The position numbers and the translations under genes are program-made. Of a stretch of DNA of 64,000 nt, positions 1-64,000 are shown in pieces. Within the stretch, counting starts at the first letter, position 1, and every line of letters starts with the position of its first letter. Under the pieces are notes generated by a model. It made no database searches, was not told the origin of the DNA, and saw only the letters and a list, made by a program, of their open reading frames with translations. This DNA is from a virus, in IMG/VR virus record IMGVR_UViG_3300027909_000021; one strand, written 5' to 3'.

Positions 1-125
1 GCACGGTACCGGGTCTCGGTCTTGGGCCCCGGTGCTGTGTAACCAGGCGCGTGACCGAGCACCCCGTAGGGGGGTGATGGCTTTGACCTGGGGAAATGGA
101 GATTTGATCATGGTATCGATCATCA
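1..125. repeat. Left copy of perfect 125-bp inverted repeat (partner 4309-4433); cut by window edge
   Basis: Base x is the complement of base 4434-x for x=1-125. The repeat carries a GGTACCGGG motif, an SD (GGAG) and the first five codons (MVSII) of the downstream gene. Confidence 0.95.
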
Positions 126-337
126 GATACGCCGTGGTCCAGTGGCGCGAAGTGGAGGTACCGGAAGGCGCCCTGGCTCCGTCGGGCCGCCGTCGGGCGG
201 ATGAGCTGGTATCGACACTGGGGGCCCTCGGGGTCCTGCACCGGACCCCCGGGTTCGGCTGGGTCGCAACGGACGGGGCGAATCTGGCTTGTGACAACGA
301 ATACGGCTATGACGACTACGTCGAATGGGTGGACTGA
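110..337 (+). CDS. hypothetical protein (75 aa), starts MVSII inside the inverted repeat
   Basis: ATG at 110 lies 6 nt after GGAG and is in frame with track ORF 32-337. Third codon positions are G/C-rich. Confidence 0.6.
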   Translation: MVSIIRYAVVQWREVEVPEGALAPSGRRRADELVSTLGALGVLHRTPGFGWVATDGANLACDNEYGYDDYVEWVD

Positions 338-467
338 CCTGCGGTAACGCGCCGCTTGCACGGTACCGGGTCCCGGTATGTGTCGGGTATCTGACACAAC
401 GTGGACGGTACCGGGTTCGCGACCTACGTTGGTCCCGGTGCCCCATTGGGGCAGCGAGGTCCCGTGC

Positions 468-531
468 GGTTCCTACGGTACCGGGTTCGATCTTGACCCC
501 GGTACCTAGGGATCTTGCACGGTGCAAGATC
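468..531 (+). promoter_or_regulatory. Conserved intergenic module: 17-mer GTTCCTACGGTACCGGG, 9-bp GGTACC hairpin (477-485/498-506), 21-bp palindrome GATCTTGCACGGTGCAAGATC (511-531)
   Basis: The same module recurs at 1313-1375, in both cases directly upstream of SD plus ATG. Confidence 0.7.
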
Positions 532-548
532 AGAACAGGAGTTTGATC

Positions 549-1313
549 ATGGCGACGAAGCGCGTGACCATCACCGACCCGGCCGAGGACGCCGCTCTGC
601 TGGCTGCGCGGGCCTACTACCACTCCGCCAACTACGGGGGATACGACAACTTTGTCACGGACGCCCTGCGGCGCGCCGGACACCCGGAGCTGGCCGACAT
701 GCGCACCCAGGGGCACCCGGTCACGCTGGACACGGCCGCACTGGGCGCGTGGCTGACCGGAGAACTCGCCGGGGTCCGCGTCACCGCCCCCGATGCGCAA
801 ACTTCGGTGGTGGCCGACGTGTTCTACCGCACCCTGAGGAGCCGCCAGTTGGCCGACTCGCTCTACACGAAGATTGTCGAGGGTGCCATCGGGTACACCG
901 TGGCGACTGTGACGCCCACCTTCGATTACGGGGCGCTGCTGACCAAGTACAACGGGGCGGGGGCCATGCCGACGGCGTCGGGCCAGCACGCGGCGGAGAT
1001 CGAGACGCAGCGCCGGGCCATGGTGGCGGCTTTCACCCTCGCCGCGGAAGCGGGGCACCTGTGCGGCTCGTTTGAGACGGTCCTGCGTGAGGCGGGGCTG
1101 GACAGCTACGGGCCGCCGCGGCAGGCGGAGGTCTCCACTGAGGTTGAGGGGTTCGGCACCATGACGGTAACCGTGCCGCTGAGCCGGTCGGGGCGCATCA
1201 CTGAGGAGTTGCTGCGGCAGTACCTGTACGACGGGGTGCGCGATGTCCTGTACAGCCGGATTCAGCTGGACACGGTGGCGGGGCTGCCGGAAGGTGCCCT
1301 GCGTACCGCGTAG
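549..1313 (+). CDS. hypothetical protein (254 aa)
   Basis: ATG at 549 follows AGGAG and is in frame with ORF 522-1313. GC3 is high. Confidence 0.75.
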   Translation: MATKRVTITDPAEDAALLAARAYYHSANYGGYDNFVTDALRRAGHPELADMRTQGHPVTLDTAALGAWLTGELAGVRVTAPDAQTSVVADVFYRTLRSRQLADSLYTKIVEGAIGYTVATVTPTFDYGALLTKYNGAGAMPTASGQHAAEIETQRRAMVAAFTLAAEAGHLCGSFETVLREAGLDSYGPPRQAEVSTEVEGFGTMTVTVPLSRSGRITEELLRQYLYDGVRDVLYSRIQLDTVAGLPEGALRTA

Positions 1314-1375
1314 TTCCTACGGTACCGGGAGTCACGGGGGCCCCGGTACCGGGGGATCTTGCACGGTGCAAGATC
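1313..1375 (+). promoter_or_regulatory. Second copy of the hairpin plus 21-bp palindrome module (hairpin 1321-1329/1342-1350; palindrome 1355-1375)
   Basis: The 17-mer and the 21-bp palindrome are identical to those in the 468-531 copy. Confidence 0.7.
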
Positions 1376-1378
1376 GGA

Positions 1379-1756
1379 ATGGGAGACATGACCATGAGCA
1401 ACACGCAGGCCACCGCAACCAAGTCCGCCGACGTCACGGCCCGCGAGGCAGAGATCGTCACTGCCGCGCTGGCCTGGGGCCGGGGCGCCGGCTCTTTCGG
1501 CGACTCGTACACGCAGGGCCGGGTCGTTGAGGCCCTGCGGGCAATCGGTCTCGGCGAGCACCTGCCGCGCGAGAGCGCCGAGGTGACCGTGCACGTGACC
1601 GGTACCGTGTCGGTTCGCTGCGATGCCGAGGGCAACTGGACGCAGGAAGGGGCCCTTCGGGCGCTGGAGTCGGCTATCTACGCCGGCCGCGTCATCCCCG
1701 AGGTGACCGAGGTCGAGACGACCGGGGCGCCCGGGGCCGAGACCCTCGCCGAGTGA
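1379..1756 (+). CDS. hypothetical protein (start may be ATG 1394)
   Basis: Track ORF. GGGAG at 1381-1385 favours the ATG at 1394. Confidence 0.7.
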   Translation: MGDMTMSNTQATATKSADVTAREAEIVTAALAWGRGAGSFGDSYTQGRVVEALRAIGLGEHLPRESAEVTVHVTGTVSVRCDAEGNWTQEGALRALESAIYAGRVIPEVTEVETTGAPGAETLAE

Positions 1757-1766
1757 GTCACCCACC

Positions 1767-1795
1767 GCAGGCCCCGGTACCGTACCGGGGCCTGC
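1767..1795. terminator. 29-nt perfect palindrome GCAGGCCCCGGTACCGTACCGGGGCCTGC (hairpin)
   Basis: 14-bp arms lie directly after the stop at 1756. There is no T-tract, so its role (terminator or operator) is uncertain. Confidence 0.5.
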
Positions 1796-1814
1796 GGTGT
1801 CTAGGGAGGTGATC

Positions 1815-2009
1815 GTGCAACCGGAAGAGATCATTGCCACAGCTCCCGGCGCCCTGTCTGTCGAGGTCCTCGGGTACGCCATGGAGCTGATCCGGCACGG
1901 TCGGGCCCTAGAGGCTGAACGGGTGCTGGCGCAGGCTCTAGGGTCTGGCCCGCACGCTAAAGCACTGGTGGCGTGGGAGATCAAGCGCAGGCTGGCCCTG
2001 CACAACTGA
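1815..2009 (+). CDS. hypothetical protein (64 aa)
   Basis: GTG at 1815 lies 6 nt after GGGAGG and is in frame with ORF 1797-2009. Confidence 0.6.
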   Translation: MQPEEIIATAPGALSVEVLGYAMELIRHGRALEAERVLAQALGSGPHAKALVAWEIKRRLALHN

Positions 2010-2017
2010 ATTAGGAC

Positions 2018-2058
2018 AAAGGCCCCGGTACCGTGAGGTTCCGGGGCCTTTTGTGTGT
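2018..2058 (+). terminator. Intrinsic terminator
   Basis: 11-bp stem AAAGGCCCCGG/CCGGGGCCTTT followed by TTTTGTGTG. Confidence 0.8.
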
Positions 2059-2280
2059 CTACTGGCCGGTGAGCCCCGTCCCAGTGGACCACGGGGCCCC
2101 GGAAACGGCCCTCGGAGCCACGCAGCGGGCCCAATGGGGCGTTACCCATACCCAGGTAACCCCCCGACATATGGATCATGTCCCGGAGGCTCTCAGCCGA
2201 TGTGTGAAAGAGTCGTTTCTCAGCTCGCCGGAAACCTCCCCCATTCGGCCCCCGTGGACCATGTCAATCAAGCTTTGATC

Positions 2281-2321
2281 AAAAAGAGGCCCGGCACCGC
2301 ATGATCACGGTACCGGGCCTC
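2281..2321 (-). terminator. Intrinsic terminator for the leftward genes
   Basis: On the minus strand, 13-bp stem GAGGCCCGGTACC/GGTGCCGGGCCTC (one mismatch) followed by TTTTT. Confidence 0.8.
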
Positions 2322-2334
2322 ATCCCCCGTGAGA

Positions 2335-2724
2335 TCATCCCGCGTCGGACAGCGACGACGCGGCAGCGCGCTCCGCGGCAGCCAGCGCCTCACCCCAGGT
2401 GTAGCCCTGGTCTTGCCACTCTTGGGCCACCAGGAAGTACTTGCAGGCGCCTACGGTCATCATGTCCGGGAACGCTGTCGCAACGGCAGCGATGCTGGTG
2501 ATTTGCCCGTGGTGCCGCGTCTCACCGGCAAGGTCCAAGGCGACCCCGACCAGGCACCCAGTGACACGCTGGGGCAAGTCCAGTGGGTACGGGTTTCCGT
2601 TACGATCGCGGTCACTCGCTTCGTACTGGCATACGCCCAAGCCGGACGGGTTGTACACGAAGTCGGGCCCCTGTGTGGCTACTGCCTGCGGCAACAGCTC
2701 CCGGGCCTGCGCAAGGTTGATCAT
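2335..2724 (-). CDS. hypothetical protein (129 aa)
   Basis: Internal ATG at 2724 (MINLAQAREL) is preceded by GGGAG. The longer track ORF 2335-2796 would read through the conserved upstream motif. Confidence 0.7.
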   Translation of the reverse strand: MINLAQARELLPQAVATQGPDFVYNPSGLGVCQYEASDRDRNGNPYPLDLPQRVTGCLVGVALDLAGETRHHGQITSIAAVATAFPDMMTVGACKYFLVAQEWQDQGYTWGEALAAAERAAASSLSDAG

Positions 2725-2749
2725 TGGTCTTGCTCCCTTCACCCGGTAC

Positions 2750-2773
2750 CGTACCGGATTCCAAGACACACAG
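2750..2773 (-). promoter_or_regulatory. 24-nt conserved motif (minus strand TGGAATCCGGTACGGTACCGGGTG), copy A
   Basis: Identical to 3614-3637. Both copies sit between a hairpin and GGGAG plus ATG of a leftward gene. Confidence 0.7.
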
Positions 2774-2808
2774 GGCCGCAAAGCCTTGTGTGCCAAGGAA
2801 ACCGTGCG

Positions 2809-3093
2809 TCACCAGTCCTGCGGCATGTCATGGTGGGCCCACTCGCCCGGTGTGATCCCCAGCGATGGCGCAAAGGCCAGCAACCCAACCACCTGCAAAC
2901 CGGCTTGCAATTGCGCCTCCTCCCGTGTCCCGGCCGTGACCTGCCTGCCTGGCCAACTGCCGGCGTTACGGCTGGCCCCGGTACCGACCGCGTGCCAGTG
3001 ACCCGGTACCGACCCGTGCTCGGCGCAGGCACATGGCCACACGTGCACCACCGAAGTCACGCCGTAAAACAGCTCCCGAACCTCCCGATACAT
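2809..3093 (-). CDS. hypothetical protein (94 aa)
   Basis: ATG at 3093 lies 2 nt after the upstream stop. GC3 is very high in this frame. It is part of the over-long track ORF 2809-3477. Confidence 0.6.
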   Translation of the reverse strand: MYREVRELFYGVTSVVHVWPCACAEHGSVPGHWHAVGTGASRNAGSWPGRQVTAGTREEAQLQAGLQVVGLLAFAPSLGITPGEWAHHDMPQDW

Positions 3094-3095
3094 CT

Positions 3096-3596
3096 TCACG
3101 AGCGTGTCCCGTACAGGTAGACCAGGGCCCCAGCGTCCCCCACGCCGTTGCCCTGGAACAACGGTACCCAAGCGCACGGCCACGGACCGCCGTCCTCGGT
3201 CGGGCACAGGTCGATGACGTCGCCGTCTGGCCACATGCCGCACGGCGGAACGTACCTCCAGGATCCATCGGTCCACATGCCCACGCAGGGGCCGGCATCC
3301 TGGCACAGCGGCACCGACAGCGGCCCGGCGTCCACGGCGGTACCGACCGGCCACGCCGCGGGGCTGCTGGCTTGGACCCACAGGCCGCTGTCGCCTACTT
3401 CGTCCACGCACGGCTGCGTTGGGCCCGCCATGGAGCATCTGGGCACTGGGCCCGGTACCGTGCACGTCTGCTGGCACGGCTGGGTTGCCTGCCGCCGGTC
3501 ACCGCAGGCAGCCAGCGCCACGATGCACGTAATGATGATCAGCGCGGACCACAGCAGCGTGAGCCATGGGCCGTTGCGGGTGTTCTGTCGCGTCAT
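3096..3596 (-). CDS. putative secreted Cys-rich lipoprotein (166 aa)
   Basis: Starts MTRQNTRNGPW. A hydrophobic helix is followed by the lipobox LAAC. The mature part has about 12 Cys. Confidence 0.65.
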   Translation of the reverse strand: MTRQNTRNGPWLTLLWSALIIITCIVALAACGDRRQATQPCQQTCTVPGPVPRCSMAGPTQPCVDEVGDSGLWVQASSPAAWPVGTAVDAGPLSVPLCQDAGPCVGMWTDGSWRYVPPCGMWPDGDVIDLCPTEDGGPWPCAWVPLFQGNGVGDAGALVYLYGTRS

Positions 3597-3613
3597 GATC
3601 TTCTCTCCCGTTC

Positions 3614-3637
3614 CACCCGGTACCGTACCGGATTCCA
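3614..3637 (-). promoter_or_regulatory. 24-nt conserved motif, copy B
   Basis: Identical to 2750-2773 and followed by GGGAG and the ATG at 3596. Confidence 0.7.
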
Positions 3638-3686
3638 CAGTGGGCAAAGATTCCTGGAATCGTTGCCCACCATGGGAATCGATGCG

Positions 3687-4022
3687 CTACGCGGCAGCGT
3701 CCGGGCAGTGGTCCCACAGGGCCATCCCTTGCGCCGCAAGGTCTTGGTGATGCGTCGTGGTCCGCGAATACCGGTGGCTGGGCGCCACCCACCGGCGCCC
3801 AGCCAATCGCCAGGCAATGGGGGTGACGTAGCTAAAGATCACATAGACCGGGGTGTCGCCGTCAAGGGCACGCAGAGCGAGGATGGCGTCCCCCGGCAGG
3901 CTGCCGATCGGTACCGCTAGCGGCGTGGGATACCAGTTGGCACTCATGTTGCCGATCTGGAAGCTACGCAGCGTCCCGATCAGGTCGATGATCCGCTTGC
4001 GGTTTTTGCTGCCGTAGGCCAC
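3687..4022 (-). CDS. hypothetical protein (111 aa)
   Basis: GTG at 4022 overlaps the upstream TAG by 1 nt. It lies within track ORF 3687-4043. Confidence 0.55.
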   Translation of the reverse strand: MAYGSKNRKRIIDLIGTLRSFQIGNMSANWYPTPLAVPIGSLPGDAILALRALDGDTPVYVIFSYVTPIAWRLAGRRWVAPSHRYSRTTTHHQDLAAQGMALWDHCPDAAA

Positions 4023-4324
4023 TACGCGAACACCTCCCGCCACGCCCAGCGCAGGGTGCCGTACGAGATGGTGCCATCGGCCAGGAAGCCGAGACGGACG
4101 GCGTCACCGCCGCTCAGGCCGAGGCGGAACATCCGTGAGAAGTCGCCGAGGGCCTGACCGGCGACGCAATGCCGACAATCTTCCATGATCAGCCCGTCCC
4201 AGTCGATGCGGTCACGCCAGCCCGGCGCCATCATGTCCAGCCAGAAACCGCCGACCACGACCCGGCGCCGAGCCTCGGCCGCCCTGGAGGCGATGTGCCA
4301 CTGCTCCGTGATGATCGATACCAT
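4022..4324 (-). CDS. hypothetical protein (100 aa), starts MVSII inside the inverted repeat
   Basis: ATG at 4324 is the mirror of ATG 110. The sequence diverges from the 110-337 gene after codon 5. Confidence 0.6.
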   Translation of the reverse strand: MVSIITEQWHIASRAAEARRRVVVGGFWLDMMAPGWRDRIDWDGLIMEDCRHCVAGQALGDFSRMFRLGLSGGDAVRLGFLADGTISYGTLRWAWREVFA

Positions 4325-4433
4325 GATCAAATCTCCATTTCCCCAGGTCAAAGCCATCACCCCCCTACGGGGTGCTCGGTCACGCGCCTGGTTACACAGC
4401 ACCGGGGCCCAAGACCGAGACCCGGTACCGTGC
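4309..4433. repeat. Right copy of the perfect 125-bp inverted repeat
   Basis: Exact reverse complement of 1-125. Confidence 0.95.
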
Positions 4434-4453
4434 AAACGGTGCGTTACCGCAGG

Positions 4454-4765
4454 TCACAGGCGCCAGTCCTCGCCGGTGGCCAGCCACCCCCGCGCCTGCT
4501 CGGGGGTCGGCTGGATGGGCGCCGGCGCAGGCAGGTTCGCGCCCAGCACCGGTGCCGTGATGACCGCAATCCGTAGCTCAGGGTGGGTCAACTCAGCGAT
4601 CCGCCGGACCGCCTCCAGGGCGGTCAGCTCCTCGCCCCCGCGCTCCAGGGCCTCGCAGGCGAGGTGCCACAGGCACTCGCCACAGGTCACGACACCCATG
4701 TTGGTGCTGGTGGGGCCGGCCGCGGTGCAGCAGGACATGCCGGGGATCCGCTCCGCGTGAACCAT
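4454..4765 (-). CDS. hypothetical Cys-containing protein (103 aa)
   Basis: ATG at 4765 lies in the context GGGAGACCTGATCATG and is in frame with ORF 4454-4900. Confidence 0.65.
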   Translation of the reverse strand: MVHAERIPGMSCCTAAGPTSTNMGVVTCGECLWHLACEALERGGEELTALEAVRRIAELTHPELRIAVITAPVLGANLPAPAPIQPTPEQARGWLATGEDWRL

Positions 4766-5239
4766 GATCAGGTCTCCCGTTCCCCCCGGTTGCCCAGGGT
4801 TGTCTCTGCGGGCGTAGGCGCCCGCGAACCCCCTGAGCCTAGCCCCACTGGTCCACTGGCCCAAGGGTCTGTCGGGTATCCGACACCGACCGGGGTACAC
4901 TGGGCCGTGACCAGGGGGAACCCCAGTCGATCAAGGTTCACGGGTACAGTCCGAGCAAAATGGACACAAGGTACATAGGGGACCAAGGGGACACGATCAT
5001 GAACCCGGGTAGGGCCCAGTAACCCACACCCACCCCAGACCCACAGACCCCCAGGCACCCGACAAACCCGAACAAGCCACCCAGAACCCAGGGACAGCCC
5101 CTCCCTGCATCTGTGTGTCTGGATCTTGTTTCAGTGTTCCTTTTCTATGTTTCTGGTTTCTGGGGTTGCTGTAAATTTGACCTTGGGTGTCTGGGTATCT
5201 GGATACTTTGTACTTTTTGTGACGTGAAAAAAGGTATGC
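4766..5239. promoter_or_regulatory. 474-bp divergent non-coding region
   Basis: No ORF here has coding-like GC3. It is C/A-rich over 5010-5100 and switches to G/T-rich over 5100-5230. It separates a leftward gene from a rightward gene. Confidence 0.6.
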
Positions 5240-5647
5240 ATGTTGGGGGCTGTGGTGTCGTCGTATCCGTGGGTGTCGGGTGCTGCCCAGGTGTATGAGG
5301 ATCCGGGGCCGGCGTTTGGGACGGTGGCTGCGGCGGTGACACGGCAGCTGCGGGATCTGCCGCATGAGGTCCGCGATGAGGACATTGAGCGGGACAAGGC
5401 TGGGCATCGGGGGCTGTTCCTCGCCGAGCTGCGGGGGATCTTGGACCGGTGCAACCAGGGCGACCCCGACGATCCCCGCTGGGACGAGCTGCGGCTGCGT
5501 ACCTTGGACCGGTTTGCGAAACTTGCCCGGATCTATGAACCGGATGCGGTGTCGGGGAAGTCGGGGCCGGGGAATCCGAAGGATCTGGCGTCGGCGGCTG
5601 CGGCGGCTTTGGACGAGCTGGAGGCGAGCCGCGCTGAGGTCCGGTGA
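5240..5647 (+). CDS. hypothetical protein (135 aa)
   Basis: Track ORF with coding-like GC3. Confidence 0.7.
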   Translation: MLGAVVSSYPWVSGAAQVYEDPGPAFGTVAAAVTRQLRDLPHEVRDEDIERDKAGHRGLFLAELRGILDRCNQGDPDDPRWDELRLRTLDRFAKLARIYEPDAVSGKSGPGNPKDLASAAAAALDELEASRAEVR

Positions 5648-5658
5648 CCGGACCCTCG

Positions 5659-5941
5659 CCAAGATCAGGTACTGATCCCACCAAGATCAGGTACTGGGTA
5701 CTGTGCGCGGATGACGGCTGAGCTGCTGTTTTGCAAGATCAGTACCTCAAGTACCCAGTACCTCACTTTTATTCTTTACACGCGTGCGCGCGTACCCCTA
5801 GATACTTTTTAACTCCTATGAACTCTTTGAAAATGAGGTACTGTCGGTACTTTAGGTGCTTGTTCCTGGTGGAGGCCCATTTTTCATCAGTACCTATGGA
5901 TCTATGGGGGGTTGGGCTGGGTACTTGAGGTACTGATCTTG
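5659..5941. repeat. Iteron cluster: at least 11 GGTACT/AGTACC hexamers, 16-bp direct repeat CCAAGATCAGGTACTG (5659-5674, 5681-5696), 23-bp inverted repeat (5734-5756 / 5919-5941) flanking an AT-rich core
   Basis: Read directly from the sequence. The local GC drop over 5757-5900 is conspicuous. Confidence 0.85.
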
Positions 5942-5954
5942 GGATAATGGGGGG

Positions 5955-6146
5955 ATGACCGATGGGGCACTGGTTGCCGGTGGGCACTGGGACGAGGTAC
6001 ATAGGGATGAAGACAGCCGTTACGACGGAGAACTGGAGGCGATCTGGGAAGCCTGGACATACCACCGCCGAGTGGTGACTCAGCGGTTCCTTGAACTCGA
6101 TGACCCCGAGGGGGACAGAGGTCCAAATGGGCAGGTCATGGTATGA
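5955..6146 (+). CDS. hypothetical protein (63 aa)
   Basis: Track ORF. GGGGGG lies upstream of the ATG. Confidence 0.55.
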   Translation: MTDGALVAGGHWDEVHRDEDSRYDGELEAIWEAWTYHRRVVTQRFLELDDPEGDRGPNGQVMV

Positions 6147-6185
6147 TCGTCCCGATGGGACAACTGATCTTGAGAGGGGTGCCCC

Positions 6186-6356
6186 ATGAACAACTTGGTT
6201 CGCGTGGAGAAGAGCCGAGGCCGCATCAGCCTCGGCCGCGCCGTGCCGGGCCTCGCGCCGGGCGACCTATTTGAGGTCACCCTCGACGACGACGGAACGA
6301 TCTACCTGACACCCGTAAACACCGTCAAGAAACCGGCGAAAAGGAATGAAACGTGA
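6186..6356 (+). CDS. SpoVT/AbrB-fold (MazE-like) DNA-binding protein (56 aa)
   Basis: MNNLVRVEKSRGRISLGRAVPGLAPGDLFEVTLDDDGTIYLTPV fits the looped-hinge-helix pattern (basic strand, PGD, short strand, DG). The ORF is below the track size cutoff. Confidence 0.65.
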   Translation: MNNLVRVEKSRGRISLGRAVPGLAPGDLFEVTLDDDGTIYLTPVNTVKKPAKRNET

Positions 6357-6457
6357 AGTGGTTAGGGGGCATGGCCCTACCGTTCGCGGTGGCACTCATC
6401 GCGATAGCCGCCGCACTCATCGCCGTCAACGTCCTCGTCACGCAGTGTGGGGCCTGA
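6353..6457 (+). CDS. small hydrophobic peptide (34 aa)
   Basis: GTG overlaps the AbrB-like stop (GTGA). Sequence is VKWLGGMALPFAVALIAIAAALIAVNVLVTQCGA. GC3 in this frame is much higher than in overlapping track ORF 6346-6621. Confidence 0.5.
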   Translation: MKWLGGMALPFAVALIAIAAALIAVNVLVTQCGA

Positions 6458-6477
6458 CAGCCCTATGCGCCCCCGCC

Positions 6478-6621
6478 GTGGCGCCGTTGACCCTCTGCGT
6501 CGCCGTACTCAGCGGCCCCCTCGGTCCGAGCGTCACCACATCGGGAACCGCCGCGCCTATCATCTTGGGTTTCTTGCTACTGGCCTACACAGTCGGGAGC
6601 CTGCGGTGGATCCGTAAGTAA
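6478..6621 (+). CDS. small membrane protein (47 aa, two hydrophobic segments)
   Basis: GTG at 6478 lies within the frame of ORF 6346-6621. The start is uncertain. Confidence 0.4.
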   Translation: MAPLTLCVAVLSGPLGPSVTTSGTAAPIILGFLLLAYTVGSLRWIRK

Positions 6622-6636
6622 CGAAAGGGGCAGACT

Positions 6637-6945
6637 ATGCCAATTCCCTTCATCACGTACTGGCGAGCGTTCGCCAGGACCGACACCGACACCAAGCAGG
6701 AACCACGTCCCCATTGGGTCTGGGTGGCGGACTGGAAGATCCACCTGTACGACGGCGCGGACCCAATCAACGTGTTCGGTGCTTACTCGCATGTCCAAGG
6801 CGGACACTATGTGTTCGGAGCCCAGCGGCCTCCGGAAGGCGATTCCCGGTGGCCGCAGGAGTACATCAAGGCCCGGTTTGAGCGCGGGAGTGTCCGTGGG
6901 ATCACCTCGCACAACTGGCGCCCGGAAGATCTGGGGGTCTGGTGA
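6637..6945 (+). CDS. hypothetical protein (102 aa)
   Basis: Track ORF. AAAGGGG lies upstream of the ATG. Confidence 0.7.
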   Translation: MPIPFITYWRAFARTDTDTKQEPRPHWVWVADWKIHLYDGADPINVFGAYSHVQGGHYVFGAQRPPEGDSRWPQEYIKARFERGSVRGITSHNWRPEDLGVW

Positions 6946-7508
6946 GCTGGCGAGCAGAAGTTGACCATTCAACGATTTGGCTTTATCCGGACAACAGCGA
7001 CGAACCATATCGACTTAGTCCCGACGAAGCCTGGGACCTGGGTGACAGTCTGATCATCAGCGCCGGGCAGGTGTGGCAGCAAGACACCGGTCAGCCCTGG
7101 AACCCCGACTGGCCGGCCGCAGTTACCGCCCCCAGTGACCAAGAGTGGCTTGACGAACGGGCCACCGGGGTGCTGTTCACCGACGATCAGCTGTCTGACC
7201 TGCGGACCCTGGCGCAGCAGCGGGGCATGACCGTGGCCCGGATGGTCCGTGAGGAACTACTGGCCAGCTTGGCGTCTTCCACCTGGGGTGACCACGATGT
7301 GACCTCCCGCGACCCCGACGTGGCCCGGTCAGCCGATGTGGATGTTGCCCAAGACGCCGAAGGTGAAGATCGCAATGCCGATACCGATCCAGCCGTTCCA
7401 GAACCGGAACCGGACACCGAGCCCGTCCATGACACACATGGCGGTGGCGATCAAATAAAGGACGATAGCCAGCATCGGCGTTGGGTCCTTCCCGGTGATG
7501 TCCAATGA
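6942..7508 (+). CDS. hypothetical protein with RHH-like segment and acidic tail
   Basis: GTGA overlap at the 5' end and ATGA overlap at the 3' end. LSDLRTLAQQRGMTVARMVREELLASL resembles a ribbon-helix-helix. Confidence 0.6.
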   Translation: MSWRAEVDHSTIWLYPDNSDEPYRLSPDEAWDLGDSLIISAGQVWQQDTGQPWNPDWPAAVTAPSDQEWLDERATGVLFTDDQLSDLRTLAQQRGMTVARMVREELLASLASSTWGDHDVTSRDPDVARSADVDVAQDAEGEDRNADTDPAVPEPEPDTEPVHDTHGGGDQIKDDSQHRRWVLPGDVQ

Positions 7509-7963
7509 GCCCGGGTGTACCCAAGTTCCGGATTGTCGTAACCGGCGACCGACATTGGGGGGAGCCAACCCAGGTGTACAACGCCCTGCGTCATTGCTTG
7601 GCCGAGCAGCAGCAGTTTCTGCTGGGGGTGGGTGACTGTCCCACCGGTGCGGACCTGATGGCCAAGTTGTGGGGGGCGAAGTATCTGCGTTTCCCGGTGA
7701 CTCAGTTCAATGCTGGGTGGGTCTATTGGGACTATCAGGGGCAGCGCGCAGCGGCTGGGCCGATCCGGAACGGATTCATGATCGACATGTTCCGGCCCGC
7801 GCTCGTCCTGGCGTTCATCACCCCGGGGTCACGGGGGACAGTCAACTGCGCCAATTATGCCGAATCTCAGGGGATCGAGGTTCGTAGGTTCTTTGGAAGG
7901 AGGGGGAGAGTCTCTGATGAACCTGGGGGAGTTCCGCAGGAAAACCAAGGACTTGCCCGATGA
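7505..7963 (+). CDS. DUF2493 / YspA-type SLOG domain protein
   Basis: The pattern RIVVTGDRHW...GDCPTGADLMA..W...AGPIRN..M....P.LVLAF..PGSRGT.NC matches the DUF2493 signature recalled from memory. Confidence 0.65.
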   Translation: MSPGVPKFRIVVTGDRHWGEPTQVYNALRHCLAEQQQFLLGVGDCPTGADLMAKLWGAKYLRFPVTQFNAGWVYWDYQGQRAAAGPIRNGFMIDMFRPALVLAFITPGSRGTVNCANYAESQGIEVRRFFGRRGRVSDEPGGVPQENQGLAR

Positions 7964-8138
7964 CACTGATCTTTTGGGCGACGCGGGTGACATGGAGGCA
8001 TGTGAACTGGATTCATCGCTGTACCTGCCGCCGACGTTGGAGCATCCTCCCGCGGTGCTTGTGCGCCTCGGGCAGGCGGTCACCATCATGCTTGACGTGG
8101 ATGCCCGCCTTGATGCGGCGCGGAGGTGGTATTACTGA
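7917..8138 (+). CDS. hypothetical protein (73 aa)
   Basis: ATG at 7917 follows GGAAGGAGGGGGAG. Confidence 0.6.
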   Translation: MNLGEFRRKTKDLPDDTDLLGDAGDMEACELDSSLYLPPTLEHPPAVLVRLGQAVTIMLDVDARLDAARRWYY

Positions 8139-8365
8139 TGGCCCGGTTACCGAGTGACATGTACATCATCAACCAGGTCGGCGATGACGTGGTGCTCTGG
8201 GAGGAGGGTCTGGAGACGGAGATCGTCCGGTTCGACCCACTGAATGCTGATGCCACCGCCCGCGCCCAGAAGGTCATCTACGACTCACCGTTGTTGTCCG
8301 ACGAGGACAAGTGCTTCGCACACTTCTGGTCCGGCTACTTCTACGCCTGTGCCAGGGTTTCCTAG
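8138..8365 (+). CDS. hypothetical protein (75 aa)
   Basis: TGATG overlap with the upstream stop. Confidence 0.6.
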   Translation: MARLPSDMYIINQVGDDVVLWEEGLETEIVRFDPLNADATARAQKVIYDSPLLSDEDKCFAHFWSGYFYACARVS

Positions 8366-8371
8366 AGCATC

Positions 8372-8635
8372 TTGCGACCCCAGTGGTGCACGCGTACCAT
8401 TGGGGTCGTGAGTGACTTGGTGCAGAAGAAGCGGACAGAATGGCGCCGTCATGCCATGCGTAACCTGCGTGAGCTGGAGATGCTCGCTGAGCAGCTGCGG
8501 GCCAGGCTCGAAGCCGAACCGGAACTCAACCTCGGCGACCTTGTTCACGAGTCCAGCGACCTGATCTCATTCGCGACGACAGTCGTTACCTACGTCGACC
8601 GCGATGGGGCCCTCCTGGAAGCGGGTGTCGAATGA
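8372..8635 (+). CDS. hypothetical protein (alternative start GTG 8408)
   Basis: Track ORF. Confidence 0.55.
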   Translation: MRPQWCTRTIGVVSDLVQKKRTEWRRHAMRNLRELEMLAEQLRARLEAEPELNLGDLVHESSDLISFATTVVTYVDRDGALLEAGVE

Positions 8636-8931
8636 TCGACGAAAGTACCCGAGATCGCATAGAAGCGGTCATCCTGCGGTCCCAGCATGACGGCGTGAAC
8701 ATGTGGGACGCGTTGGACCGGGCGGGCCTGATAGTTACCTCGCAGCAGACCTACGTGCTGTGGGCCAGGTGCCTGGAGCAGCTCAGGACGAACGTCGAGC
8801 TTCAGACGGTCCACAACCTGGTCCAGCTGGGCGGGGGACAGAACACGCCCATGGACGCAGTCAGAGGCGTACTTACATACATCGATTTCTGCTTGAGGCA
8901 GTACCAGCACCAAGCGAGGGAACGACTATGA
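8632..8931 (+). CDS. hypothetical protein (99 aa)
   Basis: ATGA overlap with the upstream gene. Confidence 0.65.
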   Translation: MIDESTRDRIEAVILRSQHDGVNMWDALDRAGLIVTSQQTYVLWARCLEQLRTNVELQTVHNLVQLGGGQNTPMDAVRGVLTYIDFCLRQYQHQARERL

Positions 8932-9167
8932 CCCACGACAGATTCGCAGCATTTTGGCTCGCCATGCTCTGGAACGCCGCCCGCATCGGCTGGCCCCGGA
9001 TCAAAGCCTTCTACATCGAACAGATCCGGCGCTACGTCGACCGCTACTACCGCATCGGACGCCACTCCACCCGAGCCCAGGGGCTCCTGCACGGACGCTG
9101 GGCCATGGACATCGTCGCGAGCCTGCGCGGCCAGCGAGACCTGCACAGCCACCGGATCCCGGCATGA
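8928..9167 (+). CDS. hypothetical protein (79 aa)
   Basis: ATGA overlap; internal start of track ORF 8703-9167. Confidence 0.6.
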   Translation: MTHDRFAAFWLAMLWNAARIGWPRIKAFYIEQIRRYVDRYYRIGRHSTRAQGLLHGRWAMDIVASLRGQRDLHSHRIPA

Positions 9168-9328
9168 CCTGGAAACGCCGGGCGGAACCGGAATGCCAGC
9201 GATGCGGGGACGAAGGGGCCGAACTGTGCCCCGAATGCCTGCGGTTCCTGTGCGACGGATGCTTAGACAACCACGAGCACATCTGGAGAGGGGGAAAAGA
9301 TGGCCGCGACCAAAAGCGATCTACGTGA
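9164..9328 (+). CDS. small Cys-rich zinc-ribbon-like protein (54 aa)
   Basis: ATGA overlap. Contains CQRCG..CPEC..CDGC..H.H. Confidence 0.55.
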   Translation: MTWKRRAEPECQRCGDEGAELCPECLRFLCDGCLDNHEHIWRGGKDGRDQKRST

Positions 9329-9551
9329 CTGGTTCATCAAGGGCCGGTTCAGTGCCCAAGCCCCCTACGGGTACATGGTGATCGTCTGCGACATGTTCGA
9401 CTGGACCGACTACCCGGTCTACGTGGTGTCCCGCGAGGCCGCGCAGGCAGTCGTCGCTAGCCGGGGATCCATGGAGAAGGTCATGGAGGTTTATGACTTG
9501 GACATGGACATGGAGACCCAGTTGGCCGAGTACCGGGCCTGGCATCTATGA
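9300..9551 (+). CDS. hypothetical protein (83 aa)
   Basis: Track ORF. Confidence 0.65.
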   Translation: MAATKSDLRDWFIKGRFSAQAPYGYMVIVCDMFDWTDYPVYVVSREAAQAVVASRGSMEKVMEVYDLDMDMETQLAEYRAWHL

Positions 9552-9724
9552 GATACCGCTGCGGATGCTGCCTGCTGTCGGCGACGGCCAAGTACAAGGT
9601 GGCCTGGTGCTGCGTGCACAAGATGTACGAGTGTCGAAGCTGCTGGGAGCATGCGCACCCCAACGCCACAGAAGACACCTGGGGCATGAACTGCGAGGAG
9701 GTGCTGGGTGCCGACGAAGTCTAA
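9548..9724 (+). CDS. small Cys-rich protein (58 aa)
   Basis: ATGA overlap. Sequence begins MRYRCGCCLLSATAKYKVAWCCVHKMYECRSCWEHAH. Below the track cutoff. Confidence 0.5.
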   Translation: MRYRCGCCLLSATAKYKVAWCCVHKMYECRSCWEHAHPNATEDTWGMNCEEVLGADEV

Positions 9725-10061
9725 GCAGACACTTCTCCCCGCGGACCCCGACGATCTGGTCTGTGACACATGCCCGGAGCGGTTCCCGTACAAGGGTGAC
9801 ACGTATCGGACATTCGAGGCGGCGCGGGTCAAAGGCTGGCACATCTACCAGCACATCGTGGCCACCTACACCCGGGCCGGGGACCCCGCCGGGGTGGTCC
9901 GCAACATAGACACCCGGATCTTGTGCCCGCAGTGCGTGGGAACACCCCGCTCCCAGCTGCCGGCGGCACCGACGGTTCTGGAGGGCCAAGCGGACATCCT
10001 CGAAGCCCTGGCGGTGACAGCGGAAGAGGAGAAAAAACCACCAGAAAAGGGGACCAACTGA
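9708..10061 (+). CDS. zinc-ribbon protein (CDTC...CPQC), 117 aa
   Basis: Track ORF. Confidence 0.6.
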   Translation: MPTKSKQTLLPADPDDLVCDTCPERFPYKGDTYRTFEAARVKGWHIYQHIVATYTRAGDPAGVVRNIDTRILCPQCVGTPRSQLPAAPTVLEGQADILEALAVTAEEEKKPPEKGTN

Positions 10062-10372
10062 TGAACTATGCCGATCAGGCCCGTCGGTTCTTTGACCTGG
10101 AACAACAGGAGCAGATCGCCATCGACTGGCGGACCGATTTCCTCATGTCCTTGGCGGTACGTGAGCTGGAGAAAAGGATGAGGCACTACCCCAAGAACAT
10201 GCAGGCGGACTACACCGGTCACCTGGAACAGCTACATCGGGACCTGTGTGACGAGGACCTCCTGCGAACTAGGCACATCGGTATGCAGCGGCATTATCTG
10301 CGCCTGGCGCAGGCGTACGCCATTGAAGCCCAGCGTCTAGGCCACGTCGAAACGGGGGCCGTGTTCGCATGA
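10061..10372 (+). CDS. hypothetical protein (103 aa)
   Basis: TGATG overlap; internal start of ORF 9923-10372. Confidence 0.6.
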   Translation: MNYADQARRFFDLEQQEQIAIDWRTDFLMSLAVRELEKRMRHYPKNMQADYTGHLEQLHRDLCDEDLLRTRHIGMQRHYLRLAQAYAIEAQRLGHVETGAVFA

Positions 10373-10557
10373 GCAATCGGGCCAAGGGCCTTCTGGTCAG
10401 GATCTGGGAACGCCTCGTCGACGGCCCCAAGTGCCCCAACTGTGGCCATGACACCGCAATCCACGACGAGGGCCGATGCCTCGGCTCCGTCGAAGAACGG
10501 GGAATGCACGTCCGCTGGTGTGGCTGCACCAGTCTGCGCAAAGGAGAGGGCCAATGA
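10369..10557 (+). CDS. small Cys/His protein (62 aa)
   Basis: ATGA overlap. Contains CPNCGH...C...C.C. Confidence 0.6.
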   Translation: MSNRAKGLLVRIWERLVDGPKCPNCGHDTAIHDEGRCLGSVEERGMHVRWCGCTSLRKGEGQ

Positions 10558-10949
10558 ACACGCTAAACAATAACGAGATCGACCTGACAGCCCACGCCTA
10601 CCTGGTCGAAGAGGAAAACAGCGCCAATCAGGCGCGGCGGTTCCATGAGGCCGAAGCCAAAAGGTACGGCCGTATCCGGGATGCGGCGCGGGCACGGCTG
10701 GACAAGCTGATGGGCGTCCACACCGTTGGCGTGGTCAACGGCGTGCAGGTGATCCGCAAGACCCTGTCGGATCAGTTCGCCCACGCCAGGTTCCGTAACC
10801 GGTATCCACAGCTGTACGCCGACTACCTGGTGCCGAAGCTGGAGTACGTGTTGGACATGGATCGGTTGAACAAGGAGTTGCCACAGATCGTCGCCGAGTT
10901 CTCGACGCTGCGGTGGACGAACAACTCGGATGTGTTGGACCAGTCCTAG
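10554..10949 (+). CDS. hypothetical protein (131 aa), coiled-coil N-terminus
   Basis: ATGA overlap; internal start of ORF 10476-10949. Confidence 0.6.
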   Translation: MNTLNNNEIDLTAHAYLVEEENSANQARRFHEAEAKRYGRIRDAARARLDKLMGVHTVGVVNGVQVIRKTLSDQFAHARFRNRYPQLYADYLVPKLEYVLDMDRLNKELPQIVAEFSTLRWTNNSDVLDQS

Positions 10950-11098
10950 TGACTTACCTTGTCGCGTGTGTCGGCACGGTCCTGTGGATGTTGGGACTGG
11001 TCGTTTTTCTGCGGGGGTTCAAAGTGTTTCGGGTGCGCAGCGTGAGGCAGGGGAAGGACAGTGCCCAGGTCGCATCGCAAGACGAACGTGGCGGGTAA
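10949..11098 (+). CDS. small membrane protein (49 aa)
   Basis: TAGTG overlap. Contains the hydrophobic segment VTYLVACVGTVLWMLGLVVFL. Confidence 0.45.
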   Translation: MTYLVACVGTVLWMLGLVVFLRGFKVFRVRSVRQGKDSAQVASQDERGG

Positions 11099-11426
11099 GC
11101 GTTCTGGAATGATCAAGAAGCAGGTCGACAAGGCAACCAAAGGTATCCGGTCGGTCCGCGCGGAGCTGTCGCAGCAACGAGGTCACATCTACCTATCCGG
11201 CACCTACACCGACCCCCCCAAGCCTGGCAGGACCCGGGGGCCACTGAGCGCCGGCGAGATCGAACAGATCCGACAGTTGAAGGCGGCCGGACTCAGCCAT
11301 GAGGCGGTTGCCCTCCGGCTGGGGGTCAACACGGGCACCATCACCCGGGCCTGTTCCAAGCATCAGATTCCTAGTGTCCGCAAGGCGCAGGGGGGCCGCG
11401 GGAAGAAAAGCACCGAGAAGGAGTGA
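11061..11426 (+). CDS. helix-turn-helix DNA-binding protein
   Basis: The C-terminal segment LSHEAVALRLGVNTGTITRACSKH is HTH-like. The start is uncertain (ATG 11109 is possible). Confidence 0.55.
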   Translation: MPRSHRKTNVAGKRSGMIKKQVDKATKGIRSVRAELSQQRGHIYLSGTYTDPPKPGRTRGPLSAGEIEQIRQLKAAGLSHEAVALRLGVNTGTITRACSKHQIPSVRKAQGGRGKKSTEKE

Positions 11427-11629
11427 CCATGGAAGAAACCTTGGGCAGGCGCCTGGTGCGCACCCTTAACGGAGTGCGGATCCATCGGGCGACGTGCCAG
11501 TGGGCCAAGCCCGGCCATGTACGTACCTGGCACTGGGCGGATACCGTGTCCGACCGGGCCCTGTTGGCGGAGATAGAGGGTATGGGCATGAAGCCGTGCA
11601 AAGAGTGCAAGCCGCTGGAGAACTTGTAG
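11423..11629 (+). CDS. hypothetical protein (68 aa)
   Basis: Track ORF. Confidence 0.55.
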   Translation: MTMEETLGRRLVRTLNGVRIHRATCQWAKPGHVRTWHWADTVSDRALLAEIEGMGMKPCKECKPLENL

Positions 11630-11836
11630 ATGATCACCCCTGGGCCATGGGAGATGTGGCCGCACCCCACCGTTCGCGGGTCCTACATCCTGGTAGGGCC
11701 ACTCGGCGACGGGGCCGACCGTCACACCGTGGCCCAGGTGCTCATCTGCGACGACGGCACGCATCCGGATCGGGCGAAAGACGATGCCAGGTTCATCGTC
11801 GAGACCGTGAATGCCGCTAGAGGGGAAAGCCAATGA
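11630..11836 (+). CDS. hypothetical protein (68 aa)
   Basis: Track ORF, abutting the upstream stop. Confidence 0.6.
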   Translation: MITPGPWEMWPHPTVRGSYILVGPLGDGADRHTVAQVLICDDGTHPDRAKDDARFIVETVNAARGESQ

Positions 11837-12051
11837 ATGATCACGCTGAGACCACGCTACGCGTTGTCCGCGGTGGCATCGCCGACTTCGACGAGGCCCT
11901 GCGGTGGGCCCTGGTCGTCAAGGCCGACCAGTTCGCCACAGCCACCATGCTCCGCTTCGAGCTGGAGCAGTATCTCGTCATCTCCGACGACACCACCGAG
12001 CCGCTGTACCAGTGGAACGCTCTGGTGTCCGGGCTTGTGGAGGAGATGTGA
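11833..12051 (+). CDS. hypothetical protein (72 aa)
   Basis: ATGA overlap. Confidence 0.6.
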   Translation: MNDHAETTLRVVRGGIADFDEALRWALVVKADQFATATMLRFELEQYLVISDDTTEPLYQWNALVSGLVEEM

Positions 12052-12320
12052 GCATCGAAGAGGTCCAGCGGTTGCGTGAGCGCGTCGCCGAGTTGGAGCA
12101 GCAGCTGGCCGAGGTGGGACAATGGACCGGGCGTCACGTGATCGATCTGCGAGCCGACGGGTTCACGATCATGCACCCGCTGTCGTGCCGCCCGAACCTG
12201 TTTGACTGCATCTACAACCATGAGGCGGCCGAGCTGGAGTCCGCCGATCACGAACTGGGCCGGTGGTACTGCACGCTGGACGAGGCCACTTCTACCTTGC
12301 GGATCGAGGAGCGGGCGTGA
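12048..12320 (+). CDS. hypothetical protein (90 aa)
   Basis: GTGA overlap; internal start of ORF 11904-12320. Confidence 0.55.
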   Translation: MSIEEVQRLRERVAELEQQLAEVGQWTGRHVIDLRADGFTIMHPLSCRPNLFDCIYNHEAAELESADHELGRWYCTLDEATSTLRIEERA

Positions 12321-12322
12321 CC

Positions 12323-12418
12323 ATGTCGCAGTGGGGTTCGATCCTGGTGGCCGCCGGGGGCGCCATCATGGTGATCTTCGGGCTAGTACTGATCTGGGTC
12401 CTCTGGAAACAACAGTGA
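12323..12418 (+). CDS. small membrane peptide (31 aa)
   Basis: MSQWGSILVAAGGAIMVIFGLVLIWVLWKQQ. High GC3. GTGA overlap with the next gene. Confidence 0.45.
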   Translation: MSQWGSILVAAGGAIMVIFGLVLIWVLWKQQ

Positions 12419-12651
12419 CCACAATTGACCGGCGGGTACGCACAGAACGGTACATCGAATACTGGGTGCCCGCCGGGGCCAGCGCCAAAGACATGAGCAC
12501 CATCATCAGGGAGGCGACCCGGGACTACGCAGATCAGTACGACTGGGCCTGGAACCCGGATTTCATGCCGGACGCCGACGACTGGTTCACGGTCCATCCT
12601 CACGACGAGCACGTAATTGTCAGGATAAAATGCCCCGATGAGGCGTCCTAG
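12415..12651 (+). CDS. hypothetical protein (78 aa)
   Basis: GTGA overlap; internal start of ORF 12202-12651. Confidence 0.55.
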   Translation: MTTIDRRVRTERYIEYWVPAGASAKDMSTIIREATRDYADQYDWAWNPDFMPDADDWFTVHPHDEHVIVRIKCPDEAS

Positions 12652-13219
12652 TGGAGTTTGCAAAGACTGCTGGGCCGAGTATCTTCGAGCCCTGGATGAC
12701 GACCCGTTCGCAGTGATGCCCCGGTGGAGGCCCGCACCCGAGCCGGGGCCTCGCTGTGTTACCCACGCACGTGCCGAAAAGGCCCGCCGTAGCGCCCGTA
12801 CACACGCGTTGAAGGTCGAGGCGGGGTTCGGGATACCAGCCGACGTCTACTGGGCTCTGTACGAGTTCCAGGGGGGCCGCTGCGCCATCCTGGGGTGCCG
12901 GGCCACCGGCAAAACCCGACGCCTAGCCGTCGACCATGACCACAAATGCTGCCCAGGCCGGACAAGCTGTGGCAAATGTGTCAGGGGCCTGCTGTGCAAC
13001 CCGCACAACGAGATGTTCGGCCGCAACGGCGACGACCCGAACGTGTTCATGGACATGGCCGACTACCTGCGGTTCCCGGCATACCTGCGATACCTGTGGG
13101 TCCAGCAGGGCCGCGAGGTGCCCACATCTCGGGTACTGCGGGACCTCGCGGCCAAGCAGACCCGGGATTCGTTCGCACTGGAGCGTGGAGATGGGCAAGG
13201 AACGCAGGCACCGGCGTAA
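12638..13219 (+). CDS. recombination endonuclease VII family protein
   Basis: GGRCAILGC....LAVDHDHKCC......CVRGLLCNPHN matches the Endonuclease_7 signature. Confidence 0.8.
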   Translation: MRRPSGVCKDCWAEYLRALDDDPFAVMPRWRPAPEPGPRCVTHARAEKARRSARTHALKVEAGFGIPADVYWALYEFQGGRCAILGCRATGKTRRLAVDHDHKCCPGRTSCGKCVRGLLCNPHNEMFGRNGDDPNVFMDMADYLRFPAYLRYLWVQQGREVPTSRVLRDLAAKQTRDSFALERGDGQGTQAPA

Positions 13220-13634
13220 CCATCCGCCATACCCCATGGAGCAGTGCTGGCACTGCCAGCGAGACAGGGTCCACTGCCGGTCGAAGATCCGGTTTTCCAG
13301 CTGGGTCGAGGCCGACCAGTGGGTCACCGAGTTCAATGAGGAGCGGGCGTACACCGACACGGTGTGGCGCTACTACTGCGACTGGTGCGACGGCTGGCAC
13401 ATGTACCAACCCACCGACAAAGAGGGCCTGCGGCAGGTGGAACGGATGCGGCGCAAGTGGCTACTACAGCGCCGTACGCAGACTGAACAACTGAATCGCT
13501 ACGCCGGCCCCGGAGCTGTTGAGAAGCAGCGAGGCACCGTACGCCGATATCGGGAACACACCAGTGCGGTAGAGCCCGTTAGCGGACAAGGTGTAGGTGC
13601 GGCTGGTGACGACGAGATCAAAGTCGAACCCTGA
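13191..13634 (+). CDS. Cys-rich hypothetical protein (147 aa)
   Basis: ATG at 13191 follows GGAG. Contains CWHC...C and CDWCDGWH. The 3' 170 nt overlap a convergent gene and show low GC3. Confidence 0.55.
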   Translation: MGKERRHRRNHPPYPMEQCWHCQRDRVHCRSKIRFSSWVEADQWVTEFNEERAYTDTVWRYYCDWCDGWHMYQPTDKEGLRQVERMRRKWLLQRRTQTEQLNRYAGPGAVEKQRGTVRRYREHTSAVEPVSGQGVGAAGDDEIKVEP

Positions 13635-13814
13635 TGGGATCGCTACCGTCACCGTCCTGGCCACACCTCCCGACAGCGTCAAAGCGGCCCACGTATACCC
13701 GTCGTTGCCCGCCACGTTGCCATTGGCCACATCCATAGCGATCCCCGGCGTCGTCGTGTCTGCCGTCACCGCAAACCGGGAGATCGGATACACCGGCAAA
13801 ACAGTCCTAGGCAT
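13464..13814 (-). CDS. hypothetical beta-rich protein (116 aa)
   Basis: Track ORF with high GC3 throughout. Confidence 0.7.
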   Translation of the reverse strand: MPRTVLPVYPISRFAVTADTTTPGIAMDVANGNVAGNDGYTWAALTLSGGVARTVTVAIPSGFDFDLVVTSRTYTLSANGLYRTGVFPISAYGASLLLNSSGAGVAIQLFSLRTAL

Positions 13815-14166
13815 CGGCGTTCACCCGCCTGGAACGGCGGCGACGCTGATACTTGCCCCTGTTCGGGTGCGGCGGCAGCTTCGCCTTGTCCTCCACCAAC
13901 AGATGCAGAGGCAGGTCGGTGCCTTTACGCAACTCGTCGACCAGAAAACGGGCTCGTCGGGCCACCCACCACTGGTCCCGGTCAGAGATCGTCACCTGGA
14001 AGTTGAGCGTGCCCAAGTTCATGCCCGACAGCCAGGCGTTGCGATAGAACTGAGGCGTCTCGGTCACCAAGCGCTTGAGCACCGGCCTGACCTGGTTCGC
14101 CCAGATCGTCAGTTGGTCATGGTTCGTGGTGGTGATCTGCCACGTGAACCGGCGATGAGTCCACAC
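13807..14166 (-). CDS. hypothetical protein (119 aa)
   Basis: Track ORF, directly downstream of the lysin. Confidence 0.65.
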   Translation of the reverse strand: MWTHRRFTWQITTTNHDQLTIWANQVRPVLKRLVTETPQFYRNAWLSGMNLGTLNFQVTISDRDQWWVARRARFLVDELRKGTDLPLHLLVEDKAKLPPHPNRGKYQRRRRSRRVNADA

Positions 14167-14168
14167 AG

Positions 14169-14897
14169 TTACGCCTCCGGCGCAGGATTCCAGACGATGG
14201 TTCCCGCAGTGCTAAAGGTGCTCGTCGCCGGGAACGTGGCACCACCGCCGCCACTTGACTGGTTCAGCAGCTGCTGAACCATCTGCTGCAACGTGGCCAC
14301 CTCGGCGGCCAGGTCAGTCACCTGCTGTGCAGTGGCTAGTCCCGGCAGCAACCGTAGACCCGAACGTAATTCGCCGCCCTTGTCCAGCAAGATGCCGTGG
14401 GAACTGGGCTGGTTAGCGTCCTGGTACTGCCACGGGGCTGCACGTAGGAACGACTTCTCCTCTTCGGTGAAGCTCATGAAACCCTCCAAATTCCAGGGTG
14501 TACTAGTGTCGCTGACCGGCGCATCCAGAACAGAGATGTGCACGTGGTTTTTGTGCATATCGGAGGAGCCGGTGTATGCCCTCCACGTCCAGGCGTCTGA
14601 GCCCGACGTGTCGAAGGTCCGAGAGTTACTGATGACATATTTGATCCGTTCGTCACGGTTGACCCGCAGTACCTCAGCAAATTTGTACGAGTCAAACCCG
14701 TGCGCCGGGTCGTGGGTCAAATCCAGAGCCGTGACCATCTCCGAGCCGACCCCGGACACGCTGTGTGGACAATGATCGGAGGTCGTCGAATGATTAGTGT
14801 CACAGATGGTTCCGTCGGCACCCTTACCACGATTCGGGGCAAGGGTGTTGACCTGGTCCCGCAGGACCAGAAGCGACTCCATCACGCGCCAGGCCAT
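14169..14897 (-). CDS. endolysin, zinc DD/LD-peptidase (M15/VanY-like) N-terminal domain
   Basis: The pattern SDH.PH ... DLTHD ... H.H.S is typical of Hedgehog/DD-peptidase-fold lysins. It is adjacent to a holin-like gene with an ATGA overlap. Confidence 0.7.
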   Translation of the reverse strand: MAWRVMESLLVLRDQVNTLAPNRGKGADGTICDTNHSTTSDHCPHSVSGVGSEMVTALDLTHDPAHGFDSYKFAEVLRVNRDERIKYVISNSRTFDTSGSDAWTWRAYTGSSDMHKNHVHISVLDAPVSDTSTPWNLEGFMSFTEEEKSFLRAAPWQYQDANQPSSHGILLDKGGELRSGLRLLPGLATAQQVTDLAAEVATLQQMVQQLLNQSSGGGGATFPATSTFSTAGTIVWNPAPEA

Positions 14898-15280
14898 CAG
14901 ACCTCCATGTTCGGCAGCTTCGAGTCGGGGGGGATCAATGCCGCCAGCGTCACGTTCGTTCGGTGGGCCAGGTCCAACTGTTCACGCATCTGTTGGCGTT
15001 CCAAAACGGCCTGGGCACGTTCTAGGGCCATCTGTGCACGCAGTGCCTCATTGTTGCCGTTGGCCAGTTCTTTTACTTGTCCCAGCTGTTCGGACGAGAC
15101 CGCGTTGTTCTTGTAGTTCTGGGCGGCGCTGAACCCGAGGGCGCCCAGGATCAGCACCCCGAGGCTGGCGATGGCGCCTAGTTCCTGACCGAGCGCGACC
15201 AGGAGTACCAGTGTGGTGCACAAAATTGCTACGAGGGTCACGAAATGCCAGCCGTTGAGCTTGTCCATAATCCCTCGCAT
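14897..15280 (-). CDS. holin-like membrane protein
   Basis: Two hydrophobic helices followed by a coiled-coil tail, immediately upstream of the lysin. Confidence 0.55.
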   Translation of the reverse strand: MRGIMDKLNGWHFVTLVAILCTTLVLLVALGQELGAIASLGVLILGALGFSAAQNYKNNAVSSEQLGQVKELANGNNEALRAQMALERAQAVLERQQMREQLDLAHRTNVTLAALIPPDSKLPNMEV

Positions 15281-15319
15281 TCCCCGATCATGTCATATTT
15301 GTATCTTTTTATCCAGGTT

Positions 15320-16030
15320 CTACAGGGTGCGCCAGACCCGCAGCGCTGAACCGATCCGGACCACGATCGCTGACGCGTCCACCGCGTTCTGGCACGCCTG
15401 GACTTGGAGGTTGCCCGCCGTGCCACCCATCGTCAGCCGCCCGTGAGCGTGGATGTAGACCGAGTTGGCCGTGCCCGTGCCCGACGTTCCGAAGGCGATG
15501 AACCCAGCCGACGCCGTCTGCACCGGCCCGAACACGCCGTCACCGACCCCGGCGGCGATAGTCAATGCAGGACCGATGGCTCCCCAGCGGGCGTTGGTGA
15601 CACCGGCAGGCCACGTGAACGCCAGGCGGCAGTCCGAGGCAGTCGTTGCGTCGATGAAAAAGTCGAGTTCGAATCGAAACGTCCCGGCCGTTGGCAGCGG
15701 ACACACTAGTGCGGTCACGTTTTGAAGCGCGATCGACGAGGCGGCCAGGGTCTGATCCCCTGTCACCTCCACCTCGATGTTCAGTGCCCGGTGGTAGAGA
15801 CTGATCCAATTCGCCGTGTTCCAGATGTCGACCCGGTCCACATCGGCCAGCGCTGACGCCTCGTTCTCGTTCGGTGCTGGGTTGCGGGCGGTCCGATCCG
15901 CTTCGGAGGCATACCGCTGCCACAGCCGGTTTTCCATGACGCCGTCCCAGGACACCTGCGCCGACGGCAGGTTCGCCGGGTCGGCGCCCTGCTGCTCCGG
16001 AATGCCCTGGTTGGCACTGTTGACAGGCAT
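15320..16030 (-). CDS. minor tail / fibre-like protein
   Basis: Gly/Thr/Ala-rich beta protein at the distal end of the tail block. Confidence 0.55.
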   Translation of the reverse strand: MPVNSANQGIPEQQGADPANLPSAQVSWDGVMENRLWQRYASEADRTARNPAPNENEASALADVDRVDIWNTANWISLYHRALNIEVEVTGDQTLAASSIALQNVTALVCPLPTAGTFRFELDFFIDATTASDCRLAFTWPAGVTNARWGAIGPALTIAAGVGDGVFGPVQTASAGFIAFGTSGTGTANSVYIHAHGRLTMGGTAGNLQVQACQNAVDASAIVVRIGSALRVWRTL

Positions 16031-16038
16031 GGGTTCTC

Positions 16039-16596
16039 CTAGGGAAGCGCAAGCCGGGTGGCGGTGAGTCTGCCGAAAAAGTTCAAGGTCGGTTGAGTGC
16101 CGGTATACAAGACGGTCGAAGTGATCGTTTCACCGACAGCCATCAGTGGCATCAGCACCGAGACGCTGAAGGTGGAGGCGGGGACGAGGGCACCGGTGTT
16201 CTGTGACTCGCGGTAGGCGACCTCGGCGCCGGCGCGTAGCACTGCATAACGTACCGACGTGACGTTTCCGGACAGGTTGCCCGAATGCTGGGAGGTCACC
16301 AGGTACGTCCCGGCAACCTGCACGGTCAGCAAGGTTGGCGAGCCGATGTTGAACATGGTGGAACGGTCGTAGACGACGGTGTTGTAGGTCAAGGTGGTGG
16401 TGACACCGGTGGCGATCGACTGGCTGGCGGCGTTACGGACCGCCGCCGCGGGTGGCTGGGTGGCCAGGTCGGCGTTGGCCCACACCGTCGACAGGGCTGT
16501 TTCGATCCCGATCGAGTAGTCCTGGAGGTCGGCCAGGGTGATGGTCTCGGGTTCGCAGGGGAACGGAATGCCGAAGACCTCGGTGACGTCACCCAT
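16039..16596 (-). CDS. minor tail protein (fibre paralog)
   Basis: N-terminal GIPFPCEPETITLADLQDYSIGIETAL module is shared with its neighbours. Confidence 0.55.
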   Translation of the reverse strand: MGDVTEVFGIPFPCEPETITLADLQDYSIGIETALSTVWANADLATQPPAAAVRNAASQSIATGVTTTLTYNTVVYDRSTMFNIGSPTLLTVQVAGTYLVTSQHSGNLSGNVTSVRYAVLRAGAEVAYRESQNTGALVPASTFSVSVLMPLMAVGETITSTVLYTGTQPTLNFFGRLTATRLALP

Positions 16597-17247
16597 CTAG
16601 ATCACCAGCCCCGATCCCAGATAGATGTACCACAGCCGCCATGCCCCAATGGGAATGACGATGGTGCTAGACGTATTAGCATGCGCAAACCCGGCCCCAA
16701 TACGAACCATGTTGGCCTCTACTTTCACCAGTCCCGTCACTTCGATGGAACCGTCGCCGCCGGCTGCCGAATGCTCATATTCGGTGGCCTTATACACCTC
16801 GTCGGCGGTGGTGGCGATGTTGGCGATACCGTCAATGCGGTCAACGGCATATAGCAGCAGGGTCCGCTGGGTGTTGTTGTTTGGTGTGGCCACTGTGTAC
16901 TTCACGGTGGAGCCAGCCAGGTAGATCCCCGGCGGCCACACGAATGAGACAGGGAAAGAAGCAGTTGCAGCGAAGCCGTTGGCTTGCACCGCCAAGCTGC
17001 CGCCGTCGGTGAGCAGATCCGCCCCCGTGTAGCCGTCTGGTAGTACGGTGCCTGCCGCGTTGGTGACGGTGACGGCACCCACGTTGGTGGCACTCCACCA
17101 CCAGCGGCCCAGGTAGTCGTTAAGCGCGGTGTTGATCCCTGACAGGGCGGCGTCGATAGCTTCAGCGTTGCACTGCAAGGACAGGGCGACGGCCGCGGGG
17201 TCATCCGCCGACAGGCATGTCTGTCCGTGCGTTCCTACGTTGGTCAT
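16597..17247 (-). CDS. minor tail protein (fibre paralog)
   Basis: N-terminal CLSADDPAAVALSLQCNAEAIDAAL module. Confidence 0.55.
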   Translation of the reverse strand: MTNVGTHGQTCLSADDPAAVALSLQCNAEAIDAALSGINTALNDYLGRWWWSATNVGAVTVTNAAGTVLPDGYTGADLLTDGGSLAVQANGFAATASFPVSFVWPPGIYLAGSTVKYTVATPNNNTQRTLLLYAVDRIDGIANIATTADEVYKATEYEHSAAGGDGSIEVTGLVKVEANMVRIGAGFAHANTSSTIVIPIGAWRLWYIYLGSGLVI

Positions 17248-17849
17248 GGCAGATCACTGAGCCAGGCCAGCCCAAGTTCCACAGTGTCGATCCGTACGAC
17301 ATCGTTTGTGAACCCGTTGATGTTCACGTTCATGCTCAGCGAGTCGCCTGCTGTGAATCGCATGACCCCCAGCGCCGACGACTGCTGAAGTTGGTTCACG
17401 GCACCATCGACAAACACGATACGAGGTTCCATGTTGTTGTCTGCGGCAATGGCCAAACTGAAAGTCAGATCCTCCTGGAGCAATGCGTTAGGACCGGCCG
17501 CGGTCGCAGTGCCTTCCATGTACATCCACACCGCGTACAACCCGCTGGTGTTGATGACCACCGTGTTGGTGTCCGCAGTCAAATTCACCATGTTGTCGGT
17601 GTTGACCACGACAGTGTCAAACGGTGCGGGGGTCTCCTCGCTACCCGAAGTTTCGATTATCGAGAAGGGTGTTGTGGTGCGTACCCACACCATGGGAATG
17701 GTCGTGTCGGTGCGAGCCACCACCGCATCCAGAAGGTTCAGCTGAACCTCAGTGGCTTCAGCGATGGCACACAAGGTGTCACCGATGTCGCAGGGGTCGT
17801 CGGCCCCCTCCACGACGGGGATCTGGTAGATCGGGGTGCACGTCGTCAT
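17244..17849 (-). CDS. minor tail protein (fibre paralog)
   Basis: ATGA-coupled start at 17849. N-terminal IPVVEGADDPCDIGDTLCAIAEATEVQL module. Confidence 0.55.
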   Translation of the reverse strand: MTTCTPIYQIPVVEGADDPCDIGDTLCAIAEATEVQLNLLDAVVARTDTTIPMVWVRTTTPFSIIETSGSEETPAPFDTVVVNTDNMVNLTADTNTVVINTSGLYAVWMYMEGTATAAGPNALLQEDLTFSLAIAADNNMEPRIVFVDGAVNQLQQSSALGVMRFTAGDSLSMNVNINGFTNDVVRIDTVELGLAWLSDLP

Positions 17850-18331
17850 TGGGTGTACTCCTGCGCCTGCCACTGCACCTCGGCCGTGAACGAAGCCGAC
17901 GGCCCGAAGATGAACATGGTGAACCCGGTGGTGGTGACGTTGATGGCTCGGGCGTGCCAGTTGGCGGTGGCGCCGGCACCGGAGTTGATGTTCCCCGAGA
18001 CGGCTGGCACCCGGGTAAACGGCCGGGCAAAAGTGACCGCCGTGGTGGCGCTAGTCACCGCGGCTACTGTCATGCTCACCGAACCCGCCTGATACGTCGG
18101 GCCGGTAGTTCCTACGCCGTCACTAGACGTTTTGCCGAAGATCAACCACGTTTGATCCTGGCGGAGCACGGCCACCGAGTCGCCGATGACAGGCGCATAT
18201 GACCCCAGCGCGTGTCCGGGCATCAGCGTGCCCTGGACGTTGACAACTACCGGCGCCACGCTGGCGATGACGCCGATACGCAGCCGGTCGTCGGGTGGCA
18301 AGGCTTCGGTGATCGCCTCGGGCAGTGTCAT
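17846..18331 (-). CDS. minor tail protein
   Basis: Track ORF in the tail block. Confidence 0.55.
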   Translation of the reverse strand: MTLPEAITEALPPDDRLRIGVIASVAPVVVNVQGTLMPGHALGSYAPVIGDSVAVLRQDQTWLIFGKTSSDGVGTTGPTYQAGSVSMTVAAVTSATTAVTFARPFTRVPAVSGNINSGAGATANWHARAINVTTTGFTMFIFGPSASFTAEVQWQAQEYTQ

Positions 18332-19459
18332 CTATTCCACCAGGAGGCCAAGCACCTGGGCCCGGCCGACGACGACCATGGGCGAAAGGTCCAAAGGAAT
18401 GGTGAAACCAGACACAACCTGAATAATGCCCGACTTGCCCCTTGCGTTCAAGGTCACGACGTCGCCCAGCTCCAAAGCTGCATCGACCGGCTGGCTCCAC
18501 GACCATGCATCATTGATCGAGATCGACATCCGCAAAGCCTCGTCGGCCGCGGTCTGCGCCGCCCCCTGTGTCGCCGGGGTCTGAAGGTTGATCGTTTTGT
18601 GCCGCAACCCGAAGTTACCCAGCACATATGTTGGGCTTGCGGGGTTTAGATCCTGTGCCAGTGCGTACACCGGCGGCGAACCATCGGCTCGTTCCCCCGT
18701 GACGGTGATGCTGTTGTGGGCGCTGACGCGGTCGCGTGACGCCGAACCTTGGATCAAGCCGCCCGGACCTTCCGACAGTGTCACCAACGACGGGGCATCG
18801 ACGGCAAACGGATACCGGCGCAGCACGAAGTCCCCATTCGCCAGCGCAAACCACACGCAACCAGCCGCGGTGGCCATCTCATCTAGCGCCCCGGCTCGGT
18901 CTGACTCCCAGGTCAGCTGCGGAACCAGCAGCGGCACCTGATCGCTGATCCCGAACGAGGCGTCCCGCACCCCTTCGGATACCAGCCGGACAAACTCGGC
19001 ATGCACGGTCGCCCCGGCGTTGGAGTTTTCTGGTCGCAAAAATGATGCGTCGAGGACCTCGTTGGCCCGGTCCATGCCCAGCAGTTCGAACTGCCCGTCC
19101 GGGCCAAGGTCGACGTCGTGGATACGGCCGGTGAAAACTACCCACCGATACGCCGAGCCGTCGGCGAATTGGATGCCCCGCCACACCCGGATGCGGTTGC
19201 CGTACGGCGCCAGCAGGTCGTCGATGTCGAACGGGTACAGCGTCTCATCCAAGATCAAGCTCAGTTGCCGGGTGACCCGGTTACCCAACGTCGCCGACAC
19301 CGAGCCGCCCAGAAACTGCAACCCGCCGTTGTCGCCCACCCGGTCGGCGGGGATCGGCAAGACCGCCCCGGCCCCGTCGAGCACCTCCACCAGCACATAC
19401 GAGGTGTGTGGGGTCGCCAGCGCCTGGCGGTATGTGGCATCTAGTCCACCGGCGAGCAT
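18332..19459 (-). CDS. minor tail protein (Tal/baseplate-hub position)
   Basis: Second gene after the tape measure; 375 aa. Confidence 0.55.
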   Translation of the reverse strand: MLAGGLDATYRQALATPHTSYVLVEVLDGAGAVLPIPADRVGDNGGLQFLGGSVSATLGNRVTRQLSLILDETLYPFDIDDLLAPYGNRIRVWRGIQFADGSAYRWVVFTGRIHDVDLGPDGQFELLGMDRANEVLDASFLRPENSNAGATVHAEFVRLVSEGVRDASFGISDQVPLLVPQLTWESDRAGALDEMATAAGCVWFALANGDFVLRRYPFAVDAPSLVTLSEGPGGLIQGSASRDRVSAHNSITVTGERADGSPPVYALAQDLNPASPTYVLGNFGLRHKTINLQTPATQGAAQTAADEALRMSISINDAWSWSQPVDAALELGDVVTLNARGKSGIIQVVSGFTIPLDLSPMVVVGRAQVLGLLVE

Positions 19460-21096
19460 CAGTCACCCGCCAAAGTTTCATCCCAGTCCACTTCGCCGGC
19501 GTTGAGCGCAGCCCAAGAGGCGTAGTCGGAGTTGACCTCGTCCCAGTCACGTTCCACCGTGTCCGGGATCGGGGTGTCGGTGGAGGCTCGGCCCCGCAGC
19601 AAGTCGGCGTAGGTGAGCCCGGCAGCGATCAGCGCATCCCAGGTGGGGTAGATGTCACACAGGTCCCTGACCCGTGTGCCACAGACGCCGGTAGTGGGAC
19701 CGGAAGGACGGGCCACCTCCCCGTGTGGCAGGGTGACAACGCGGGGCTGGACCCGGTGGTCGGACACCGGCCGGGTTTCGACCATGTTTCCTACCGACAT
19801 GTACCGGTCGTCGATGCCGTGCTCGGCCGGGCCACGTAGCAGCAGGGGACTGCCGGGCACGTTCAAGGTACGCAACGCGTCCCGGTCGGCGAACGTCTTC
19901 GAAGCGACAGTCAGCTGGGACGTCACGGCCTGACGGGCTCGGTTGACGACAATCGGATACCGAGCGTTGACCGGGAGGAAGGCGCCAGTGACCGCCGGGA
20001 ACTCCTCGTCCGCCATATTGCCGAAGAAGATCCCCTGAGTGGGTACACAATTTGGGTCGATTGGCGCATCGAACAGCAAAGTCACATCGTTACAAGGCCG
20101 CACCGGATCACCGAGACGGAAGCTGCCGGAGCTGGGAACCACCAGGTCGTTGGAGCAGGTCTCCATCGTCTCCAGGTCAGCGCACGGGTCGTACACGTAC
20201 AAGTTGTCCCAGGCGAACACGACCGTGCCGTTGGTGTTGCCGCCTTCGCGTCGGGTGTTCAAAGTGAACGGGTTGGCGGTAGGCACCGACGAGTCGGTGA
20301 CGCTGAGCATCCAGTCGGGTTCGGGGTCGGTGGTGCGCCACACCTTGCACCGGATCTGGCTGCCCCACACCTCCAGTTTCAGCGTCCACGTCATCCCCGC
20401 AGCGTGGGTGCCAGAGGCCACGGTAGTTGCCAGGATGGCGAAGGCACCCCCGGCGGTGCGGGCCAGGTTCACCGTCACCACGCCCGCGGTAGAGATCAGG
20501 ACCTGGCAGCGGTAGTTGTTGTTGGCGTCGGTGAAGCGGGCGTTCAGTTCCGCCGACAGGGAAGCACCTGTCGGCAGCACCGGCACCGTCAGTTCTGCCG
20601 ACATTCCATAGTTCGAGGTGGTCGGGGTGAGGATCGACCGGCGGAAGTTGCCGGTGTCGGTGACGGTCTGGGTGGCCCTGGTGCCATTCACGTCGTAGTC
20701 GCCGGGCACGGTGCCACCGGAGAGGACGTACGTCTGCCCAGCGATCAGTCCCGATTCGACGGTTCCCCACGAGTCCACCAGAACCCGGGTGTAGCTGTCC
20801 GCGGCGATCAACGCCGCCGGCTGTGTCACCAGGTCCCCGGCGGCGTCGATGGCCTGGGTGCAGTAGTAGACGCAGCGGTCCAGTTGGGCTTCGGTGTCCC
20901 AGAAGATGCCATAGCCACACGACAGGGTCAAAAAGTCGCCGTCGAAGCAGACATAGGGACGCAGGGGTGTCCGTTCACCGGTCAGGCAGTCGACCCGGTA
21001 GACGGCGGCGCCGGTGGCCCAGCCCACGTCTGCCCAGTTGACCTCGACCCGGGTGTATGCGGGGGCCGGGTAGAGCAGGGTCGAGATCGCAGGCAC
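19459..21096 (-). CDS. minor tail protein (distal-tail position)
   Basis: First gene after the tape measure; 545 aa. Confidence 0.55.
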   Translation of the reverse strand: MPAISTLLYPAPAYTRVEVNWADVGWATGAAVYRVDCLTGERTPLRPYVCFDGDFLTLSCGYGIFWDTEAQLDRCVYYCTQAIDAAGDLVTQPAALIAADSYTRVLVDSWGTVESGLIAGQTYVLSGGTVPGDYDVNGTRATQTVTDTGNFRRSILTPTTSNYGMSAELTVPVLPTGASLSAELNARFTDANNNYRCQVLISTAGVVTVNLARTAGGAFAILATTVASGTHAAGMTWTLKLEVWGSQIRCKVWRTTDPEPDWMLSVTDSSVPTANPFTLNTRREGGNTNGTVVFAWDNLYVYDPCADLETMETCSNDLVVPSSGSFRLGDPVRPCNDVTLLFDAPIDPNCVPTQGIFFGNMADEEFPAVTGAFLPVNARYPIVVNRARQAVTSQLTVASKTFADRDALRTLNVPGSPLLLRGPAEHGIDDRYMSVGNMVETRPVSDHRVQPRVVTLPHGEVARPSGPTTGVCGTRVRDLCDIYPTWDALIAAGLTYADLLRGRASTDTPIPDTVERDWDEVNSDYASWAALNAGEVDWDETLAGD

Positions 21097-21097
21097 G

Positions 21098-22957
21098 TCA
21101 GCTCCTTGCTCCGGTGGACAGGCTGCGGGCCGTACGCTGATTGGCGCGGGTGATGCGGTAGTCGGTGCGGGCGTCGAGTTGCTCGTTGCCGACGTACACG
21201 TTGACGATGGTGCCTTCGGGCTGCATTACGTCTCGCATCCCGGCGTCGGCGAGGATGGCCCGGTTGCGGCTGATGGTGTTGGCCGGGTCGAGGATGGCCT
21301 CATTGTTGTGGACCATGGCTAGGCCGTCGTGGGGGACGATGCCGCCGCCAGCGAATCCGCCTGCCCATTGCGCGGCTTTACCAAGGGCGCCAAGCGGATT
21401 GCCGATGTGATTGTTGATCCAGTTAATCGCGTCGATGATCTTGGACAGCTTGTTCACCATCTGGATCACAAACCCCAGCGCGATCTCAAAAGCCTTAGCG
21501 ATCAGCTTCGCCAGTTTCACCATGTTCTCCAGGGCATGAGAACCCTCGGGACTTTTCACCCACGCGGTGAACCGATTGATCGCATTGGTCAAGATGGTCA
21601 GGAAGTCCTTGCCGCCGGTTTGCAGCCGGGAAAACAGTGCCGCGAACAAGCCAATCAGCGCTTTCACCAAACCCCAGATGACACTCAGGGCAGAGATGCC
21701 GATGCGCAGCCACTGCTCGAACCGGCCGTCGGTGATCGCCCCCATGATCCAGGCGGCGAATTCGCCAAGGAAGTCGCCGAACTTGTTCAGCAGTTCCACC
21801 ACCACCGGCAGGGCGGCATTCGCCATGGCCCCCAGTGCCACCAGTAGCTGCACCAATACGTCGGAGTTGGTCCGGATGAAGTCGGCGACGGTGAACAACA
21901 TGTCCCGGATCATGTTGATCATCTCTGGCTGCGCAAACGCCCGCATGATTGATGCGATCAGACTGCCCAACGAGTTGGCGACCGCGGCGAAACCCTCGGT
22001 GAGTTTGCCCAGCGTCGCCTTCAGCGTTGGTCCAAGCTGCTTGAGGATCGGGTCGAAAAACTGTTGCTGGACGATGTCACGCAACGCGGCGAACTCGGCG
22101 CGGAAAGGCCGCAGAACCGACACCAGTTGGCGCATCACCGGCGGCAGCTTCTTGAACCCTTCGATGAACTTCTTTGGGTCCTTCTCAAACACCAGACCCA
22201 TGGCGTCGCCAAGGTCTTTGAGCGCCACGATCAGCGGCATGATCACCGCGAGCAGCACCGTCAGTGCTGCCGGGATCAGCAGGGCCAAGTTCAGCAGGGC
22301 CGCAAACGGCGCCAAGGCCACCGTCAGCGCGAAGAACAACACACCCAAAGCCGCGGACAGGGCGGCCACCACGACGACCATGGTGGCCACGGCGGGGGCG
22401 GCAGCGATCAGCTCCGCGGCAGCGGCGGCTAGGGCGGCGCCGATCCTCGTGAACCCCAAAGCCAGTGTGGATTGCACCCGGGCGAGGTCCCCGCCGACAC
22501 CGATGAAAGTTTTGAACCCCTCGACGGCGAGTCCCACGACACCCTGGAACACCAGGTCAATGCCGTGGATGAGACTGAACATGCCCCTGGTGAGGCGACC
22601 GATGCTTCGAAACACCGCCCCGACACGCAGAGCGAAGTTGCCGAACAGACGGGTGAGGATGAAGTTACCCCTGGCCAACCGGTCGAAGGCAGAACGTAGA
22701 CCGCCCTGTTTGTCGATGCGATCACGCAGGTCGTCGATCCAGCGGCCGAGGGTGGCAAACCGGGTCCGCAGGATCGGGAATCGAGAGCCGATACCGTCGT
22801 CGAGGCCGTCGCTGATCTTTTGCCCGGCGATTTTGGCCCTGCGGTTTCCGTCCTTGCCGACGGCATCGAGAATGGTTTTAAGCTGCGGGGCGATCTCTCG
22901 GGCAAACGGCTTCGTGTCCGCATGGACCTCGATGAAAGCCTCGCCCAGAGTCGTCAC
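21098..22957 (-). CDS. tape measure protein
   Basis: 619 aa, Ala/Leu/Gly-rich with several hydrophobic helices. Lies downstream of the chaperone pair. Confidence 0.8.
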   Translation of the reverse strand: MTTLGEAFIEVHADTKPFAREIAPQLKTILDAVGKDGNRRAKIAGQKISDGLDDGIGSRFPILRTRFATLGRWIDDLRDRIDKQGGLRSAFDRLARGNFILTRLFGNFALRVGAVFRSIGRLTRGMFSLIHGIDLVFQGVVGLAVEGFKTFIGVGGDLARVQSTLALGFTRIGAALAAAAAELIAAAPAVATMVVVVAALSAALGVLFFALTVALAPFAALLNLALLIPAALTVLLAVIMPLIVALKDLGDAMGLVFEKDPKKFIEGFKKLPPVMRQLVSVLRPFRAEFAALRDIVQQQFFDPILKQLGPTLKATLGKLTEGFAAVANSLGSLIASIMRAFAQPEMINMIRDMLFTVADFIRTNSDVLVQLLVALGAMANAALPVVVELLNKFGDFLGEFAAWIMGAITDGRFEQWLRIGISALSVIWGLVKALIGLFAALFSRLQTGGKDFLTILTNAINRFTAWVKSPEGSHALENMVKLAKLIAKAFEIALGFVIQMVNKLSKIIDAINWINNHIGNPLGALGKAAQWAGGFAGGGIVPHDGLAMVHNNEAILDPANTISRNRAILADAGMRDVMQPEGTIVNVYVGNEQLDARTDYRITRANQRTARSLSTGARS

Positions 22958-22989
22958 AAGAGAATCATAGGGGCCAAAACGGACAAAGG

Positions 22990-23583
22990 CTACCGTGCTG
23001 CCCGCAATGCGGCGAGGAACGCTTCGGTGTTGGCGACCTCGTCGAAGTTCCTACTCTCCTGCGGCGGCGGCTGAGTCAGAGCCCTACTCCAGTCGGCCGC
23101 CTGTTGGGGCTTCGGGCCCTTAAGGATCAGATCAATCATGGTGCTATAGGCCCCGTCCAGCCAGTATCCCAACGGCATCCCCCACGGGTACACGCCCATG
23201 CGGGCCATCTCGCCACCAACCGATTCCCAGTTACGCCGAACCGAGTAACACAGTCGCAACGCGATCCACCAAGACCGCCCCGACACAGCCTCGATCAGAT
23301 CCAAGATCGCCTGCTCCAGGTCGGCGTCACCGGCGTGACCCGCGACGATCATATGGTTGACAGCGAACACCGCATCGGGACCCGCCAGTCCCGGAAACAG
23401 GGCCTCATAGTCGATCGGATCCGCCAACAGCAGCTCCAGCCAGCCCGCCGCGTCCATCCCCGGAACGTGAAACGACCGGTCTCCGAAAGTCACATCGGCA
23501 CCCCAGGATCGCAGCGAAGCCACCGGATCCGGGTTGATCGGATTCAGGTTGATGACCTGCGGCTGGGTCGACCTACCGGGCAC
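22990..23583 (-). CDS. tail assembly chaperone, downstream ORF (T-like)
   Basis: Overlaps the end of 23573-23962. It is in the +1 frame relative to that gene, and the frame is open across the KKK-coding AAGAAGAAG run. Confidence 0.55.
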   Translation of the reverse strand: MPGRSTQPQVINLNPINPDPVASLRSWGADVTFGDRSFHVPGMDAAGWLELLLADPIDYEALFPGLAGPDAVFAVNHMIVAGHAGDADLEQAILDLIEAVSGRSWWIALRLCYSVRRNWESVGGEMARMGVYPWGMPLGYWLDGAYSTMIDLILKGPKPQQAADWSRALTQPPPQESRNFDEVANTEAFLAALRAAR

Positions 23584-23962
23584 GGACCGCCTTCTTCTTC
23601 GGCGCAGCGGCCTTCTTGTTCTCCGGCACCAGGTCCTTGACGAAGCTGGAGATCTCGGTCAGGTCCAGGTTCCCGGCCAGCATCTGCATCAGCAGAAACT
23701 CGCGATCCTCTTCGGACACCACCATGAACCCGAGCATGTCGAGAAACTTGGCCATCACGTCCAGGCCACTGGCCATGGCGCGGGATTCTTCGGCGGTCAG
23801 TTCCCGTTCTTCGTCTTCTTCGGTGTCGGGCATCACAGCCAAGGCGCCGGACAGCATCTGGCGCATCCGGTGGATGAGCACCATCTGGGTGTCGTTGAAC
23901 TGCTTGAAGACGATCTCACGACCGAGGATCGTTACCGGCAGAACCTTCGCTTTCTCGGCCAT
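23573..23962 (-). CDS. tail assembly chaperone (G-like)
   Basis: 129 aa, acidic with a basic tail, immediately upstream of the tape measure region. Confidence 0.65.
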   Translation of the reverse strand: MAEKAKVLPVTILGREIVFKQFNDTQMVLIHRMRQMLSGALAVMPDTEEDEERELTAEESRAMASGLDVMAKFLDMLGFMVVSEEDREFLLMQMLAGNLDLTEISSFVKDLVPENKKAAAPKKKAVRAR

Positions 23963-23974
23963 AGCTGGACAATA

Positions 23975-24451
23975 TCACGCCCGGGTGTAAACCTTGAACC
24001 CCAGCTCGCGACCCCAATACCGCAAAGGCACCGTCAGATAGCGGGTCCCCTTCATCCCCGGGTGACGCACCGAAGCCAGCATGACCTTGCCCCTGTACGG
24101 GCCCGACTTGGTCACCAGATCCCGCGGAGCCTTGTCCCAGTAGAACGACAGCATCCGCTTATGCTTGGGCCGGATCACATGCCTGCGGGCCCCCTGATGC
24201 ACCACCAGGGCATATCGCAGCGAGGACCCGACCCTGGCCATGACCTGGAACTGACCTTGGACCTTCAGCTGGGTGCCGATACTGGCCCGCAGTGTGCCAC
24301 CGGGGGGTTCGCCCCGCCCCGGTTTGCGTACCGGCGCACCGACCTTCGCGTCATGTTCAATCAGTCGCGCCGTCCGCGCCACGTGCCGCATCGCCAGCTG
24401 CCTCGCCCACAGGTTCGACTTCTGGCGGTCCAGCTTCAAACGATTGGCCAC
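23975..24451 (-). CDS. HK97 gp10-like head-tail / tail-terminator family protein
   Basis: GTG at 24451 follows GAGGA. The pattern AK..AP..TG.L..SI is gp10-like. GC3 supports this frame over 24357-24451. Confidence 0.55.
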   Translation of the reverse strand: MANRLKLDRQKSNLWARQLAMRHVARTARLIEHDAKVGAPVRKPGRGEPPGGTLRASIGTQLKVQGQFQVMARVGSSLRYALVVHQGARRHVIRPKHKRMLSFYWDKAPRDLVTKSGPYRGKVMLASVRHPGMKGTRYLTVPLRYWGRELGFKVYTRA

Positions 24452-24647
24452 GCCGTCCTCGCTTCTTGACCCGCTCCGCAGCCCCCGCCACGGCCTGTTC
24501 CACATGCTCCTCGAACCTGCCGAGCAGTTCCAGGTAGCCCATCCGCTGAAGTTCGGCTTGGCGCATGTTCCCTTCAAGCAGCACCGCGCGACCCACGTCC
24601 TGCGCCCCGAAGCTGTCATGCGGCATCGTCACCCGATACCAATTCAT
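24357..24647 (-). CDS. head-tail connector-region protein
   Basis: Track ORF with an ATGA-type junction to the upstream gene. The last ~95 nt overlap the next gene and have low GC3. Confidence 0.5.
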   Translation of the reverse strand: MNWYRVTMPHDSFGAQDVGRAVLLEGNMRQAELQRMGYLELLGRFEEHVEQAVAGAAERVKKRGRRGQSFEAGPPEVEPVGEAAGDAARGADGATD

Positions 24648-25162
24648 GTCGCCCTCCCGTACAAGTCAGCGTGGATTGTCACCGTGGACCCGGCGCAGCC
24701 ACCCTCTGTCGACACTGCCCGCCAGTCGCCGTACATCACCGACGATTTGTCTCGCTGACTGATGAAGCAGCAGATGGCGGCCATCATCGTCGCCCGATCG
24801 TTGAGCAGGTCCGTGTTCAACTCATCCCACATGCCCTGGTCTGGTAGCACTTGCAACGTACCAATCGGGGCACATCGCCACATGGATAGCTCAAATTCGA
24901 CCGCCATAGGCTGGGCACATGTCACCGACAGCGCCGCCGGGGTCGGAGCCCCCCACGACGGATACGTCCGGACCACCCGCACGAAGGCGGCGCCCAGGCA
25001 ACATTCGTCGATGGTCTGAGATGCCAGAGGCTGTCCGTCGGTTCCTGTCCGGAATCCCACTACCTCCGGGGGCTTGGGGTTCGCCAACGCCTCATTCGCC
25101 AGACACGTCATCAGCAGCTGCGCCACCGGCAGCACTCGACGATCAGGATAGGTAACCGGCAT
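24644..25162 (-). CDS. head-tail connector-region protein
   Basis: Track ORF, assigned by position. Confidence 0.55.
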   Translation of the reverse strand: MPVTYPDRRVLPVAQLLMTCLANEALANPKPPEVVGFRTGTDGQPLASQTIDECCLGAAFVRVVRTYPSWGAPTPAALSVTCAQPMAVEFELSMWRCAPIGTLQVLPDQGMWDELNTDLLNDRATMMAAICCFISQRDKSSVMYGDWRAVSTEGGCAGSTVTIHADLYGRAT

Positions 25163-25168
25163 AGGTCC

Positions 25169-25945
25169 TCATGGGGTTGTCGTCATGTACGGGCCAATAA
25201 CCTCCGGCGAGATGATCCGCAGGCGCCCGGTCAGTCGATGCGGATTCGCCGCCACGATGACCTGATCCACCGAGGCGACACCGGTCAAGCCCCGGTCTAG
25301 CAGCTGGTCGATGTCTACACCGTCGAAGGTGGTGCCCTGTCGGGTCAACGTCACGATCCGGGTCGGGATGGCGCACGCCTCACCGCGGCACATACGAGCC
25401 CATTCGCAGGCGTACGTCCCGGCGGCGGCGAGGATGTAGGTGGGCACGGCGGTGCCGCGGCCGTAGGTGACGCTGAATGTGTCGGTGCCGGAGTCTTTGT
25501 CGAAGTCCTGGCTCCGGGGCCAGCAGTTACCGTCGGTGCGGATGAGCCAACGGGCGTCGTCGACTCGGTATGCCGCAGGATTGATGACAACACCGTCGAC
25601 TGTCACGGTCGTTACGGAAGCTACCGGCCCCGGCAGGTACACCTTGCACCGTGCCCCGCAGGTACAAAAGTTACCGCAGGCACAATTGAACCATTCGCCA
25701 CCGTAGATATACGGGATCCAGGTACCGTTGTGCCAGGTGTATCCGGCGGCGTCGTCGTCGCACGGCCACCGGCCACAGGGGCGCACGGTGATCGAACAGA
25801 TGCCGTATTGGCGACCAGTCGCGGCCCACAGGATAAACGTCGCAGCGTCGGCTGCGGCCTGCTGCTCCGCCACCGTCAACTCGGCCCAAAAGTCCGCGCA
25901 GCAGTCGATGCTGTCGGAGATGTCCCAAGCGCACGGTGCGGCCAT
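25169..25945 (-). CDS. head-tail adaptor-region protein (Cys-rich)
   Basis: Track ORF, assigned by position. Confidence 0.55.
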   Translation of the reverse strand: MAAPCAWDISDSIDCCADFWAELTVAEQQAAADAATFILWAATGRQYGICSITVRPCGRWPCDDDAAGYTWHNGTWIPYIYGGEWFNCACGNFCTCGARCKVYLPGPVASVTTVTVDGVVINPAAYRVDDARWLIRTDGNCWPRSQDFDKDSGTDTFSVTYGRGTAVPTYILAAAGTYACEWARMCRGEACAIPTRIVTLTRQGTTFDGVDIDQLLDRGLTGVASVDQVIVAANPHRLTGRLRIISPEVIGPYMTTTP

Positions 25946-25980
25946 GGGAGCAGTTTAGCCCCCATGAGCCGCATTTGTCC

Positions 25981-26220
25981 CTATCGCTTGAGGATGCCCT
26001 GGTCGAGGAGCGCCTGGCGGACGGCGGCGTCTTTAGCTTCAAGGATCTTGCGTAGAGCCGTGGTCAACTCGGCACCGTCCTTGCAGTTGTCGACCAGGAA
26101 CTGGGCCAGCTCAGCGAAGGGACGCGAGTACCGCTGGGCGTCTTCGGATAGGTGCTCGTAGTTGAACAGGCCCCGGAAGTGCTGAACCCCCGGGTGCCTG
26201 TCGGTAGCGATATTCAGCAT
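25981..26220 (-). CDS. hypothetical protein (79 aa)
   Basis: Internal ATG at 26220 of ORF 25981-26349 avoids overlapping the upstream gene. Confidence 0.5.
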   Translation of the reverse strand: MLNIATDRHPGVQHFRGLFNYEHLSEDAQRYSRPFAELAQFLVDNCKDGAELTTALRKILEAKDAAVRQALLDQGILKR

Positions 26221-26230
26221 GAATCGGATA

Positions 26231-26782
26231 CTACGGGACGTGTACGACAGCCTGTGCCAGGTCGGTGGGGACCGACACGTCCGACACGGTGATCGTGTAC
26301 AGGCCGTTGTTCGGATACGTATGGTTCGAGCTGCCAGACTCAGCCGCACCCGCAGTCGTAGTACCGTCGCCCCAGTCGATGTTCACCGTGCCCGCCGAAC
26401 CCACATTCGCGTACGTGAGCGTAGTCGCCAGCGGGTTACCGCCGACGTTGGTGGCGAAGACACTGATCGTCGGCTGGGCTGCCGAGCTGGGACACGTGTT
26501 CACGTTCTGCACGATCGCCGTGCCGTTGGTGACATTGAACGTGATGTTCGTCCCCGCGACATACCCGGACACCAGGTCCGTGCCACCGCGGCGCAGGAAC
26601 AGCGAACCGGCGCCGAACGACTCCTCCGGAACCACCAGAGCGAACCCGGAACCCGGCGACGCGGCGGTGTTGACCCGCAGGTTGCCACGGTTTCCGGCGG
26701 CCATCCAGCAGAGGACCCGCTGAGCAATGGCAGGAAGCTGAGAGTAATTCTCAGCCGTAATTGTCAGGCTTCCCCCGGCCAT
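26231..26782 (-). CDS. PKD/Ig-like domain protein (virion decoration?)
   Basis: NIDWGDGTTTAGAAESGSSNHTYPNNGLYTITVSDV is a classic PKD-repeat signature. Confidence 0.65.
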   Translation of the reverse strand: MAGGSLTITAENYSQLPAIAQRVLCWMAAGNRGNLRVNTAASPGSGFALVVPEESFGAGSLFLRRGGTDLVSGYVAGTNITFNVTNGTAIVQNVNTCPSSAAQPTISVFATNVGGNPLATTLTYANVGSAGTVNIDWGDGTTTAGAAESGSSNHTYPNNGLYTITVSDVSVPTDLAQAVVHVP

Positions 26783-26794
26783 ATGTGGGCCTCC

Positions 26795-27748
26795 TTACGT
26801 GATCGGTGTCGAAGCGGCGGCGTAGGTAACGCCGGACTCATTGGTGGGTTTGTATGTAGGCGCGTACGAAGCCGGGGCCGCATACGTGTGGATCACCGTT
26901 GGGCCGACTGTTACCAGTTCCGGGGGACCCGCGTCGCCCCAAGTGACATACCCGGGAACGATCGGCGACCCGTCGCGAGTTGGCAACGTCAATGTGCCTT
27001 GCAGGGCGCCTGTATCGGCGAACGCCAAGGCTGCCGGGGACAGGTCGGTGCAGTCACACTGGAAGAACGGAGGCGGCAAGGTCGTCAGGATGACTTCCTT
27101 GAACCGGGTTGATGCGTATGAAGCCAGTAGCGGCATGGGCACACCGAGCGTGGCCGCAGCGGCGGACTTCACCACATTGAACGGGCCGACACCCCACGGG
27201 CTGTTACGCACCGCGATGGCCTGGACGACAAAGCTCGCCAGGTCATTCTGATATGTGACATCGCCCATCGTGCCTTCTTTCACCCAGGCGTACAGGGTGT
27301 ATCCGAAGAACTCCGACCCGTCATCGGGGCAGGCCGCTTCGTCGCAGACATCCGCGATCCGGGTCCAGCCTTCCAAGGAGAAGTTCGACAGGTTCGCCGC
27401 ACCATAGTCACGGCCATAGCCGACCTGCTGCGGCGGTGTCGCATCGTTGAGGATGACCGTGTCACCGGTGAGGAACGGGATGACGCCCGGGTTCACGTCG
27501 TTGAACGTCAACGTCAGGTTCAGCCACTTCACCTTTGGTGGCGTGGTGATCGCGGAACAGAACTCACCCTCGCCGTTTTCGAAGAACCACTCCTCGCGGT
27601 CCTTGTATTCGGTGGTCTCTTCGATGCTGACGATGCAGTTGTCGGTGAACACCGAGCATCCGTCGTCCACGCGGATACCGCATCGGTCCAGCCGTACAAG
27701 CCGGACGCCGGTGAGCTTGTACTGGATGAAGCTCTGGTTGACGCTCAC
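26795..27748 (-). CDS. major tail (tube) protein with C-terminal Ig-like extension
   Basis: 317 aa. Its position between the head genes and the connectors, and its composition, fit a tube protein. Assigned mainly by synteny. Confidence 0.55.
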   Translation of the reverse strand: MSVNQSFIQYKLTGVRLVRLDRCGIRVDDGCSVFTDNCIVSIEETTEYKDREEWFFENGEGEFCSAITTPPKVKWLNLTLTFNDVNPGVIPFLTGDTVILNDATPPQQVGYGRDYGAANLSNFSLEGWTRIADVCDEAACPDDGSEFFGYTLYAWVKEGTMGDVTYQNDLASFVVQAIAVRNSPWGVGPFNVVKSAAAATLGVPMPLLASYASTRFKEVILTTLPPPFFQCDCTDLSPAALAFADTGALQGTLTLPTRDGSPIVPGYVTWGDAGPPELVTVGPTVIHTYAAPASYAPTYKPTNESGVTYAAASTPIT

Positions 27749-28011
27749 TCCTCTTCCTCCACTACCGGCTCAACGGCCACCTTGCGGGGACGGCCACCCT
27801 TCTTCTTCGGCGCCGGCTCATCCTTGACTTCCTCGGCAAGCTCCGGGAAAGCCTTGGCATGGACCTCGTCCGGCACGATGAGACTGAACCCGAACAGCCC
27901 ATCGGAGCTGGTGGCTACCACCGAAGCCGGGAGACCCAGCTCCTGCGCGGCTTTCAGCAAGGCCCGGATCGGCTCAGCTGCCTCGTTCTGGGGCACGTGT
28001 ACAACAGCCAT
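27745..28011 (-). CDS. small protein with AT-hook-like KKGGRPRK and acidic tail
   Basis: ATG at 28011 follows GGAGACGTG; internal start of ORF 27745-28071. Confidence 0.55.
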   Translation of the reverse strand: MAVVHVPQNEAAEPIRALLKAAQELGLPASVVATSSDGLFGFSLIVPDEVHAKAFPELAEEVKDEPAPKKKGGRPRKVAVEPVVEEEE

Positions 28012-28019
28012 CACGTCTC

Positions 28020-28880
28020 CTAGCAGCAGGCTTCGATGTTGGCGAGGACGGCGAGGGTCAGGCACTCCCACGTGACGATGTAGGTGCGCTCCGCGAACCG
28101 ATGGATCTGGTTCGTGGTCTTATTGATCGAGTCCGCCCACGGCGTCACGAACGGCTCCGGCTGGGAAAAAACCGTCACCGGGCCGGTCATGTAGATCCAG
28201 CGGTGCGCGGCGTCAGCGGGAGCCACGTCGGTAGGGCCGTAGCCCTGGTAGTTACCGATGGAGATCCGGGTTCCGGTGTTTGTCACCCAGCGGGAACCGT
28301 CACGTTCGGCTAGGTGTCCGTTGGCCAGCTGGCCCATCGCCTTCAGCGGTATGTGCAAGACCCCAGGTAGCCCGTACAGGGCTCCGTAGGCTCCTTCGAG
28401 GGCCTGGACAGCGTTGACCAGGTTGTCGGTTGTCGGGGTTGGCACGGTGACCGTGCCCGCCGCTGTCGACAGTCCAGGCGCCTGGCCCACCAGACCCCGG
28501 GACATGATCGACTCGACGACTCGCTGCTCACCGGCACGTAGTTTCTCGATGACAAAACGCCGGGTGTACTCGTCGGGGCTTTCTCCGTTCGGACCGGCGG
28601 TGATAGCGCCACATTCCATACCCGACAGCACCACAAACGGGTCCCCGATGACCGTGGTGTAGGCCCCCACCAGCGACGCTGCCTTCGACGCCGGTTCGCA
28701 TGCCACCGCATACCCGGTGGGCAAGGCGCAGTACGGCGTCTGGAACTCAATGCCGAACACCGAACCGTGCTCGGACAGGGGCACCATGTTGGCCACCGCG
28801 AAAAGCCCATACGGCGCTAGACCCGCATCCGGCCCGGGGCGGGATACGAAGTCGCGAGCGTTCGCGGACATTACGGGCAT
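28020..28880 (-). CDS. HK97-fold capsid-like protein (286 aa)
   Basis: Length and sequence pattern resemble the Phage_capsid family. Judged by eye only. Confidence 0.45.
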   Translation of the reverse strand: MPVMSANARDFVSRPGPDAGLAPYGLFAVANMVPLSEHGSVFGIEFQTPYCALPTGYAVACEPASKAASLVGAYTTVIGDPFVVLSGMECGAITAGPNGESPDEYTRRFVIEKLRAGEQRVVESIMSRGLVGQAPGLSTAAGTVTVPTPTTDNLVNAVQALEGAYGALYGLPGVLHIPLKAMGQLANGHLAERDGSRWVTNTGTRISIGNYQGYGPTDVAPADAAHRWIYMTGPVTVFSQPEPFVTPWADSINKTTNQIHRFAERTYIVTWECLTLAVLANIEACC

Positions 28881-28883
28881 GTG

Positions 28884-29183
28884 TTAATCCACCCAGACCG
28901 AGATGTCACCAACGGCCGTAGTAGCCACCAGCAGCGTGATGCCGTTGGTGACCCGAATCGGCGACGGCAGCACAAACATCAGCGGCGAATCGTTCGCGGC
29001 GGTAGTCGTCGTCTCCGAAAACAAGATCGTTCCCGTAGACGTGGTCGCGTTGTCGAACAAAGTGACCGTGTGCGCCCCGGCGGCTGCCGGGTTCACGGTG
29101 AAACCAAGCAGCTTCACCCCAGGCACGGCGGTCACCACGACATTCGTCGCGATAGCACCAGCCACACTCTTGACGTTGGCCAT
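28884..29183 (-). CDS. small beta protein, paralog of 29192-29494
   Basis: Shares the pattern MAN...V......G.........FDNATT..G..LF.......N with its neighbour. Confidence 0.6.
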   Translation of the reverse strand: MANVKSVAGAIATNVVVTAVPGVKLLGFTVNPAAAGAHTVTLFDNATTSTGTILFSETTTTAANDSPLMFVLPSPIRVTNGITLLVATTAVGDISVWVD

Positions 29184-29191
29184 CGTGTCTC

Positions 29192-29494
29192 CTAGGCGAG
29201 CTGGACCGCGCCGGCGGCACCGGCGGCGGAAGCGTTGATAGTGACGCCGTTAACGGCTTCCAAGACCACCGGCAGCACGAAAGTCTTCGTCACACCGGCG
29301 GCCATTGTGGACGCGAACAAGACCATCCCCGAGTTCGTGGTCGCGTTGTCGAACACGCGATACGTGGTGACACCCGCGCCACCGGTGAATACGAACCCGG
29401 TGACCGAGACAGGCACCCCCGATACGACGACGTTGCCGTTGGCGCCGGAATACAACTTCGCCCGCACCACGGTCCCGTTGAGCTGATTTGCCAT
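29192..29494 (-). CDS. small beta protein, paralog of 28884-29183
   Basis: Shares the same sequence pattern as 28884-29183. Confidence 0.6.
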   Translation of the reverse strand: MANQLNGTVVRAKLYSGANGNVVVSGVPVSVTGFVFTGGAGVTTYRVFDNATTNSGMVLFASTMAAGVTKTFVLPVVLEAVNGVTINASAAGAAGAVQLA

Positions 29495-29551
29495 GAGAAG
29501 TTCTCCTCAAGGGAAGGAGGGCCCAGGTTTCCCTGGGCCCCCGGGGGCCTG

Positions 29552-31318
29552 TTACGGGTTGGTGCAGTCGATTTCGCGCTGGGCACCGGTGCTACCGGTC
29601 GGGCAGATGTTGATCGAGTAGACCCGGCTCAGCGGGCACATCCGCATCATGGCCCAGCCTGTCTCGGTGAACAGCTGTGTCAGCTGGTTCGTCGCCAGCT
29701 TCGTCGAGTCGTAGATCGCGTTCAGGGTGATCACGTCGTTGACCGCCCGAACCCAGGTACCTGTCGGGTAGACCAGGAACTTGACGCCGGTCGGGAACTG
29801 GAGGATCGGGGTTGCCGAACCAGGCGCCAGCGCCGCACCACCGATGACATCGGTCGGGGCGAAAGCGTCCTGCCAGTCGTAGACCCACTGAACCCGGGCA
29901 CCCCGGTCGGAGAACCAACCGGCAATCATCGAGTCAGACACGCTCTGGCGGGCCAGTGCGTCGCCACCGTTCTGGCGGCCCAGGTCAGCACGGAACTGGG
30001 CCAGGACCCACCACGGGAACACGACTTCCAGCGTCGCCTTACGCTGCATACGCAGGCGGTACTTGATGTCGACGATCGCCATCTCCACCGCGGCCAGCAG
30101 CTGGGTGGTGACCGAACCGTCGGAAGTCCACGGGTCGTTCGCCTGGAGGGTGACCGGAGTCGAACCGGCGACCACAGCTGCGATCTGAAGCGAGTTGATC
30201 TGGTGCGCGGACGCGATCATCGCCGCCTGCGTCCAGGTCCGCACGAACTCCGGGTAGCCGCGGTTCTGGAGGATGTTGCCGGTGATGCACAGGCCGGTGA
30301 CACCGAGACGGTCGTCCACAAACGACGGGCACGGGATCTCGATGCAGGACTTCGTCGTTCCCGAGATGACCTGGGCCTCGCTCAGGTTGAAGAACCCGCT
30401 GCCGCCGCCGAAGACGCCGGTGAAGTCGATGCCCTGGTTGTGGCGGATGCCGCCCCGGCGGGCCTGGACCTCGGGGGTGTCGAACAGGCCGTCGTTGGAA
30501 CCCTGGAAGCAGGTGTCGTACAGGGTTTCCGACGGGGCGCACCAGCCAACGGCGGCGATGTGCGCGTCAGTGCCGTCGTCGCCCGCTTCGATTGCCTTGC
30601 GGGACAGTTCGACAGCGCGGCGCAGGTTGCCGCCCGGCAGCCGGGTTTCGTCTACGACCCGCTGGAGAACGAGGTCGTCCTCGTCCACGCCGAAGACGCT
30701 TAGTTCCTTCGGGTAGTCGCGGGTGATCTGGGCAACCGGGTAGTACACCGGCTCCGACGCGGTGCGCAAAGCGCCGAGGGTGGCGAAGGTGCGGATCTTC
30801 GCCAAGAACGCCTTGGACAGGTCGTCGAGACCCTTCAGTTCCTGGCCTGCGGCGAAGCCTTCGACGTTGCCTGCGGCGTACATCTTGCCGAAGACTTCGG
30901 TGCCCTTCGGAGCGACTTCGCCTTCGATGACCGAACCCTTGGCGACGTCTCCGACGCGGGGGGTGCCGTTGGAGGCGTACTTGCCCTTGCCCTTGTCGTC
31001 GGCCTCGTCGGCCTCGCCGTCATCGCTCGCGTCTTCGCCCTCTTCCTCCTCGGAGGCAGGTGGCTTGGAGGCGAGAGCGGCGTGGCTGGCCATCCGGTTG
31101 GCTGCCGTCGCGCGACCTTTGATCTCGCTGTCGGCGTCCTCGGTGAACTTGTGCAAGCTGTCTAGGCGGTCCAGGTTCTCCGGCGTCTGGAGGGACTTGT
31201 CGGCCTCCATCGACGAATACAGGGCGTTGTGTTCGGCAATGGCGGTTTCCGCCATCTGGGTGAGCGCGGACTCCGTGAAGACACTCAGGTCCTCAGGAAC
31301 AGCGAAGATCGTCGGCAT
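29552..31318 (-). CDS. major capsid protein candidate with N-terminal scaffold-like/acidic region (588 aa)
   Basis: ATG at 31318 follows GGAG. It has a coiled-coil region, then an acidic stretch, then a large C-terminal domain containing GWCAPSE. Confidence 0.6.
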   Translation of the reverse strand: MPTIFAVPEDLSVFTESALTQMAETAIAEHNALYSSMEADKSLQTPENLDRLDSLHKFTEDADSEIKGRATAANRMASHAALASKPPASEEEEGEDASDDGEADEADDKGKGKYASNGTPRVGDVAKGSVIEGEVAPKGTEVFGKMYAAGNVEGFAAGQELKGLDDLSKAFLAKIRTFATLGALRTASEPVYYPVAQITRDYPKELSVFGVDEDDLVLQRVVDETRLPGGNLRRAVELSRKAIEAGDDGTDAHIAAVGWCAPSETLYDTCFQGSNDGLFDTPEVQARRGGIRHNQGIDFTGVFGGGSGFFNLSEAQVISGTTKSCIEIPCPSFVDDRLGVTGLCITGNILQNRGYPEFVRTWTQAAMIASAHQINSLQIAAVVAGSTPVTLQANDPWTSDGSVTTQLLAAVEMAIVDIKYRLRMQRKATLEVVFPWWVLAQFRADLGRQNGGDALARQSVSDSMIAGWFSDRGARVQWVYDWQDAFAPTDVIGGAALAPGSATPILQFPTGVKFLVYPTGTWVRAVNDVITLNAIYDSTKLATNQLTQLFTETGWAMMRMCPLSRVYSINICPTGSTGAQREIDCTNP

Positions 31319-31489
31319 TACAGGCTCCATGGGATGAAGGAAATGTTCACTTCTCCCGTGTGCGGCCCCAGCCCGTCCATGCGGGTGACGCGGCCCCAGC
31401 CTGTCCGTCGCGATCAACAATAAGGGTACTTACGACATGTGTCTAGTTTGTCCGTGACGAATCGGACACCATGGGGTAAGGTCATCCAA

Positions 31490-31717
31490 ATGGAGCAGAG
31501 GCCAGGAACTGTGTCACAGGTCGTCCGCCGGGACCTTCTCACCCCCGGCGAAGTCGCTCGTATCCTGCGCGTCGACCCGAAGACCGTCACCCGATGGGCA
31601 ACCCAGGGACGCATTCAGTCCGTGCGGACCCCTGGCGGGCACCGTCGTTTCTATGCCGCCGAGATCATGGGCATCGCCGAAGGCGGACTGCCGTGGTCAA
31701 AAAGGACCCAGTCGTAA
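31490..31717 (+). CDS. BldC-like MerR/excisionase-family HTH protein
   Basis: LLTPGEVARILRVDPKTVTRWATQGRIQSVRTPGGHRRFYAAEI closely matches the BldC/excisionase HTH pattern as recalled. It is oriented opposite to the surrounding head genes. GTG 31439 is an alternative start. Confidence 0.7.
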   Translation: MEQRPGTVSQVVRRDLLTPGEVARILRVDPKTVTRWATQGRIQSVRTPGGHRRFYAAEIMGIAEGGLPWSKRTQS

Positions 31718-31720
31718 ATA

Positions 31721-31747
31721 GACCCCCGGCGGTCGAGGCCGGGGGTC
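31721..31747. terminator. Bidirectional hairpin GACCCCCGGC/GCCGGGGGTC
   Basis: 10-bp perfect stem with a 7-nt loop, lying between convergent genes. Confidence 0.65.
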
Positions 31748-31771
31748 TGCTCCCATGACGAAATCATCTGT

Positions 31772-31966
31772 TCACGGCGACGGAATGATTTCATCAAGCA
31801 GTTCGTCGAAGTGACCATCGTGTACGGCGGCTGCGAACGCACGCACCTCTGCGGCGGTCACCTTCACCGAGCCCGTGCCGGTGGTCGTCGACAGCGTCAG
31901 TTCGCCGCCGACGGATTCCAGCTCGATGCAGGCGCCGTTGTCGCACCGGAGCGTCGACTTCGTCAC
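31772..31966 (-). CDS. DUF397-like protein
   Basis: C.NGACIE...... then V.AF..AV.DGHFD fits DUF397. Confidence 0.55.
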   Translation of the reverse strand: MTKSTLRCDNGACIELESVGGELTLSTTTGTGSVKVTAAEVRAFAAAVHDGHFDELLDEIIPSP

Positions 31967-31997
31967 AGATCCTCCTCGGGTCCTACTCGTCGCGCGA

Positions 31998-32246
31998 TCA
32001 TACCTTCGAGGTGTAGTTACCCCCGAGTACGACGCCCATGGGGAAATCGTCTTCCGTGCGGGCCCCCTCTACCCGCGCAGCAGGATTGATAAGTCGCCGC
32101 TGGGCGGCAGCAAGTCCCACAACTTCCTCGGTGACACCATTGAAGTAGGTGACCACGTAGACCTGATCTGGATCTGGTTGCCTCGTAGCGTCTTCCAGCG
32201 ACATAGCCGCGTCGCCCCCTGAACTGTCACCGTTTCCACAGCACAT
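31998..32246 (-). CDS. hypothetical protein (82 aa)
   Basis: Track ORF. Confidence 0.55.
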   Translation of the reverse strand: MCCGNGDSSGGDAAMSLEDATRQPDPDQVYVVTYFNGVTEEVVGLAAAQRRLINPAARVEGARTEDDFPMGVVLGGNYTSKV

Positions 32247-32257
32247 ATCTTCTCCTC

Positions 32258-33427
32258 TTACAGCTTTGCGTGGGCCGCGAACCGCTGGGCCACCTGATGA
32301 CGCTGTTCGAGGGACAGCAGCGGACGGCGCTCCAGAAGCGCAGCAGCTACGTCGGGGCAGCCACAGTCTTCTTCGGGGGCAACCTCTTCTACTTCTTCGT
32401 CGCCCGCGAAGTCCTCGTCGCCGTCAAATTCCTGACCGGGACCCAACGCCGCGATGAGACAGGTGATCTCGTCGTCTTCGGATTCGATGATGAAGTCTTC
32501 GTCGATGTTGAACTCGGCGACACCTTCACCGTCGGAGTAGATCAGGTACTGCTCTTCCCCGGAGGCGGTGATGGCGTAGCCGGGACGGTTGACCCCCAAA
32601 GCAGCGACCAGCTCCAGCCCGCCGCCAATACGTCGCCAGTCACCCGACAGCGGGGATCGACGCAGCTTCTGGGCCAGTTCCTCATCGGCTCCGGGTACAA
32701 GAGAACCGGCAACCCACACTCCGTACGCATCTTCACCGGCACGGACGACGGCAGCGGCGGTGCCAGTGTTGTCGTAGTGGGCTTTGACTCGTTCGACGAG
32801 GTTCCAGGTGGTGTCGGCGTGGCCGGTGTCGACGGTGAGGACGCCGGTGTCAAGGACGCCGCCGTCGTTCGTCTTGGTTGATCCCGCATGGAAGTCAGCG
32901 TAGGCCCGCTTGGACCGGGGGACGGTGATGCAGGTATTGGCGAAGGTCAGATGGCACGAGCCGAACAGGGCCAGGTGACCGTAGACGCGCCCGTCGGGGG
33001 TGATGGTGACCTTGGTCGGGCCTTTGAGCTTCGGGTCGGCGAACCACGCCTTCGGTGGGTTCAGCGGGGCAGCACCAGCCACCAGGCTCATCTCCTCGTA
33101 CGATCCGGACAATCTATCGAGAATAGTAGCCATCTTCGCCTTATCGGCGGAAGGGATGTTTCCCGAGTTCAGCCGGGCCTTGGCGTTGTTGACCGCGTTG
33201 CGGAACACGGTGAGTTTGCCGTTGACCGGCATCGCGATGGGGAACTTGTAATTGGTCTTCAGCTGTGGATCACCGCCGACCCACAGGAACCCCCGGGCAT
33301 ACTTGGACATGTTGTCCCCGGCCCAGGCGTCTAGCGCTGCCCGAGCCCGCCCCTCGTCCCAGCTGGCGGTAGATGTGGGTAGCCCACTCCAGCCGGAGGC
33401 GCGTACGCCGAACTCTTCCATCGTCAC
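32258..33427 (-). CDS. capsid maturation protease candidate with acidic C-terminal tail
   Basis: Its position is upstream of the capsid gene. It contains ITPDGRVYGHLALFGSCH and LELVAALGVNRPGYA, which are S78-like. It shares an N-terminal module with the 1353-aa protein. Confidence 0.5.
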   Translation of the reverse strand: MTMEEFGVRASGWSGLPTSTASWDEGRARAALDAWAGDNMSKYARGFLWVGGDPQLKTNYKFPIAMPVNGKLTVFRNAVNNAKARLNSGNIPSADKAKMATILDRLSGSYEEMSLVAGAAPLNPPKAWFADPKLKGPTKVTITPDGRVYGHLALFGSCHLTFANTCITVPRSKRAYADFHAGSTKTNDGGVLDTGVLTVDTGHADTTWNLVERVKAHYDNTGTAAAVVRAGEDAYGVWVAGSLVPGADEELAQKLRRSPLSGDWRRIGGGLELVAALGVNRPGYAITASGEEQYLIYSDGEGVAEFNIDEDFIIESEDDEITCLIAALGPGQEFDGDEDFAGDEEVEEVAPEEDCGCPDVAAALLERRPLLSLEQRHQVAQRFAAHAKL

Positions 33428-33460
33428 CCCCTATGGTCCCCATGGGGCATAATGGGCCTC

Positions 33461-33619
33461 ATGGCAGAAGAGAAACCCCCGAGAAAGATCGTAAGCGAGA
33501 CGTTCGTGGACGAAAAGGGCAACGTCGTCGACAGCGCTGCCAAGGCCGTCCAGATCGAGGTTGTCGAAGAACTTCCCGACGGCCGCCATCTATCCCACAT
33601 CATCGTTAAACATAAGTGA
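33461..33619 (+). CDS. possible small reverse-oriented gene (52 aa)
   Basis: An ATG ORF in an otherwise empty 178-nt gap, with moderate GC3 and a weak SD. Below the track cutoff. Confidence 0.35.
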   Translation: MAEEKPPRKIVSETFVDEKGNVVDSAAKAVQIEVVEELPDGRHLSHIIVKHK

Positions 33620-36600
33620 GCGGACCCCGCAGTCGAATCAGTTCCTTCTGTTTCTCGGCGATGTCCGGGAACAACAAGTCCAGGATCTGGGTGCGGCCGG
33701 GGAACAAGTCGCGGAAGTACACATGTACCCGCCCACCCATCCCCTGGGGAGCCGTGCCGATCGGCCCACGTAGATACATGTCTGTCGACTCGGCGAAATC
33801 TTCACCCCACGACGACTTGCCGTAATCCGACACCCCCCACACGACCTCGCGACTTGAAGCACCGCGGGTCTTGCTAGGCGGCATACGTACCCCGTCCCAC
33901 TGCCAGCCGATGGGGAAGGGGACATGTGAGTCGCGTTCCACCCGGGCCTGCCACGTCTGACTCTTAGAACCGATACCTTGCGGCCTGGCGTCCACAGAGT
34001 CCACGTTGTGCCCGAATTCGTGGTTGGCCAGCCGTCGGGTGCCCTCGAATCCTGTGCGGACCCCTGGCTTCCAGAACCGCATGATCCCATCGCCTGACGA
34101 TGCCGCGCCCACGTGGTCGGGGTTGCCGAAGCGTTTCTTCCAGTAGTCGTCGTCGGGGCTGTTGCCCTGCATCCAGGCGTAGGCACGCAGATACTTGTCG
34201 CCGCCGGGCAGACCTCGGTGGATGGATTCCAGGTGATCGGCCACCTCATCGGCCATCACATCGGGGCCGTCTTCGATCAGATAACTGATTCCGTTGCGGC
34301 GGATCAGGCGACCGTGCGCCACGTGGTAGCCGCCGCTGGTGTTATCGGAGTCGAAGGTGAGGTTTTCCACCGGGACACCCAACGGGCCGGTGTCTTCGGT
34401 GAGAATGTCGTCCCAGGTGTTGCTGTAGGTACCAGAGACGGCCCGTGGGTTACGAGTGCGTCCCTGGGAGACTGCCTGCCGGTGCTCACGGTCGGCACGT
34501 TCCACCCGCTCGGGGTAAGCCTTGAGCCTCTTGCGCCGGTCGGCTAGATCCGTCAGACGCTTACGGTCCCTTATGTCGTAACGAATGATGCGCAAGATGT
34601 TCTCGCGCAACTCGTCATCTGACCACTTGGGATCGTGGGTGCCACCGAGCCGCTGAATACCGGCGAACGTGGCGATGAGTTCGCTACGGTTCATGGTCCG
34701 CAGTCGCTGCACAGCTTTGTCTTCGTCGTCGACCTTGCTAAAGAATTCCAGGTTTTCCCGGTTGCGGGCTTCTCGCCGTTCCTTGAGTACTTCGCTGGTG
34801 GTCTTCTTGACGGCGCCTTCGCGGATTGCTTTCGAATTCAGTCGGTTACCCACCGTACGCTCTCGGATACTGATCCGGATGTCACCGACGGTGCCCCGCA
34901 CTGGCACATGGTAGGACCGGGCCAGGTCTTTCAGCTGCTGACCCCGGACGTTGGCCAGGATCGCGTCGGCTTCGTCGCGGGTCTTCGCCTGGTCCAGTTC
35001 ACCCCGGACGTCGTCGAGAGTCTTTGGTGTCTTCTTGGCGACGGTGGTCTTTTTCTCCGGCACCTTGGTTTCGCCCTTGATCCCCAGGTGGTCTTTGCCT
35101 TTCTGAGTCAGGTTGCCGTCGGAGTCCAGGTAGCCTTCGCGTTCGAGAACCTTGCGGGAGGCTGGGTGCGCCTTACCGCCGTCCCGGATGTCTTCCAGTC
35201 CGCGCTGCTGGGAGTCAGTGAGCTTGTGTTCCTTCGGTTCGCCGGTCTTCTTGCGAACCACCACCGTCTTCTTCTCTGGGGCTTTGGTCGTAGTCTTCTT
35301 GGCTTGCGGCTCTTCGGACTCGTGGCCTTTCAGCGACTCGCGGCCCTTGTCGGTGATGTGGTAGCGGCCCCGGCCGCGCCGTTCCAGCAGTCCCCGTTCC
35401 ACCAGGTCGTCGACTTGCTCCTTGGCGCCGGGGGCCATCTTCGACTTGATCAGACCTTCGTCGCCGGAGTCGCGGACGCTACGCAGCGTCAACCGTTCCG
35501 ACACCGACGGAGCCTTGGTTTCCGGGGCCTTCTTCTCTGGGGTCTTCTTCTCCGGCGCCTTGGTCGCAGTCTTCTTGGCGACGACTTTCTTCTCCGGGGC
35601 CTTGGTACCCACTCGGCTTTCGAGATCGTCGATGTCCCGCTGGAGCGCTTCGCGCTCTTCCAGCAGATCCTTGTGCCGCTTGCTGTCCTTGCCGCCACGC
35701 TGCTCGGAATTGGAGATCATGGTGTTGATCTGCTTCAACTCCTGGCGGCGCTGCTTTAGCTCTTCCCGGTCGGCGTCACTGCCCCCGGTCTTCTCCGGAG
35801 CTTTGGTCTCTGGCTTCTTCTTCGCGACGATGGTCTTCTTGCGGCCTTCTTCGTCGTGGGCGATCTCACGGACCCGGCTGTCGCGTTCCTTGGTCCGTTC
35901 GTCTTTGCGACGCTGCGCCTGCTCGGCCTCGCCGGTCTTGCTCAGGCGGTGAATGATCTCAGTCTCGACGTCGTCGCGGGTGTCGTCGTCGAGGCGGGTA
36001 CCGCCCATCTTGTTGTTGATCTTGTTGATCTCGTCGTCGGACAACCCACCCAAATACCGCTTCTGACGCTGCCGGTTCAACCTGCGCAACGCCGCCACGT
36101 GATCATCGGTGTCCTTGACTTTCTTCACCGCGACTGGAGCGACAGAACCCTTATCCGGACTGGCTTTTTTGACCACCCGGGTACGACCGCCTCGCTTGGT
36201 CGCCGACCCCCCGCCACGCTTGGCAATCCCCCGAACCGCTTGCTCCGGACTCCTGTACCCCTTCTCGCCCTTCTTGGGCGGGTACACCCACTTCGACCCG
36301 ACTTTGATCCGACCGTGAGCATCATGCTTCGGAACATCGACCCACTCGCCAGCGTGATCGTTTTTGCGCCGGTCGCGGGGATGCTTGGCCTCGGTGTAGC
36401 GACCTCGGAACTCTTGCAACGCGGCGTCAAACGCGGCCAGATAGGCGTCGTACTCATCGCCTCCGGGATCCTGTGGGGGCGGCCCGGAGGCTTGCTGAGC
36501 TGCGGCCTGCCGATCCCATGGCGCGATCACCGACGGGTCGTTGAACTCGCTGGCCAGCTCCTCATAGATCTCGGTGATAACGGTGCGCAGTTTGCCTTTT

Positions 36601-37667
36601 TGCTCATCCGGGATCGCCGGAAGACCACCGTGGGCATCCTGCAACAGCGCAGCCGCCGCGTACACGGCGTGGTAGATCAGGTATGGCTTGTCGTCGATGA
36701 TGTCGCCCCACGGCAGCCGGTAACCACTGCGTCCGATCAGCGGATCGTTGGGGGAATCGGCGATCCACAGGAACATCTTCGCCATCTTCGCCGGGTCGCC
36801 GTTTGCCCACGCCTCGATCCGCTTCGCGGCGTCGTCGGCGTCGAACAGGGCCTCCCGGGGGGCGATGGGGGCGCCACGCCAGCCGCCCGGGTTGACTGCG
36901 AAAGTAGCACCAGAGGCAACTATCGCAGCATCGGGCCGGGTGACCTTGATCCGCAGGTCGGCGAACGCGGGGACGGACACCAGGGTCGCGGCCCGCTGCC
37001 GGCCGCGCAGCATGTCGGCAACCGTCTCCCCGGACAGGGCGTTCTTCTTCAGGACCGCCGTGTAGCTGTCCAGATCCACGCTTGGACCGGTGACTCCGTG
37101 TTCCAGTTCGTGCACAGCCCGGTTGACCTGGGGGACGATGGTCGGGTCGAGGAAGTACCCGTGGGCCCACACGACCCGCTTGCCGTCGACATCGCGTTCC
37201 TTGGCGTCTTCGATGACACCGACGACCACGGCCCCGTTGTGGCCCATGCCGGAGTGTTCCTGCCACCGGAACGGCTGCGGGAACGTCTGGTACTTCAGGG
37301 TGTCGCGGGGGAACCGGCGCCGATCACCGGTCGCCTGTTCGATCGCGGCGAGGGGACCTTCCCAGGTGATCGGGCTGTAGGTGCCCATCGACGCAATCAG
37401 GTAGTCGATAGCCAACGAGTGAGCACTCTTGTGCGCATTGCGACCGGGCCATTCGCCGGTGGCCAGCTTGTGCAGGTTGGCGCAGAAACCCTTCTGCATG
37501 CGCTTAGGGATCCCGTGACGCCGGGCAAACGCTAGGCACCGGTCGAAGTCGCCGGGGGAACCCCAGCCGATCTGTGCGGCGCCTTTACCGGCAATGTCGC
37601 TTTTGATCAGCTGCGGCGGGATACGCGTGGTCACCGTGTTGTCCACGTACACGTCGACTGTCATCAC
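33606..37667 (-). CDS. 1353-aa multidomain head-associated protein: protease-like N-terminus, Lys-rich KAPEKK repeat/linker, C-terminal HEFGH zincin-like domain
   Basis: A single uninterrupted ORF between the MuF and protease genes. Domains were read from the translation. Confidence 0.8.
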   Translation of the reverse strand: MMTVDVYVDNTVTTRIPPQLIKSDIAGKGAAQIGWGSPGDFDRCLAFARRHGIPKRMQKGFCANLHKLATGEWPGRNAHKSAHSLAIDYLIASMGTYSPITWEGPLAAIEQATGDRRRFPRDTLKYQTFPQPFRWQEHSGMGHNGAVVVGVIEDAKERDVDGKRVVWAHGYFLDPTIVPQVNRAVHELEHGVTGPSVDLDSYTAVLKKNALSGETVADMLRGRQRAATLVSVPAFADLRIKVTRPDAAIVASGATFAVNPGGWRGAPIAPREALFDADDAAKRIEAWANGDPAKMAKMFLWIADSPNDPLIGRSGYRLPWGDIIDDKPYLIYHAVYAAAALLQDAHGGLPAIPDEQKGKLRTVITEIYEELASEFNDPSVIAPWDRQAAAQQASGPPPQDPGGDEYDAYLAAFDAALQEFRGRYTEAKHPRDRRKNDHAGEWVDVPKHDAHGRIKVGSKWVYPPKKGEKGYRSPEQAVRGIAKRGGGSATKRGGRTRVVKKASPDKGSVAPVAVKKVKDTDDHVAALRRLNRQRQKRYLGGLSDDEINKINNKMGGTRLDDDTRDDVETEIIHRLSKTGEAEQAQRRKDERTKERDSRVREIAHDEEGRKKTIVAKKKPETKAPEKTGGSDADREELKQRRQELKQINTMISNSEQRGGKDSKRHKDLLEEREALQRDIDDLESRVGTKAPEKKVVAKKTATKAPEKKTPEKKAPETKAPSVSERLTLRSVRDSGDEGLIKSKMAPGAKEQVDDLVERGLLERRGRGRYHITDKGRESLKGHESEEPQAKKTTTKAPEKKTVVVRKKTGEPKEHKLTDSQQRGLEDIRDGGKAHPASRKVLEREGYLDSDGNLTQKGKDHLGIKGETKVPEKKTTVAKKTPKTLDDVRGELDQAKTRDEADAILANVRGQQLKDLARSYHVPVRGTVGDIRISIRERTVGNRLNSKAIREGAVKKTTSEVLKERREARNRENLEFFSKVDDEDKAVQRLRTMNRSELIATFAGIQRLGGTHDPKWSDDELRENILRIIRYDIRDRKRLTDLADRRKRLKAYPERVERADREHRQAVSQGRTRNPRAVSGTYSNTWDDILTEDTGPLGVPVENLTFDSDNTSGGYHVAHGRLIRRNGISYLIEDGPDVMADEVADHLESIHRGLPGGDKYLRAYAWMQGNSPDDDYWKKRFGNPDHVGAASSGDGIMRFWKPGVRTGFEGTRRLANHEFGHNVDSVDARPQGIGSKSQTWQARVERDSHVPFPIGWQWDGVRMPPSKTRGASSREVVWGVSDYGKSSWGEDFAESTDMYLRGPIGTAPQGMGGRVHVYFRDLFPGRTQILDLLFPDIAEKQKELIRLRGPLTYV

Positions 37668-37993
37668 GGCCCCAAGAACTCGGTGTCGCGGACCTCGGCC
37701 CAGGCGATGCAGTCCTGGCGGAACTCGGCGGCCAGTTGCTTCAACTCGAACTGCATCGCAGGTGCGTTGTGATCATCGAATTCCAGGCACCAGCAGGCGT
37801 TCTGCCAAGGATCGGTGGGTGACGACAGCCAATGGCCATGGATGGTCGGAGTGTCAAAGGATTCCGAACCCCAGCCGTCACCGATTGGGCCGAGGCCGTT
37901 GGTGAACAGCAGGTGGGTCAGCTTGTGGAATCGGGACCATTCGGCCTGGCTGAGCTTGTCGTCGGAGTTACCAATCGACACGTAGACGATCAT
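37664..37993 (-). CDS. hypothetical protein (109 aa)
   Basis: ATG at 37993 follows GGAGG, with an ATGA overlap onto the MuF stop. Confidence 0.6.
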   Translation of the reverse strand: MIVYVSIGNSDDKLSQAEWSRFHKLTHLLFTNGLGPIGDGWGSESFDTPTIHGHWLSSPTDPWQNACWCLEFDDHNAPAMQFELKQLAAEFRQDCIAWAEVRDTEFLGP

Positions 37994-38673
37994 GGTTCCT
38001 CCACTACGGCGGCGGTGCACCGGCAGTTGATCACTTGCTCGGGCGGTCCAGTTTTGTCACCAGGGTACAAAAGTGGACTGTCCCCCACAATGAAGGGCGA
38101 AAGGAGCGCAACGATTTGCCCGTCGGCCTGTCGGTGGTCGACCCTAGTGTGGGAGTCATGAGTAGCGATCCACTTCTTGGCCAGGGACTGACCGAGCTGC
38201 GCCTGCTGCGCAACCGCGCCGCCAAACCAACCCGCGTTCAGGGCACCATTTACCTCTGTGACGGCAATAGTCTGAGCCCGATTACGCCACTGCTCGGACC
38301 CGGAGGCATCCAATATCTGGTCGATGACCTGCGCGATGGCCTTGGTGGACTGGCCCTTGTCGTGCCCCTCAATCAGCTCCCGGCGCACATCCTCGAAGAC
38401 CTCATCCGGTATACGAACGAGCAGGTTGCGCACACGGTCGAGGTGGCTGCGTACCTCACTCGACGTGGAGAACCCTTCCCCGCCAACAGCGTTACGTTCA
38501 AGCCAGGTGACGAGGGTGTCGATCTCACCTCGCCAGAAGTCGTCGGCGAACCGGACCCCGTCGGGGCTTGGCTGCTCGGTTCCGTTGCGGAAGACGAACC
38601 GGTGTACCCGTTTGAGCCAGCGGCCGAAAGCGGCAAGGACTAGCGCGGCGAAGGCGGCCTCCAGCCCGGTCAC
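37990..38673 (-). CDS. MuF / SPP1 gp7-like head morphogenesis protein
   Basis: Contains RAQTIAVTEVNGALNAG, W.ATHDSHTRVDHRQADGQ and the C-terminal INCRC. The start has a GTGA overlap with the portal stop. Confidence 0.8.
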   Translation of the reverse strand: MTGLEAAFAALVLAAFGRWLKRVHRFVFRNGTEQPSPDGVRFADDFWRGEIDTLVTWLERNAVGGEGFSTSSEVRSHLDRVRNLLVRIPDEVFEDVRRELIEGHDKGQSTKAIAQVIDQILDASGSEQWRNRAQTIAVTEVNGALNAGWFGGAVAQQAQLGQSLAKKWIATHDSHTRVDHRQADGQIVALLSPFIVGDSPLLYPGDKTGPPEQVINCRCTAAVVEEP

Positions 38674-40580
38674 AGTAGCTGCTCCAGCTCCAGCCTGCCG
38701 CGCATGATGCGAACCTCGTGGGCCCACTGGTGAGTGATCAAGTCCACGCAGTAGTCCATCAAGGCGGTACGGATGTCGTCGGCGTTGACGGGGACCTCCT
38801 GGTCCCGCAGCGCCCTGGCCAGATGTCCGAACCCGGAGGCCAGCAAGGCGCGGGCGTGCTCGGGATCTTGGACGTGCGAGGACAGGTAGATCTCGTCCCA
38901 GGGGATGGACTTGAACTGGGCGCCGCCGGGCTTAGCCTTCAGGGTCTTGCCGACCCGCTCCAGGGCCTGACGGACCTGAAGGTCAGCCACGGCCAGCAGA
39001 GCCACCTGATGCGGGGACGACAGGGCGGCAGTGACCGCCTGGGGTGTGCGGTTCTGGGTGCCGGGGGTGGCGTTGTTTGGCGCGTTGGGCAGGGTGGAGC
39101 GCCGCGGCTGCTGACCCGGGTTGAGGTCTTTGAGGGTCCGCTGCGGCGGTGGCGGCGACGGTGGGCGCCCGGCGATCCCCTGCGGCCCGCCCGGCTGACC
39201 GGGCATGATCTGGTCGGGGGCCACCGACTTCAGCTTCAGGCCAGCCTTGTCTCGCAACTCCTTGATTTGGATCATGTTGCCGTCGGACAGCAGCAGTTTC
39301 ACCGCCAGGTTGCGCTGGTATTCCTCATCGCTGGGTGCGGCAGTGTCGGGCAGATCGGCCGCCTTGAGGACCTCGTCAGAACTGACGTAACCCTGCTGCG
39401 CCAGTTCCAAGGTCTCCTTCAACCGGTTCGGCCGGGTAACCAGGCTGGCGGTGTCGAACCAGTACTTGTAGCGCTCGGGGCTTTTGCCCATGAGTTTCAG
39501 GGCGGGCTTGAGGTAATTCTCGGTGAGTGCGTTGCACATCCTCGTCATGATGGGCTTGACGACAGTGTCGATAGTGGACTGTTCAATGGCGGGACCATTC
39601 CAATGGTTCGCATCGCCCATGCCGGTGATGATTTCGGGGGCGATGTCCATACCATTGGCGATCGAGGTGCGGCATTCGGCGCGTAGCGCAGCCGCCTGTT
39701 CGGACAGGACGGAACCGAAGATGATCGGTTCTTTGATCTTGTCGGCCAGGTCCCCGGGAACTTCGATCATCGTAGGAATCAGCTGACTAGCGTCACCGAA
39801 CTCTTTCAGGTTGCGCCGCGCCGTATCCAACATCCGCTGCATGAACCCCTCGATGCCCGCCGCATAATCGTCCTGGGCAGGAAAGTCGAGTTCCTTGGGC
39901 AACGGCCACACGCCGCCGGAAGCCAGGCGACTACGGGCCTGGGCCAAGATGTATTGGCTGAGAATTTCCAGCTCGACCAGGGTGGTGATCAGTGACCGGG
40001 CAGGACTGTAGGCGCAGATGGATTCCTGTGCCGCCGGGTTCCAGGTGCGAAACACCAGGTCGCGGCCTTCGCGCAATTCGTATCGACGGTCACCGAAGTT
40101 ATAGGCGAACTGGCGGATCGGCTGGCCGCCAGGGTAGGCGAAGAAGTCCTCCATGCGGATCAGCTCGTTGTACTGCACGACGAACCACTTGTCGGAATCT
40201 TCAACTTCCAGCGCCACCGTCCAGTATTCGCCAGACACCATGGTCGCTGTCCCGGCCAGATTTTGCAGCTCCGGCTGTTTCTCCGGGCCACCCATGACCG
40301 TATAGGCGAGTTTGCCTACCGGATTACCAGGCTTGACCTCTTTGGACACTTGACCCCGGTCGTCGACTTCGGCGACATAGATGCGACACCGCGAGCAGCA
40401 CGAGCCGATGTAGTTGGCAGCCTTGGCAAATTCGGGCACACAGTTGTATAGCCGCCACAGTTCGGCCTGCCACGCGGTGTCTAGTGAGGGGTATTGCGAC
40501 CAGACGGGCATCGACAAGTCGACAGCCGCCGCCGATGCGATCAGGCTGCGACTTTTGTTCTTGCTGTTGCCCCAGGCCAT
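38670..40580 (-). CDS. portal protein
   Basis: 636 aa, lying between terminase and MuF. Confidence 0.8.
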   Translation of the reverse strand: MAWGNSKNKSRSLIASAAAVDLSMPVWSQYPSLDTAWQAELWRLYNCVPEFAKAANYIGSCCSRCRIYVAEVDDRGQVSKEVKPGNPVGKLAYTVMGGPEKQPELQNLAGTATMVSGEYWTVALEVEDSDKWFVVQYNELIRMEDFFAYPGGQPIRQFAYNFGDRRYELREGRDLVFRTWNPAAQESICAYSPARSLITTLVELEILSQYILAQARSRLASGGVWPLPKELDFPAQDDYAAGIEGFMQRMLDTARRNLKEFGDASQLIPTMIEVPGDLADKIKEPIIFGSVLSEQAAALRAECRTSIANGMDIAPEIITGMGDANHWNGPAIEQSTIDTVVKPIMTRMCNALTENYLKPALKLMGKSPERYKYWFDTASLVTRPNRLKETLELAQQGYVSSDEVLKAADLPDTAAPSDEEYQRNLAVKLLLSDGNMIQIKELRDKAGLKLKSVAPDQIMPGQPGGPQGIAGRPPSPPPPQRTLKDLNPGQQPRRSTLPNAPNNATPGTQNRTPQAVTAALSSPHQVALLAVADLQVRQALERVGKTLKAKPGGAQFKSIPWDEIYLSSHVQDPEHARALLASGFGHLARALRDQEVPVNADDIRTALMDYCVDLITHQWAHEVRIMRGRLELEQLL

Positions 40581-40587
40581 ACGGTCC

Positions 40588-40911
40588 TCAGATCTTGCCG
40601 TGGTTGTGGTTCAGCCGTCCTCCGGCGTGCGCCACCGACCAGGCAGCCAGTCCATAAACCCACCAAAAGCTGGTGCCCATGATCGGAAACCAGGCGACCG
40701 CGGTGACTGGCCACGCCGTCCACCAGCCGCAACACCATGGACATTTGATCCACTGCGACAGCAGGCTGGTGTATCCGATCCGTTTACGCAGCCGTTCTCG
40801 CTGGCGGTCCCAGACGTCGTCTTCGGCGATGAGCCGGGCAATCCGGGCATTGGCTCCATGTGCCAGCGCGAGGCTTAGCACAAGTACGGCAATAGTGGCA
40901 AGATCCGGCAC
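40588..40911 (-). CDS. DUF1360-like membrane protein
   Basis: RIARLIAEDDVWDR ... CPWCCGWW sits between hydrophobic helices. Confidence 0.5.
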   Translation of the reverse strand: MPDLATIAVLVLSLALAHGANARIARLIAEDDVWDRQRERLRKRIGYTSLLSQWIKCPWCCGWWTAWPVTAVAWFPIMGTSFWWVYGLAAWSVAHAGGRLNHNHGKI

Positions 40912-41083
40912 AAGCCCATGATATGGGGAAACCGGACATCAAAGCTACAGGGTGTACGGTGGGGCAACTCGGTGATAGCCGCCCGGGTGCAAGCTGCTGG
41001 CCAGACATCGAGGCAAGAACCCGTCGGCACCGCGCTGGATGGCTGGGCGCGGGTCTGTCTAGGTGTGACGGGTCGCCAGCAGC

Positions 41084-42622
41084 TCACCACCGGGTGAAGT
41101 CGTAACCGACACCCAGGCCCTGATCGTGGCGGTTGTCGTGGCTGTAGACGTACGGATCGACGACCTTGGCCCGTTTACGTTCGTTTAGCATGTGCCACCG
41201 GCAGCCGTGGACCATGCCGTCGAGACGGTCCGGGGATTCCCTGTGCGAGTCCCAGCTGATGAACCCAGTCAACTGGTCTTCGAGGCGCTGGAATCGGCCG
41301 ACGAGATGGAACCGGTGCTGCTGGGAACGCATGGCGACAGGTTCGGCTCGGGTCTTCTTGCCGAGTTTCGCGTCGACTGGTTCCAGCGGTGGACTGGTGT
41401 CCATCGGCGCTTCGCCGAGTTTTTGCAGCTCGATCCATGCGTCGCAGAACACTTGGTGCACCCACGATTTGCCAACGTTCGCCTCGTAGATGACCTTGTG
41501 GGCGCCCCACTTCAACATGACGCGCCAGGCGTGCAGGGCGGCTGGGCGCCCGGCGGCCTGAATGGACTCGTCGGCGAGGACCCACAGATGGTCGTCCACC
41601 GTCCGGGCGACCACTACGACACCCATCTCGTCATGGTTGTCGCCGGATCGTCGCCTGTACGCCGAATCGACCACATTGCCCTGATCGTCTACCTGAGCGG
41701 GGTCCACCCCGACAACGATGGAGATGACCCGCAGATCCGGCGGGATCTGCTCAACCCGAGCCGATTCCAGGTCAGCGGCGGAGAACAGGGCACCGTCTTC
41801 GAGTTCCAAGACTTCGCCGTACAGCTCCTGGCGGCCGATCGCGGTGCCTTCGTAACGCTTCTTCAGCTCCCGGGCGGTGTAGGCGGACAGGGACCGGTTT
41901 TCGAAGGTGGCTCCGCGGGCGATGCGGATGGCGTCGGCGATCTCCAGGTTGTCCGACTGGGACTCGGCGAGGAACCGGCGCAGCAGGGGACTATTGGCCT
42001 TGGGGGTAGTGGTGACAAAGATCCGGGGATGGTCCCCCTCGACGTCCACGCGCAACGCCGGAACGATGCCCTCGTCGTAGGAGGCCATGGCGACCGGCCA
42101 CTTGATGAGTTCGTCCAGCCACGCCGAGGCAAGGTTGTGACCTCGACCAACGTCGGCGTCGTCGGCGCCTTCACAGTGCAGCTTGACCCCGTTGGCGAAC
42201 ATGATCATAGGTCGGGGGCTCTGGCGGTACTTGTAGTCGATGTCGCGCAGCAGGCCGCGGCGGGTCAAGGCGTTCAGAACCCCAGAGTCCCCTTCGACGC
42301 AGATGTTCTTGGCGTCGGCGAGAGTCTCCGCGACGATCAGATGCTCGGTGGGGATACCCCCCTTAGACAGTGGATGCAGGATCGCCCGTTCGACGATCCA
42401 CTCGGCGCCCGCCCGGGTCTTGCCCCAGCCGCGGCCGGCCAGGGCCAGGAAGACGAACCAGTTACCGGGCGGCGGCACCTGCGTCGGCCGTGATTCCCAC
42501 CACCAGGCCCCCCGGACGATTTCCTCCAGGACGTCGGCGTCCAGTGAGTGCAGCCAGGTTTCCCGGTCGGCCTTCGGTAGGCAGGCGAACCGTTCCTTGA
42601 GGCTCATCTTGGTGGTGTCCAT
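41084..42622 (-). CDS. terminase large subunit
   Basis: Walker A GRGWGKTRAG and a C-terminal nuclease-like half. It is the first gene of the late block. Confidence 0.85.
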   Translation of the reverse strand: MDTTKMSLKERFACLPKADRETWLHSLDADVLEEIVRGAWWWESRPTQVPPPGNWFVFLALAGRGWGKTRAGAEWIVERAILHPLSKGGIPTEHLIVAETLADAKNICVEGDSGVLNALTRRGLLRDIDYKYRQSPRPMIMFANGVKLHCEGADDADVGRGHNLASAWLDELIKWPVAMASYDEGIVPALRVDVEGDHPRIFVTTTPKANSPLLRRFLAESQSDNLEIADAIRIARGATFENRSLSAYTARELKKRYEGTAIGRQELYGEVLELEDGALFSAADLESARVEQIPPDLRVISIVVGVDPAQVDDQGNVVDSAYRRRSGDNHDEMGVVVVARTVDDHLWVLADESIQAAGRPAALHAWRVMLKWGAHKVIYEANVGKSWVHQVFCDAWIELQKLGEAPMDTSPPLEPVDAKLGKKTRAEPVAMRSQQHRFHLVGRFQRLEDQLTGFISWDSHRESPDRLDGMVHGCRWHMLNERKRAKVVDPYVYSHDNRHDQGLGVGYDFTRW

Positions 42623-42829
42623 ATGTCCGAAATAGTACGGGCCTGGTATTTATGGGCGCAATGATTCGCAGTTGCAGGCACCCAGGCCCCTGTGTACATT
42701 GGGACTCGCGCAAGATGCGGCGAGGTGGCCAGACGATCCAGTGAGCTGGATTCGCGGGGTGGACAGCTGGTGCCGGGTTGTAGAAGCGCGGGGCCTGGTG
42801 GAGTTCTCTCCTGTTCGCCACCGGGCCAA

Positions 42830-42901
42830 CGGATACAAGGCCCGGGGTGGGCCACCTGCTTTGGGAGCAGGACATGCGGGGTTCGACACCCTGGTATCCG
42901 A
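42830..42901 (+). tRNA. tRNA-Pro(TGG)
   Basis: Canonical 72-nt cloverleaf. Acceptor CGGATAC/GTATCCG, anticodon loop TTTGGGA, T arm CGGGG-TTCGACA-CCCTG. Confidence 0.85.
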
Positions 42902-42906
42902 CGCAA

Positions 42907-42978
42907 CGCGGTGAGGTGCAGCGGTCGCACAGAGGGCTCATAATCCTCCGTTAGCCGGTTCGACTCCGGTCACCGCCA
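42907..42978 (+). tRNA. tRNA-Met(CAT), initiator-like (1:72 C-C mismatch, A73)
   Basis: 72-nt cloverleaf. Anticodon loop CTCATAA and anticodon stem GAGGG/TCCTC. Confidence 0.75.
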
Positions 42979-42998
42979 CGTATTGACAATTTCATAGC

Positions 42999-43136
42999 GG
43001 TGGTCGGTGCATGGAGGTTCGGTTACTTCAAGCTCTATTGGCAGAGCGTTTCTCTTGTAAAGAAATGGTTCTGGGTTCAAGTCCCAGGAAGATCCGGGAA
43101 ACCGGAAACCCCGCGCCTTGCTCTTCCTCGGCCACC
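42999..43136 (+). ncRNA. Y-RNA-like unit 1 (closing helices plus embedded Thr-like cloverleaf)
   Basis: Helix A is 42999-43006/43129-43136 and helix B is 43015-43022/43111-43118. The loops carry GTGCAT and CTCTTCCT. Inside are a D arm, an anticodon arm (CTTGTAA), a T arm and a GAAA hairpin. Confidence 0.55.
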
Positions 43137-43260
43137 ACTCATGCCCCTGTTGAGTCTTCCTGGCACCAGTTTCTAGAGCTGGACCTCATGGCAGTCCTCG
43201 GCTGAAACCTTCTAGGAGGTGCGCGTCGAATCGCGTGAGGGGCTCGAATACAACTACATA

Positions 43261-43379
43261 CGTTCCAGGTGCATTTGGTTTCGGGTACTTCGCGAGTTCG
43301 ATTCTCGCACCCTCCACCACTTGGGGGGTGGCCCATGGCGGGCAATCTAAATCCCGCGACCGCCTCTTCCTCTGGAACG
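43261..43379 (+). ncRNA. Y-RNA-like unit 2 (YrlA-like permuted tRNA mimic)
   Basis: Helix A is 43261-43268/43372-43379 and helix B is 43277-43285/43353-43361. The T arm is GCGAG-TTCGATT-CTCGC. The acceptor-like hairpin is 43309-43329. Confidence 0.6.
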
Positions 43380-43433
43380 CAAGCTTTCAATCGTCTTCCG
43401 GGACTGATTGACTTTTGAAAACTGAATACGTGC

Positions 43434-43507
43434 GCCCCAGGTGCATAGACTCCGGTTACTTCACTATCACGCTGAGAAAACACCGTGGTCGATTCTTCCT
43501 CTGGGGC
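43434..43507 (+). ncRNA. Y-RNA-like unit 3 (short, no tRNA-like domain)
   Basis: Helix A is 43434-43440/43501-43507 and helix B is 43448-43456/43482-43490. It has the same GTGCAT and TTCTTCCT loops. Confidence 0.55.
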
Positions 43508-43517
43508 TCAAGGCACC

Positions 43518-43665
43518 GTTGCCCGGTGCATTCGACTCCGGTTACTTCAATCCTTTTTGGTAGGGGATGTACCTGGTTCGACTCCAGGCTTGGCCACTCC
43601 TGGCCAAGTAGCTCATCGGATAGAGCGCCTAGAAATACACCGTGGTCACCTCTTCCTCGGGCAAC
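43518..43665 (+). ncRNA. Y-RNA-like unit 4 (YrlA-like permuted tRNA mimic)
   Basis: Helix A is 43518-43525/43658-43665 and helix B is 43534-43542/43639-43647. The T arm is CCTGG-TTCGACT-CCAGG. The acceptor hairpin is CTTGGCC-ACTCCT-GGCCAAG, followed by TA and the D arm GCTC-ATCGGATA-GAGC. Confidence 0.65.
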
Positions 43666-43674
43666 ACACACTTG

Positions 43675-43705
43675 GGCCCCGTCTTTGGACGGGGCCTTTC
43701 TGTTT
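43675..43705 (+). terminator. Intrinsic terminator ending the ncRNA cluster
   Basis: GGCCCCGTC-TTTG-GACGGGGCC followed by TTTCTGTTT. Confidence 0.8.
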
Positions 43706-43729
43706 CACAAAGGAGAGGAGATAGACCGA

Positions 43730-43996
43730 ATGCGGGTAACCAGCAAAAGCATGGCTGAACTGATAGACGCTCTTGACCCCAATGGGACCCGGGTGGGAAA
43801 CGTCAGCTTCAGCTACCGAGTGGCCATGGGCAACAGGGTCCTGGAGACGGAGTTCAACTACGGCCGAGCCCTTGGCTTGACCATTACTACCTGGTCCAGC
43901 GGCTGGTTGATTCGTGACGTTGCCGTCCGAATCGAAGGAGTCGAGCGGGACATCTGCAAGGTCCTTTTGCGGATCGATTACTTGTTCGTCGAGTAA
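43730..43996 (+). CDS. hypothetical protein (88 aa)
   Basis: ATG follows AAAGGAGAGGAG; internal start of ORF 43415-43996. Confidence 0.7.
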   Translation: MRVTSKSMAELIDALDPNGTRVGNVSFSYRVAMGNRVLETEFNYGRALGLTITTWSSGWLIRDVAVRIEGVERDICKVLLRIDYLFVE

Positions 43997-44011
43997 AAGG
44001 AGAATAAGAAA

Positions 44012-44221
44012 ATGGACATCAGCAAATCGGTTAGGAAGGCGGTTGAGCTAGGCACTCTCCGATCCCAGATATCTGCTGTGGAAGAGATGCTCAAGGTGGC
44101 TGATGATCAACTGTCCGGCGACCTGACGACCCAGATGGTCCGCAACGTCATGGCCACGGCCAAGGAGGAATACCTTGCCAAGGTCCAGCAGTGGGCCGAC
44201 CAGAACCGAAAGGAGAAGTGA
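44012..44221 (+). CDS. hypothetical coiled-coil protein (69 aa)
   Basis: Track ORF. AAGGAG lies upstream, and the ORF abuts the rsr start. Confidence 0.65.
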   Translation: MDISKSVRKAVELGTLRSQISAVEEMLKVADDQLSGDLTTQMVRNVMATAKEEYLAKVQQWADQNRKEK

Positions 44222-45844
44222 ATGGCAGGCAAGTTCAATAAGCAGAGCAACCTACAGCGCACGAAGCCTTCAACGCCGGTCCGCACGACCTCGGTCGCAC
44301 CGGACACCGTCACCAATGAGGGTGCGGTCGGCTGGTCGCGGGACCCGAAGTCGGAGCTGTTCCTGCTGGGCGTGGCCAACTTCGTCTCCGAGGACACCTT
44401 CTACGAGGACAAACTGCTGCGTGACAAGCGCTACGACATGCTCGTGACGCAGATCGCGGCCAACGATCCGGCGTGGCTGGAGGGCTTCTTCCCGTGGCTG
44501 CGGTTCGAGGCGAACATGCGCTCGGCCCCGGTCATCGGTGCAGCCATCGCGGCCAAGTCCATGCTCGGCACCAAGGCTCCCGGTGGCCGTCGGATCGTCG
44601 CTGGGTCACTGGGTCGCGCGGACGAGCCAGGCGAGTTCCTGGCGTACTGGATCTCGCGGTGGGGTGACAAGCTGCCCAAGCCGGTCAAGCGTGGCCTGGC
44701 CGACGCGATCGTACGGCTCTACACCCAGCGGAACCTGCTCAAGTACGACATCTCGGGTAAGGGTCTGCGGTTCGCCAACGTGATCAACCTGGTGCACCCG
44801 TCCCCGGCTACGCCGGAGCAGCGTGAGCTGTTCAAGTTCGCGCTGGAGCGGGCGTACAAGGACAACGTGGAGATGCCGGAGTCGCTGAAGGTCGCCAAGG
44901 CGGAGAACGCGTTCCGCAAGGAGATCGCGCAGGCGACGTTCGACTGGGATCACTTCTTCGTCCGGACCGACCGGTCCAACGTCCTGAAGGCTGCGGGTCT
45001 GACGTGGCAGGACTTCCTGCCGCGCGTGCCGGAGCGTTATAAGACGGCGGCGTGGGAGACCCTGATCCCGACGATGGGCTTCCAGGCGCTGCTGACGAAC
45101 CTGCGTAACTTCGACGAGGCGGGGATCTCGCCTGCGGCCCGCAAGCTGGTCACCGACCGGCTCTCGGACCCAGACAAGGTCGCCAAGTCGAAGATGTTCC
45201 CGTTCCGGTTCCTGGTGGCGCACCGTAACGTGCGTTCCCTGAACTGGGGTCCGGCGCTGGAGACGGCTCTGGACGCTTCGCTGGCGAACGTGCCAGAGCT
45301 GCCGGGTCGCACGCTGATTCTGGTGGACCGGTCCGGCTCCATGAACTCGACGATCACGTCCACGCCGAACAAAAAGTCTTGGCGTGACGCGGTGGCCGGT
45401 GTCCGGCTGTCGGAGCTGGCGTCGATCTTCGGTTCGGCTCTGGCGCTGCGTAACATCGGCTCGTCCACCCTGGTCGAGTTCGGTGGCACGTCGCGGGAGA
45501 TCCACTTGCGCAAGGGCGATTCGCTGCTGCGTACGGCGAACCAGAAGTTCACCGGCGACATGGGTGGCACGTATCTGGCGATGGCGGCCCGGAGGCACTT
45601 CAAGGGCCACGACCGGGTCATCGTGATCACCGATGAGCAGTACCACGACGGTGCGGCGGGTTCGGTGGTCCCGGCCAACGTCCCGGTCTACACGTTCAAC
45701 CTGGCGGGCTACTCGGCCGCTGGCGGCATCTCGGGTCAGTCCAACCGGCACACCTTCGGTGGCCTGACGGACAAGGCTTTCAAGCTGATCCCGATGCTGG
45801 AGGCGGCACAGTCGCAGCGGTGGCCGTGGGAGACCGAGGAGTAG
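44222..45844 (+). CDS. rsr: Ro60 ortholog: TROVE domain plus vWA domain
   Basis: 540 aa. It has TROVE-like N-terminal repeats, then LLTNLRNF, MFPFRFL, the MIDAS motif LVDRSGSM, GGT and ITDEQ. This is collinear with human Ro60 LLRNLGKM / IHPFHIL / VDVSASM / GGTD / FTDNE. Confidence 0.85.
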   Translation: MAGKFNKQSNLQRTKPSTPVRTTSVAPDTVTNEGAVGWSRDPKSELFLLGVANFVSEDTFYEDKLLRDKRYDMLVTQIAANDPAWLEGFFPWLRFEANMRSAPVIGAAIAAKSMLGTKAPGGRRIVAGSLGRADEPGEFLAYWISRWGDKLPKPVKRGLADAIVRLYTQRNLLKYDISGKGLRFANVINLVHPSPATPEQRELFKFALERAYKDNVEMPESLKVAKAENAFRKEIAQATFDWDHFFVRTDRSNVLKAAGLTWQDFLPRVPERYKTAAWETLIPTMGFQALLTNLRNFDEAGISPAARKLVTDRLSDPDKVAKSKMFPFRFLVAHRNVRSLNWGPALETALDASLANVPELPGRTLILVDRSGSMNSTITSTPNKKSWRDAVAGVRLSELASIFGSALALRNIGSSTLVEFGGTSREIHLRKGDSLLRTANQKFTGDMGGTYLAMAARRHFKGHDRVIVITDEQYHDGAAGSVVPANVPVYTFNLAGYSAAGGISGQSNRHTFGGLTDKAFKLIPMLEAAQSQRWPWETEE

Positions 45845-45897
45845 CCGATTTGCGCGGGTATTCCTTGCTTATACGTCACTGGGCGATAGGGGGCCGG

Positions 45898-46188
45898 GTG
45901 ACATATCACGTGGAGTTGTGGCAGCAGCCGCTGTGGCGCCGAGCCGTGGCTACCGCGTATCACTGGTACGACATGCGGGTCTTCAAGGTGCCGGGGTTCA
46001 AGATTGTCGAGGGTCTGCTGCTGTGGTGGCAGACGCGTGGTGGTGATCTGGAGATTCCCCTATGCGCCAAGCAAGATCTGCGCTGCTATCGGTTGACCCG
46101 CAAGGGTCGCCGGGATCTGGCCACCGTCGAGGTGGATCAGGAGACCTATCGCCGGCTGGCGAAGGGTTTGGAGCTGCCTTCTGGTTAA
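45898..46188 (+). CDS. hypothetical protein (start uncertain; track ORF begins at 45820)
   Basis: Track ORF. Confidence 0.45.
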   Translation: MTYHVELWQQPLWRRAVATAYHWYDMRVFKVPGFKIVEGLLLWWQTRGGDLEIPLCAKQDLRCYRLTRKGRRDLATVEVDQETYRRLAKGLELPSG

Positions 46189-46197
46189 GTGTTTGGC

Positions 46198-46235
46198 GGT
46201 GACGGGTCCCAGCGTGTACAGTGGGACCTGTCACC
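46198..46235 (+). other. 13-bp stem-loop GGTGACGGGTCCC/GGGACCTGTCACC
   Basis: One G-T pair and a 12-nt loop, with no T-tract. It sits at the start of a ~200-nt non-coding stretch before tRNA-Trp. Confidence 0.6.
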
Positions 46236-46394
46236 AGGACCCACGACTTCTCACCAGCAGGAGGGATCAGGGGTGGTCCCGGGCAGTCGTCGCGTGGCGC
46301 GACCCTGCGGACAGCCACGAAGCGAGGAGGAGCCCTGTAGGGGGTACCTGCTCTGCCAGTCGCCCGGCACTGGTCTCGCAAAAGCCGGGCACCT

Positions 46395-46467
46395 TCGGAC
46401 ATAGCTCAACTGGAAGAGCACCCGTCTCCAAAGCGGGTGGTTGGGGGTTCGAGTCCCTCTGTCCGGG
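46395..46467 (+). tRNA. tRNA-Trp(CCA)
   Basis: 73-nt cloverleaf with anticodon loop CTCCAAA. Strongly resembles E. coli tRNA-Trp in the D and anticodon arms. Confidence 0.85.
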
Positions 46468-46609
46468 CGAGGAAGCCAGGGACGCCTGGTGGAATCAGGT
46501 GGATGAAGGCACCCGATATGTCGTGCTGCGACAGTCGACCAAACAGCGGTGAGGGCAGTGGGGCTAAGACTGTCGACGAGATTCCCGGCCCCCGCCGGAG
46601 TCCACTTCA

Positions 46610-46682
46610 GGGTCCATAGCTCAGACGGAAGAGCGCCCGGTTGAAACCCGGGAGGTCCCAGGTTCGAATCCTGGTGTTCCCA
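46610..46682 (+). tRNA. tRNA-Phe(GAA), acceptor stem with two mismatches
   Basis: Anticodon loop TTGAAAC and T arm CCAGG-TTCGAAT-CCTGG. Acceptor GGGTCCA/TGTTCCC has 4:69 T-T and 5:68 C-T. Confidence 0.6.
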
Positions 46683-46807
46683 CGTAAGGCCAGAGACAGG
46701 TACAACCAGGGGGCGTTAACGCCGACGCTAGACGGCGAAGGACGGCCTTGAGATACGGTCTTGTCGTAAGTAGCCGTACCTGCGCCCCCTGCACCAAACT
46801 GAATCTT

Positions 46808-46890
46808 GGAGAGTGAACCGGGCGGGGCCCGGGGCCGTCTCGAAAACGGTTAGATCCGTAAGGGTTGGGGTTCGAGACCTCCGCTCTCCG
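46808..46890 (+). tRNA. tRNA-Ser(CGA), type II
   Basis: Acceptor GGAGAGT/GCTCTCC, anticodon loop CTCGAAA and a 15-nt variable arm. The D arm is atypical and the T stem has 4 bp. Confidence 0.65.
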
Positions 46891-46895
46891 CGCCA

Positions 46896-46968
46896 GGACC
46901 TGTGGCCAAACGGCAAAGGCGCCCGATCCAAACTCGGGATTTTGGGGGTTCGACTCCCTCCAGGTCTA
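46896..46968 (+). tRNA. type I tRNA with anticodon loop TCCAAAC (C33; reads CAA if numbered canonically)
   Basis: Otherwise a regular 73-nt cloverleaf with A73. Confidence 0.55.
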
Positions 46969-46971
46969 CTT

Positions 46972-47043
46972 GGCTCGATAGCTCAACGGCAGAGCACCAC
47001 CTTGTCAAGGTGGGAGGTGGGGGTTCAAATCCCCTTCGAGTCG
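46972..47043 (+). tRNA. tRNA-Asp(GTC)
   Basis: 72-nt cloverleaf with anticodon loop TTGTCAA. Confidence 0.85.
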
Positions 47044-47143
47044 CGGCGGAGTTAAAGCAGTCGCCACAGGAGTATCCACCTGTGGAAAGAGGCCAAGGGT
47101 CTCGCTATAGGGGGGCCTCTCCCTGAGCCCTGCTCCACCACAT

Positions 47144-47214
47144 TCACCCATAGTGCAACGGCAGCACGGCACGCTCTGGACGTGCAGATCGTGGTTCGAA
47201 TCCATGTGGGTGAG
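47144..47214 (+). tRNA. tRNA-Gln(CTG)
   Basis: 71-nt cloverleaf with a U1-A72 pair and anticodon loop CTCTGGA. Confidence 0.85.
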
Positions 47215-47288
47215 CGCAGCAGATGGCCCCCGTTGGCCCGAGGGGGAGGAAGGCACGCTGTATCGGGCCCTAAAGCAAAGGAGAAGAC

Positions 47289-47456
47289 ATGGCGGCGAAG
47301 CATCGCAAGCCCGGTGACTGGCGGGCCGTTGCCTCCGCCCGCGCCCACGTTCTTCGGATCCTGGTGCGGGGGCACGGACTGACAAACACCCCGGGGATGA
47401 ACGAAACCGGCAGCGCCGCCTACCGGCGGCTGGCGGAAAAGCTGAAGAAGAACTAG
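47289..47456 (+). CDS. small basic protein (55 aa) inside the tRNA array
   Basis: AAAGGAGAAGAC precedes the ATG. Sequence is MAAKHRKPGDWRAVASARAHVLRILVRGHGLTNTPGMNETGSAAYRRLAEKLKKN. Below the track cutoff. Confidence 0.55.
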   Translation: MAAKHRKPGDWRAVASARAHVLRILVRGHGLTNTPGMNETGSAAYRRLAEKLKKN

Positions 47457-47525
47457 CGCGGGCCTTTCGGGGCACCCCAGCGGCGGGACGAGGCCGGATC
47501 ATGCCCGGTAAGTGGAAGCCGCCTT

Positions 47526-47598
47526 TGCTCCATGGCGCAGTTGGCAGCGCAGCTCACTGTTAATGAGATGGTCGCAAGTTCGAATCTTGCTGGAGCAG
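47526..47598 (+). tRNA. tRNA-Asn(GTT)
   Basis: 73-nt cloverleaf with anticodon loop CTGTTAA. Confidence 0.85.
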
Positions 47599-47728
47599 CG
47601 AGATGGAGAGAGTAAGCAAACGTCGTGAGGCGTGCCCGGACCCTAGGGATTGCGAGTCGCTTATGCCTGCCCAGGGGCAGCCCAGCGCTAAGACTCAACC
47701 GGACCTGGGCGACTCTCTTCATCTTGGA

Positions 47729-47801
47729 GCACCTATAGCTCAACTGGAAGAGCAGCTGTCTTACAAGCAGCGGGTTCGAGGTTCGAGTCCTCGTGGGTGT
47801 A
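47729..47801 (+). tRNA. tRNA-Val(TAC)
   Basis: 73-nt cloverleaf with anticodon loop CTTACAA. Confidence 0.85.
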
Positions 47802-47883
47802 CGGCAACGAGGTGGGTCGGGGAGCCTGAAAGCGTCCGGCCGGTCGCCCGTGGAGCGAATCCAAGCCCACCTCGTAGCTGAAT

Positions 47884-47955
47884 GGGTCGGTAGCTCAGAG
47901 GTAGAGCAGGGGACTCTTAATCCCTGTGCCGGGGGTTCGATACCCTCTCGACCCA
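47884..47955 (+). tRNA. tRNA-Lys(CTT)
   Basis: 72-nt cloverleaf with anticodon loop CTCTTAA. Confidence 0.85.
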
Positions 47956-48070
47956 CGGTTCGACACGTTCTTGAAAGGGTGGGTTTCTGCCTAGAGAGTG
48001 TCGTTCAAGGGAGGGGATGGGCGACCCCGGTTAAAGCCAGGGGCAACGTCCAAGTGAACCTCCCGGGCCT

Positions 48071-48144
48071 GTCCTCGTGGCGGAATTGGCATACGCGCTG
48101 GATTCAGAATCCAGTTTCTGGGAGTTCGACTCTCCCCGAGGATA
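48071..48144 (+). tRNA. tRNA-Leu(CAG)-like lacking the long variable arm
   Basis: The D arm and anticodon arm TGGCGGAATTGGCATACGCGCTGGATTCAG closely resemble E. coli tRNA-Leu(CAG), and A73 is present. The variable region is only TTTCT. Confidence 0.65.
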
Positions 48145-48149
48145 CGAAC

Positions 48150-48221
48150 GTGGATGTGGTGTCAACGGCAACACACCTGTCTTCCAAACAGGGGTTCAGG
48201 GTTCGAGTCCCTGCATCCGCA
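48150..48221 (+). tRNA. tRNA-Gly(TCC)
   Basis: 72-nt cloverleaf with anticodon loop CTTCCAA. Confidence 0.85.
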
Positions 48222-48225
48222 CGGA

Positions 48226-48386
48226 AGGGGCGTAGCTCAGTCTGGCTAGAGCAACGGACCCCCACCTGATACGGGGTAGTTGACCGTGGCCGCCTCTGTT
48301 GGACCGAGCGCCGCACGCGGGACGTACGCCGAAAGGCTCCAGGGTGGGGCATCCGCGTGTCGCAGGTTCGAATCCTGCCGCCCCTT
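48226..48386 (+). ncRNA. tRNA-like RNA with a 93-nt insertion in place of the anticodon loop
   Basis: The acceptor AGGGGCG/CGCCCCT, D arm GCTC-AGTCTGGCTA-GAGC and T arm GCAGG-TTCGAAT-CCTGC are all perfect. The anticodon stem ACGGA/TCCGC continues into CCCCACC(48260-48266)/GGTGGGG(48343-48349). Confidence 0.55.
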
Positions 48387-48391
48387 TCTCC

Positions 48392-48464
48392 AGCGTCATG
48401 GCGCAGTGGATAGCGCTCCAGCTTCCGAAGCTGGCGGTCGCGGGTTCGAATCCCGCTGACGCTA
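48392..48464 (+). tRNA. tRNA-Arg(CCG)
   Basis: 73-nt cloverleaf with anticodon loop TTCCGAA. Confidence 0.85.
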
Positions 48465-48465
48465 C

Positions 48466-48544
48466 TAGGGGGAAGGACCTGGTGGTCCGGCCGGTCTGTA
48501 AAACCGGTGCTCGCGCATGGTGGGTTCGATCCCCACTCCCCTAA
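48466..48544 (+). tRNA. tRNA-Tyr(GTA), type II
   Basis: Anticodon loop CTGTAAA, a 12-nt variable arm and T arm GTGGG-TTCGATC-CCCAC. It has a T1-A72 pair and a compact D arm. Confidence 0.7.
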
Positions 48545-48545
48545 C

Positions 48546-48630
48546 GGAGAGGTGCCAGAGCGGCAATGGGACGGGTTGCTAACCCGTAGCCCGGGTGATA
48601 CCGGCGCAGGTTCGATCCCTGCTCTCTCCG
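48546..48630 (+). tRNA. tRNA-Ser(GCT), type II
   Basis: Acceptor GGAGAGG/TCTCTCC, anticodon loop TTGCTAA and a long variable arm. Confidence 0.8.
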
Positions 48631-48633
48631 CAA

Positions 48634-48706
48634 GGCCCTATAGCTCAGCGGATAGAGCAGTGGTTTACGGAACCACGTGCCGCAGGTTCGAATCCTGCTA
48701 GGGTCA
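48634..48706 (+). tRNA. tRNA-Arg(ACG)
   Basis: 73-nt cloverleaf with anticodon loop TTACGGA. Confidence 0.85.
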
Positions 48707-48707
48707 C

Positions 48708-48780
48708 GGCGTCATAGATCAACTGGTAGATCACCTGGTTCTCAGCCAGGAGGGTCGGGGTTCGAGCCCCCGTGACGCTA
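48708..48780 (+). tRNA. tRNA-Glu(CTC)
   Basis: 73-nt cloverleaf with anticodon loop TTCTCAG. Confidence 0.8.
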
Positions 48781-48781
48781 C

Positions 48782-48856
48782 GCCTCCGTAGCTCAGTCTG
48801 GTCAGAGCGGCTGCCTTGTAAGCAGTTGGTCCGGGGTTCGAATCCTCGTGGAGGCC
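48782..48856 (+). tRNA. tRNA-Thr(TGT)
   Basis: 75-nt cloverleaf with anticodon loop CTTGTAA. Confidence 0.85.
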
Positions 48857-48860
48857 CGAA

Positions 48861-48932
48861 GGCCCCGTAGCCGAGTGGTTGAGGCACCAGCCTGCAAAGC
48901 TGGCTACGTCGGTTCAAATCCGGCCGGGGCCT
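48861..48932 (+). tRNA. tRNA-Cys(GCA)
   Basis: 72-nt cloverleaf with anticodon loop CTGCAAA and U73. Confidence 0.85.
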
Positions 48933-48935
48933 CTG

Positions 48936-48999
48936 GGGCCTACACGGTGCCAAGCCCGGATTTGACCGGGTATGGAGGGTTCGATTCCCTCTAGGTCCA
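48936..48999 (+). tRNA. aberrant tRNA-Gln(TTG)-like (64 nt): vestigial D arm, 6- or 8-nt anticodon loop
   Basis: The acceptor GGGCCTA/TAGGTCC and T arm GAGGG-TTCGATT-CCCTC are good. Only ~12 nt lie between the acceptor and the anticodon stem. The anticodon arm is CCCGG-ATTTGA-CCGGG. Confidence 0.45.
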
Positions 49000-49000
49000 C

Positions 49001-49073
49001 GATCCAGTATCCCAATCGGCCGGGGGCGGGACTTTTAATCCCAGGCATGTGGGTTCGAGTCCCACCTGGATCA
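49001..49073 (+). tRNA. tRNA-Lys(TTT)
   Basis: 73-nt cloverleaf with anticodon loop CTTTTAA. Confidence 0.8.
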
Positions 49074-49074
49074 C

Positions 49075-49146
49075 GGAGCCGTGGAGTAATGGCAGCTCAC
49101 CTGCCCTTCAAGCAGGACGGTGCGGGTTCAAATCCCGTCGGCTCTA
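49075..49146 (+). tRNA. tRNA-Glu(TTC) with C33; CCA encoded (49147-49149)
   Basis: 72-nt cloverleaf with anticodon loop CCTTCAA. Confidence 0.75.
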
Positions 49147-49240
49147 CCAGGCGTTAGGTACCGCGGCCCCAGTGGGGTATGGTGGACACGAACAAGGGAG
49201 GCAAGTAACACCAGAGAAAACTTGATCCCGGGAGAAGATC

Positions 49241-49951
49241 ATGGTGAGAGACGCCGACCGCAACCGACAACGGTGGCGGCAACGACGAAACGAATGGGAC
49301 GCCGCGCACCCCATCTGCGCAGACTGCTCAAACACCACCAACCTCAAAGTGGTATGGCGGGGCGAAGGACCCAAACCGTTCCGATCAATGCTGGAAGCGT
49401 TCCGCTGCAACCAAGAATACCGAGACCGGATCCTCGCGCAGTGTGTCAACCTGTGTTACACCTGCTGGCTGGCAACCCGGACCCGCAATCCACACGGCGG
49501 CGGCGCAGCCGGAATCGCCCACTGCAAATGCGCCCCGTGCGTAGACAAGCGCCGAGAGTACAACCGCATCAGCGGGCGCGCACGGCACAAGCGGCTGCAA
49601 GAACGCCGCGAACGGCTCATCGAGAAAGGCGTCGAACCGGGCCCCTACCGCAAGGCCAAGAAGGACCGCAACTCAAACGCCTGGAGCAAGACAGAGCCGG
49701 GACGCGAGTGGCGCCACTCACGGCGACACGACGCGAAACAAGCCTGGCTGGCCGGACGTACCTGCGTCGAGTGCGGTACGGCGGACAAGATCCGCTGTAC
49801 CTGGATCGACCCGCCGGGACCGTTGCCGTCGACTGCACGAATTTGGGCGTGTGGGAAGAAAATGCAGGCGAAATACCTCGAAAAATGTCACACCCTGTGT
49901 GTTTGCTGTCTACGCACGAGGAGCTGGACCACGAGGAGAGAAGGCCAATGA
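49241..49951 (+). CDS. Cys-rich protein with two repeated zinc-binding-like modules (236 aa)
   Basis: GGGAGAAGATC precedes the ATG. The modules C.DC...W..GP.P.....C..LC..C occur twice. Confidence 0.65.
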   Translation: MVRDADRNRQRWRQRRNEWDAAHPICADCSNTTNLKVVWRGEGPKPFRSMLEAFRCNQEYRDRILAQCVNLCYTCWLATRTRNPHGGGAAGIAHCKCAPCVDKRREYNRISGRARHKRLQERRERLIEKGVEPGPYRKAKKDRNSNAWSKTEPGREWRHSRRHDAKQAWLAGRTCVECGTADKIRCTWIDPPGPLPSTARIWACGKKMQAKYLEKCHTLCVCCLRTRSWTTRREGQ

Positions 49952-50949
49952 GCGGCGAGAACTACATCAACCACATCGCGCTGGTACTGGATGCATCCGG
50001 GTCCATGAGCGGGCACCGGCGGTCGGTGATCACCGTCGCCGACAACCTGATGGCGCACCTGGCAAGGCGGTCACAGGAAATGGACCAGGAGACCAGGGTC
50101 ACCGTCTACGTGTTCAGCGACACGGTGAAATGTGCCATCTACGACAAGGACGTGCTGCGTCTGCCGTCGATTGCCACCCTGTACACCGGCGGCGGGATGA
50201 CGGCGCTGATCGACGCCACCGTGCAGTCGATATTGGACCTGGAGCAGACGGCGCAGCTGTACGGCGACCATTCGTTCCTGACGTACGTGCTGACCGACGG
50301 GCAGGAGAACCGCAGCCACAAGTTCAATGCCACCTTGCTGCGGGATCGGCTGGACAGGGCGCCGGAGAACTGGACGTTTGGCGCGTTCGTCCCGGATGCG
50401 CAGGGCGTGTTCGAGGCGAAGCGGTTTGGGTTCCCGGCGGGCAACATCGCCGTGTGGGACACCACGTCGCAGCAGGGTGTAGAAGACGTCGGCAAGCTGA
50501 TCACCGACACCGTCAACAGCTACATGACCGCCCGTGCCTCCGGTATCCGGGGTACCCGCAGCTTGTTCTCCACGGGTGCCGACGCGGTCAACGCGAAGAC
50601 GGTGGCGAAGCTGGCGCCGATGAAGGCGGGCTCGTACTTCTTGGTGCCGGTCCCGAAGGATGCGGTCATCAAGGAGTTCGTGGAGGCGACCGGTAACCAG
50701 TACAGGATCGGCCAGGCGTACTACCAGCTGATGAAGATCGAAACGATCCAGGGCAACAAGGCGCTGGCGGTGGTCGAGAAGGCCACGGCGAAGGTGTTCA
50801 CTGGCACCGGTGTCCGCGGCATGATCGGCCTGTCGGATCTGACGGTGCGGGTGAAGCCGAACCACAACCCGGAGTACGACATCTTCGTTCAGTCGACCAG
50901 CGTCAACCGCAAGTTGATCGCGGGCACGAAGGTGTTGATCCTGCCATGA
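49948..50949 (+). CDS. von Willebrand factor A (vWA) domain protein (333 aa)
   Basis: ATGA-coupled start. MIDAS motif LDASGSM ... GGMTAL ... LTDGQEN. The first ~830 nt of track ORF 49120-50949 are spurious. Confidence 0.8.
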   Translation: MSGENYINHIALVLDASGSMSGHRRSVITVADNLMAHLARRSQEMDQETRVTVYVFSDTVKCAIYDKDVLRLPSIATLYTGGGMTALIDATVQSILDLEQTAQLYGDHSFLTYVLTDGQENRSHKFNATLLRDRLDRAPENWTFGAFVPDAQGVFEAKRFGFPAGNIAVWDTTSQQGVEDVGKLITDTVNSYMTARASGIRGTRSLFSTGADAVNAKTVAKLAPMKAGSYFLVPVPKDAVIKEFVEATGNQYRIGQAYYQLMKIETIQGNKALAVVEKATAKVFTGTGVRGMIGLSDLTVRVKPNHNPEYDIFVQSTSVNRKLIAGTKVLILP

Positions 50950-51188
50950 GCAGCACATCTAGCCCGACCCAGTATCTACTGGAGCAAGTCATCGAGAGGG
51001 CCACGCTGGAGTACAAGGCCAGCGCCGAGTCTGGCTTCGGGGGACCGCCTCACTGTACGGCAACCGAGAACACTCAGGAATTCATTCAAACCATTCCGGC
51101 CGTGGGTGTGGATCTTCTGCTGCACCTCGCGGTGCTGGAGATCGCGGCATGGCGTTTGGCGTACCCGGATGAGATGTCAAGCCACTAA
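50946..51188 (+). CDS. hypothetical protein (80 aa)
   Basis: ATGA overlap. Confidence 0.6.
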   Translation: MSSTSSPTQYLLEQVIERATLEYKASAESGFGGPPHCTATENTQEFIQTIPAVGVDLLLHLAVLEIAAWRLAYPDEMSSH

Positions 51189-51212
51189 CGTCCCAGTGGT
51201 ACTATTGGGACC

Positions 51213-51362
51213 ATGAAATCAATCGTCCTAGAAGTCGTGGCGGTGGCGCCCGACGACTACGACTCCCAGGATCTCGTGGACATGATCAGCGAGATCCTGG
51301 CGATGGTCGAGATGAACGACAGCGTCAAGGTGATCAAGGAGGGGGCGATCGATGGCCGGTGA
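51213..51362 (+). CDS. small acidic protein (49 aa)
   Basis: ATG ORF with high GC3. Below the track cutoff. Confidence 0.45.
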   Translation: MKSIVLEVVAVAPDDYDSQDLVDMISEILAMVEMNDSVKVIKEGAIDGR

Positions 51363-51741
51363 CCTGTGGGTCCTGAAGGGGTCCGGCCAGGTGCTGGAGA
51401 ACGTGCACCAGCCGGGACAATGCGCCGGCTACTGGTGCACGATCCACCGGCCGATGCCAGGCCCTTGGCGGGACTGGCCGATGAGGTTCATCGCGAACGT
51501 CGTCATGGTGCGCACATGCCCTCATGGCATTGCCCATCCGGCGGTCGAGGATGTGATCAATCTTCTGGCCTATTCCGATCACGACTGCGACGGATGTGAC
51601 TGTGGAGCCGATGTCTGGGTGAGAGGACAGGGTGGGTTGTTTGGAGAAGGCGGCACAGGGCTCGAACCCGCCGGATGGGATGTTGATCCAGATCTGGATG
51701 CCCGACCGGGACCTGGGGATGAAACTGGTCCATTGGCTTGA
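51352..51741 (+). CDS. Cys/His-rich hypothetical protein
   Basis: Track ORF. Confidence 0.55.
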   Translation: MAGDLWVLKGSGQVLENVHQPGQCAGYWCTIHRPMPGPWRDWPMRFIANVVMVRTCPHGIAHPAVEDVINLLAYSDHDCDGCDCGADVWVRGQGGLFGEGGTGLEPAGWDVDPDLDARPGPGDETGPLA

Positions 51742-51880
51742 GCGCAACATCGGGTTCTACGACGTACCGGAGCTGGCGGAGTGGTATCACCCCCACGGCT
51801 ACATCATGGACATCTCGCCGGCTCCCGTCAGAGAACAGGACGAATCGTTCCACTGGCGCCAACCGGGAAGGCCCACGTGA
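51632..51880 (+). CDS. hypothetical protein (start may be ATG 51680)
   Basis: Track ORF. Confidence 0.5.
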   Translation: MGCLEKAAQGSNPPDGMLIQIWMPDRDLGMKLVHWLERNIGFYDVPELAEWYHPHGYIMDISPAPVREQDESFHWRQPGRPT

Positions 51881-52062
51881 TGACTGAGCAGCAACGCAAC
51901 ACCCCGGTCGTGATCATCTCGGTAGACGAGGATCTGGACGGACTACGGGCTGAGGCGGAGCGGCTTACCTCGAAGGTTCAGTGGATCACTGTTTCGCCGG
52001 ACAGGTTCGCCGAGCTGATGACCATGCTGCGCCAGAGGAAAGGACATGGCAATGAGCCATAG
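51880..52062 (+). CDS. hypothetical protein (60 aa)
   Basis: TGATG overlap; internal start of ORF 51781-52062. Confidence 0.55.
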   Translation: MTEQQRNTPVVIISVDEDLDGLRAEAERLTSKVQWITVSPDRFAELMTMLRQRKGHGNEP

Positions 52063-52100
52063 GTAAGCCGGGAGATACCCGGCAACTATGGGGAGTTGCC

Positions 52101-52475
52101 ATGTCACATACGGACAAAACGCGCCCCGAGTGGGTGCAGTTCCGTGATCCGCTGAACCGGCAGTTCATGAAGGAAGTCCACGATCATCGCGATGGCGCCT
52201 GCGACTTAGACGATTGGCTCCAGTCCAGGTGCGAATGGGTCCCATACTCCGAGTGGTATCACTGCTACCTCAACCATCCGTACTACCGGGCCTGGCACCG
52301 CGAGTTCCGCGAGCGCCAGCGCCGAGGCCACCGGCTCAATCAGTGGCGAATGGCTCGTGCCGCCTGGCGGCGCCAACGTTCCCAGCTGATTTCTGGCGAA
52401 CTTGACCCCGACGGGCTGCTGATTCCCCAGCACAAGCAGTACAACTCCTGGAAACAGGAGAGCTGGTACGACTAA
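52101..52475 (+). CDS. hypothetical protein (124 aa; MSHTDKTRPEWVQ N-terminus)
   Basis: Track ORF. Confidence 0.7.
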   Translation: MSHTDKTRPEWVQFRDPLNRQFMKEVHDHRDGACDLDDWLQSRCEWVPYSEWYHCYLNHPYYRAWHREFRERQRRGHRLNQWRMARAAWRRQRSQLISGELDPDGLLIPQHKQYNSWKQESWYD

Positions 52476-52486
52476 AGGAGAAGACA

Positions 52487-52786
52487 ATGGCCGCTCTAGT
52501 GGAGGCCGGGTTCGGGCGTCAGGTGGCCATGCTGGTGGCGGGGGTCATCAACAGCCACCTCATGACCTGTAACGGAGATCCCTGCGACGGGTGCTGCCCG
52601 CTGTGCTGCGCCCCCTGTTCAGCGCTGTTGTGGTTTCGGACCAACACCCAGGCCCGATTGCAACTGGCGTACTGGTTCCAAGAGTGGGACACCGGCTGGG
52701 ATTGGTGCCTACCAGACGGGCAGATTGCCTGGACGATGATCGACAAGCACTGGCAACACCAGTGCCCTGCATGTGGGGATGTGTGA
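52487..52786 (+). CDS. Cys-rich hypothetical protein (99 aa)
   Basis: Track ORF. AAAGGAGAAGAC lies upstream. Confidence 0.65.
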   Translation: MAALVEAGFGRQVAMLVAGVINSHLMTCNGDPCDGCCPLCCAPCSALLWFRTNTQARLQLAYWFQEWDTGWDWCLPDGQIAWTMIDKHWQHQCPACGDV

Positions 52787-52789
52787 CCG

Positions 52790-53026
52790 ATGACCTCGAA
52801 TGATCGGCTGGTGAAGCTGACGGTCCTGCTGACCCCAAAGGCGTACGACGCACTGGTTCTAGGTGCGCAGGCAGCCGGGTGCTCGAAGACCGACTTCGTG
52901 AACGCGTCGCTGCTCAAGACCGAGGAGCTGATGCGGGGGCTGTCGTTCCGGCTGCCCTGGTGGCTGCGCTGGCTGCCGATCAACCCGTACTTGAAGCTGG
53001 AGCCCGTGACTCGCGACGACGAATAG
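52790..53026 (+). CDS. ribbon-helix-helix (CopG/Arc-like) protein
   Basis: VKLTVLLTPKAYDALVLGAQAAGCSKTDFVNASL fits a strand-helix-helix. Confidence 0.55.
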   Translation: MTSNDRLVKLTVLLTPKAYDALVLGAQAAGCSKTDFVNASLLKTEELMRGLSFRLPWWLRWLPINPYLKLEPVTRDDE

Positions 53027-53103
53027 TTGCGGGCTCCAGCTGCCATCGCGCCTAGCGCCCGTGTAGTACACTGGGGACAGTGGGGCAAAGGGACGCCCCA
53101 AGA

Positions 53104-53304
53104 ATGGAGAGTCCAGTGGTGAAGGTCTACATCTTCGCCGGATTCATGACGGTCCTGGCGATTACCGGACTGGCCTGGTTGATCATCGCCAGGTTCGGGC
53201 TGGCAATCTTCCGGACCAAGAAGAAGGAGAAGAATGACCAAGCGACTCCGGTTACCGATCCTCGCCGCAATCGCGGCGGCGATGGTCCTGGCTTCTGGGT
53301 GTAG
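53104..53304 (+). CDS. small membrane protein
   Basis: A hydrophobic helix followed by KKKEK. It overlaps the next gene. Confidence 0.4.
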   Translation: MESPVVKVYIFAGFMTVLAITGLAWLIIARFGLAIFRTKKKEKNDQATPVTDPRRNRGGDGPGFWV

Positions 53305-54199
53305 CACTATCGCGGAACCCGACAAGGTGGGCTTGTACTACATGGAGGGTCCCAGCGACGGCTACGCGTTCAAGAAGTGCATCGAGCCCGGCAAGACCGG
53401 ACCAGCGGAGTGGAACAACTCGGTCGTGTACCTGCCGACGAACCTGCGGACGTGGAACATCGCGCCCGACGGCGGGGACACGGGGGCGGCTGTGGTGGTG
53501 TCCACCCAGCCGGAGACGAACCAGCCTTCCGGTGTCCAGGTGAAGGTCTGGTCGACGACCAGCTTCTACTTGAACACCTTCTGTGATGGGGATGGCGGCA
53601 TCGTCAAGTCGTTCTGGGAGAACATCGGCCGGCGATATGCTGCCGATGGGGATGCGGGCTGGCGCAACATGCTGGTCCAGGTCCTCGTCCCGGCGTTGGA
53701 GAAGGCCACCCAGGACGTGGTTCGCGGGTACACGGCCGATGCGCTCGTCGGCAATGTCGGCGGCGTACGTGCCGAGGCCCAGACCAAGATCAGCAGCCAG
53801 TTCACCGCGGAACTGAAGCGGCTGTCCGGCGGGGACTACTTCTGTGGGCCCGGGTTCAACCGGGCGCAGAAGGAATGCCCCCAGATCGAGATGATCATCC
53901 GCGACGTGGACTACGCCGACCCGGGAATCCAGGACGCGCGTAACGCCAAGCAGAAGGCCATCGAGCTGGCTGCGGCGAAGGTTGCCGAGGCGGAAGGTAA
54001 CGCCAGGGCCGCCCTGGCGCAGGCGTCGGGCGAACTGGCCGCCGCGCAGAAGCGTGGCGCTTTGTACGAGAACAAGGCGTGGGTTCAATTGCAGCTGGCG
54101 GAGAAGCAGTTGGCAGCAGTCGAGGCATGCGCCAAGAGCCAGTCGTGCATCATCAACATGGGCAGTGGCAGCAACCTGCTGCTGACCCCGCAGAAGTAG
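53234..54199 (+). CDS. lipoprotein with SPFH/Band-7-like domain and coiled-coil tail
   Basis: Signal peptide with the lipobox LASGC. The central region and the Ala/Gln-rich coiled coil are typical of the prohibitin/HflK family (judged by eye). Confidence 0.6.
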   Translation: MTKRLRLPILAAIAAAMVLASGCSTIAEPDKVGLYYMEGPSDGYAFKKCIEPGKTGPAEWNNSVVYLPTNLRTWNIAPDGGDTGAAVVVSTQPETNQPSGVQVKVWSTTSFYLNTFCDGDGGIVKSFWENIGRRYAADGDAGWRNMLVQVLVPALEKATQDVVRGYTADALVGNVGGVRAEAQTKISSQFTAELKRLSGGDYFCGPGFNRAQKECPQIEMIIRDVDYADPGIQDARNAKQKAIELAAAKVAEAEGNARAALAQASGELAAAQKRGALYENKAWVQLQLAEKQLAAVEACAKSQSCIINMGSGSNLLLTPQK

Positions 54200-54240
54200 A
54201 CCCCTGCCGGGGTCGTGGGACGTTCAGCCCGGCAGGAATC

Positions 54241-54276
54241 GAAGGCCCCTGGTTACCGCATGCGCCGGGGGCCTTC
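54241..54276 (+). terminator. Hairpin GAAGGCCCC/GGGGCCTTC
   Basis: 9-bp stem with an 18-nt loop. A smaller hairpin lies at 54199-54214. Confidence 0.5.
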
Positions 54277-54303
54277 ACTTATGCCACGGGGTACAGTGGG
54301 ACC

Positions 54304-54525
54304 ATGAACGGGTCGCAGAAGTGGCCGACGGCAGAGGAGCTACGTCCCCGAGGCGTGTGGGAAAGGCTTCAGGGGTGGTGGGGCCCAGCTGACTACGACC
54401 CAGCCCCCCGCGCTGAGCCAGTTTCCTGGGGTCCCCTCCGCGAAGTGGTCTACGAGACAATCAATAGATCCGAAGGGGTGAGGGACGCATGGCCGAAGGT
54501 GACTGGCACAAGATCGGTGATCTAG
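54304..54525 (+). CDS. hypothetical protein (73 aa)
   Basis: Internal ATG of ORF 54079-54525. Confidence 0.45.
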   Translation: MNGSQKWPTAEELRPRGVWERLQGWWGPADYDPAPRAEPVSWGPLREVVYETINRSEGVRDAWPKVTGTRSVI

Positions 54526-54713
54526 AACCTTTCATGGAGACACTGCACGGGCCCAACGTGACACGGTCCTGTATCGACTGTGGACGTAGATGCTACAGCG
54601 TGCCAAGTTGCCCCGACCCCCGCTGCACGACCTGCGCCACAACGTTCCGCGGGGCGCTGCCGGGACCGGAGCGACTAGCTTTGCGAACAAAGTTCCCCCG
54701 GGCCCGCGGCTAG
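54489..54713 (+). CDS. Cys-rich hypothetical protein (74 aa)
   Basis: Track ORF. Confidence 0.5.
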   Translation: MAEGDWHKIGDLEPFMETLHGPNVTRSCIDCGRRCYSVPSCPDPRCTTCATTFRGALPGPERLALRTKFPRARG

Positions 54714-54946
54714 TCCAAGCTTTCGTCGTTGGGAACGTCAATTCCCTTGGCGCGTAGGGCGTCCACTAGGACCCTGGTGTATTTGGCGGCGGCCAGACGC
54801 TGCGAGTTGACCATTGTGTGTGTCTCGTCAGCGGTCGCCTGGACCTGCCGGATCGCTTTGATGATCGCTATAGCGGCGGCAGTCACCGCGGTGATCAGCG
54901 TCCCCGCGGCACCCAGAACCAGGGCAATGTCTTGACCGCTCATCAT
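54710..54946 (-). CDS. small membrane protein (78 aa)
   Basis: ATGATGA junction with the upstream gene. It has one hydrophobic helix. Confidence 0.55.
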   Translation of the reverse strand: MMSGQDIALVLGAAGTLITAVTAAAIAIIKAIRQVQATADETHTMVNSQRLAAAKYTRVLVDALRAKGIDVPNDESLD

Positions 54947-55257
54947 GTGATCCGCACCGTCCCAGGCGCTTCGAGCACGGGGACCTCCGGCGCGTCGGTG
55001 ATCCTGATCCACATTATGTAGGTACCGACCGCCAGAACAAAACCACCGGCCGGGCCGATGAGAAGCCGGGCGTAGTAGGCGGTACCTGCGGTTTCCCATG
55101 ACGCGGCATGCCAATCGGGGCCCGCGGGGTCTACGCCCGGCGCCTTGAATGCTACCTCGACCACATCAGCGGTCGGGTTGTAGATGGCCCCGTTCACCGT
55201 CGCCAAGATCCTCGATCTGACGAATACGGTGGATAGGTCCGAGATGACGGCACTCAT
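54943..55257 (-). CDS. hypothetical protein (104 aa)
   Basis: Track ORF. Confidence 0.6.
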   Translation of the reverse strand: MSAVISDLSTVFVRSRILATVNGAIYNPTADVVEVAFKAPGVDPAGPDWHAASWETAGTAYYARLLIGPAGGFVLAVGTYIMWIRITDAPEVPVLEAPGTVRIT

Positions 55258-56051
55258 CGACAGTCCTCCTCTGGTGTCACGGCGGACCAGTTTGTATCAG
55301 GATCGGATGCAAACCAGCCGGTGGTGACACCGTCGGCCCGCCATCCGGTGGTCGGGGTCTGGGCACACCACACGACATCCGCGGGGGTCGGTGGCTGTGG
55401 GGGCAGGAACTGCACCTCGACGCCCGCCATGACCCACGTCTGCCCGCCCGGCGACGACATACCGATGGTGTAGGCGCCAGACGCTCCCACGGTGGCGTAG
55501 TAGGAGTAATGCACCGAGTTGGCGCCGATGTGAAAGTCACCGAGGCCACTTTCGGTGGCACCCAGCAGCGGTGCCCGGGTGGCCGGGTCGATGGATGACA
55601 CGTCGACCGAGCACCAGCTCAGTACCGAGCCCGGACCGACAGTGTTGATCACTGCCGACGGCAGCCCGGCTCCGTTTTTGACCGCGTTGATCGCCGGGAC
55701 TGCGGCCAGGAACGCCCCGCTGGAAGCAAGGTAGTGCTCGACGACCATGCCGTGGCGGCTGGGGGCGGCGGTGCCCGCGGAGGTGATGGCGTACGGCGCC
55801 GGGTTTCCGACGACGGTGCAGGTGTCGATGCGGGCGTATCCGTTGAACCCGCCGGGGGCTGCGGTGTTGGCGGTGTTGTACACCTGAGCACCGCCAGAGG
55901 TGGCCCCGGACGGGTTACCGGTGTCCCAGGTCGTCAACTTGATGATGATGACATCCCCGGCAACGGGGGTGGGCACCATCACCGGTGTGGACAAGGCGGC
56001 GATGTTAACGGCGGCAGAGTAGACCGGGTAGACGGCTACGGGGATCGGCAT
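55254..56051 (-). CDS. beta-rich hypothetical protein (265 aa)
   Basis: Track ORF with high GC3. Confidence 0.65.
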   Translation of the reverse strand: MPIPVAVYPVYSAAVNIAALSTPVMVPTPVAGDVIIIKLTTWDTGNPSGATSGGAQVYNTANTAAPGGFNGYARIDTCTVVGNPAPYAITSAGTAAPSRHGMVVEHYLASSGAFLAAVPAINAVKNGAGLPSAVINTVGPGSVLSWCSVDVSSIDPATRAPLLGATESGLGDFHIGANSVHYSYYATVGASGAYTIGMSSPGGQTWVMAGVEVQFLPPQPPTPADVVWCAQTPTTGWRADGVTTGWFASDPDTNWSAVTPEEDCR

Positions 56052-56151
56052 CCGGCCCCCCGGCGATCGGTGGCGCGCCCGAAGAACGCTCCTTTAGTTC
56101 CAGGATGTGCCAAAGGTAGCAGCTGGTTCAGGTTGGTCTCAAGTGTCCGAT

Positions 56152-56337
56152 TTACTGGTCGAACTGACCGTCTTTGATCGCGGCGATGAACGTGGCCCAC
56201 TCATCCCGACTGAACCAGATGACATCGGCGGGCATGTGGCTGTTACGTACGCCGACGTGCTCGGCTTCGCTGCGCGGGTCGAAAGCCACCTCGACACATT
56301 CGCCGGCGGAACACCCCGTCGGCTTGATCCAGTTCAT
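56152..56337 (-). CDS. DUF397 domain protein
   Basis: CSAGECVEVAF......VGVRNS......FSRDEWATFIAAIKDGQFD is a clear DUF397 pattern. Confidence 0.75.
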   Translation of the reverse strand: MNWIKPTGCSAGECVEVAFDPRSEAEHVGVRNSHMPADVIWFSRDEWATFIAAIKDGQFDQ

Positions 56338-59087
56338 GGGCCCCCCTCTGTGATGTTGGTGCCTCCGATGATCCAGCCCTGTTTGACCCAGTCGGGGATG
56401 TACGTCTTGGTGTTGCTCTTGACGAGTCGCTCGTAGCCGAGCAGGGACCGCAGGCTGTCGGCGAATCGCCTCCGTCCCAGCGGGTAGGGGCCGACGTTTT
56501 CCTTGTGGTACACCACATACGCCTGATAGACGGGATTGAATTCACACCGCTGCCCGGGTGCCTTGACCAGCTCCCCGGCGTCGATCGAATCACCGACAAA
56601 CTGGGCCACCGGGTCAACGTCGCGCTTGTGGTCAGCAACCGCCTGCTTGACCTGGTTCGGTTCGACAAGGCGTCCGGCTACCCGGAAGGCGCACAGAGCC
56701 GAAACCAGCAGGTTGAAAATACCGTCAGCCTCCACGGCGGCAATCTTGCGACCGATGTTCGGCTCCGACAGCTGGCCTACCGAGCCGTCGTCGGAGAACT
56801 GGGTCACAAACGGCAGCGTCTTGACCCGCTTCCACACCGCGTCTTCGTCGCTGGCGAACTTTGGCAGGTGGTTGGTGGCAAGCCAGATGGTGCACTGCGG
56901 TTCCCACTCCTGCTGCTTCTCGTACAGGCTGCGGGTTTTCATCCGGTCCTTGCCGGTCAGACGCTTGAGCAACTCGTCGTCGAGCTGCGAGTCCTGGCTG
57001 GTTTCCGAGGTGGTAACAAAGCGTGCACCACGCAGCTCGTGCAGGCCCGGGGTGGCGGCGTCGTTGCCCGGGGGGCGTTTATGGAACGCCGAGGCCATGG
57101 CGGTGACACCGTAGTCACCGAAGATGTCTTGCATCATCTCGACGAACTGGCTCTTGCCGGTGCCCGGCAACCCGTGCAGGAGGAAGAAGGACCGCTGGTC
57201 GGCTTCGCCGGTGAGGGTGTATCCCAGCGCCCGCATCACGTAGTCGCGCTGTTCAAAGTCGGGTAGCAGTTCGGCGAGGAACTTCTCGGCCCGGGGGGCT
57301 ACCGCGTCCGGGTTGTAGCTACAGCCCATCACCTTGGTCAGCATGTACTTCGGGTCGTGGGGTAGGAATTGCAGGGTGACCACGTCGTAGACGCCGTTGC
57401 GCAGGTTCAGGTAGCGCGGGTCGGCGTCGAAGTCGTTGGCCGAGCAGGTGACATGCGACCGGATGATCTTCAGGGCGTTGTCGGGGCCGGTGTTGCGCAG
57501 CTTCTTCACGTGGGCGGTGTACGCCTTGGCGTACACGCTGCCCTCCTTGGTCATGGTCTGAGCTTCGGCGTCCATCTGTTCGGTCAAAGCTTCCCAGGCC
57601 ATCGACACTTGGGCCCCACCGGGATCCTCGTCCCAACGCATCCCGTCCCACACCCGCCACATCTTCTGCTCGGACACGTAGCGGATGCAGCAGCGGTTCT
57701 TGTCCAGGAATCGCACACAGGCGCCGGTCAAGGTGTAGTCGTGGACACCTTTGGGACGGGCCAAGGTCATCGTGGGAGACGCCCCCTTCACCGGACTGTC
57801 CACATTGGACGGAGTGTTGGGTAGCCCGGAGGCCCAGTCCTCGTGCCCATCGGTCACCGACGGCCGCAACCGATCCCCGTATCCTTGTGCCGCAAGGGCC
57901 TTGGTGGCCTCGGCAAAGTTGCCGTTGTGGTTGTAGTGCGCATACACGAAGAACTTGGACAGCGGCTCCTCGGTCGGCAGGCCAGTCGCCGACGACATCA
58001 CATACAGGCGATCAAGGGCCCCTCGTCCGGCATGTCCAGTGGTGGCACTGTGACCGTCTTTGCGATCTTTACCCGGACGGACCCAGTAGACGGTGTTCCC
58101 ACCGGTGTGGCTGTAGGTCCAGCCTGCGGGTCCAATGATATCGGCCCAGTCGGCTCGTTCGTTAAAGTCGTCTCCAGGGCGTACGCCAGTTCCAGCGGTG
58201 CGCGGCGCGGGGGCAGAGACACTTCGCTCACGAGGTTCCTCCTTCGGCATCTCATCCAGGATCTCGCGCATCGCCCGATGGATCAGGTTGCGGGCGTCCC
58301 AGGTGATGGTGGGGATCTGGCCGAGCTGTCCCGACAAGACCTCCCAGGACCGACCGGTCGAGTGAACGGTGCCACCGGTCGGGGCGACAATGACATAGCC
58401 GCCCTCGCCTCGGGTTTCGGCGAGGACTTTCACCTTGTCGTCGGGCTTGGCGACTAGCTCTTCGGCGGTTGCAGAGCGGCGAGCGATCTTGGTGTTGCCG
58501 GGGACCTCGTGGTCGCCGATGCGATACAGCAGATGGATGCCACCCGACGGGGTGATCTCGGTGTAGCCGAACTCGTCGGACAGCAGCACTGCGAACGCAT
58601 CGCCGACACCGAGGTCATCGCAGCGTTCCCCAATCGCCTGGATGGATTCGGCGGTGAAGGCGCGGCCTTCCAGCTCGGTCATCTCCAGATTGCCGGAGAC
58701 TTTGCCGCAGACGATGCCGATGCCATAGTTCGGGTTATCGGCCCACCAGCTCTGGACTGCGGAGACGAAGGGGCGCTCCTGCTGCCACACCTTCCACTCA
58801 ACGGCCGGACGCTTAGTCCCATCGGCCCGAATGGGGACAACAGAGCAACCATTTTCCGCCCAAATCCGGGCAGCCTGGGCAATTGACCCTTGGTCCCATT
58901 GGCCAGTGGATGGTAGTGTCACGTCGTTCCTCTCTGGTTGCGAGAGAGTCGAGCCACCGGGCCCGGATGTCCCCACATCGCGGGCCCGCTTCGCGCGCTC
59001 TGAGGCCAAAGGGTGTTCGTAGGCTACGCCGTGGATCGTCGGTTGCGCCAGGGGTTCGCCCAAGGTTACTGTTGGGTCAGTTGGCAT
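56334..59087 (-). CDS. bifunctional primase-polymerase / D5-P4-type SF3 helicase
   Basis: The N-terminal region is prim-pol-like. It has Walker A GLPGTGKS and a C-terminal primase-associated region. 917 aa. Confidence 0.8.
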   Translation of the reverse strand: MPTDPTVTLGEPLAQPTIHGVAYEHPLASERAKRARDVGTSGPGGSTLSQPERNDVTLPSTGQWDQGSIAQAARIWAENGCSVVPIRADGTKRPAVEWKVWQQERPFVSAVQSWWADNPNYGIGIVCGKVSGNLEMTELEGRAFTAESIQAIGERCDDLGVGDAFAVLLSDEFGYTEITPSGGIHLLYRIGDHEVPGNTKIARRSATAEELVAKPDDKVKVLAETRGEGGYVIVAPTGGTVHSTGRSWEVLSGQLGQIPTITWDARNLIHRAMREILDEMPKEEPRERSVSAPAPRTAGTGVRPGDDFNERADWADIIGPAGWTYSHTGGNTVYWVRPGKDRKDGHSATTGHAGRGALDRLYVMSSATGLPTEEPLSKFFVYAHYNHNGNFAEATKALAAQGYGDRLRPSVTDGHEDWASGLPNTPSNVDSPVKGASPTMTLARPKGVHDYTLTGACVRFLDKNRCCIRYVSEQKMWRVWDGMRWDEDPGGAQVSMAWEALTEQMDAEAQTMTKEGSVYAKAYTAHVKKLRNTGPDNALKIIRSHVTCSANDFDADPRYLNLRNGVYDVVTLQFLPHDPKYMLTKVMGCSYNPDAVAPRAEKFLAELLPDFEQRDYVMRALGYTLTGEADQRSFFLLHGLPGTGKSQFVEMMQDIFGDYGVTAMASAFHKRPPGNDAATPGLHELRGARFVTTSETSQDSQLDDELLKRLTGKDRMKTRSLYEKQQEWEPQCTIWLATNHLPKFASDEDAVWKRVKTLPFVTQFSDDGSVGQLSEPNIGRKIAAVEADGIFNLLVSALCAFRVAGRLVEPNQVKQAVADHKRDVDPVAQFVGDSIDAGELVKAPGQRCEFNPVYQAYVVYHKENVGPYPLGRRRFADSLRSLLGYERLVKSNTKTYIPDWVKQGWIIGGTNITEGGP

Positions 59088-59173
59088 GGACTCGGTAGGC
59101 CTGGGCCCATGGTCTTCTCCTTTCTAGGAAGCCCGGCCGGGTCCCCCGTTCTTCGGCCGGGCTTCTGAATGTC

Positions 59174-59344
59174 TTAGAGCCCCTTTGCCGCCAGCAGCAC
59201 CTTGATCTCACGCAACTCCACCAGGATCATTCCCAGCAGGGACAGCTGGCCCAGCGCCGCCGCCGTGTCGTCCGGCATCCCGGGCGTCTCGATGAGGTTC
59301 TGAAGCTTCTTCAGCTGCTCGATCATCTCATCCCGGCCGGCCAT
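59174..59344 (-). CDS. hypothetical protein (56 aa)
   Basis: TGATG-coupled to the upstream gene. Below the track cutoff. Confidence 0.5.
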   Translation of the reverse strand: MAGRDEMIEQLKKLQNLIETPGMPDDTAAALGQLSLLGMILVELREIKVLLAAKGL

Positions 59345-60141
59345 CAGAACGGCGGCTCATCGTTCTGGTAACCGCCCTGAGCATTGCGGCTACGGCTGAG
59401 GAAGGTACCGTCGCCCCGGTCGTCACGGCCACGGCCGGAGTACGGATCGCGGGCGTACGGGTCACGTCGCGGCGGGGGTTCGTCACGCTGCCGCCGGGTG
59501 TCGGTGTATCCGTCGTGCCGGTCGTAGCGCCGGTCATCATGCTGTCCGTAGTCGCGGGGACCACGGTCGTCGTAGCGGGGCCCGGGATCACGCTGAGACC
59601 GGTAACCGTCGTCACGCTGCCACTCCGGGCGAGCCTTGCGGGGGTCATACTCCTCCCGCTCCCGGAATGTCGCGGTCCATGGCGGCGGGGCCGAGATCGC
59701 CTTGAACTCCGGGTGGTCGTTGAGCCACTTGCGCCCCAGGTCCACGGCGTTGGTGTCGTGTTTCATCTCGTACACCGAGTACGGGCTCGACTTGTCCGAC
59801 GGGTCCTTTTGCTTCCAGATCAGCAGCAGGGTCTTGCCAACGGACCGCTTCAGTTCCTTGATGAGCAGTCCGGTCAGGATCATGGCCTGGGAGTACACGC
59901 GTCCTCGGGTGCCATCATCAGCATCCACGTCCAGGTCAACAATGGAAGCCCGCAGCGCATTGTTCGGCCACTCCTTACCGTTGCGAGTGACATAGCCCGT
60001 CGGGCAGAACTCTGTCACTACCGGGCTGATCTCGTCCCACAGCTTCACGATCAACAGATGGTTCTGGTGACTGCGGGGATCGAATAGCTCACCAGCCCCA
60101 CCGGATTCAAAGTCGTCGAAGTCGTCAGTTGGTTGCGTCAT
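59344..60141 (-). CDS. putative ssDNA-binding protein
   Basis: A globular N-terminal half, an R/D/G/Y-rich linker and the C-terminal tip NDEPPF typical of SSB tails. Confidence 0.5.
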   Translation of the reverse strand: MTQPTDDFDDFESGGAGELFDPRSHQNHLLIVKLWDEISPVVTEFCPTGYVTRNGKEWPNNALRASIVDLDVDADDGTRGRVYSQAMILTGLLIKELKRSVGKTLLLIWKQKDPSDKSSPYSVYEMKHDTNAVDLGRKWLNDHPEFKAISAPPPWTATFREREEYDPRKARPEWQRDDGYRSQRDPGPRYDDRGPRDYGQHDDRRYDRHDGYTDTRRQRDEPPPRRDPYARDPYSGRGRDDRGDGTFLSRSRNAQGGYQNDEPPF

Positions 60142-60350
60142 TGCTCTTCTCCCCCTTCTGGGTAGATTTCCACCCGAGTCGTGACTCTCCAGGGACGGTT
60201 ACTGTAGGCAAGCACTTCCCCGGATTCATTTACCGCCTCGACGTCGCCGCATCCTTCCTGGGTCTGCGTTCCCACCACGGCGGAGCCCTCGGTGCCCCAG
60301 CTTTCCGTTGGCTCGCCCCGGTAACCCTTAAGGGTTAGGTTAAACGTCAC
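60138..60350 (-). CDS. hypothetical protein (70 aa)
   Basis: Track ORF. Confidence 0.55.
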   Translation of the reverse strand: MTFNLTLKGYRGEPTESWGTEGSAVVGTQTQEGCGDVEAVNESGEVLAYSNRPWRVTTRVEIYPEGGEEQ

Positions 60351-60558
60351 CGGCCTTCCCCTTCAGTTTGTGCTCTCCGATGTGCTGTGCCGCACTGGTC
60401 CACATCATTGACTCAGTGCGAAAGCTGCCCCGCGAGTCGTTGTCGCAGCTGCACTGCCAGTGGAACCAGGTACCTCCGCTGCCATCACCAACGTAGGTAT
60501 CCGTTCGGTTGAAGAAGATGGTGAACCCGTCGTCGTCATGACGTCCCAGCGAGGTCAT
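60340..60558 (-). CDS. hypothetical protein (72 aa), paralog of 60555-60749
   Basis: ATGA-coupled internal start. Shares the motif W.C.CD ... H..EH with its neighbour. Confidence 0.55.
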   Translation of the reverse strand: MTSLGRHDDDGFTIFFNRTDTYVGDGSGGTWFHWQCSCDNDSRGSFRTESMMWTSAAQHIGEHKLKGKAGDV

Positions 60559-60749
60559 TGGTCTTCTTCTCCTTCGTGCATTGCCCGGTGCTCCTCCATG
60601 GCGGCTAACATCACTCGTTTCGAGGTGTACTCGTGAATTTGTGAGTCGCAGGTGCACATCCAGAGGAATTTGAGCGAGTGGCCCCGGCGGTAACCCCATT
60701 CCAGGTAAAAATCGTCACCCAGGTATTCACCTAACTGGTCAGTAATCAC
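60555..60749 (-). CDS. hypothetical protein (64 aa), paralog of 60340-60558
   Basis: GTGA-coupled start following AAGGAG. Confidence 0.55.
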   Translation of the reverse strand: MITDQLGEYLGDDFYLEWGYRRGHSLKFLWMCTCDSQIHEYTSKRVMLAAMEEHRAMHEGEEDQ

Positions 60750-61672
60750 TTCTTCTCCTTTCGTACCATTTTGTACCCAGCGCAGCCTTTGTCGGTGGCC
60801 GGGTCGTCGGCACCCATGGCCTTGTTGAACAGCGGGCAGTACTGGCACCACAGGAAGTCCGGTTTCGCGGGGACCCGGTCCCAGATCTCGGGGTGGTTCT
60901 TTATGTCCGACTTCTCCAGCCGGGCGGCCAGTCGGTACACCCTGGTCAGGGCCTCAATGGCAATTTCGGGGCGGTAGTCGTCGGCCCATACGTACATGTC
61001 GTCCAGGCGTCCGGAGCGGGGGACGAAGGCGAACGCCACCTTCGTGATGTTGTGCCCGGCGGCGTTGAGCCCGTACGCGTAGGAGTGGATCTGCGGCAGG
61101 TACGAGGCTCTCGGGCCGGTGTCGGGCAACTTGCGCATCACGTCGGGACTGGCGGACTTGATGTCGATGACAATTTCGCCATGAACCAGGTCGGCTTTGC
61201 CACGGATTTCGGGGGTGACCTGAACTGGGTGTTCGATCAGCCACTCGTGGCCGTCGCGTAGTTCGGCTTCTTTGGCGTATTTGCGGATGACTGCCTCTAG
61301 GCGGGTGTGGATGCTGGAGCCGACGAACGCCGCCCACGGGTCGCCCATGTTGTACCCGGTCACCCCAGCGATCTTGTAGGCGAGCCGCCGGTCACATTCG
61401 ACACCCAGATCTGATGGCCCCAGCGCCAGCTGCATCTTGCGTGGCGCGAACTCTTCATACATCCGCACCATGGTCATCAGTTCGGCTTTGATGTCGGCTG
61501 CCAACCCCCCCAGGGGCGCATCACCCGGGGCGGCAAACGGGTTCACCGACGCCGGAATGTCTTGCTCAGCTGGCATGCCGGTGACGCTACAGCTGGGGTG
61601 CGACAAGACCCCCCAGGCGGCCATCTTCTCGTCTAGGGGTCCGCGGCAAACGGCACAGGTCACCGGTTCCAT
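60746..61672 (-). CDS. Cas4/RecB-family PD-(D/E)XK exonuclease with Fe-S cysteines
   Basis: Contains GKADLV...IVIDIKS, QIHSYAY, an N-terminal ECDRR Cys and the C-terminal pattern CQYC......C. Confidence 0.7.
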   Translation of the reverse strand: MEPVTCAVCRGPLDEKMAAWGVLSHPSCSVTGMPAEQDIPASVNPFAAPGDAPLGGLAADIKAELMTMVRMYEEFAPRKMQLALGPSDLGVECDRRLAYKIAGVTGYNMGDPWAAFVGSSIHTRLEAVIRKYAKEAELRDGHEWLIEHPVQVTPEIRGKADLVHGEIVIDIKSASPDVMRKLPDTGPRASYLPQIHSYAYGLNAAGHNITKVAFAFVPRSGRLDDMYVWADDYRPEIAIEALTRVYRLAARLEKSDIKNHPEIWDRVPAKPDFLWCQYCPLFNKAMGADDPATDKGCAGYKMVRKEKK

Positions 61673-61851
61673 GCCCACCAGACATGCCAACGGCCCCACC
61701 GGTCGCGACCCGCATGCTCGCGAAAGCCATATCCCACATGGCCTTCGATATGCAGGGCCTCTTTCTCGCAGGCAACAGTGCCCCGGGGGCCACGTTTAGC
61801 GCAGCAGCGCAGGATGCGTTCCTGCGGCCGGCGGCGTCGAACGGAGATCAT
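61660..61851 (-). CDS. small Cys/His protein (63 aa)
   Basis: Internal ATG of ORF 61660-61914. Confidence 0.4.
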   Translation of the reverse strand: MISVRRRRPQERILRCCAKRGPRGTVACEKEALHIEGHVGYGFREHAGRDRWGRWHVWWAWNR

Positions 61852-61936
61852 GGCCTGATTATGCCGAAACGGTGAGACAAAAAGAGGCCCGCCGAGCCGT
61901 TGAATAGTCAACAACCCGGCGGGCCTTAGCGATGGT

Positions 61937-62119
61937 TCAGTTGTAGCAGTCGCAGGCGTGCATCGAGCAGCAGTGGGCGCAGCCGTTAGAGCAGTTGTAC
62001 CCGTCGCCGCGAGGCTGCTCCAGCTCCGCCTTCAGCCGGACAATCTCGTCTTCCAGCTGCTCGATCTTCTTCAGTCGGGCGTCGAACATGGCGCCCAGCA
62101 GCTCTTCGTCACTCTTCAT
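61937..62119 (-). CDS. coiled-coil plus Cys-cluster protein (60 aa)
   Basis: AGGAG precedes the ATG at 62119. The C-terminus is CSNGCAHCCSMHACDC. Confidence 0.55.
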   Translation of the reverse strand: MKSDEELLGAMFDARLKKIEQLEDEIVRLKAELEQPRGDGYNCSNGCAHCCSMHACDCYN

Positions 62120-62436
62120 GGTCTCTCCTGCACCTTCTGGTGTCGCCGCAGCAGGCCCGGCTCCAAGTTCAGCAGCTTGCGCCACCAGGACCGGTCGGCC
62201 AGCGCCTTGTCGATGCACCGTTCGCAGCCGACGTGGGAACAGTAGTGGCACTGCCCCTCGCAGCCGCACAGGTCGTGCGGCTCATACGGGTGCACGTCCA
62301 GGCAGTAAGCCAGCCCCCCGCAATGACCCGTGTACCCGTGCCGCCGGGCCCATTCCGAACCTGGCCAGTGTGGACAGTCGGCCCGATGATCCCAGTCTGG
62401 TCCCGCTGGGGTGAAGCAGTGCGGGCAGCTCTTCAT
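62116..62436 (-). CDS. Cys/His-rich protein (106 aa)
   Basis: ATGA-coupled internal start of ORF 62116-62682. Confidence 0.55.
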   Translation of the reverse strand: MKSCPHCFTPAGPDWDHRADCPHWPGSEWARRHGYTGHCGGLAYCLDVHPYEPHDLCGCEGQCHYCSHVGCERCIDKALADRSWWRKLLNLEPGLLRRHQKVQERP

Positions 62437-62570
62437 CTGGCTGCCCCCGGCATCCGCTTGTTGCACCACAGGCAAAAGTCGTGCTCCGGCCGGCCACACT
62501 GGTCCCGCTCCGGATCGGCCCACTCGGGCCGGTCGTCTCGCCATAGCCAACGCATCACCCGGGCTCTCAT
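62433..62570 (-). CDS. small zinc-ribbon-like protein (45 aa)
   Basis: ATGA-coupled at both ends with high GC3. Below the track cutoff. Confidence 0.45.
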   Translation of the reverse strand: MRARVMRWLWRDDRPEWADPERDQCGRPEHDFCLWCNKRMPGAAR

Positions 62571-62911
62571 GTGTCATCCCTGGGGTCGGTAGCTCCGAAG
62601 CCTTCCTCAATCGCCCGCATCTTGCGGGCCGCCGCCCCGAACTTCGCCTGGACGTCCAGAAACCGAGTCGACGGGGCGTCATTCCACCGGCTGATCATGT
62701 CTCTGGTGCCGGTGTCGGGGATGAGCCCCGCCAGGATCTTGCGGGCAGCTTCGAGGTCGCACCAGTCACCCGAGCGGGCCTTCGCCGCCATGTTCAAGGC
62801 GCGGGCGGCGCACACAGACCCGCCGGGGCCGAACGATGCGCCCTTGTGCCAGCCGAGTTCGGACATGATCCGCACTGCGACCTCGAAGTCTGAAGCTACC
62901 AAAGTCCTCAT
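62567..62911 (-). CDS. hypothetical protein (114 aa)
   Basis: AAAGGAG precedes the ATG at 62911. Confidence 0.6.
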   Translation of the reverse strand: MRTLVASDFEVAVRIMSELGWHKGASFGPGGSVCAARALNMAAKARSGDWCDLEAARKILAGLIPDTGTRDMISRWNDAPSTRFLDVQAKFGAAARKMRAIEEGFGATDPRDDT

Positions 62912-63231
62912 CGGATCTCCTTTACGGGGCCGATCTGCCACCGGGCGGTGTCCGCGCCGAATCTCGCGTTGGTCGGCTTCCATGTCACCCCGTCGGAACT
63001 CTGCCAGCCGTTCACGTCGATGTGGGCGGCGCAGGTCCACACCTCGTGGGGGACAGTTCCGGCGGTCCGGAACCGGCGTACGTGGGTGGCTGGGGCTCCG
63101 CACATGCATCCTCGGGCCCTGGCTTCGGCGTTGGATTCACGGAACCGTTTGTCGACCGCGGCTGTGTGCCAACGGCCCCACCGGTCGGAGCGGGAGGCAA
63201 ATATCTCCAGGAGCCATCTGCATAGTCTCAT
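62908..63231 (-). CDS. hypothetical protein (107 aa)
   Basis: Internal ATG at 63231 of ORF 62908-63327. Confidence 0.55.
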   Translation of the reverse strand: MRLCRWLLEIFASRSDRWGRWHTAAVDKRFRESNAEARARGCMCGAPATHVRRFRTAGTVPHEVWTCAAHIDVNGWQSSDGVTWKPTNARFGADTARWQIGPVKEIR

Positions 63232-63298
63232 CGCCTTTTTCTTCCCCTTTCCTGGGAAAAGCGTGGGTTCCAGGGCACCCCGGAACCCACGCTCTCGT

Positions 63299-63586
63299 CT
63301 ACTCGATGTTGATCTTCTCGACACCAATGGCCTGTAGATAGATGGTCAGATCCCACGGATGCGGAACCGACACACCCTTCTCCAGCAGTGACACCACGGC
63401 AAGGGTGGACTCCATCTGAAGGGCCACCTGCTTGGCGGTCATCCCGCGTTCCTCGCGGAACTTGCGGCATTCGGCCATGAAACTCAGCCACATCGGTGGG
63501 GCCTTGTCCCCCTTGTAAAGGGTGCGCCGGGGGGCATAGCTACGTCCGCTTGCACCGCCGCGAACCGGCTTACGGTCCGCGGTCAC
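63299..63586 (-). CDS. XRE-family helix-turn-helix regulator
   Basis: FREERGMTAKQVALQMESTLAVVSLLEKG is a typical XRE HTH. Confidence 0.65.
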   Translation of the reverse strand: MTADRKPVRGGASGRSYAPRRTLYKGDKAPPMWLSFMAECRKFREERGMTAKQVALQMESTLAVVSLLEKGVSVPHPWDLTIYLQAIGVEKINIE

Positions 63587-63921
63587 ACCGGCTCCGGGAA
63601 GGTCTCAGGGTGCTTGCCGCCCATCTTGTAGGACAAGATGGTGACCTTCTCGCCCAGCCGCCACGCATTCCACGCCTTGATGGTCATGGCGAGGACGATA
63701 GCGATCCCCCGGTGCCCGCGGTCCTTGCGTAGCCGCTTGAGAGCTTCGATCAGCTCGTAGATGGGGTCAGTGGCGTGCAGCCCCTGGCCGTCTTGAAGCC
63801 GGGCGAAAAACTCTTCCGCGTCGGAAGGCGCGAGGTCTTCGAACAGCCAGTGCACCAGCGCCAAGACGCTGGGGGGCAGCAGGTGATCGCCTCGCTGGTA
63901 TTCGCTGGTCATCGTCGACAC
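63583..63921 (-). CDS. hypothetical protein (112 aa)
   Basis: Track ORF. Confidence 0.6.
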   Translation of the reverse strand: MSTMTSEYQRGDHLLPPSVLALVHWLFEDLAPSDAEEFFARLQDGQGLHATDPIYELIEALKRLRKDRGHRGIAIVLAMTIKAWNAWRLGEKVTILSYKMGGKHPETFPEPV

Positions 63922-64000
63922 CAGGGTTCGGAACGTGTCGGGGTCTTCGTCGAAGAATCCGAGCAGGGTGGCGTTGGTGAACTGGCCACGCTTGGCGATC

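What the first reader, a model, noticed from the sequence alone, without database searches (positions are those of the whole stretch)
48226..48386. tRNA-like gene whose anticodon loop is replaced by a 93-nt structured insertion
The acceptor stem (7 bp), D arm and T arm are textbook. After the 5-bp anticodon stem (ACGGA/TCCGC, 27:43 mismatch), the RNA continues into a further helix, CCCCACC at 48260-48266 pairing with GGTGGGG at 48343-48349, plus TG/CA. This helix encloses about 70 more nucleotides. The insertion is far too short for a group I intron, and no bulge-helix-bulge motif is evident. It could be an intron-containing tRNA of an unknown kind or a dedicated tRNA-shaped decoy or scaffold. 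It sits in the middle of otherwise tightly packed tRNA genes.
Basis: seen in the sequence. Interest (0 to 1): 0.7.

Follow-up and report, generated by a model that had tools for sequence, protein, structure and literature searches.

The report
tRNA-shaped RNA in Ro60 locus
A phage gene encodes a perfectly formed tRNA body whose anticodon loop is replaced by a 92-base structured arm; it lies in the same gene cluster as the phage's Ro60 protein and its Y RNAs, so it is most likely a non-decoding tRNA mimic that works with Ro60 rather than a tRNA with an intron.

Summary
Window 48226-48386 (+) matches the Rfam tRNA model (43.4 bits, E 5e-8), with 92 nt where the anticodon loop should be.

No splicing solution gives a credible anticodon loop, and no intron or ribozyme family matches.

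The context points elsewhere. A Ro60/TROVE gene lies 2.4 kb upstream on the same strand, with no terminator in between. Four Y-RNA-like genes lie just before it.

Elsewhere I found tRNA-shaped genes with an open acceptor stem and a hairpin replacing the anticodon loop, next to Ro60 genes:
- 15 gut/rumen-type sequences with strong covariation.
- L240, which has the finding's acceptor stem and sits 145 nt from a TROVE gene.

Published YrlA Y RNAs are circularly permuted tRNA mimics. These are the unpermuted form, which I did not find described.

My best reading (0.45) is a native-topology Y-RNA-like partner of the phage Ro60. Membership is unproven:
- Two covariance models do not single out the insert.
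- Its similarity to the phage's own Y RNAs is at chance level.
- The only close relative lacks the gene.

Rivals are a Ro-independent tRNA-scaffold RNA, a disrupted tRNA, and an intron.

The parts
48226..48232 (+). Acceptor stem, 5' strand (AGGGGCG)
   Evidence: Pairs 7/7 with 48379-48385. Rfam tRNA alignment.
48235..48252 (+). D arm (GCTC / AGTCTGGCTA / GAGC)
   Evidence: Rfam tRNA alignment. G18G19, A14 and G15 are present.
48254..48258 (+). Anticodon-like stem, 5' strand (ACGGA). Pairs with 48352-48356 (TCCGC), with an A:C mismatch at 27:43.
   Evidence: Pair probability is about 0.6 in the ensemble.
48260..48267 (+). Extension helix, 5' strand (CCCCACCT). Pairs with 48342-48349 (GGGTGGGG).
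Evidence: Present in the MFE structure. Pair probability about 0.6.
48268..48341 (+). Apical domain of the insert (74 nt). Its internal fold is unresolved.
   Evidence: Alternative folds were compared. No homolog is available for covariation.
48328..48335 (+). GCCGAAAG, a match to the published YrlA Ro60-site motif GNCGAAN0-1G. It lies on the strand that leads into the T arm.
   Evidence: Motif from PMC4201824. Rfam YrlA consensus acggCgaAUGCuuggGgaa. In the MFE structure, CCG (48329-31) is helical and AAAGGCUCCA (48332-41) is a 10-nt loop. My own estimate of the chance of such a match in the insert is about 0.04-0.07.
48342..48349 (+). Extension helix, 3' strand (GGGTGGGG). It contains the GGUG word also seen in the same position in L240, L160, L238 and at the 5' ends of the window's Y RNAs.
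48352..48361 (+). Anticodon-like stem, 3' strand (TCCGC), followed by the variable loop (GTGTC)
48362..48378 (+). T arm (GCAGG / TTCGAAT / CCTGC)
48379..48386 (+). Acceptor stem, 3' strand (CGCCCCT), followed by discriminator T. No CCA is encoded.
44222..45844 (+). Ro60/Rsr ortholog (TROVE domain, 540 aa). Proposed protein partner.
   Evidence: Pfam TROVE, E 4.4e-16. 45-48% identical to 'Ro-like RNA binding protein' of Streptomyces phages.
42999..43662 (+). Cluster of four Y-RNA-like genes: Y1 42999-43136, Y2 43265-43375, Y3 43435-43506, Y4 43521-43662
   Evidence: Rfam YrlA hit 43565-43629 at 33 bits. Shared motifs. Conserved in L003. Ro-stem pairs are 100% paired, with 5 covarying pairs.
43674..43697 (+). 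Terminator-like hairpin after Y4. No terminator-like site lies between the Ro60 gene and the end of the tRNA array.
46395..49149 (+). tRNA array downstream of Ro60 in which the element is embedded
   Evidence: ARAGORN of its 22 tRNAs here.

Best explanation
48226-48386 encodes a non-decoding, tRNA-shaped small RNA that most likely serves as a Y-RNA-type partner of the phage Ro60 protein.

Shown:
- The gene has a complete tRNA core: a 7-bp acceptor stem, D and T arms, and all tertiary-contact positions.
- It has no anticodon loop. The anticodon-like stem continues into a 7-9 bp G/C helix and a 74-nt apical domain.
- It lies on the same strand as a Ro60 gene, 2.4 kb downstream, with no terminator-like site between them. 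It is packed 4-5 nt from ordinary tRNAs.

Inferred:
- It is transcribed with the Ro60-tRNA unit.
- It is cut out by RNase P and the 3' tRNA-processing enzymes like its neighbours, and receives CCA.
- It folds into the tRNA L-shape.
- Its long arm docks on the outer surface of the Ro60 ring. The arm has a helix, an unpaired GCCGAAAG-containing loop and a GGUG-containing G-rich strand, in the same order as in the YrlA consensus.
- The tRNA-like body then plays the role it has in YrlA: a nuclease-resistant module that recruits tRNA-binding factors or an exoribonuclease to Ro60.

Known YrlA RNAs are circularly permuted tRNA mimics, with the ends in the Ro stem and the acceptor stem closed by a loop. 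This RNA would be the unpermuted form, with true tRNA ends and the Ro module capping the anticodon stem.
For: 1. Structure: Rfam tRNA at 43.4 bits with a 92-nt insert; canonical core.

2. Context:
- TROVE/Ro60 gene at 44222-45844.
- Four Y-RNA-like genes at 42999-43662, one matching Rfam YrlA.
- No terminator-like site between Ro60 and the array.

3. Native-topology, tRNA-shaped genes whose anticodon loop is replaced by a hairpin exist next to Ro60 genes. These hairpins carry Y-RNA motifs in permuted order: pyrimidine tract, then capping loop, then GGUG.., then UUACUU.
- I found 15 sequences from L075, L134, L137, L141, L143 and L144.
- 97.7% of cells are paired, 12 pairs have compensatory changes, and 6 of 7 acceptor pairs covary. 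0/500 shuffles reach the observed score.
- TROVE domains are confirmed in the four neighbouring genes tested, in L075, L134, L137 and L141. Those of L143 and L144 are tblastn relatives of the window's Ro60 only.
- Rfam sees these sequences only as tRNAs with an insert.

4. A search with a pattern taken from the tRNA body alone retrieved L240.
- It has the same acceptor stem, the same A1:U72 pair and the same discriminator U as the finding.
- It has a 7-bp helix with a GGUGAGG strand where the finding has GGUGGGG.
- It sits 145 nt upstream of a TROVE gene (E 9.7e-46), between two other Y-like RNAs, with no tRNA array nearby.

5. The same search retrieved L238.
- Its tRNA body matches the finding at 10 of 13 positions in the 3' part (variable loop, T arm, acceptor 3' strand) that the pattern did not fix.
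- Its insert carries the repeat motif of the neighbouring small RNAs.

6. GCCGAAAG at 48328-35 matches the published Ro-site motif GNCGAAN0-1G (PMC4201824). It lies on the T-arm-proximal strand. The MFE structure places it as helix, then loop, then G-rich helix, as in the Rfam YrlA consensus.

7. Published precedent: M. smegmatis YrlA is opened by RNase P at its acceptor hairpin and receives CCA. The YrlA authors raised the possibility of processing towards canonical tRNA form.
Against: 1. A covariance model of this phage's own Ro-binding module, rebuilt in permuted order, does not hit the insert at E <= 10. It also misses L240, so it is a narrow model.

2. A model of the 15 gut/rumen-type RNAs scores the element at 36.6 bits. 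That is no better than ordinary tRNAs of the array, which reach 45.7 bits.

3. An unbiased BLAST of the insert against the rest of the window finds only chance-level matches. The 13/15 match to the Y4 3' strand that first impressed me is not above noise.

4. Insert-to-insert similarity is weak: p = 0.88 against L240 and only p about 0.05 against L160.

5. The only close relative (L003/L067, Ro60 76% identical) keeps Y1-Y4 but has no ortholog of this gene.

6. The insert lacks the GGUGCAU and UUACUUC motifs of the phage's own Y RNAs.

7. The fold is not more stable than shuffles, z = -0.89.

8. Similar insert-bearing tRNA-shaped genes also occur where no Ro60 gene was detected:
- L158, L160 and L239, within 5-12 kb.
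- The GiJojo-type family, which is present in about 13 Streptomyces phage records without a Ro60 hit.
Confidence: 0.45

Rival explanations
1. A tRNA-scaffolded noncoding RNA with a function that does not involve Ro60. Examples would be a decoy or sponge for host tRNA-targeting nucleases or tRNA-modifying and processing enzymes, or a regulatory hairpin stabilised and processed through a tRNA body.
For: - Insert-bearing tRNA-shaped genes occur in phage contigs where no Ro60 gene lies within the 5-12 kb held: L158, L160, L239.
- The GiJojo-type family is conserved in 21 Streptomyces phage records, and about 13 of them have no Ro60 hit.
- The finding's insert does not match any Y-RNA model.
Against: - The gene sits in a Ro60/Y RNA cluster.
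- A pattern taken from the tRNA body alone retrieved 10 distinct insert-bearing viral elements. Of these, L240 lies within about 1.5 kb of a confirmed TROVE gene and L238 within about 1.5 kb of a weaker Ro-like vWA gene. Only 90 of 50,697 phage records hold a Ro60 relative.
- Without an anticodon loop it is a poor mimic for anticodon nucleases.
Confidence: 0.25
2. A tRNA gene disrupted by insertion of a foreign hairpin or small mobile element (possibly a tRNA-Trp-like paralog). It would be a recent pseudogene with no function of its own.
For: - It is absent from the sister phage L003.
- The insert is bounded by 9-nt inverted repeats, CCCCACCTG and CAGGGTGGGG.
- The insert shows no significant similarity to anything.
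- The fold is not more stable than shuffles.
- The tRNA body is closest to tRNA-Trp, and the array already has a tRNA-Trp.
Against: - The tRNA core is intact at every conserved position, and the acceptor pairs 7/7.
- There is no target-site duplication.
- There is no second copy of the insert in the window, in 146 related loci or in viral contigs (21-mer search).
- The same architecture recurs in independent phages: anticodon-like stem, then a G/C helix with a GGUG strand, then an apical domain.
Confidence: 0.17
3. An intron-containing tRNA. The 84-92 nt would be removed, by an unknown endonuclease plus an RNA ligase or by self-splicing, to give a decoding tRNA such as the tRNA-Pro(GGG) proposed by ARAGORN.
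For: - ARAGORN in intron mode calls 48225-48388 as tRNA-Pro(ggg) with an 84-nt intron.
- Related Streptomyces phages carry RNA ligase genes next to their tRNA arrays.
- Archaeal tRNA-Trp genes with a similar body carry 60-70-nt introns.
Against: - The ARAGORN solution needs a shifted stem with a C:A mismatch and a non-canonical splice position. The same run makes many false calls on tandem tRNAs.
- The acceptor (A1:U72) and discriminator U do not fit the tRNA-Pro identity set (own knowledge).
- There is no bulge-helix-bulge motif.
- The insert is too short for a group I intron, and no intron or self-cleaving ribozyme family matches at E <= 10.
- No RNA ligase or splicing endonuclease was found among 20 window proteins scanned.
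- The Ro-adjacent analogs clearly keep their inserts as conserved, covarying structure.
Confidence: 0.08

Closest known systems
YrlA (Y RNA-like A; Rfam RF02553). Bacterial and phage Y RNAs bound by Ro60/Rsr (Chen et al. 2014, PMC4201824; Wang et al. 2018, bioRxiv 10.1101/312249).
   Same: - Encoded within 4 kb of a Ro60 gene.
- Contains a tRNA-like module with D arm, T arm and acceptor stem joined to a long stem at the position of the anticodon stem.
- Has a GNCGAAN0-1G match on the strand that leads into the T arm.
- In M. smegmatis, YrlA is even opened by RNase P and receives CCA.
   Different: - Known YrlA RNAs run 5' Ro-stem strand, T arm, closed acceptor hairpin, D arm, 3' Ro-stem strand. 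They are circularly permuted tRNAs with their ends in the Ro stem.
- Here the order is that of a real tRNA, with free acceptor ends, and the putative Ro module is a closed hairpin.
- The Rfam model does not match the element.
- The insert lacks the motifs of this phage's own YrlA-like RNAs.
Native-topology tRNA-shaped RNAs next to Ro60 genes, found here (L075, L134, L137, L141, L143, L144, L240/L244, probably L235). I did not find them described in the papers searched.
   Same: - Full acceptor stem with free ends.
- D and T arms.
- Anticodon loop replaced by a hairpin.
- Located within about 3.5 kb of a TROVE gene, often inside a tRNA array.
- L240 shares the finding's acceptor stem and discriminator, and has a GGUGRGG helix.
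   Different: - Those RNAs carry recognisable Y-RNA motifs (UUACUU, GGUGRCG, a pyrimidine tract, a GNRA or short cap) and covary.
- The finding's insert is longer (92 nt against 45-70 nt).
- It has no UUACUU motif.
- It is not picked out by the model built from them.
D. radiodurans Yrn1-type Y RNA
   Same: It is a Ro60 partner with tRNA-like features. The window's Y1 (42999-43136) has this arrangement: D arm, anticodon arm and T arm, with the Ro stem replacing the acceptor stem.
   Different: In Yrn1 the Ro-binding stem is formed by the RNA ends and replaces the acceptor stem. In the finding the acceptor stem is a normal tRNA acceptor stem.
Intron-containing tRNAs (archaeal bulge-helix-bulge introns; bacterial group I introns in anticodon loops)
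   Same: A tRNA gene interrupted at the anticodon loop. Archaeal tRNA-Trp genes with a GGGGCGTAGCTCAG body turned up in the same pattern search.
   Different: - No bulge-helix-bulge motif.
- No anticodon can be recovered.
- 92 nt is far below group I intron size.
- No Rfam intron match.
- The context is a bacterial-type actinophage.
GiJojo-type tRNA-shaped RNA of Streptomyces phages
   Same: - A tRNA body with about 97 extra nucleotides between the D and T arms.
- Located in tRNA arrays of the phages whose Ro60 is closest to the window's.
- Contains CCGAAUGGCUU, compared with the finding's CCGAAAGGCUC and the Rfam YrlA consensus CgaAUGCuu.
   Different: - It keeps a separate 4-5 bp anticodon-like stem with a conserved 10-nt loop, and puts the extra domain in the variable-arm position.
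- Its insert similarity to the finding is not significant (p = 0.64).
- It is also present in phages without a Ro60 hit.

Membership tests
tRNA (RF00005) | Cloverleaf core: 7-bp acceptor stem, D arm, T arm and conserved tertiary positions | tested here: met
   Rfam tRNA 43.4 bits, against a gathering threshold of 29, model positions 1-71. Core positions read from the sequence.
tRNA (RF00005) | 7-nt anticodon loop with U33, an anticodon and a purine at position 37 (decoding capacity) | tested here: not met
   92 nt replace the loop. No credible loop can be rebuilt. The ARAGORN intron solution is forced.
YrlA (RF02553) | Encoded within 4 kb of a Ro60/TROVE gene (criterion of Chen et al. 2014) | tested here: met
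   TROVE gene 44222-45844. The element starts 2.4 kb downstream on the same strand.
YrlA (RF02553) | tRNA-like module with T arm, acceptor stem and D arm | tested here: met
YrlA (RF02553) | Permuted order (T arm, closed acceptor hairpin, D arm), with the RNA ends forming the Ro-binding stem, and a match to the family model | tested here: not met
   - The order is that of a native tRNA.
- The only Rfam YrlA hit touching the element is 48193-48252 (21.7 bits), which joins the T arm of tRNA-Gly to the element's D arm; Chen et al. discarded such tandem-tRNA hits as false positives.
YrlA (RF02553) | GNCGAAN0-1G Ro-site motif on the strand 5' of the T arm, in a helix-loop-helix setting | tested here: inconclusive
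   - GCCGAAAG lies at 48328-35.
- The MFE structure gives helix, then a 10-nt loop, then a G-rich helix.
- The motif is short (chance about 0.04-0.07, my estimate), and the fold is not supported by covariation.
YrlA (RF02553) | Binds Ro60/Rsr | not testable with these tools
   Needs pull-down or gel shift.
This phage's own Y RNAs (Y1-Y4) | - 5' motif GGUGCAU..
- 8-bp helix with a conserved pyrimidine-pyrimidine mismatch
- UUACUUC
- 3' CUCUUCCUC tract | tested here: not met
   - Model R1 of the module in permuted order does not hit the insert at E <= 10.
- Similarity to the Y4 3' strand is at chance level.
Native-topology Ro-associated tRNA-shaped RNAs (gut/rumen type, alignment A6) | Hairpin with pyrimidine tract, cap, GGUGRCG and UUACUU motifs between the D and T arms | tested here: not met
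   Model R2 scores the element at 36.6 bits. Ordinary tRNAs of the array score up to 45.7 bits.
Archaeal/eukaryal tRNA intron | Bulge-helix-bulge motif (two 3-nt bulges separated by a 4-bp helix) at the exon-intron junctions | tested here: not met
   The junction is a 1x2 internal loop followed by a 7-bp helix.
Group I intron in a tRNA | A ribozyme core of about 200 nt or more, and a match to the Rfam group I intron model | tested here: not met
   The insert is 92 nt. No intron or ribozyme family matches at E <= 10.
MITE / small mobile insertion | Terminal inverted repeats, a target-site duplication and multiple copies | tested here: not met
   - 9-nt inverted arms exist.
- There is no duplication at the flanks.
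- No second copy was found in the window, in the related loci or in viral contigs.

The most novel reading that the evidence does not exclude
Ro60-associated Y RNAs also exist in unpermuted, true-tRNA topology, and this phage gene is one of them. It would be cut out by RNase P and tRNA 3'-end enzymes, CCA-tailed, and would carry its Ro60-binding module as a cap on the anticodon stem.

Such RNAs would be the missing link between tRNAs and the circularly permuted YrlA family. The tandem YrlA array of L226 has ACCA-containing acceptor loops, which suggests how RNase P processing could interconvert the two forms. Such RNAs could physically couple Ro60 to the tRNA-handling machinery of the infected cell.
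Probability: 0.4. Interest if true: 0.75.

Novelty: new variant of a known kind. Interest (0 to 1): 0.6.

Why it matters
Bacterial and phage Y RNAs of the YrlA type are described as circularly permuted tRNA mimics. How they arose from tRNAs, and what the tRNA-like module does, are open questions (PMC4201824; bioRxiv 10.1101/312249).

A Ro60 partner with native tRNA topology would give the following:
- A natural intermediate between tRNAs and YrlA.
- A form that must pass through RNase P, RNase Z and the CCA-adding enzyme, so the question of whether a Y RNA can be aminoacylated or reach the ribosome becomes testable.
- A search image for Y RNAs in the many Ro60-encoding genomes where the permuted model finds nothing.

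For phage biology, it would tie the widespread tRNA arrays of large actinophages to an RNA quality-control or decay machine that the phage brings along.

There is also a practical point. These genes are invisible to default tRNA finders and to Rfam gathering-threshold scans, and they are currently unannotated or mis-annotated in deposited phage genomes.

Tried and rejected
1. The 15-mer ACCGTGGYCRCCTCT, shared exactly by the Y4 3' strand and the insert, was my first argument for a permuted Y RNA. It is rejected as post hoc. The true identity is 13/15, and an unbiased BLAST shows equal or better chance matches elsewhere in the window.

2. Pairing ACCGUGGCC with GGCUCCAG as the Ro helix is energetically poor: -56.5 against -72 kcal/mol, with pair probability 0.

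3. Model R1 (the phage's own Ro module, permuted) gives no hit on the insert and none on L240, so the model is too narrow.

4. Model R2 (gut/rumen type) does not discriminate the element from tRNAs.

5. Searches for orthologs all failed to find one:
- blastn against phages
- Ro60-based locus searches in viral and metagenome contigs
- a search with the downstream vWA protein
- an exact 21-mer search
- nhmmer and blastn of the insert against 146 loci

6. L043 and L226 at first looked like native-topology elements. They are tandem canonical YrlAs whose similar acceptor stems cross-pair, so I do not count them.

7. L072 is likewise probably chimeric.

8. Homology with the GiJojo-type family, via the shared CCGAAWGGCU, is not significant (p = 0.64).

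9. The window's vWA protein (49120-50949) is not related to the L238 vWA protein.

10. No RNA ligase or RtcB was found among 20 window proteins scanned.

11. The review PMC10870794 could not be read.
Full report
**Observation**

- A 7/7 Watson-Crick acceptor stem: AGGGGCG 48226-32 with CGCCCCT 48379-85.
- U8 and A9.
- A D arm at 48235-52 with G18G19.
- A 5-nt variable loop, GTGTC.
- A T arm at 48362-78 with loop TTCGAAT.
- Discriminator T at 48386.

After the D arm, ACGGA (48254-58) pairs with TCCGC (48352-56), with an A:C mismatch at 27:43. Inside this stem, CCCCACC (48260-66) pairs with GGTGGGG (48343-49). That helix can extend by TG/CA with a bulged G, and it encloses 71 nt.

The Rfam tRNA model aligns the whole stretch at 43.4 bits (E 4.7e-8), with 92 nt in place of six loop positions. 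ARAGORN in default mode and Rfam with default filters both miss it.

It lies 4 nt after tRNA-Gly and 5 nt before tRNA-Arg in an array of 22 tRNAs.

The minimum-free-energy fold keeps the tRNA arms, the anticodon-like stem and the G/C helix. It is not more stable than shuffled sequence: -72 kcal/mol, z = -0.89.

**Context**

The window is a GC-rich (62%) tailed-phage segment, with a terminase at 41084-42622 and a primase/D5 helicase at 56334-59087.

The ORF at 44222-45844, on the same strand, is a Ro60/Rsr ortholog.
- Pfam TROVE, E 4.4e-16.
- 45-48% identical to the 'Ro-like RNA binding protein' of Streptomyces phages BRock, GiJojo and LuckySocke, where it also sits inside tRNA arrays.

Upstream of Ro60 lie four Y-RNA-like genes: Y1 42999-43136, Y2 43265-43375, Y3 43435-43506, Y4 43521-43662.
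- They share the 5' motif GGUGCAU..CGGUUACUUC and a 3' pyrimidine tract.
- Y4 matches Rfam YrlA at 33 bits in its tRNA-like part.
- They are conserved in the one close relative, L003.
- Their Ro-stem pairs are 100% paired, with five covarying pairs.
- A strong terminator-like hairpin follows Y4.

No terminator-like site lies between the Ro60 gene and the end of the tRNA array. The element is therefore plausibly co-transcribed with Ro60.

**What is known**

Chen et al. 2014 (PMC4201824) report the following:
- YrlA RNAs are encoded within a few kb of Ro60 in more than 250 bacteria and phages.
- They contain a tRNA-like module.
- They carry a GNCGAAN0-1G motif at the putative Ro site.
- In M. 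smegmatis, YrlA is cut by RNase P in the acceptor hairpin and receives CCA.

Wang et al. 2018 (bioRxiv 10.1101/312249) add:
- They may derive from dimeric tRNA transcripts.

I found no description of unpermuted forms in the searchable library. One review could not be read.

**A class of native-topology, Ro-associated tRNA-shaped RNAs**

I scanned 146 Ro60-centred loci with ARAGORN in intron mode and with my own strict scanner. The scanner required a T arm, 7/7 acceptor pairing and a D arm.

Both found single genes with full tRNA ends whose anticodon loop is replaced by a hairpin. The hairpin carries Y-RNA motifs in permuted order: helix strand, pyrimidine tract, short cap (often GCAA), GGUGRCG, helix strand, UUACUU, then the T arm.

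Fifteen such sequences come from L075, L134, L137, L141, L143 and L144. They align with 97.7% of cells paired and 12 pairs with compensatory changes. Six of seven acceptor pairs covary, and 0/500 shuffles reach the observed score.

The neighbouring genes tested, in L075, L134, L137 and L141, are TROVE proteins. Those of L143 and L144 are known only as tblastn relatives of the window's Ro60. Rfam sees these RNAs only as tRNAs with inserts and finds no YrlA in L141.

The tetraloop cap makes the topology unambiguous. L043 and L226 are different. They turned out to be tandem canonical YrlAs whose similar acceptor stems cross-pair, and I do not count them.

**Relatives of the finding's scaffold**

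I searched with a pattern built from the tRNA body only: GGGGYGTAGCTCA, then a gap of 69-161 nt (three scans), then GGTTCRANTCCNNYCRCCCC. It retrieved ten distinct insert-bearing tRNA-shaped genes from viral contigs. From genomes it retrieved mostly tandem tRNAs and archaeal tRNA-Trp introns.

L240/L244 has these features:
- The same acceptor stem, the same A1:U72 pair and the same discriminator U as the finding.
- The arrangement D arm, [CCGC], CCUCGUU, [CCUCGCC], 14-nt loop, [GGUGAGG], C, [GCGG], UUAUCGA, hairpin, T arm.
- A position 145 nt upstream of a TROVE gene (E 9.7e-46), between two other Y-like RNAs, with no tRNA array around it.

By position, its [CCGC/GCGG] helix corresponds to the finding's anticodon-like stem. 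Its [CCUCGCC/GGUGAGG] helix corresponds to CCCCACC/GGUGGGG. Its 14-nt loop corresponds to the finding's 74-nt apical domain.

L238 has these features:
- A body that matches the finding at 10 of 13 positions in the 3' part (variable loop, T arm, acceptor 3' strand) left free by the pattern. This includes the variable loop GUGUC and the T stem.
- An insert that carries the repeat motif of the neighbouring small RNAs.
- A neighbouring DUF2828/DUF7788 vWA protein, which my Ro60 HMM hits weakly at E 2.9e-7.

L160 comes from a phage that shares 70% nucleotide identity with a structural gene of the window. Its insert aligns collinearly with the finding's at p about 0.05. The alignment includes a hairpin with a CACGCG loop and CCGGAAGCUCAGGUGG against the finding's CCGAAAGGCUCCAGGGUGG.

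**Tests of membership for the finding itself**

The negative results are as follows:
- A covariance model of the phage's own Ro module, rebuilt in permuted order (R1), hits the Y3-Y4 junction at 63 bits. It does not hit the insert at E <= 10. It also misses L240, so it is narrow.
- A model of the 15 gut/rumen-type RNAs (R2) scores the element at 36.6 bits. That is within the range of ordinary tRNAs of the array, which reach 45.7 bits.
- An unbiased BLAST of the insert against the rest of the window gives only chance-level matches. My early '15-mer shared with Y4' argument was therefore post hoc, and I withdraw it.
- Insert similarity to L240 is not significant, p = 0.88.
- The sister phage L003 (Ro60 76% identical) keeps Y1-Y4. 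Its array ends after tRNA-Leu(cag), and it has other odd T-arm RNAs instead of this gene.

The supportive but soft points are as follows:
- GCCGAAAG at 48328-35 fits the published GNCGAAN0-1G motif.
- The motif lies on the strand that runs into the T arm.
- In the unconstrained MFE structure, its CCG (48329-31) is helical and AAAGGCUCCA (48332-41) forms a 10-nt loop, followed by the G-rich strand of the 8-bp helix.
- That is the same order as in the Rfam YrlA consensus (acggCga-AUGCu-uggGgaa).

**Alternatives**

Intron:
- No credible anticodon loop can be recovered.
- ARAGORN's tRNA-Pro(GGG) with an 84-nt intron is forced.
- There is no bulge-helix-bulge motif.
- No intron or ribozyme family matches at E <= 10.
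- No ligase or endonuclease was found among 20 window proteins scanned.

Mobile insertion or pseudogene:
- Inverted 9-nt arms exist.
- There is no target duplication and no second copy anywhere searched.
- The tRNA core is flawless.

Ro-independent scaffold RNA:
- This is a serious alternative.
- L158, L160 and L239 have no Ro60 gene in the DNA held.
- A separate, well-conserved 'GiJojo-type' tRNA-shaped family occurs in 21 Streptomyces phage records, about 13 of which lack a Ro60 hit. This family has 18 covarying pairs.

**Verdict**

The element is a real, tRNA-shaped, non-decoding gene.

The best-supported explanation (0.45) is that it is a Y-RNA-like partner of the phage Ro60 in native tRNA topology, which would be a new variant of the YrlA kind. 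The existence of such a variant next to Ro60 genes is well supported by covariation in other loci. The finding's own membership rests on context, scaffold relatedness to L240 and L238, and short motifs, and it failed two model-based tests.

The remaining probability is split as follows:
- a Ro-independent tRNA-scaffold RNA, 0.25
- a disrupted tRNA, 0.17
- an intron-containing tRNA, 0.08

Noticed in passing
window 42999-43662: Four Y-RNA-like genes lie upstream of the Ro60 gene and are conserved in L003 (8866-9560).
- Y1 has D arm, anticodon arm and T arm in tRNA order, with the Ro stem replacing the acceptor stem (Yrn1-like).
- Y3 has no tRNA-like part.
- Y4 has the canonical YrlA order.
- Their Ro helix keeps a conserved pyrimidine-pyrimidine mismatch.
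   Followed up: partly
window 48009-48066 (and L003 about 12866-12922): A conserved hairpin of about 60 nt (GGGAGG..CCUCCC enclosing two nested helices) lies in the spacer between tRNA-Lys(ctt) and tRNA-Leu(cag). It shows one compensatory pair between the two phages. It may be another small structured RNA or a processing signal.
   Followed up: partly
L002 5172-5326 (Streptomyces phage GiJojo); L148-L153; L029 6814-6969: A conserved, unannotated tRNA-shaped RNA occurs in 21 Streptomyces phage records.
- It has an acceptor stem, D arm and T arm.
- It has a covarying 4-bp anticodon-like stem with the loop AAAAACGGAG.
- It has a domain of about 80 nt in the variable-arm position, containing the invariant GCACCGAAUGGCU and GGGUCUGUAGGGAAGCGCG.
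- Rfam sees only a tRNA with a 97-nt insert.
- In LuckySocke a hypothetical CDS is annotated over it.
   Followed up: partly
L002 7763-7837 (PP725410.1 9796-9870): The annotated 'tRNA-Arg(cct)' of phage GiJojo starts CGAUGCGUAGCUGGGGAGUUACUUC. This is the 5' motif of the neighbouring YrlA-like RNAs. It is probably a Y RNA mis-called as a tRNA.
   Followed up: no
L001 10073-10236 (Streptomyces phage BRock): A manA-RNA-motif-like hit (49.7 bits, below the 55.2-bit threshold, E 5.6e-10) lies between the two tRNA-Lys genes. There are also 81-nt hits to the tmRNA model at L001 14097-14177 and L002 14992-15072.
   Followed up: no
L003 13095-13232 and 13238-13336: Where the window has tRNA-Gly and the finding, the sister phage has two other T-arm-bearing structured RNAs. 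One of them is a mini tRNA-like RNA with only an acceptor stem, a T arm and one hairpin.
   Followed up: partly
L226 (Gammaproteobacteria MAG SZUA-467), reverse strand about 7000-7700: Tandem canonical YrlAs lie downstream of a Ro60 gene. Their 7-bp acceptor hairpins are closed by ACCAAUG, which encodes a discriminator plus CCA. RNase P cuts at these hairpins would release native-topology units made of the halves of two neighbouring YrlAs. This is a possible route between the two topologies.
   Followed up: partly
L238 6571-6692 (-) and flanks: This AT-rich phage contig has a tRNA-shaped RNA whose body is nearly identical to the finding's. It is surrounded by small RNAs that share the motif CAGCAAUUUUA, next to a DUF2828/DUF7788 vWA protein.
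   Followed up: partly
L063 17727-17829: A tRNA gene with a 33-nt insertion in the D loop and an encoded CCA end.
   Followed up: no
window 49120-50949: The first ORF after the tRNA array is a 609-aa protein with only a weak vWA/MIDAS match (E 8e-4). It is not related to the Ro60 vWA domain or to the L238 protein.
   Followed up: partly
window 43273-43319: Y2 contains a T arm followed by CCCUCCACCA, which the Rfam tmRNA model picks up (27 bits, E 4e-8). It is a tmRNA-like 3' end inside a Y-RNA-like gene.
   Followed up: no
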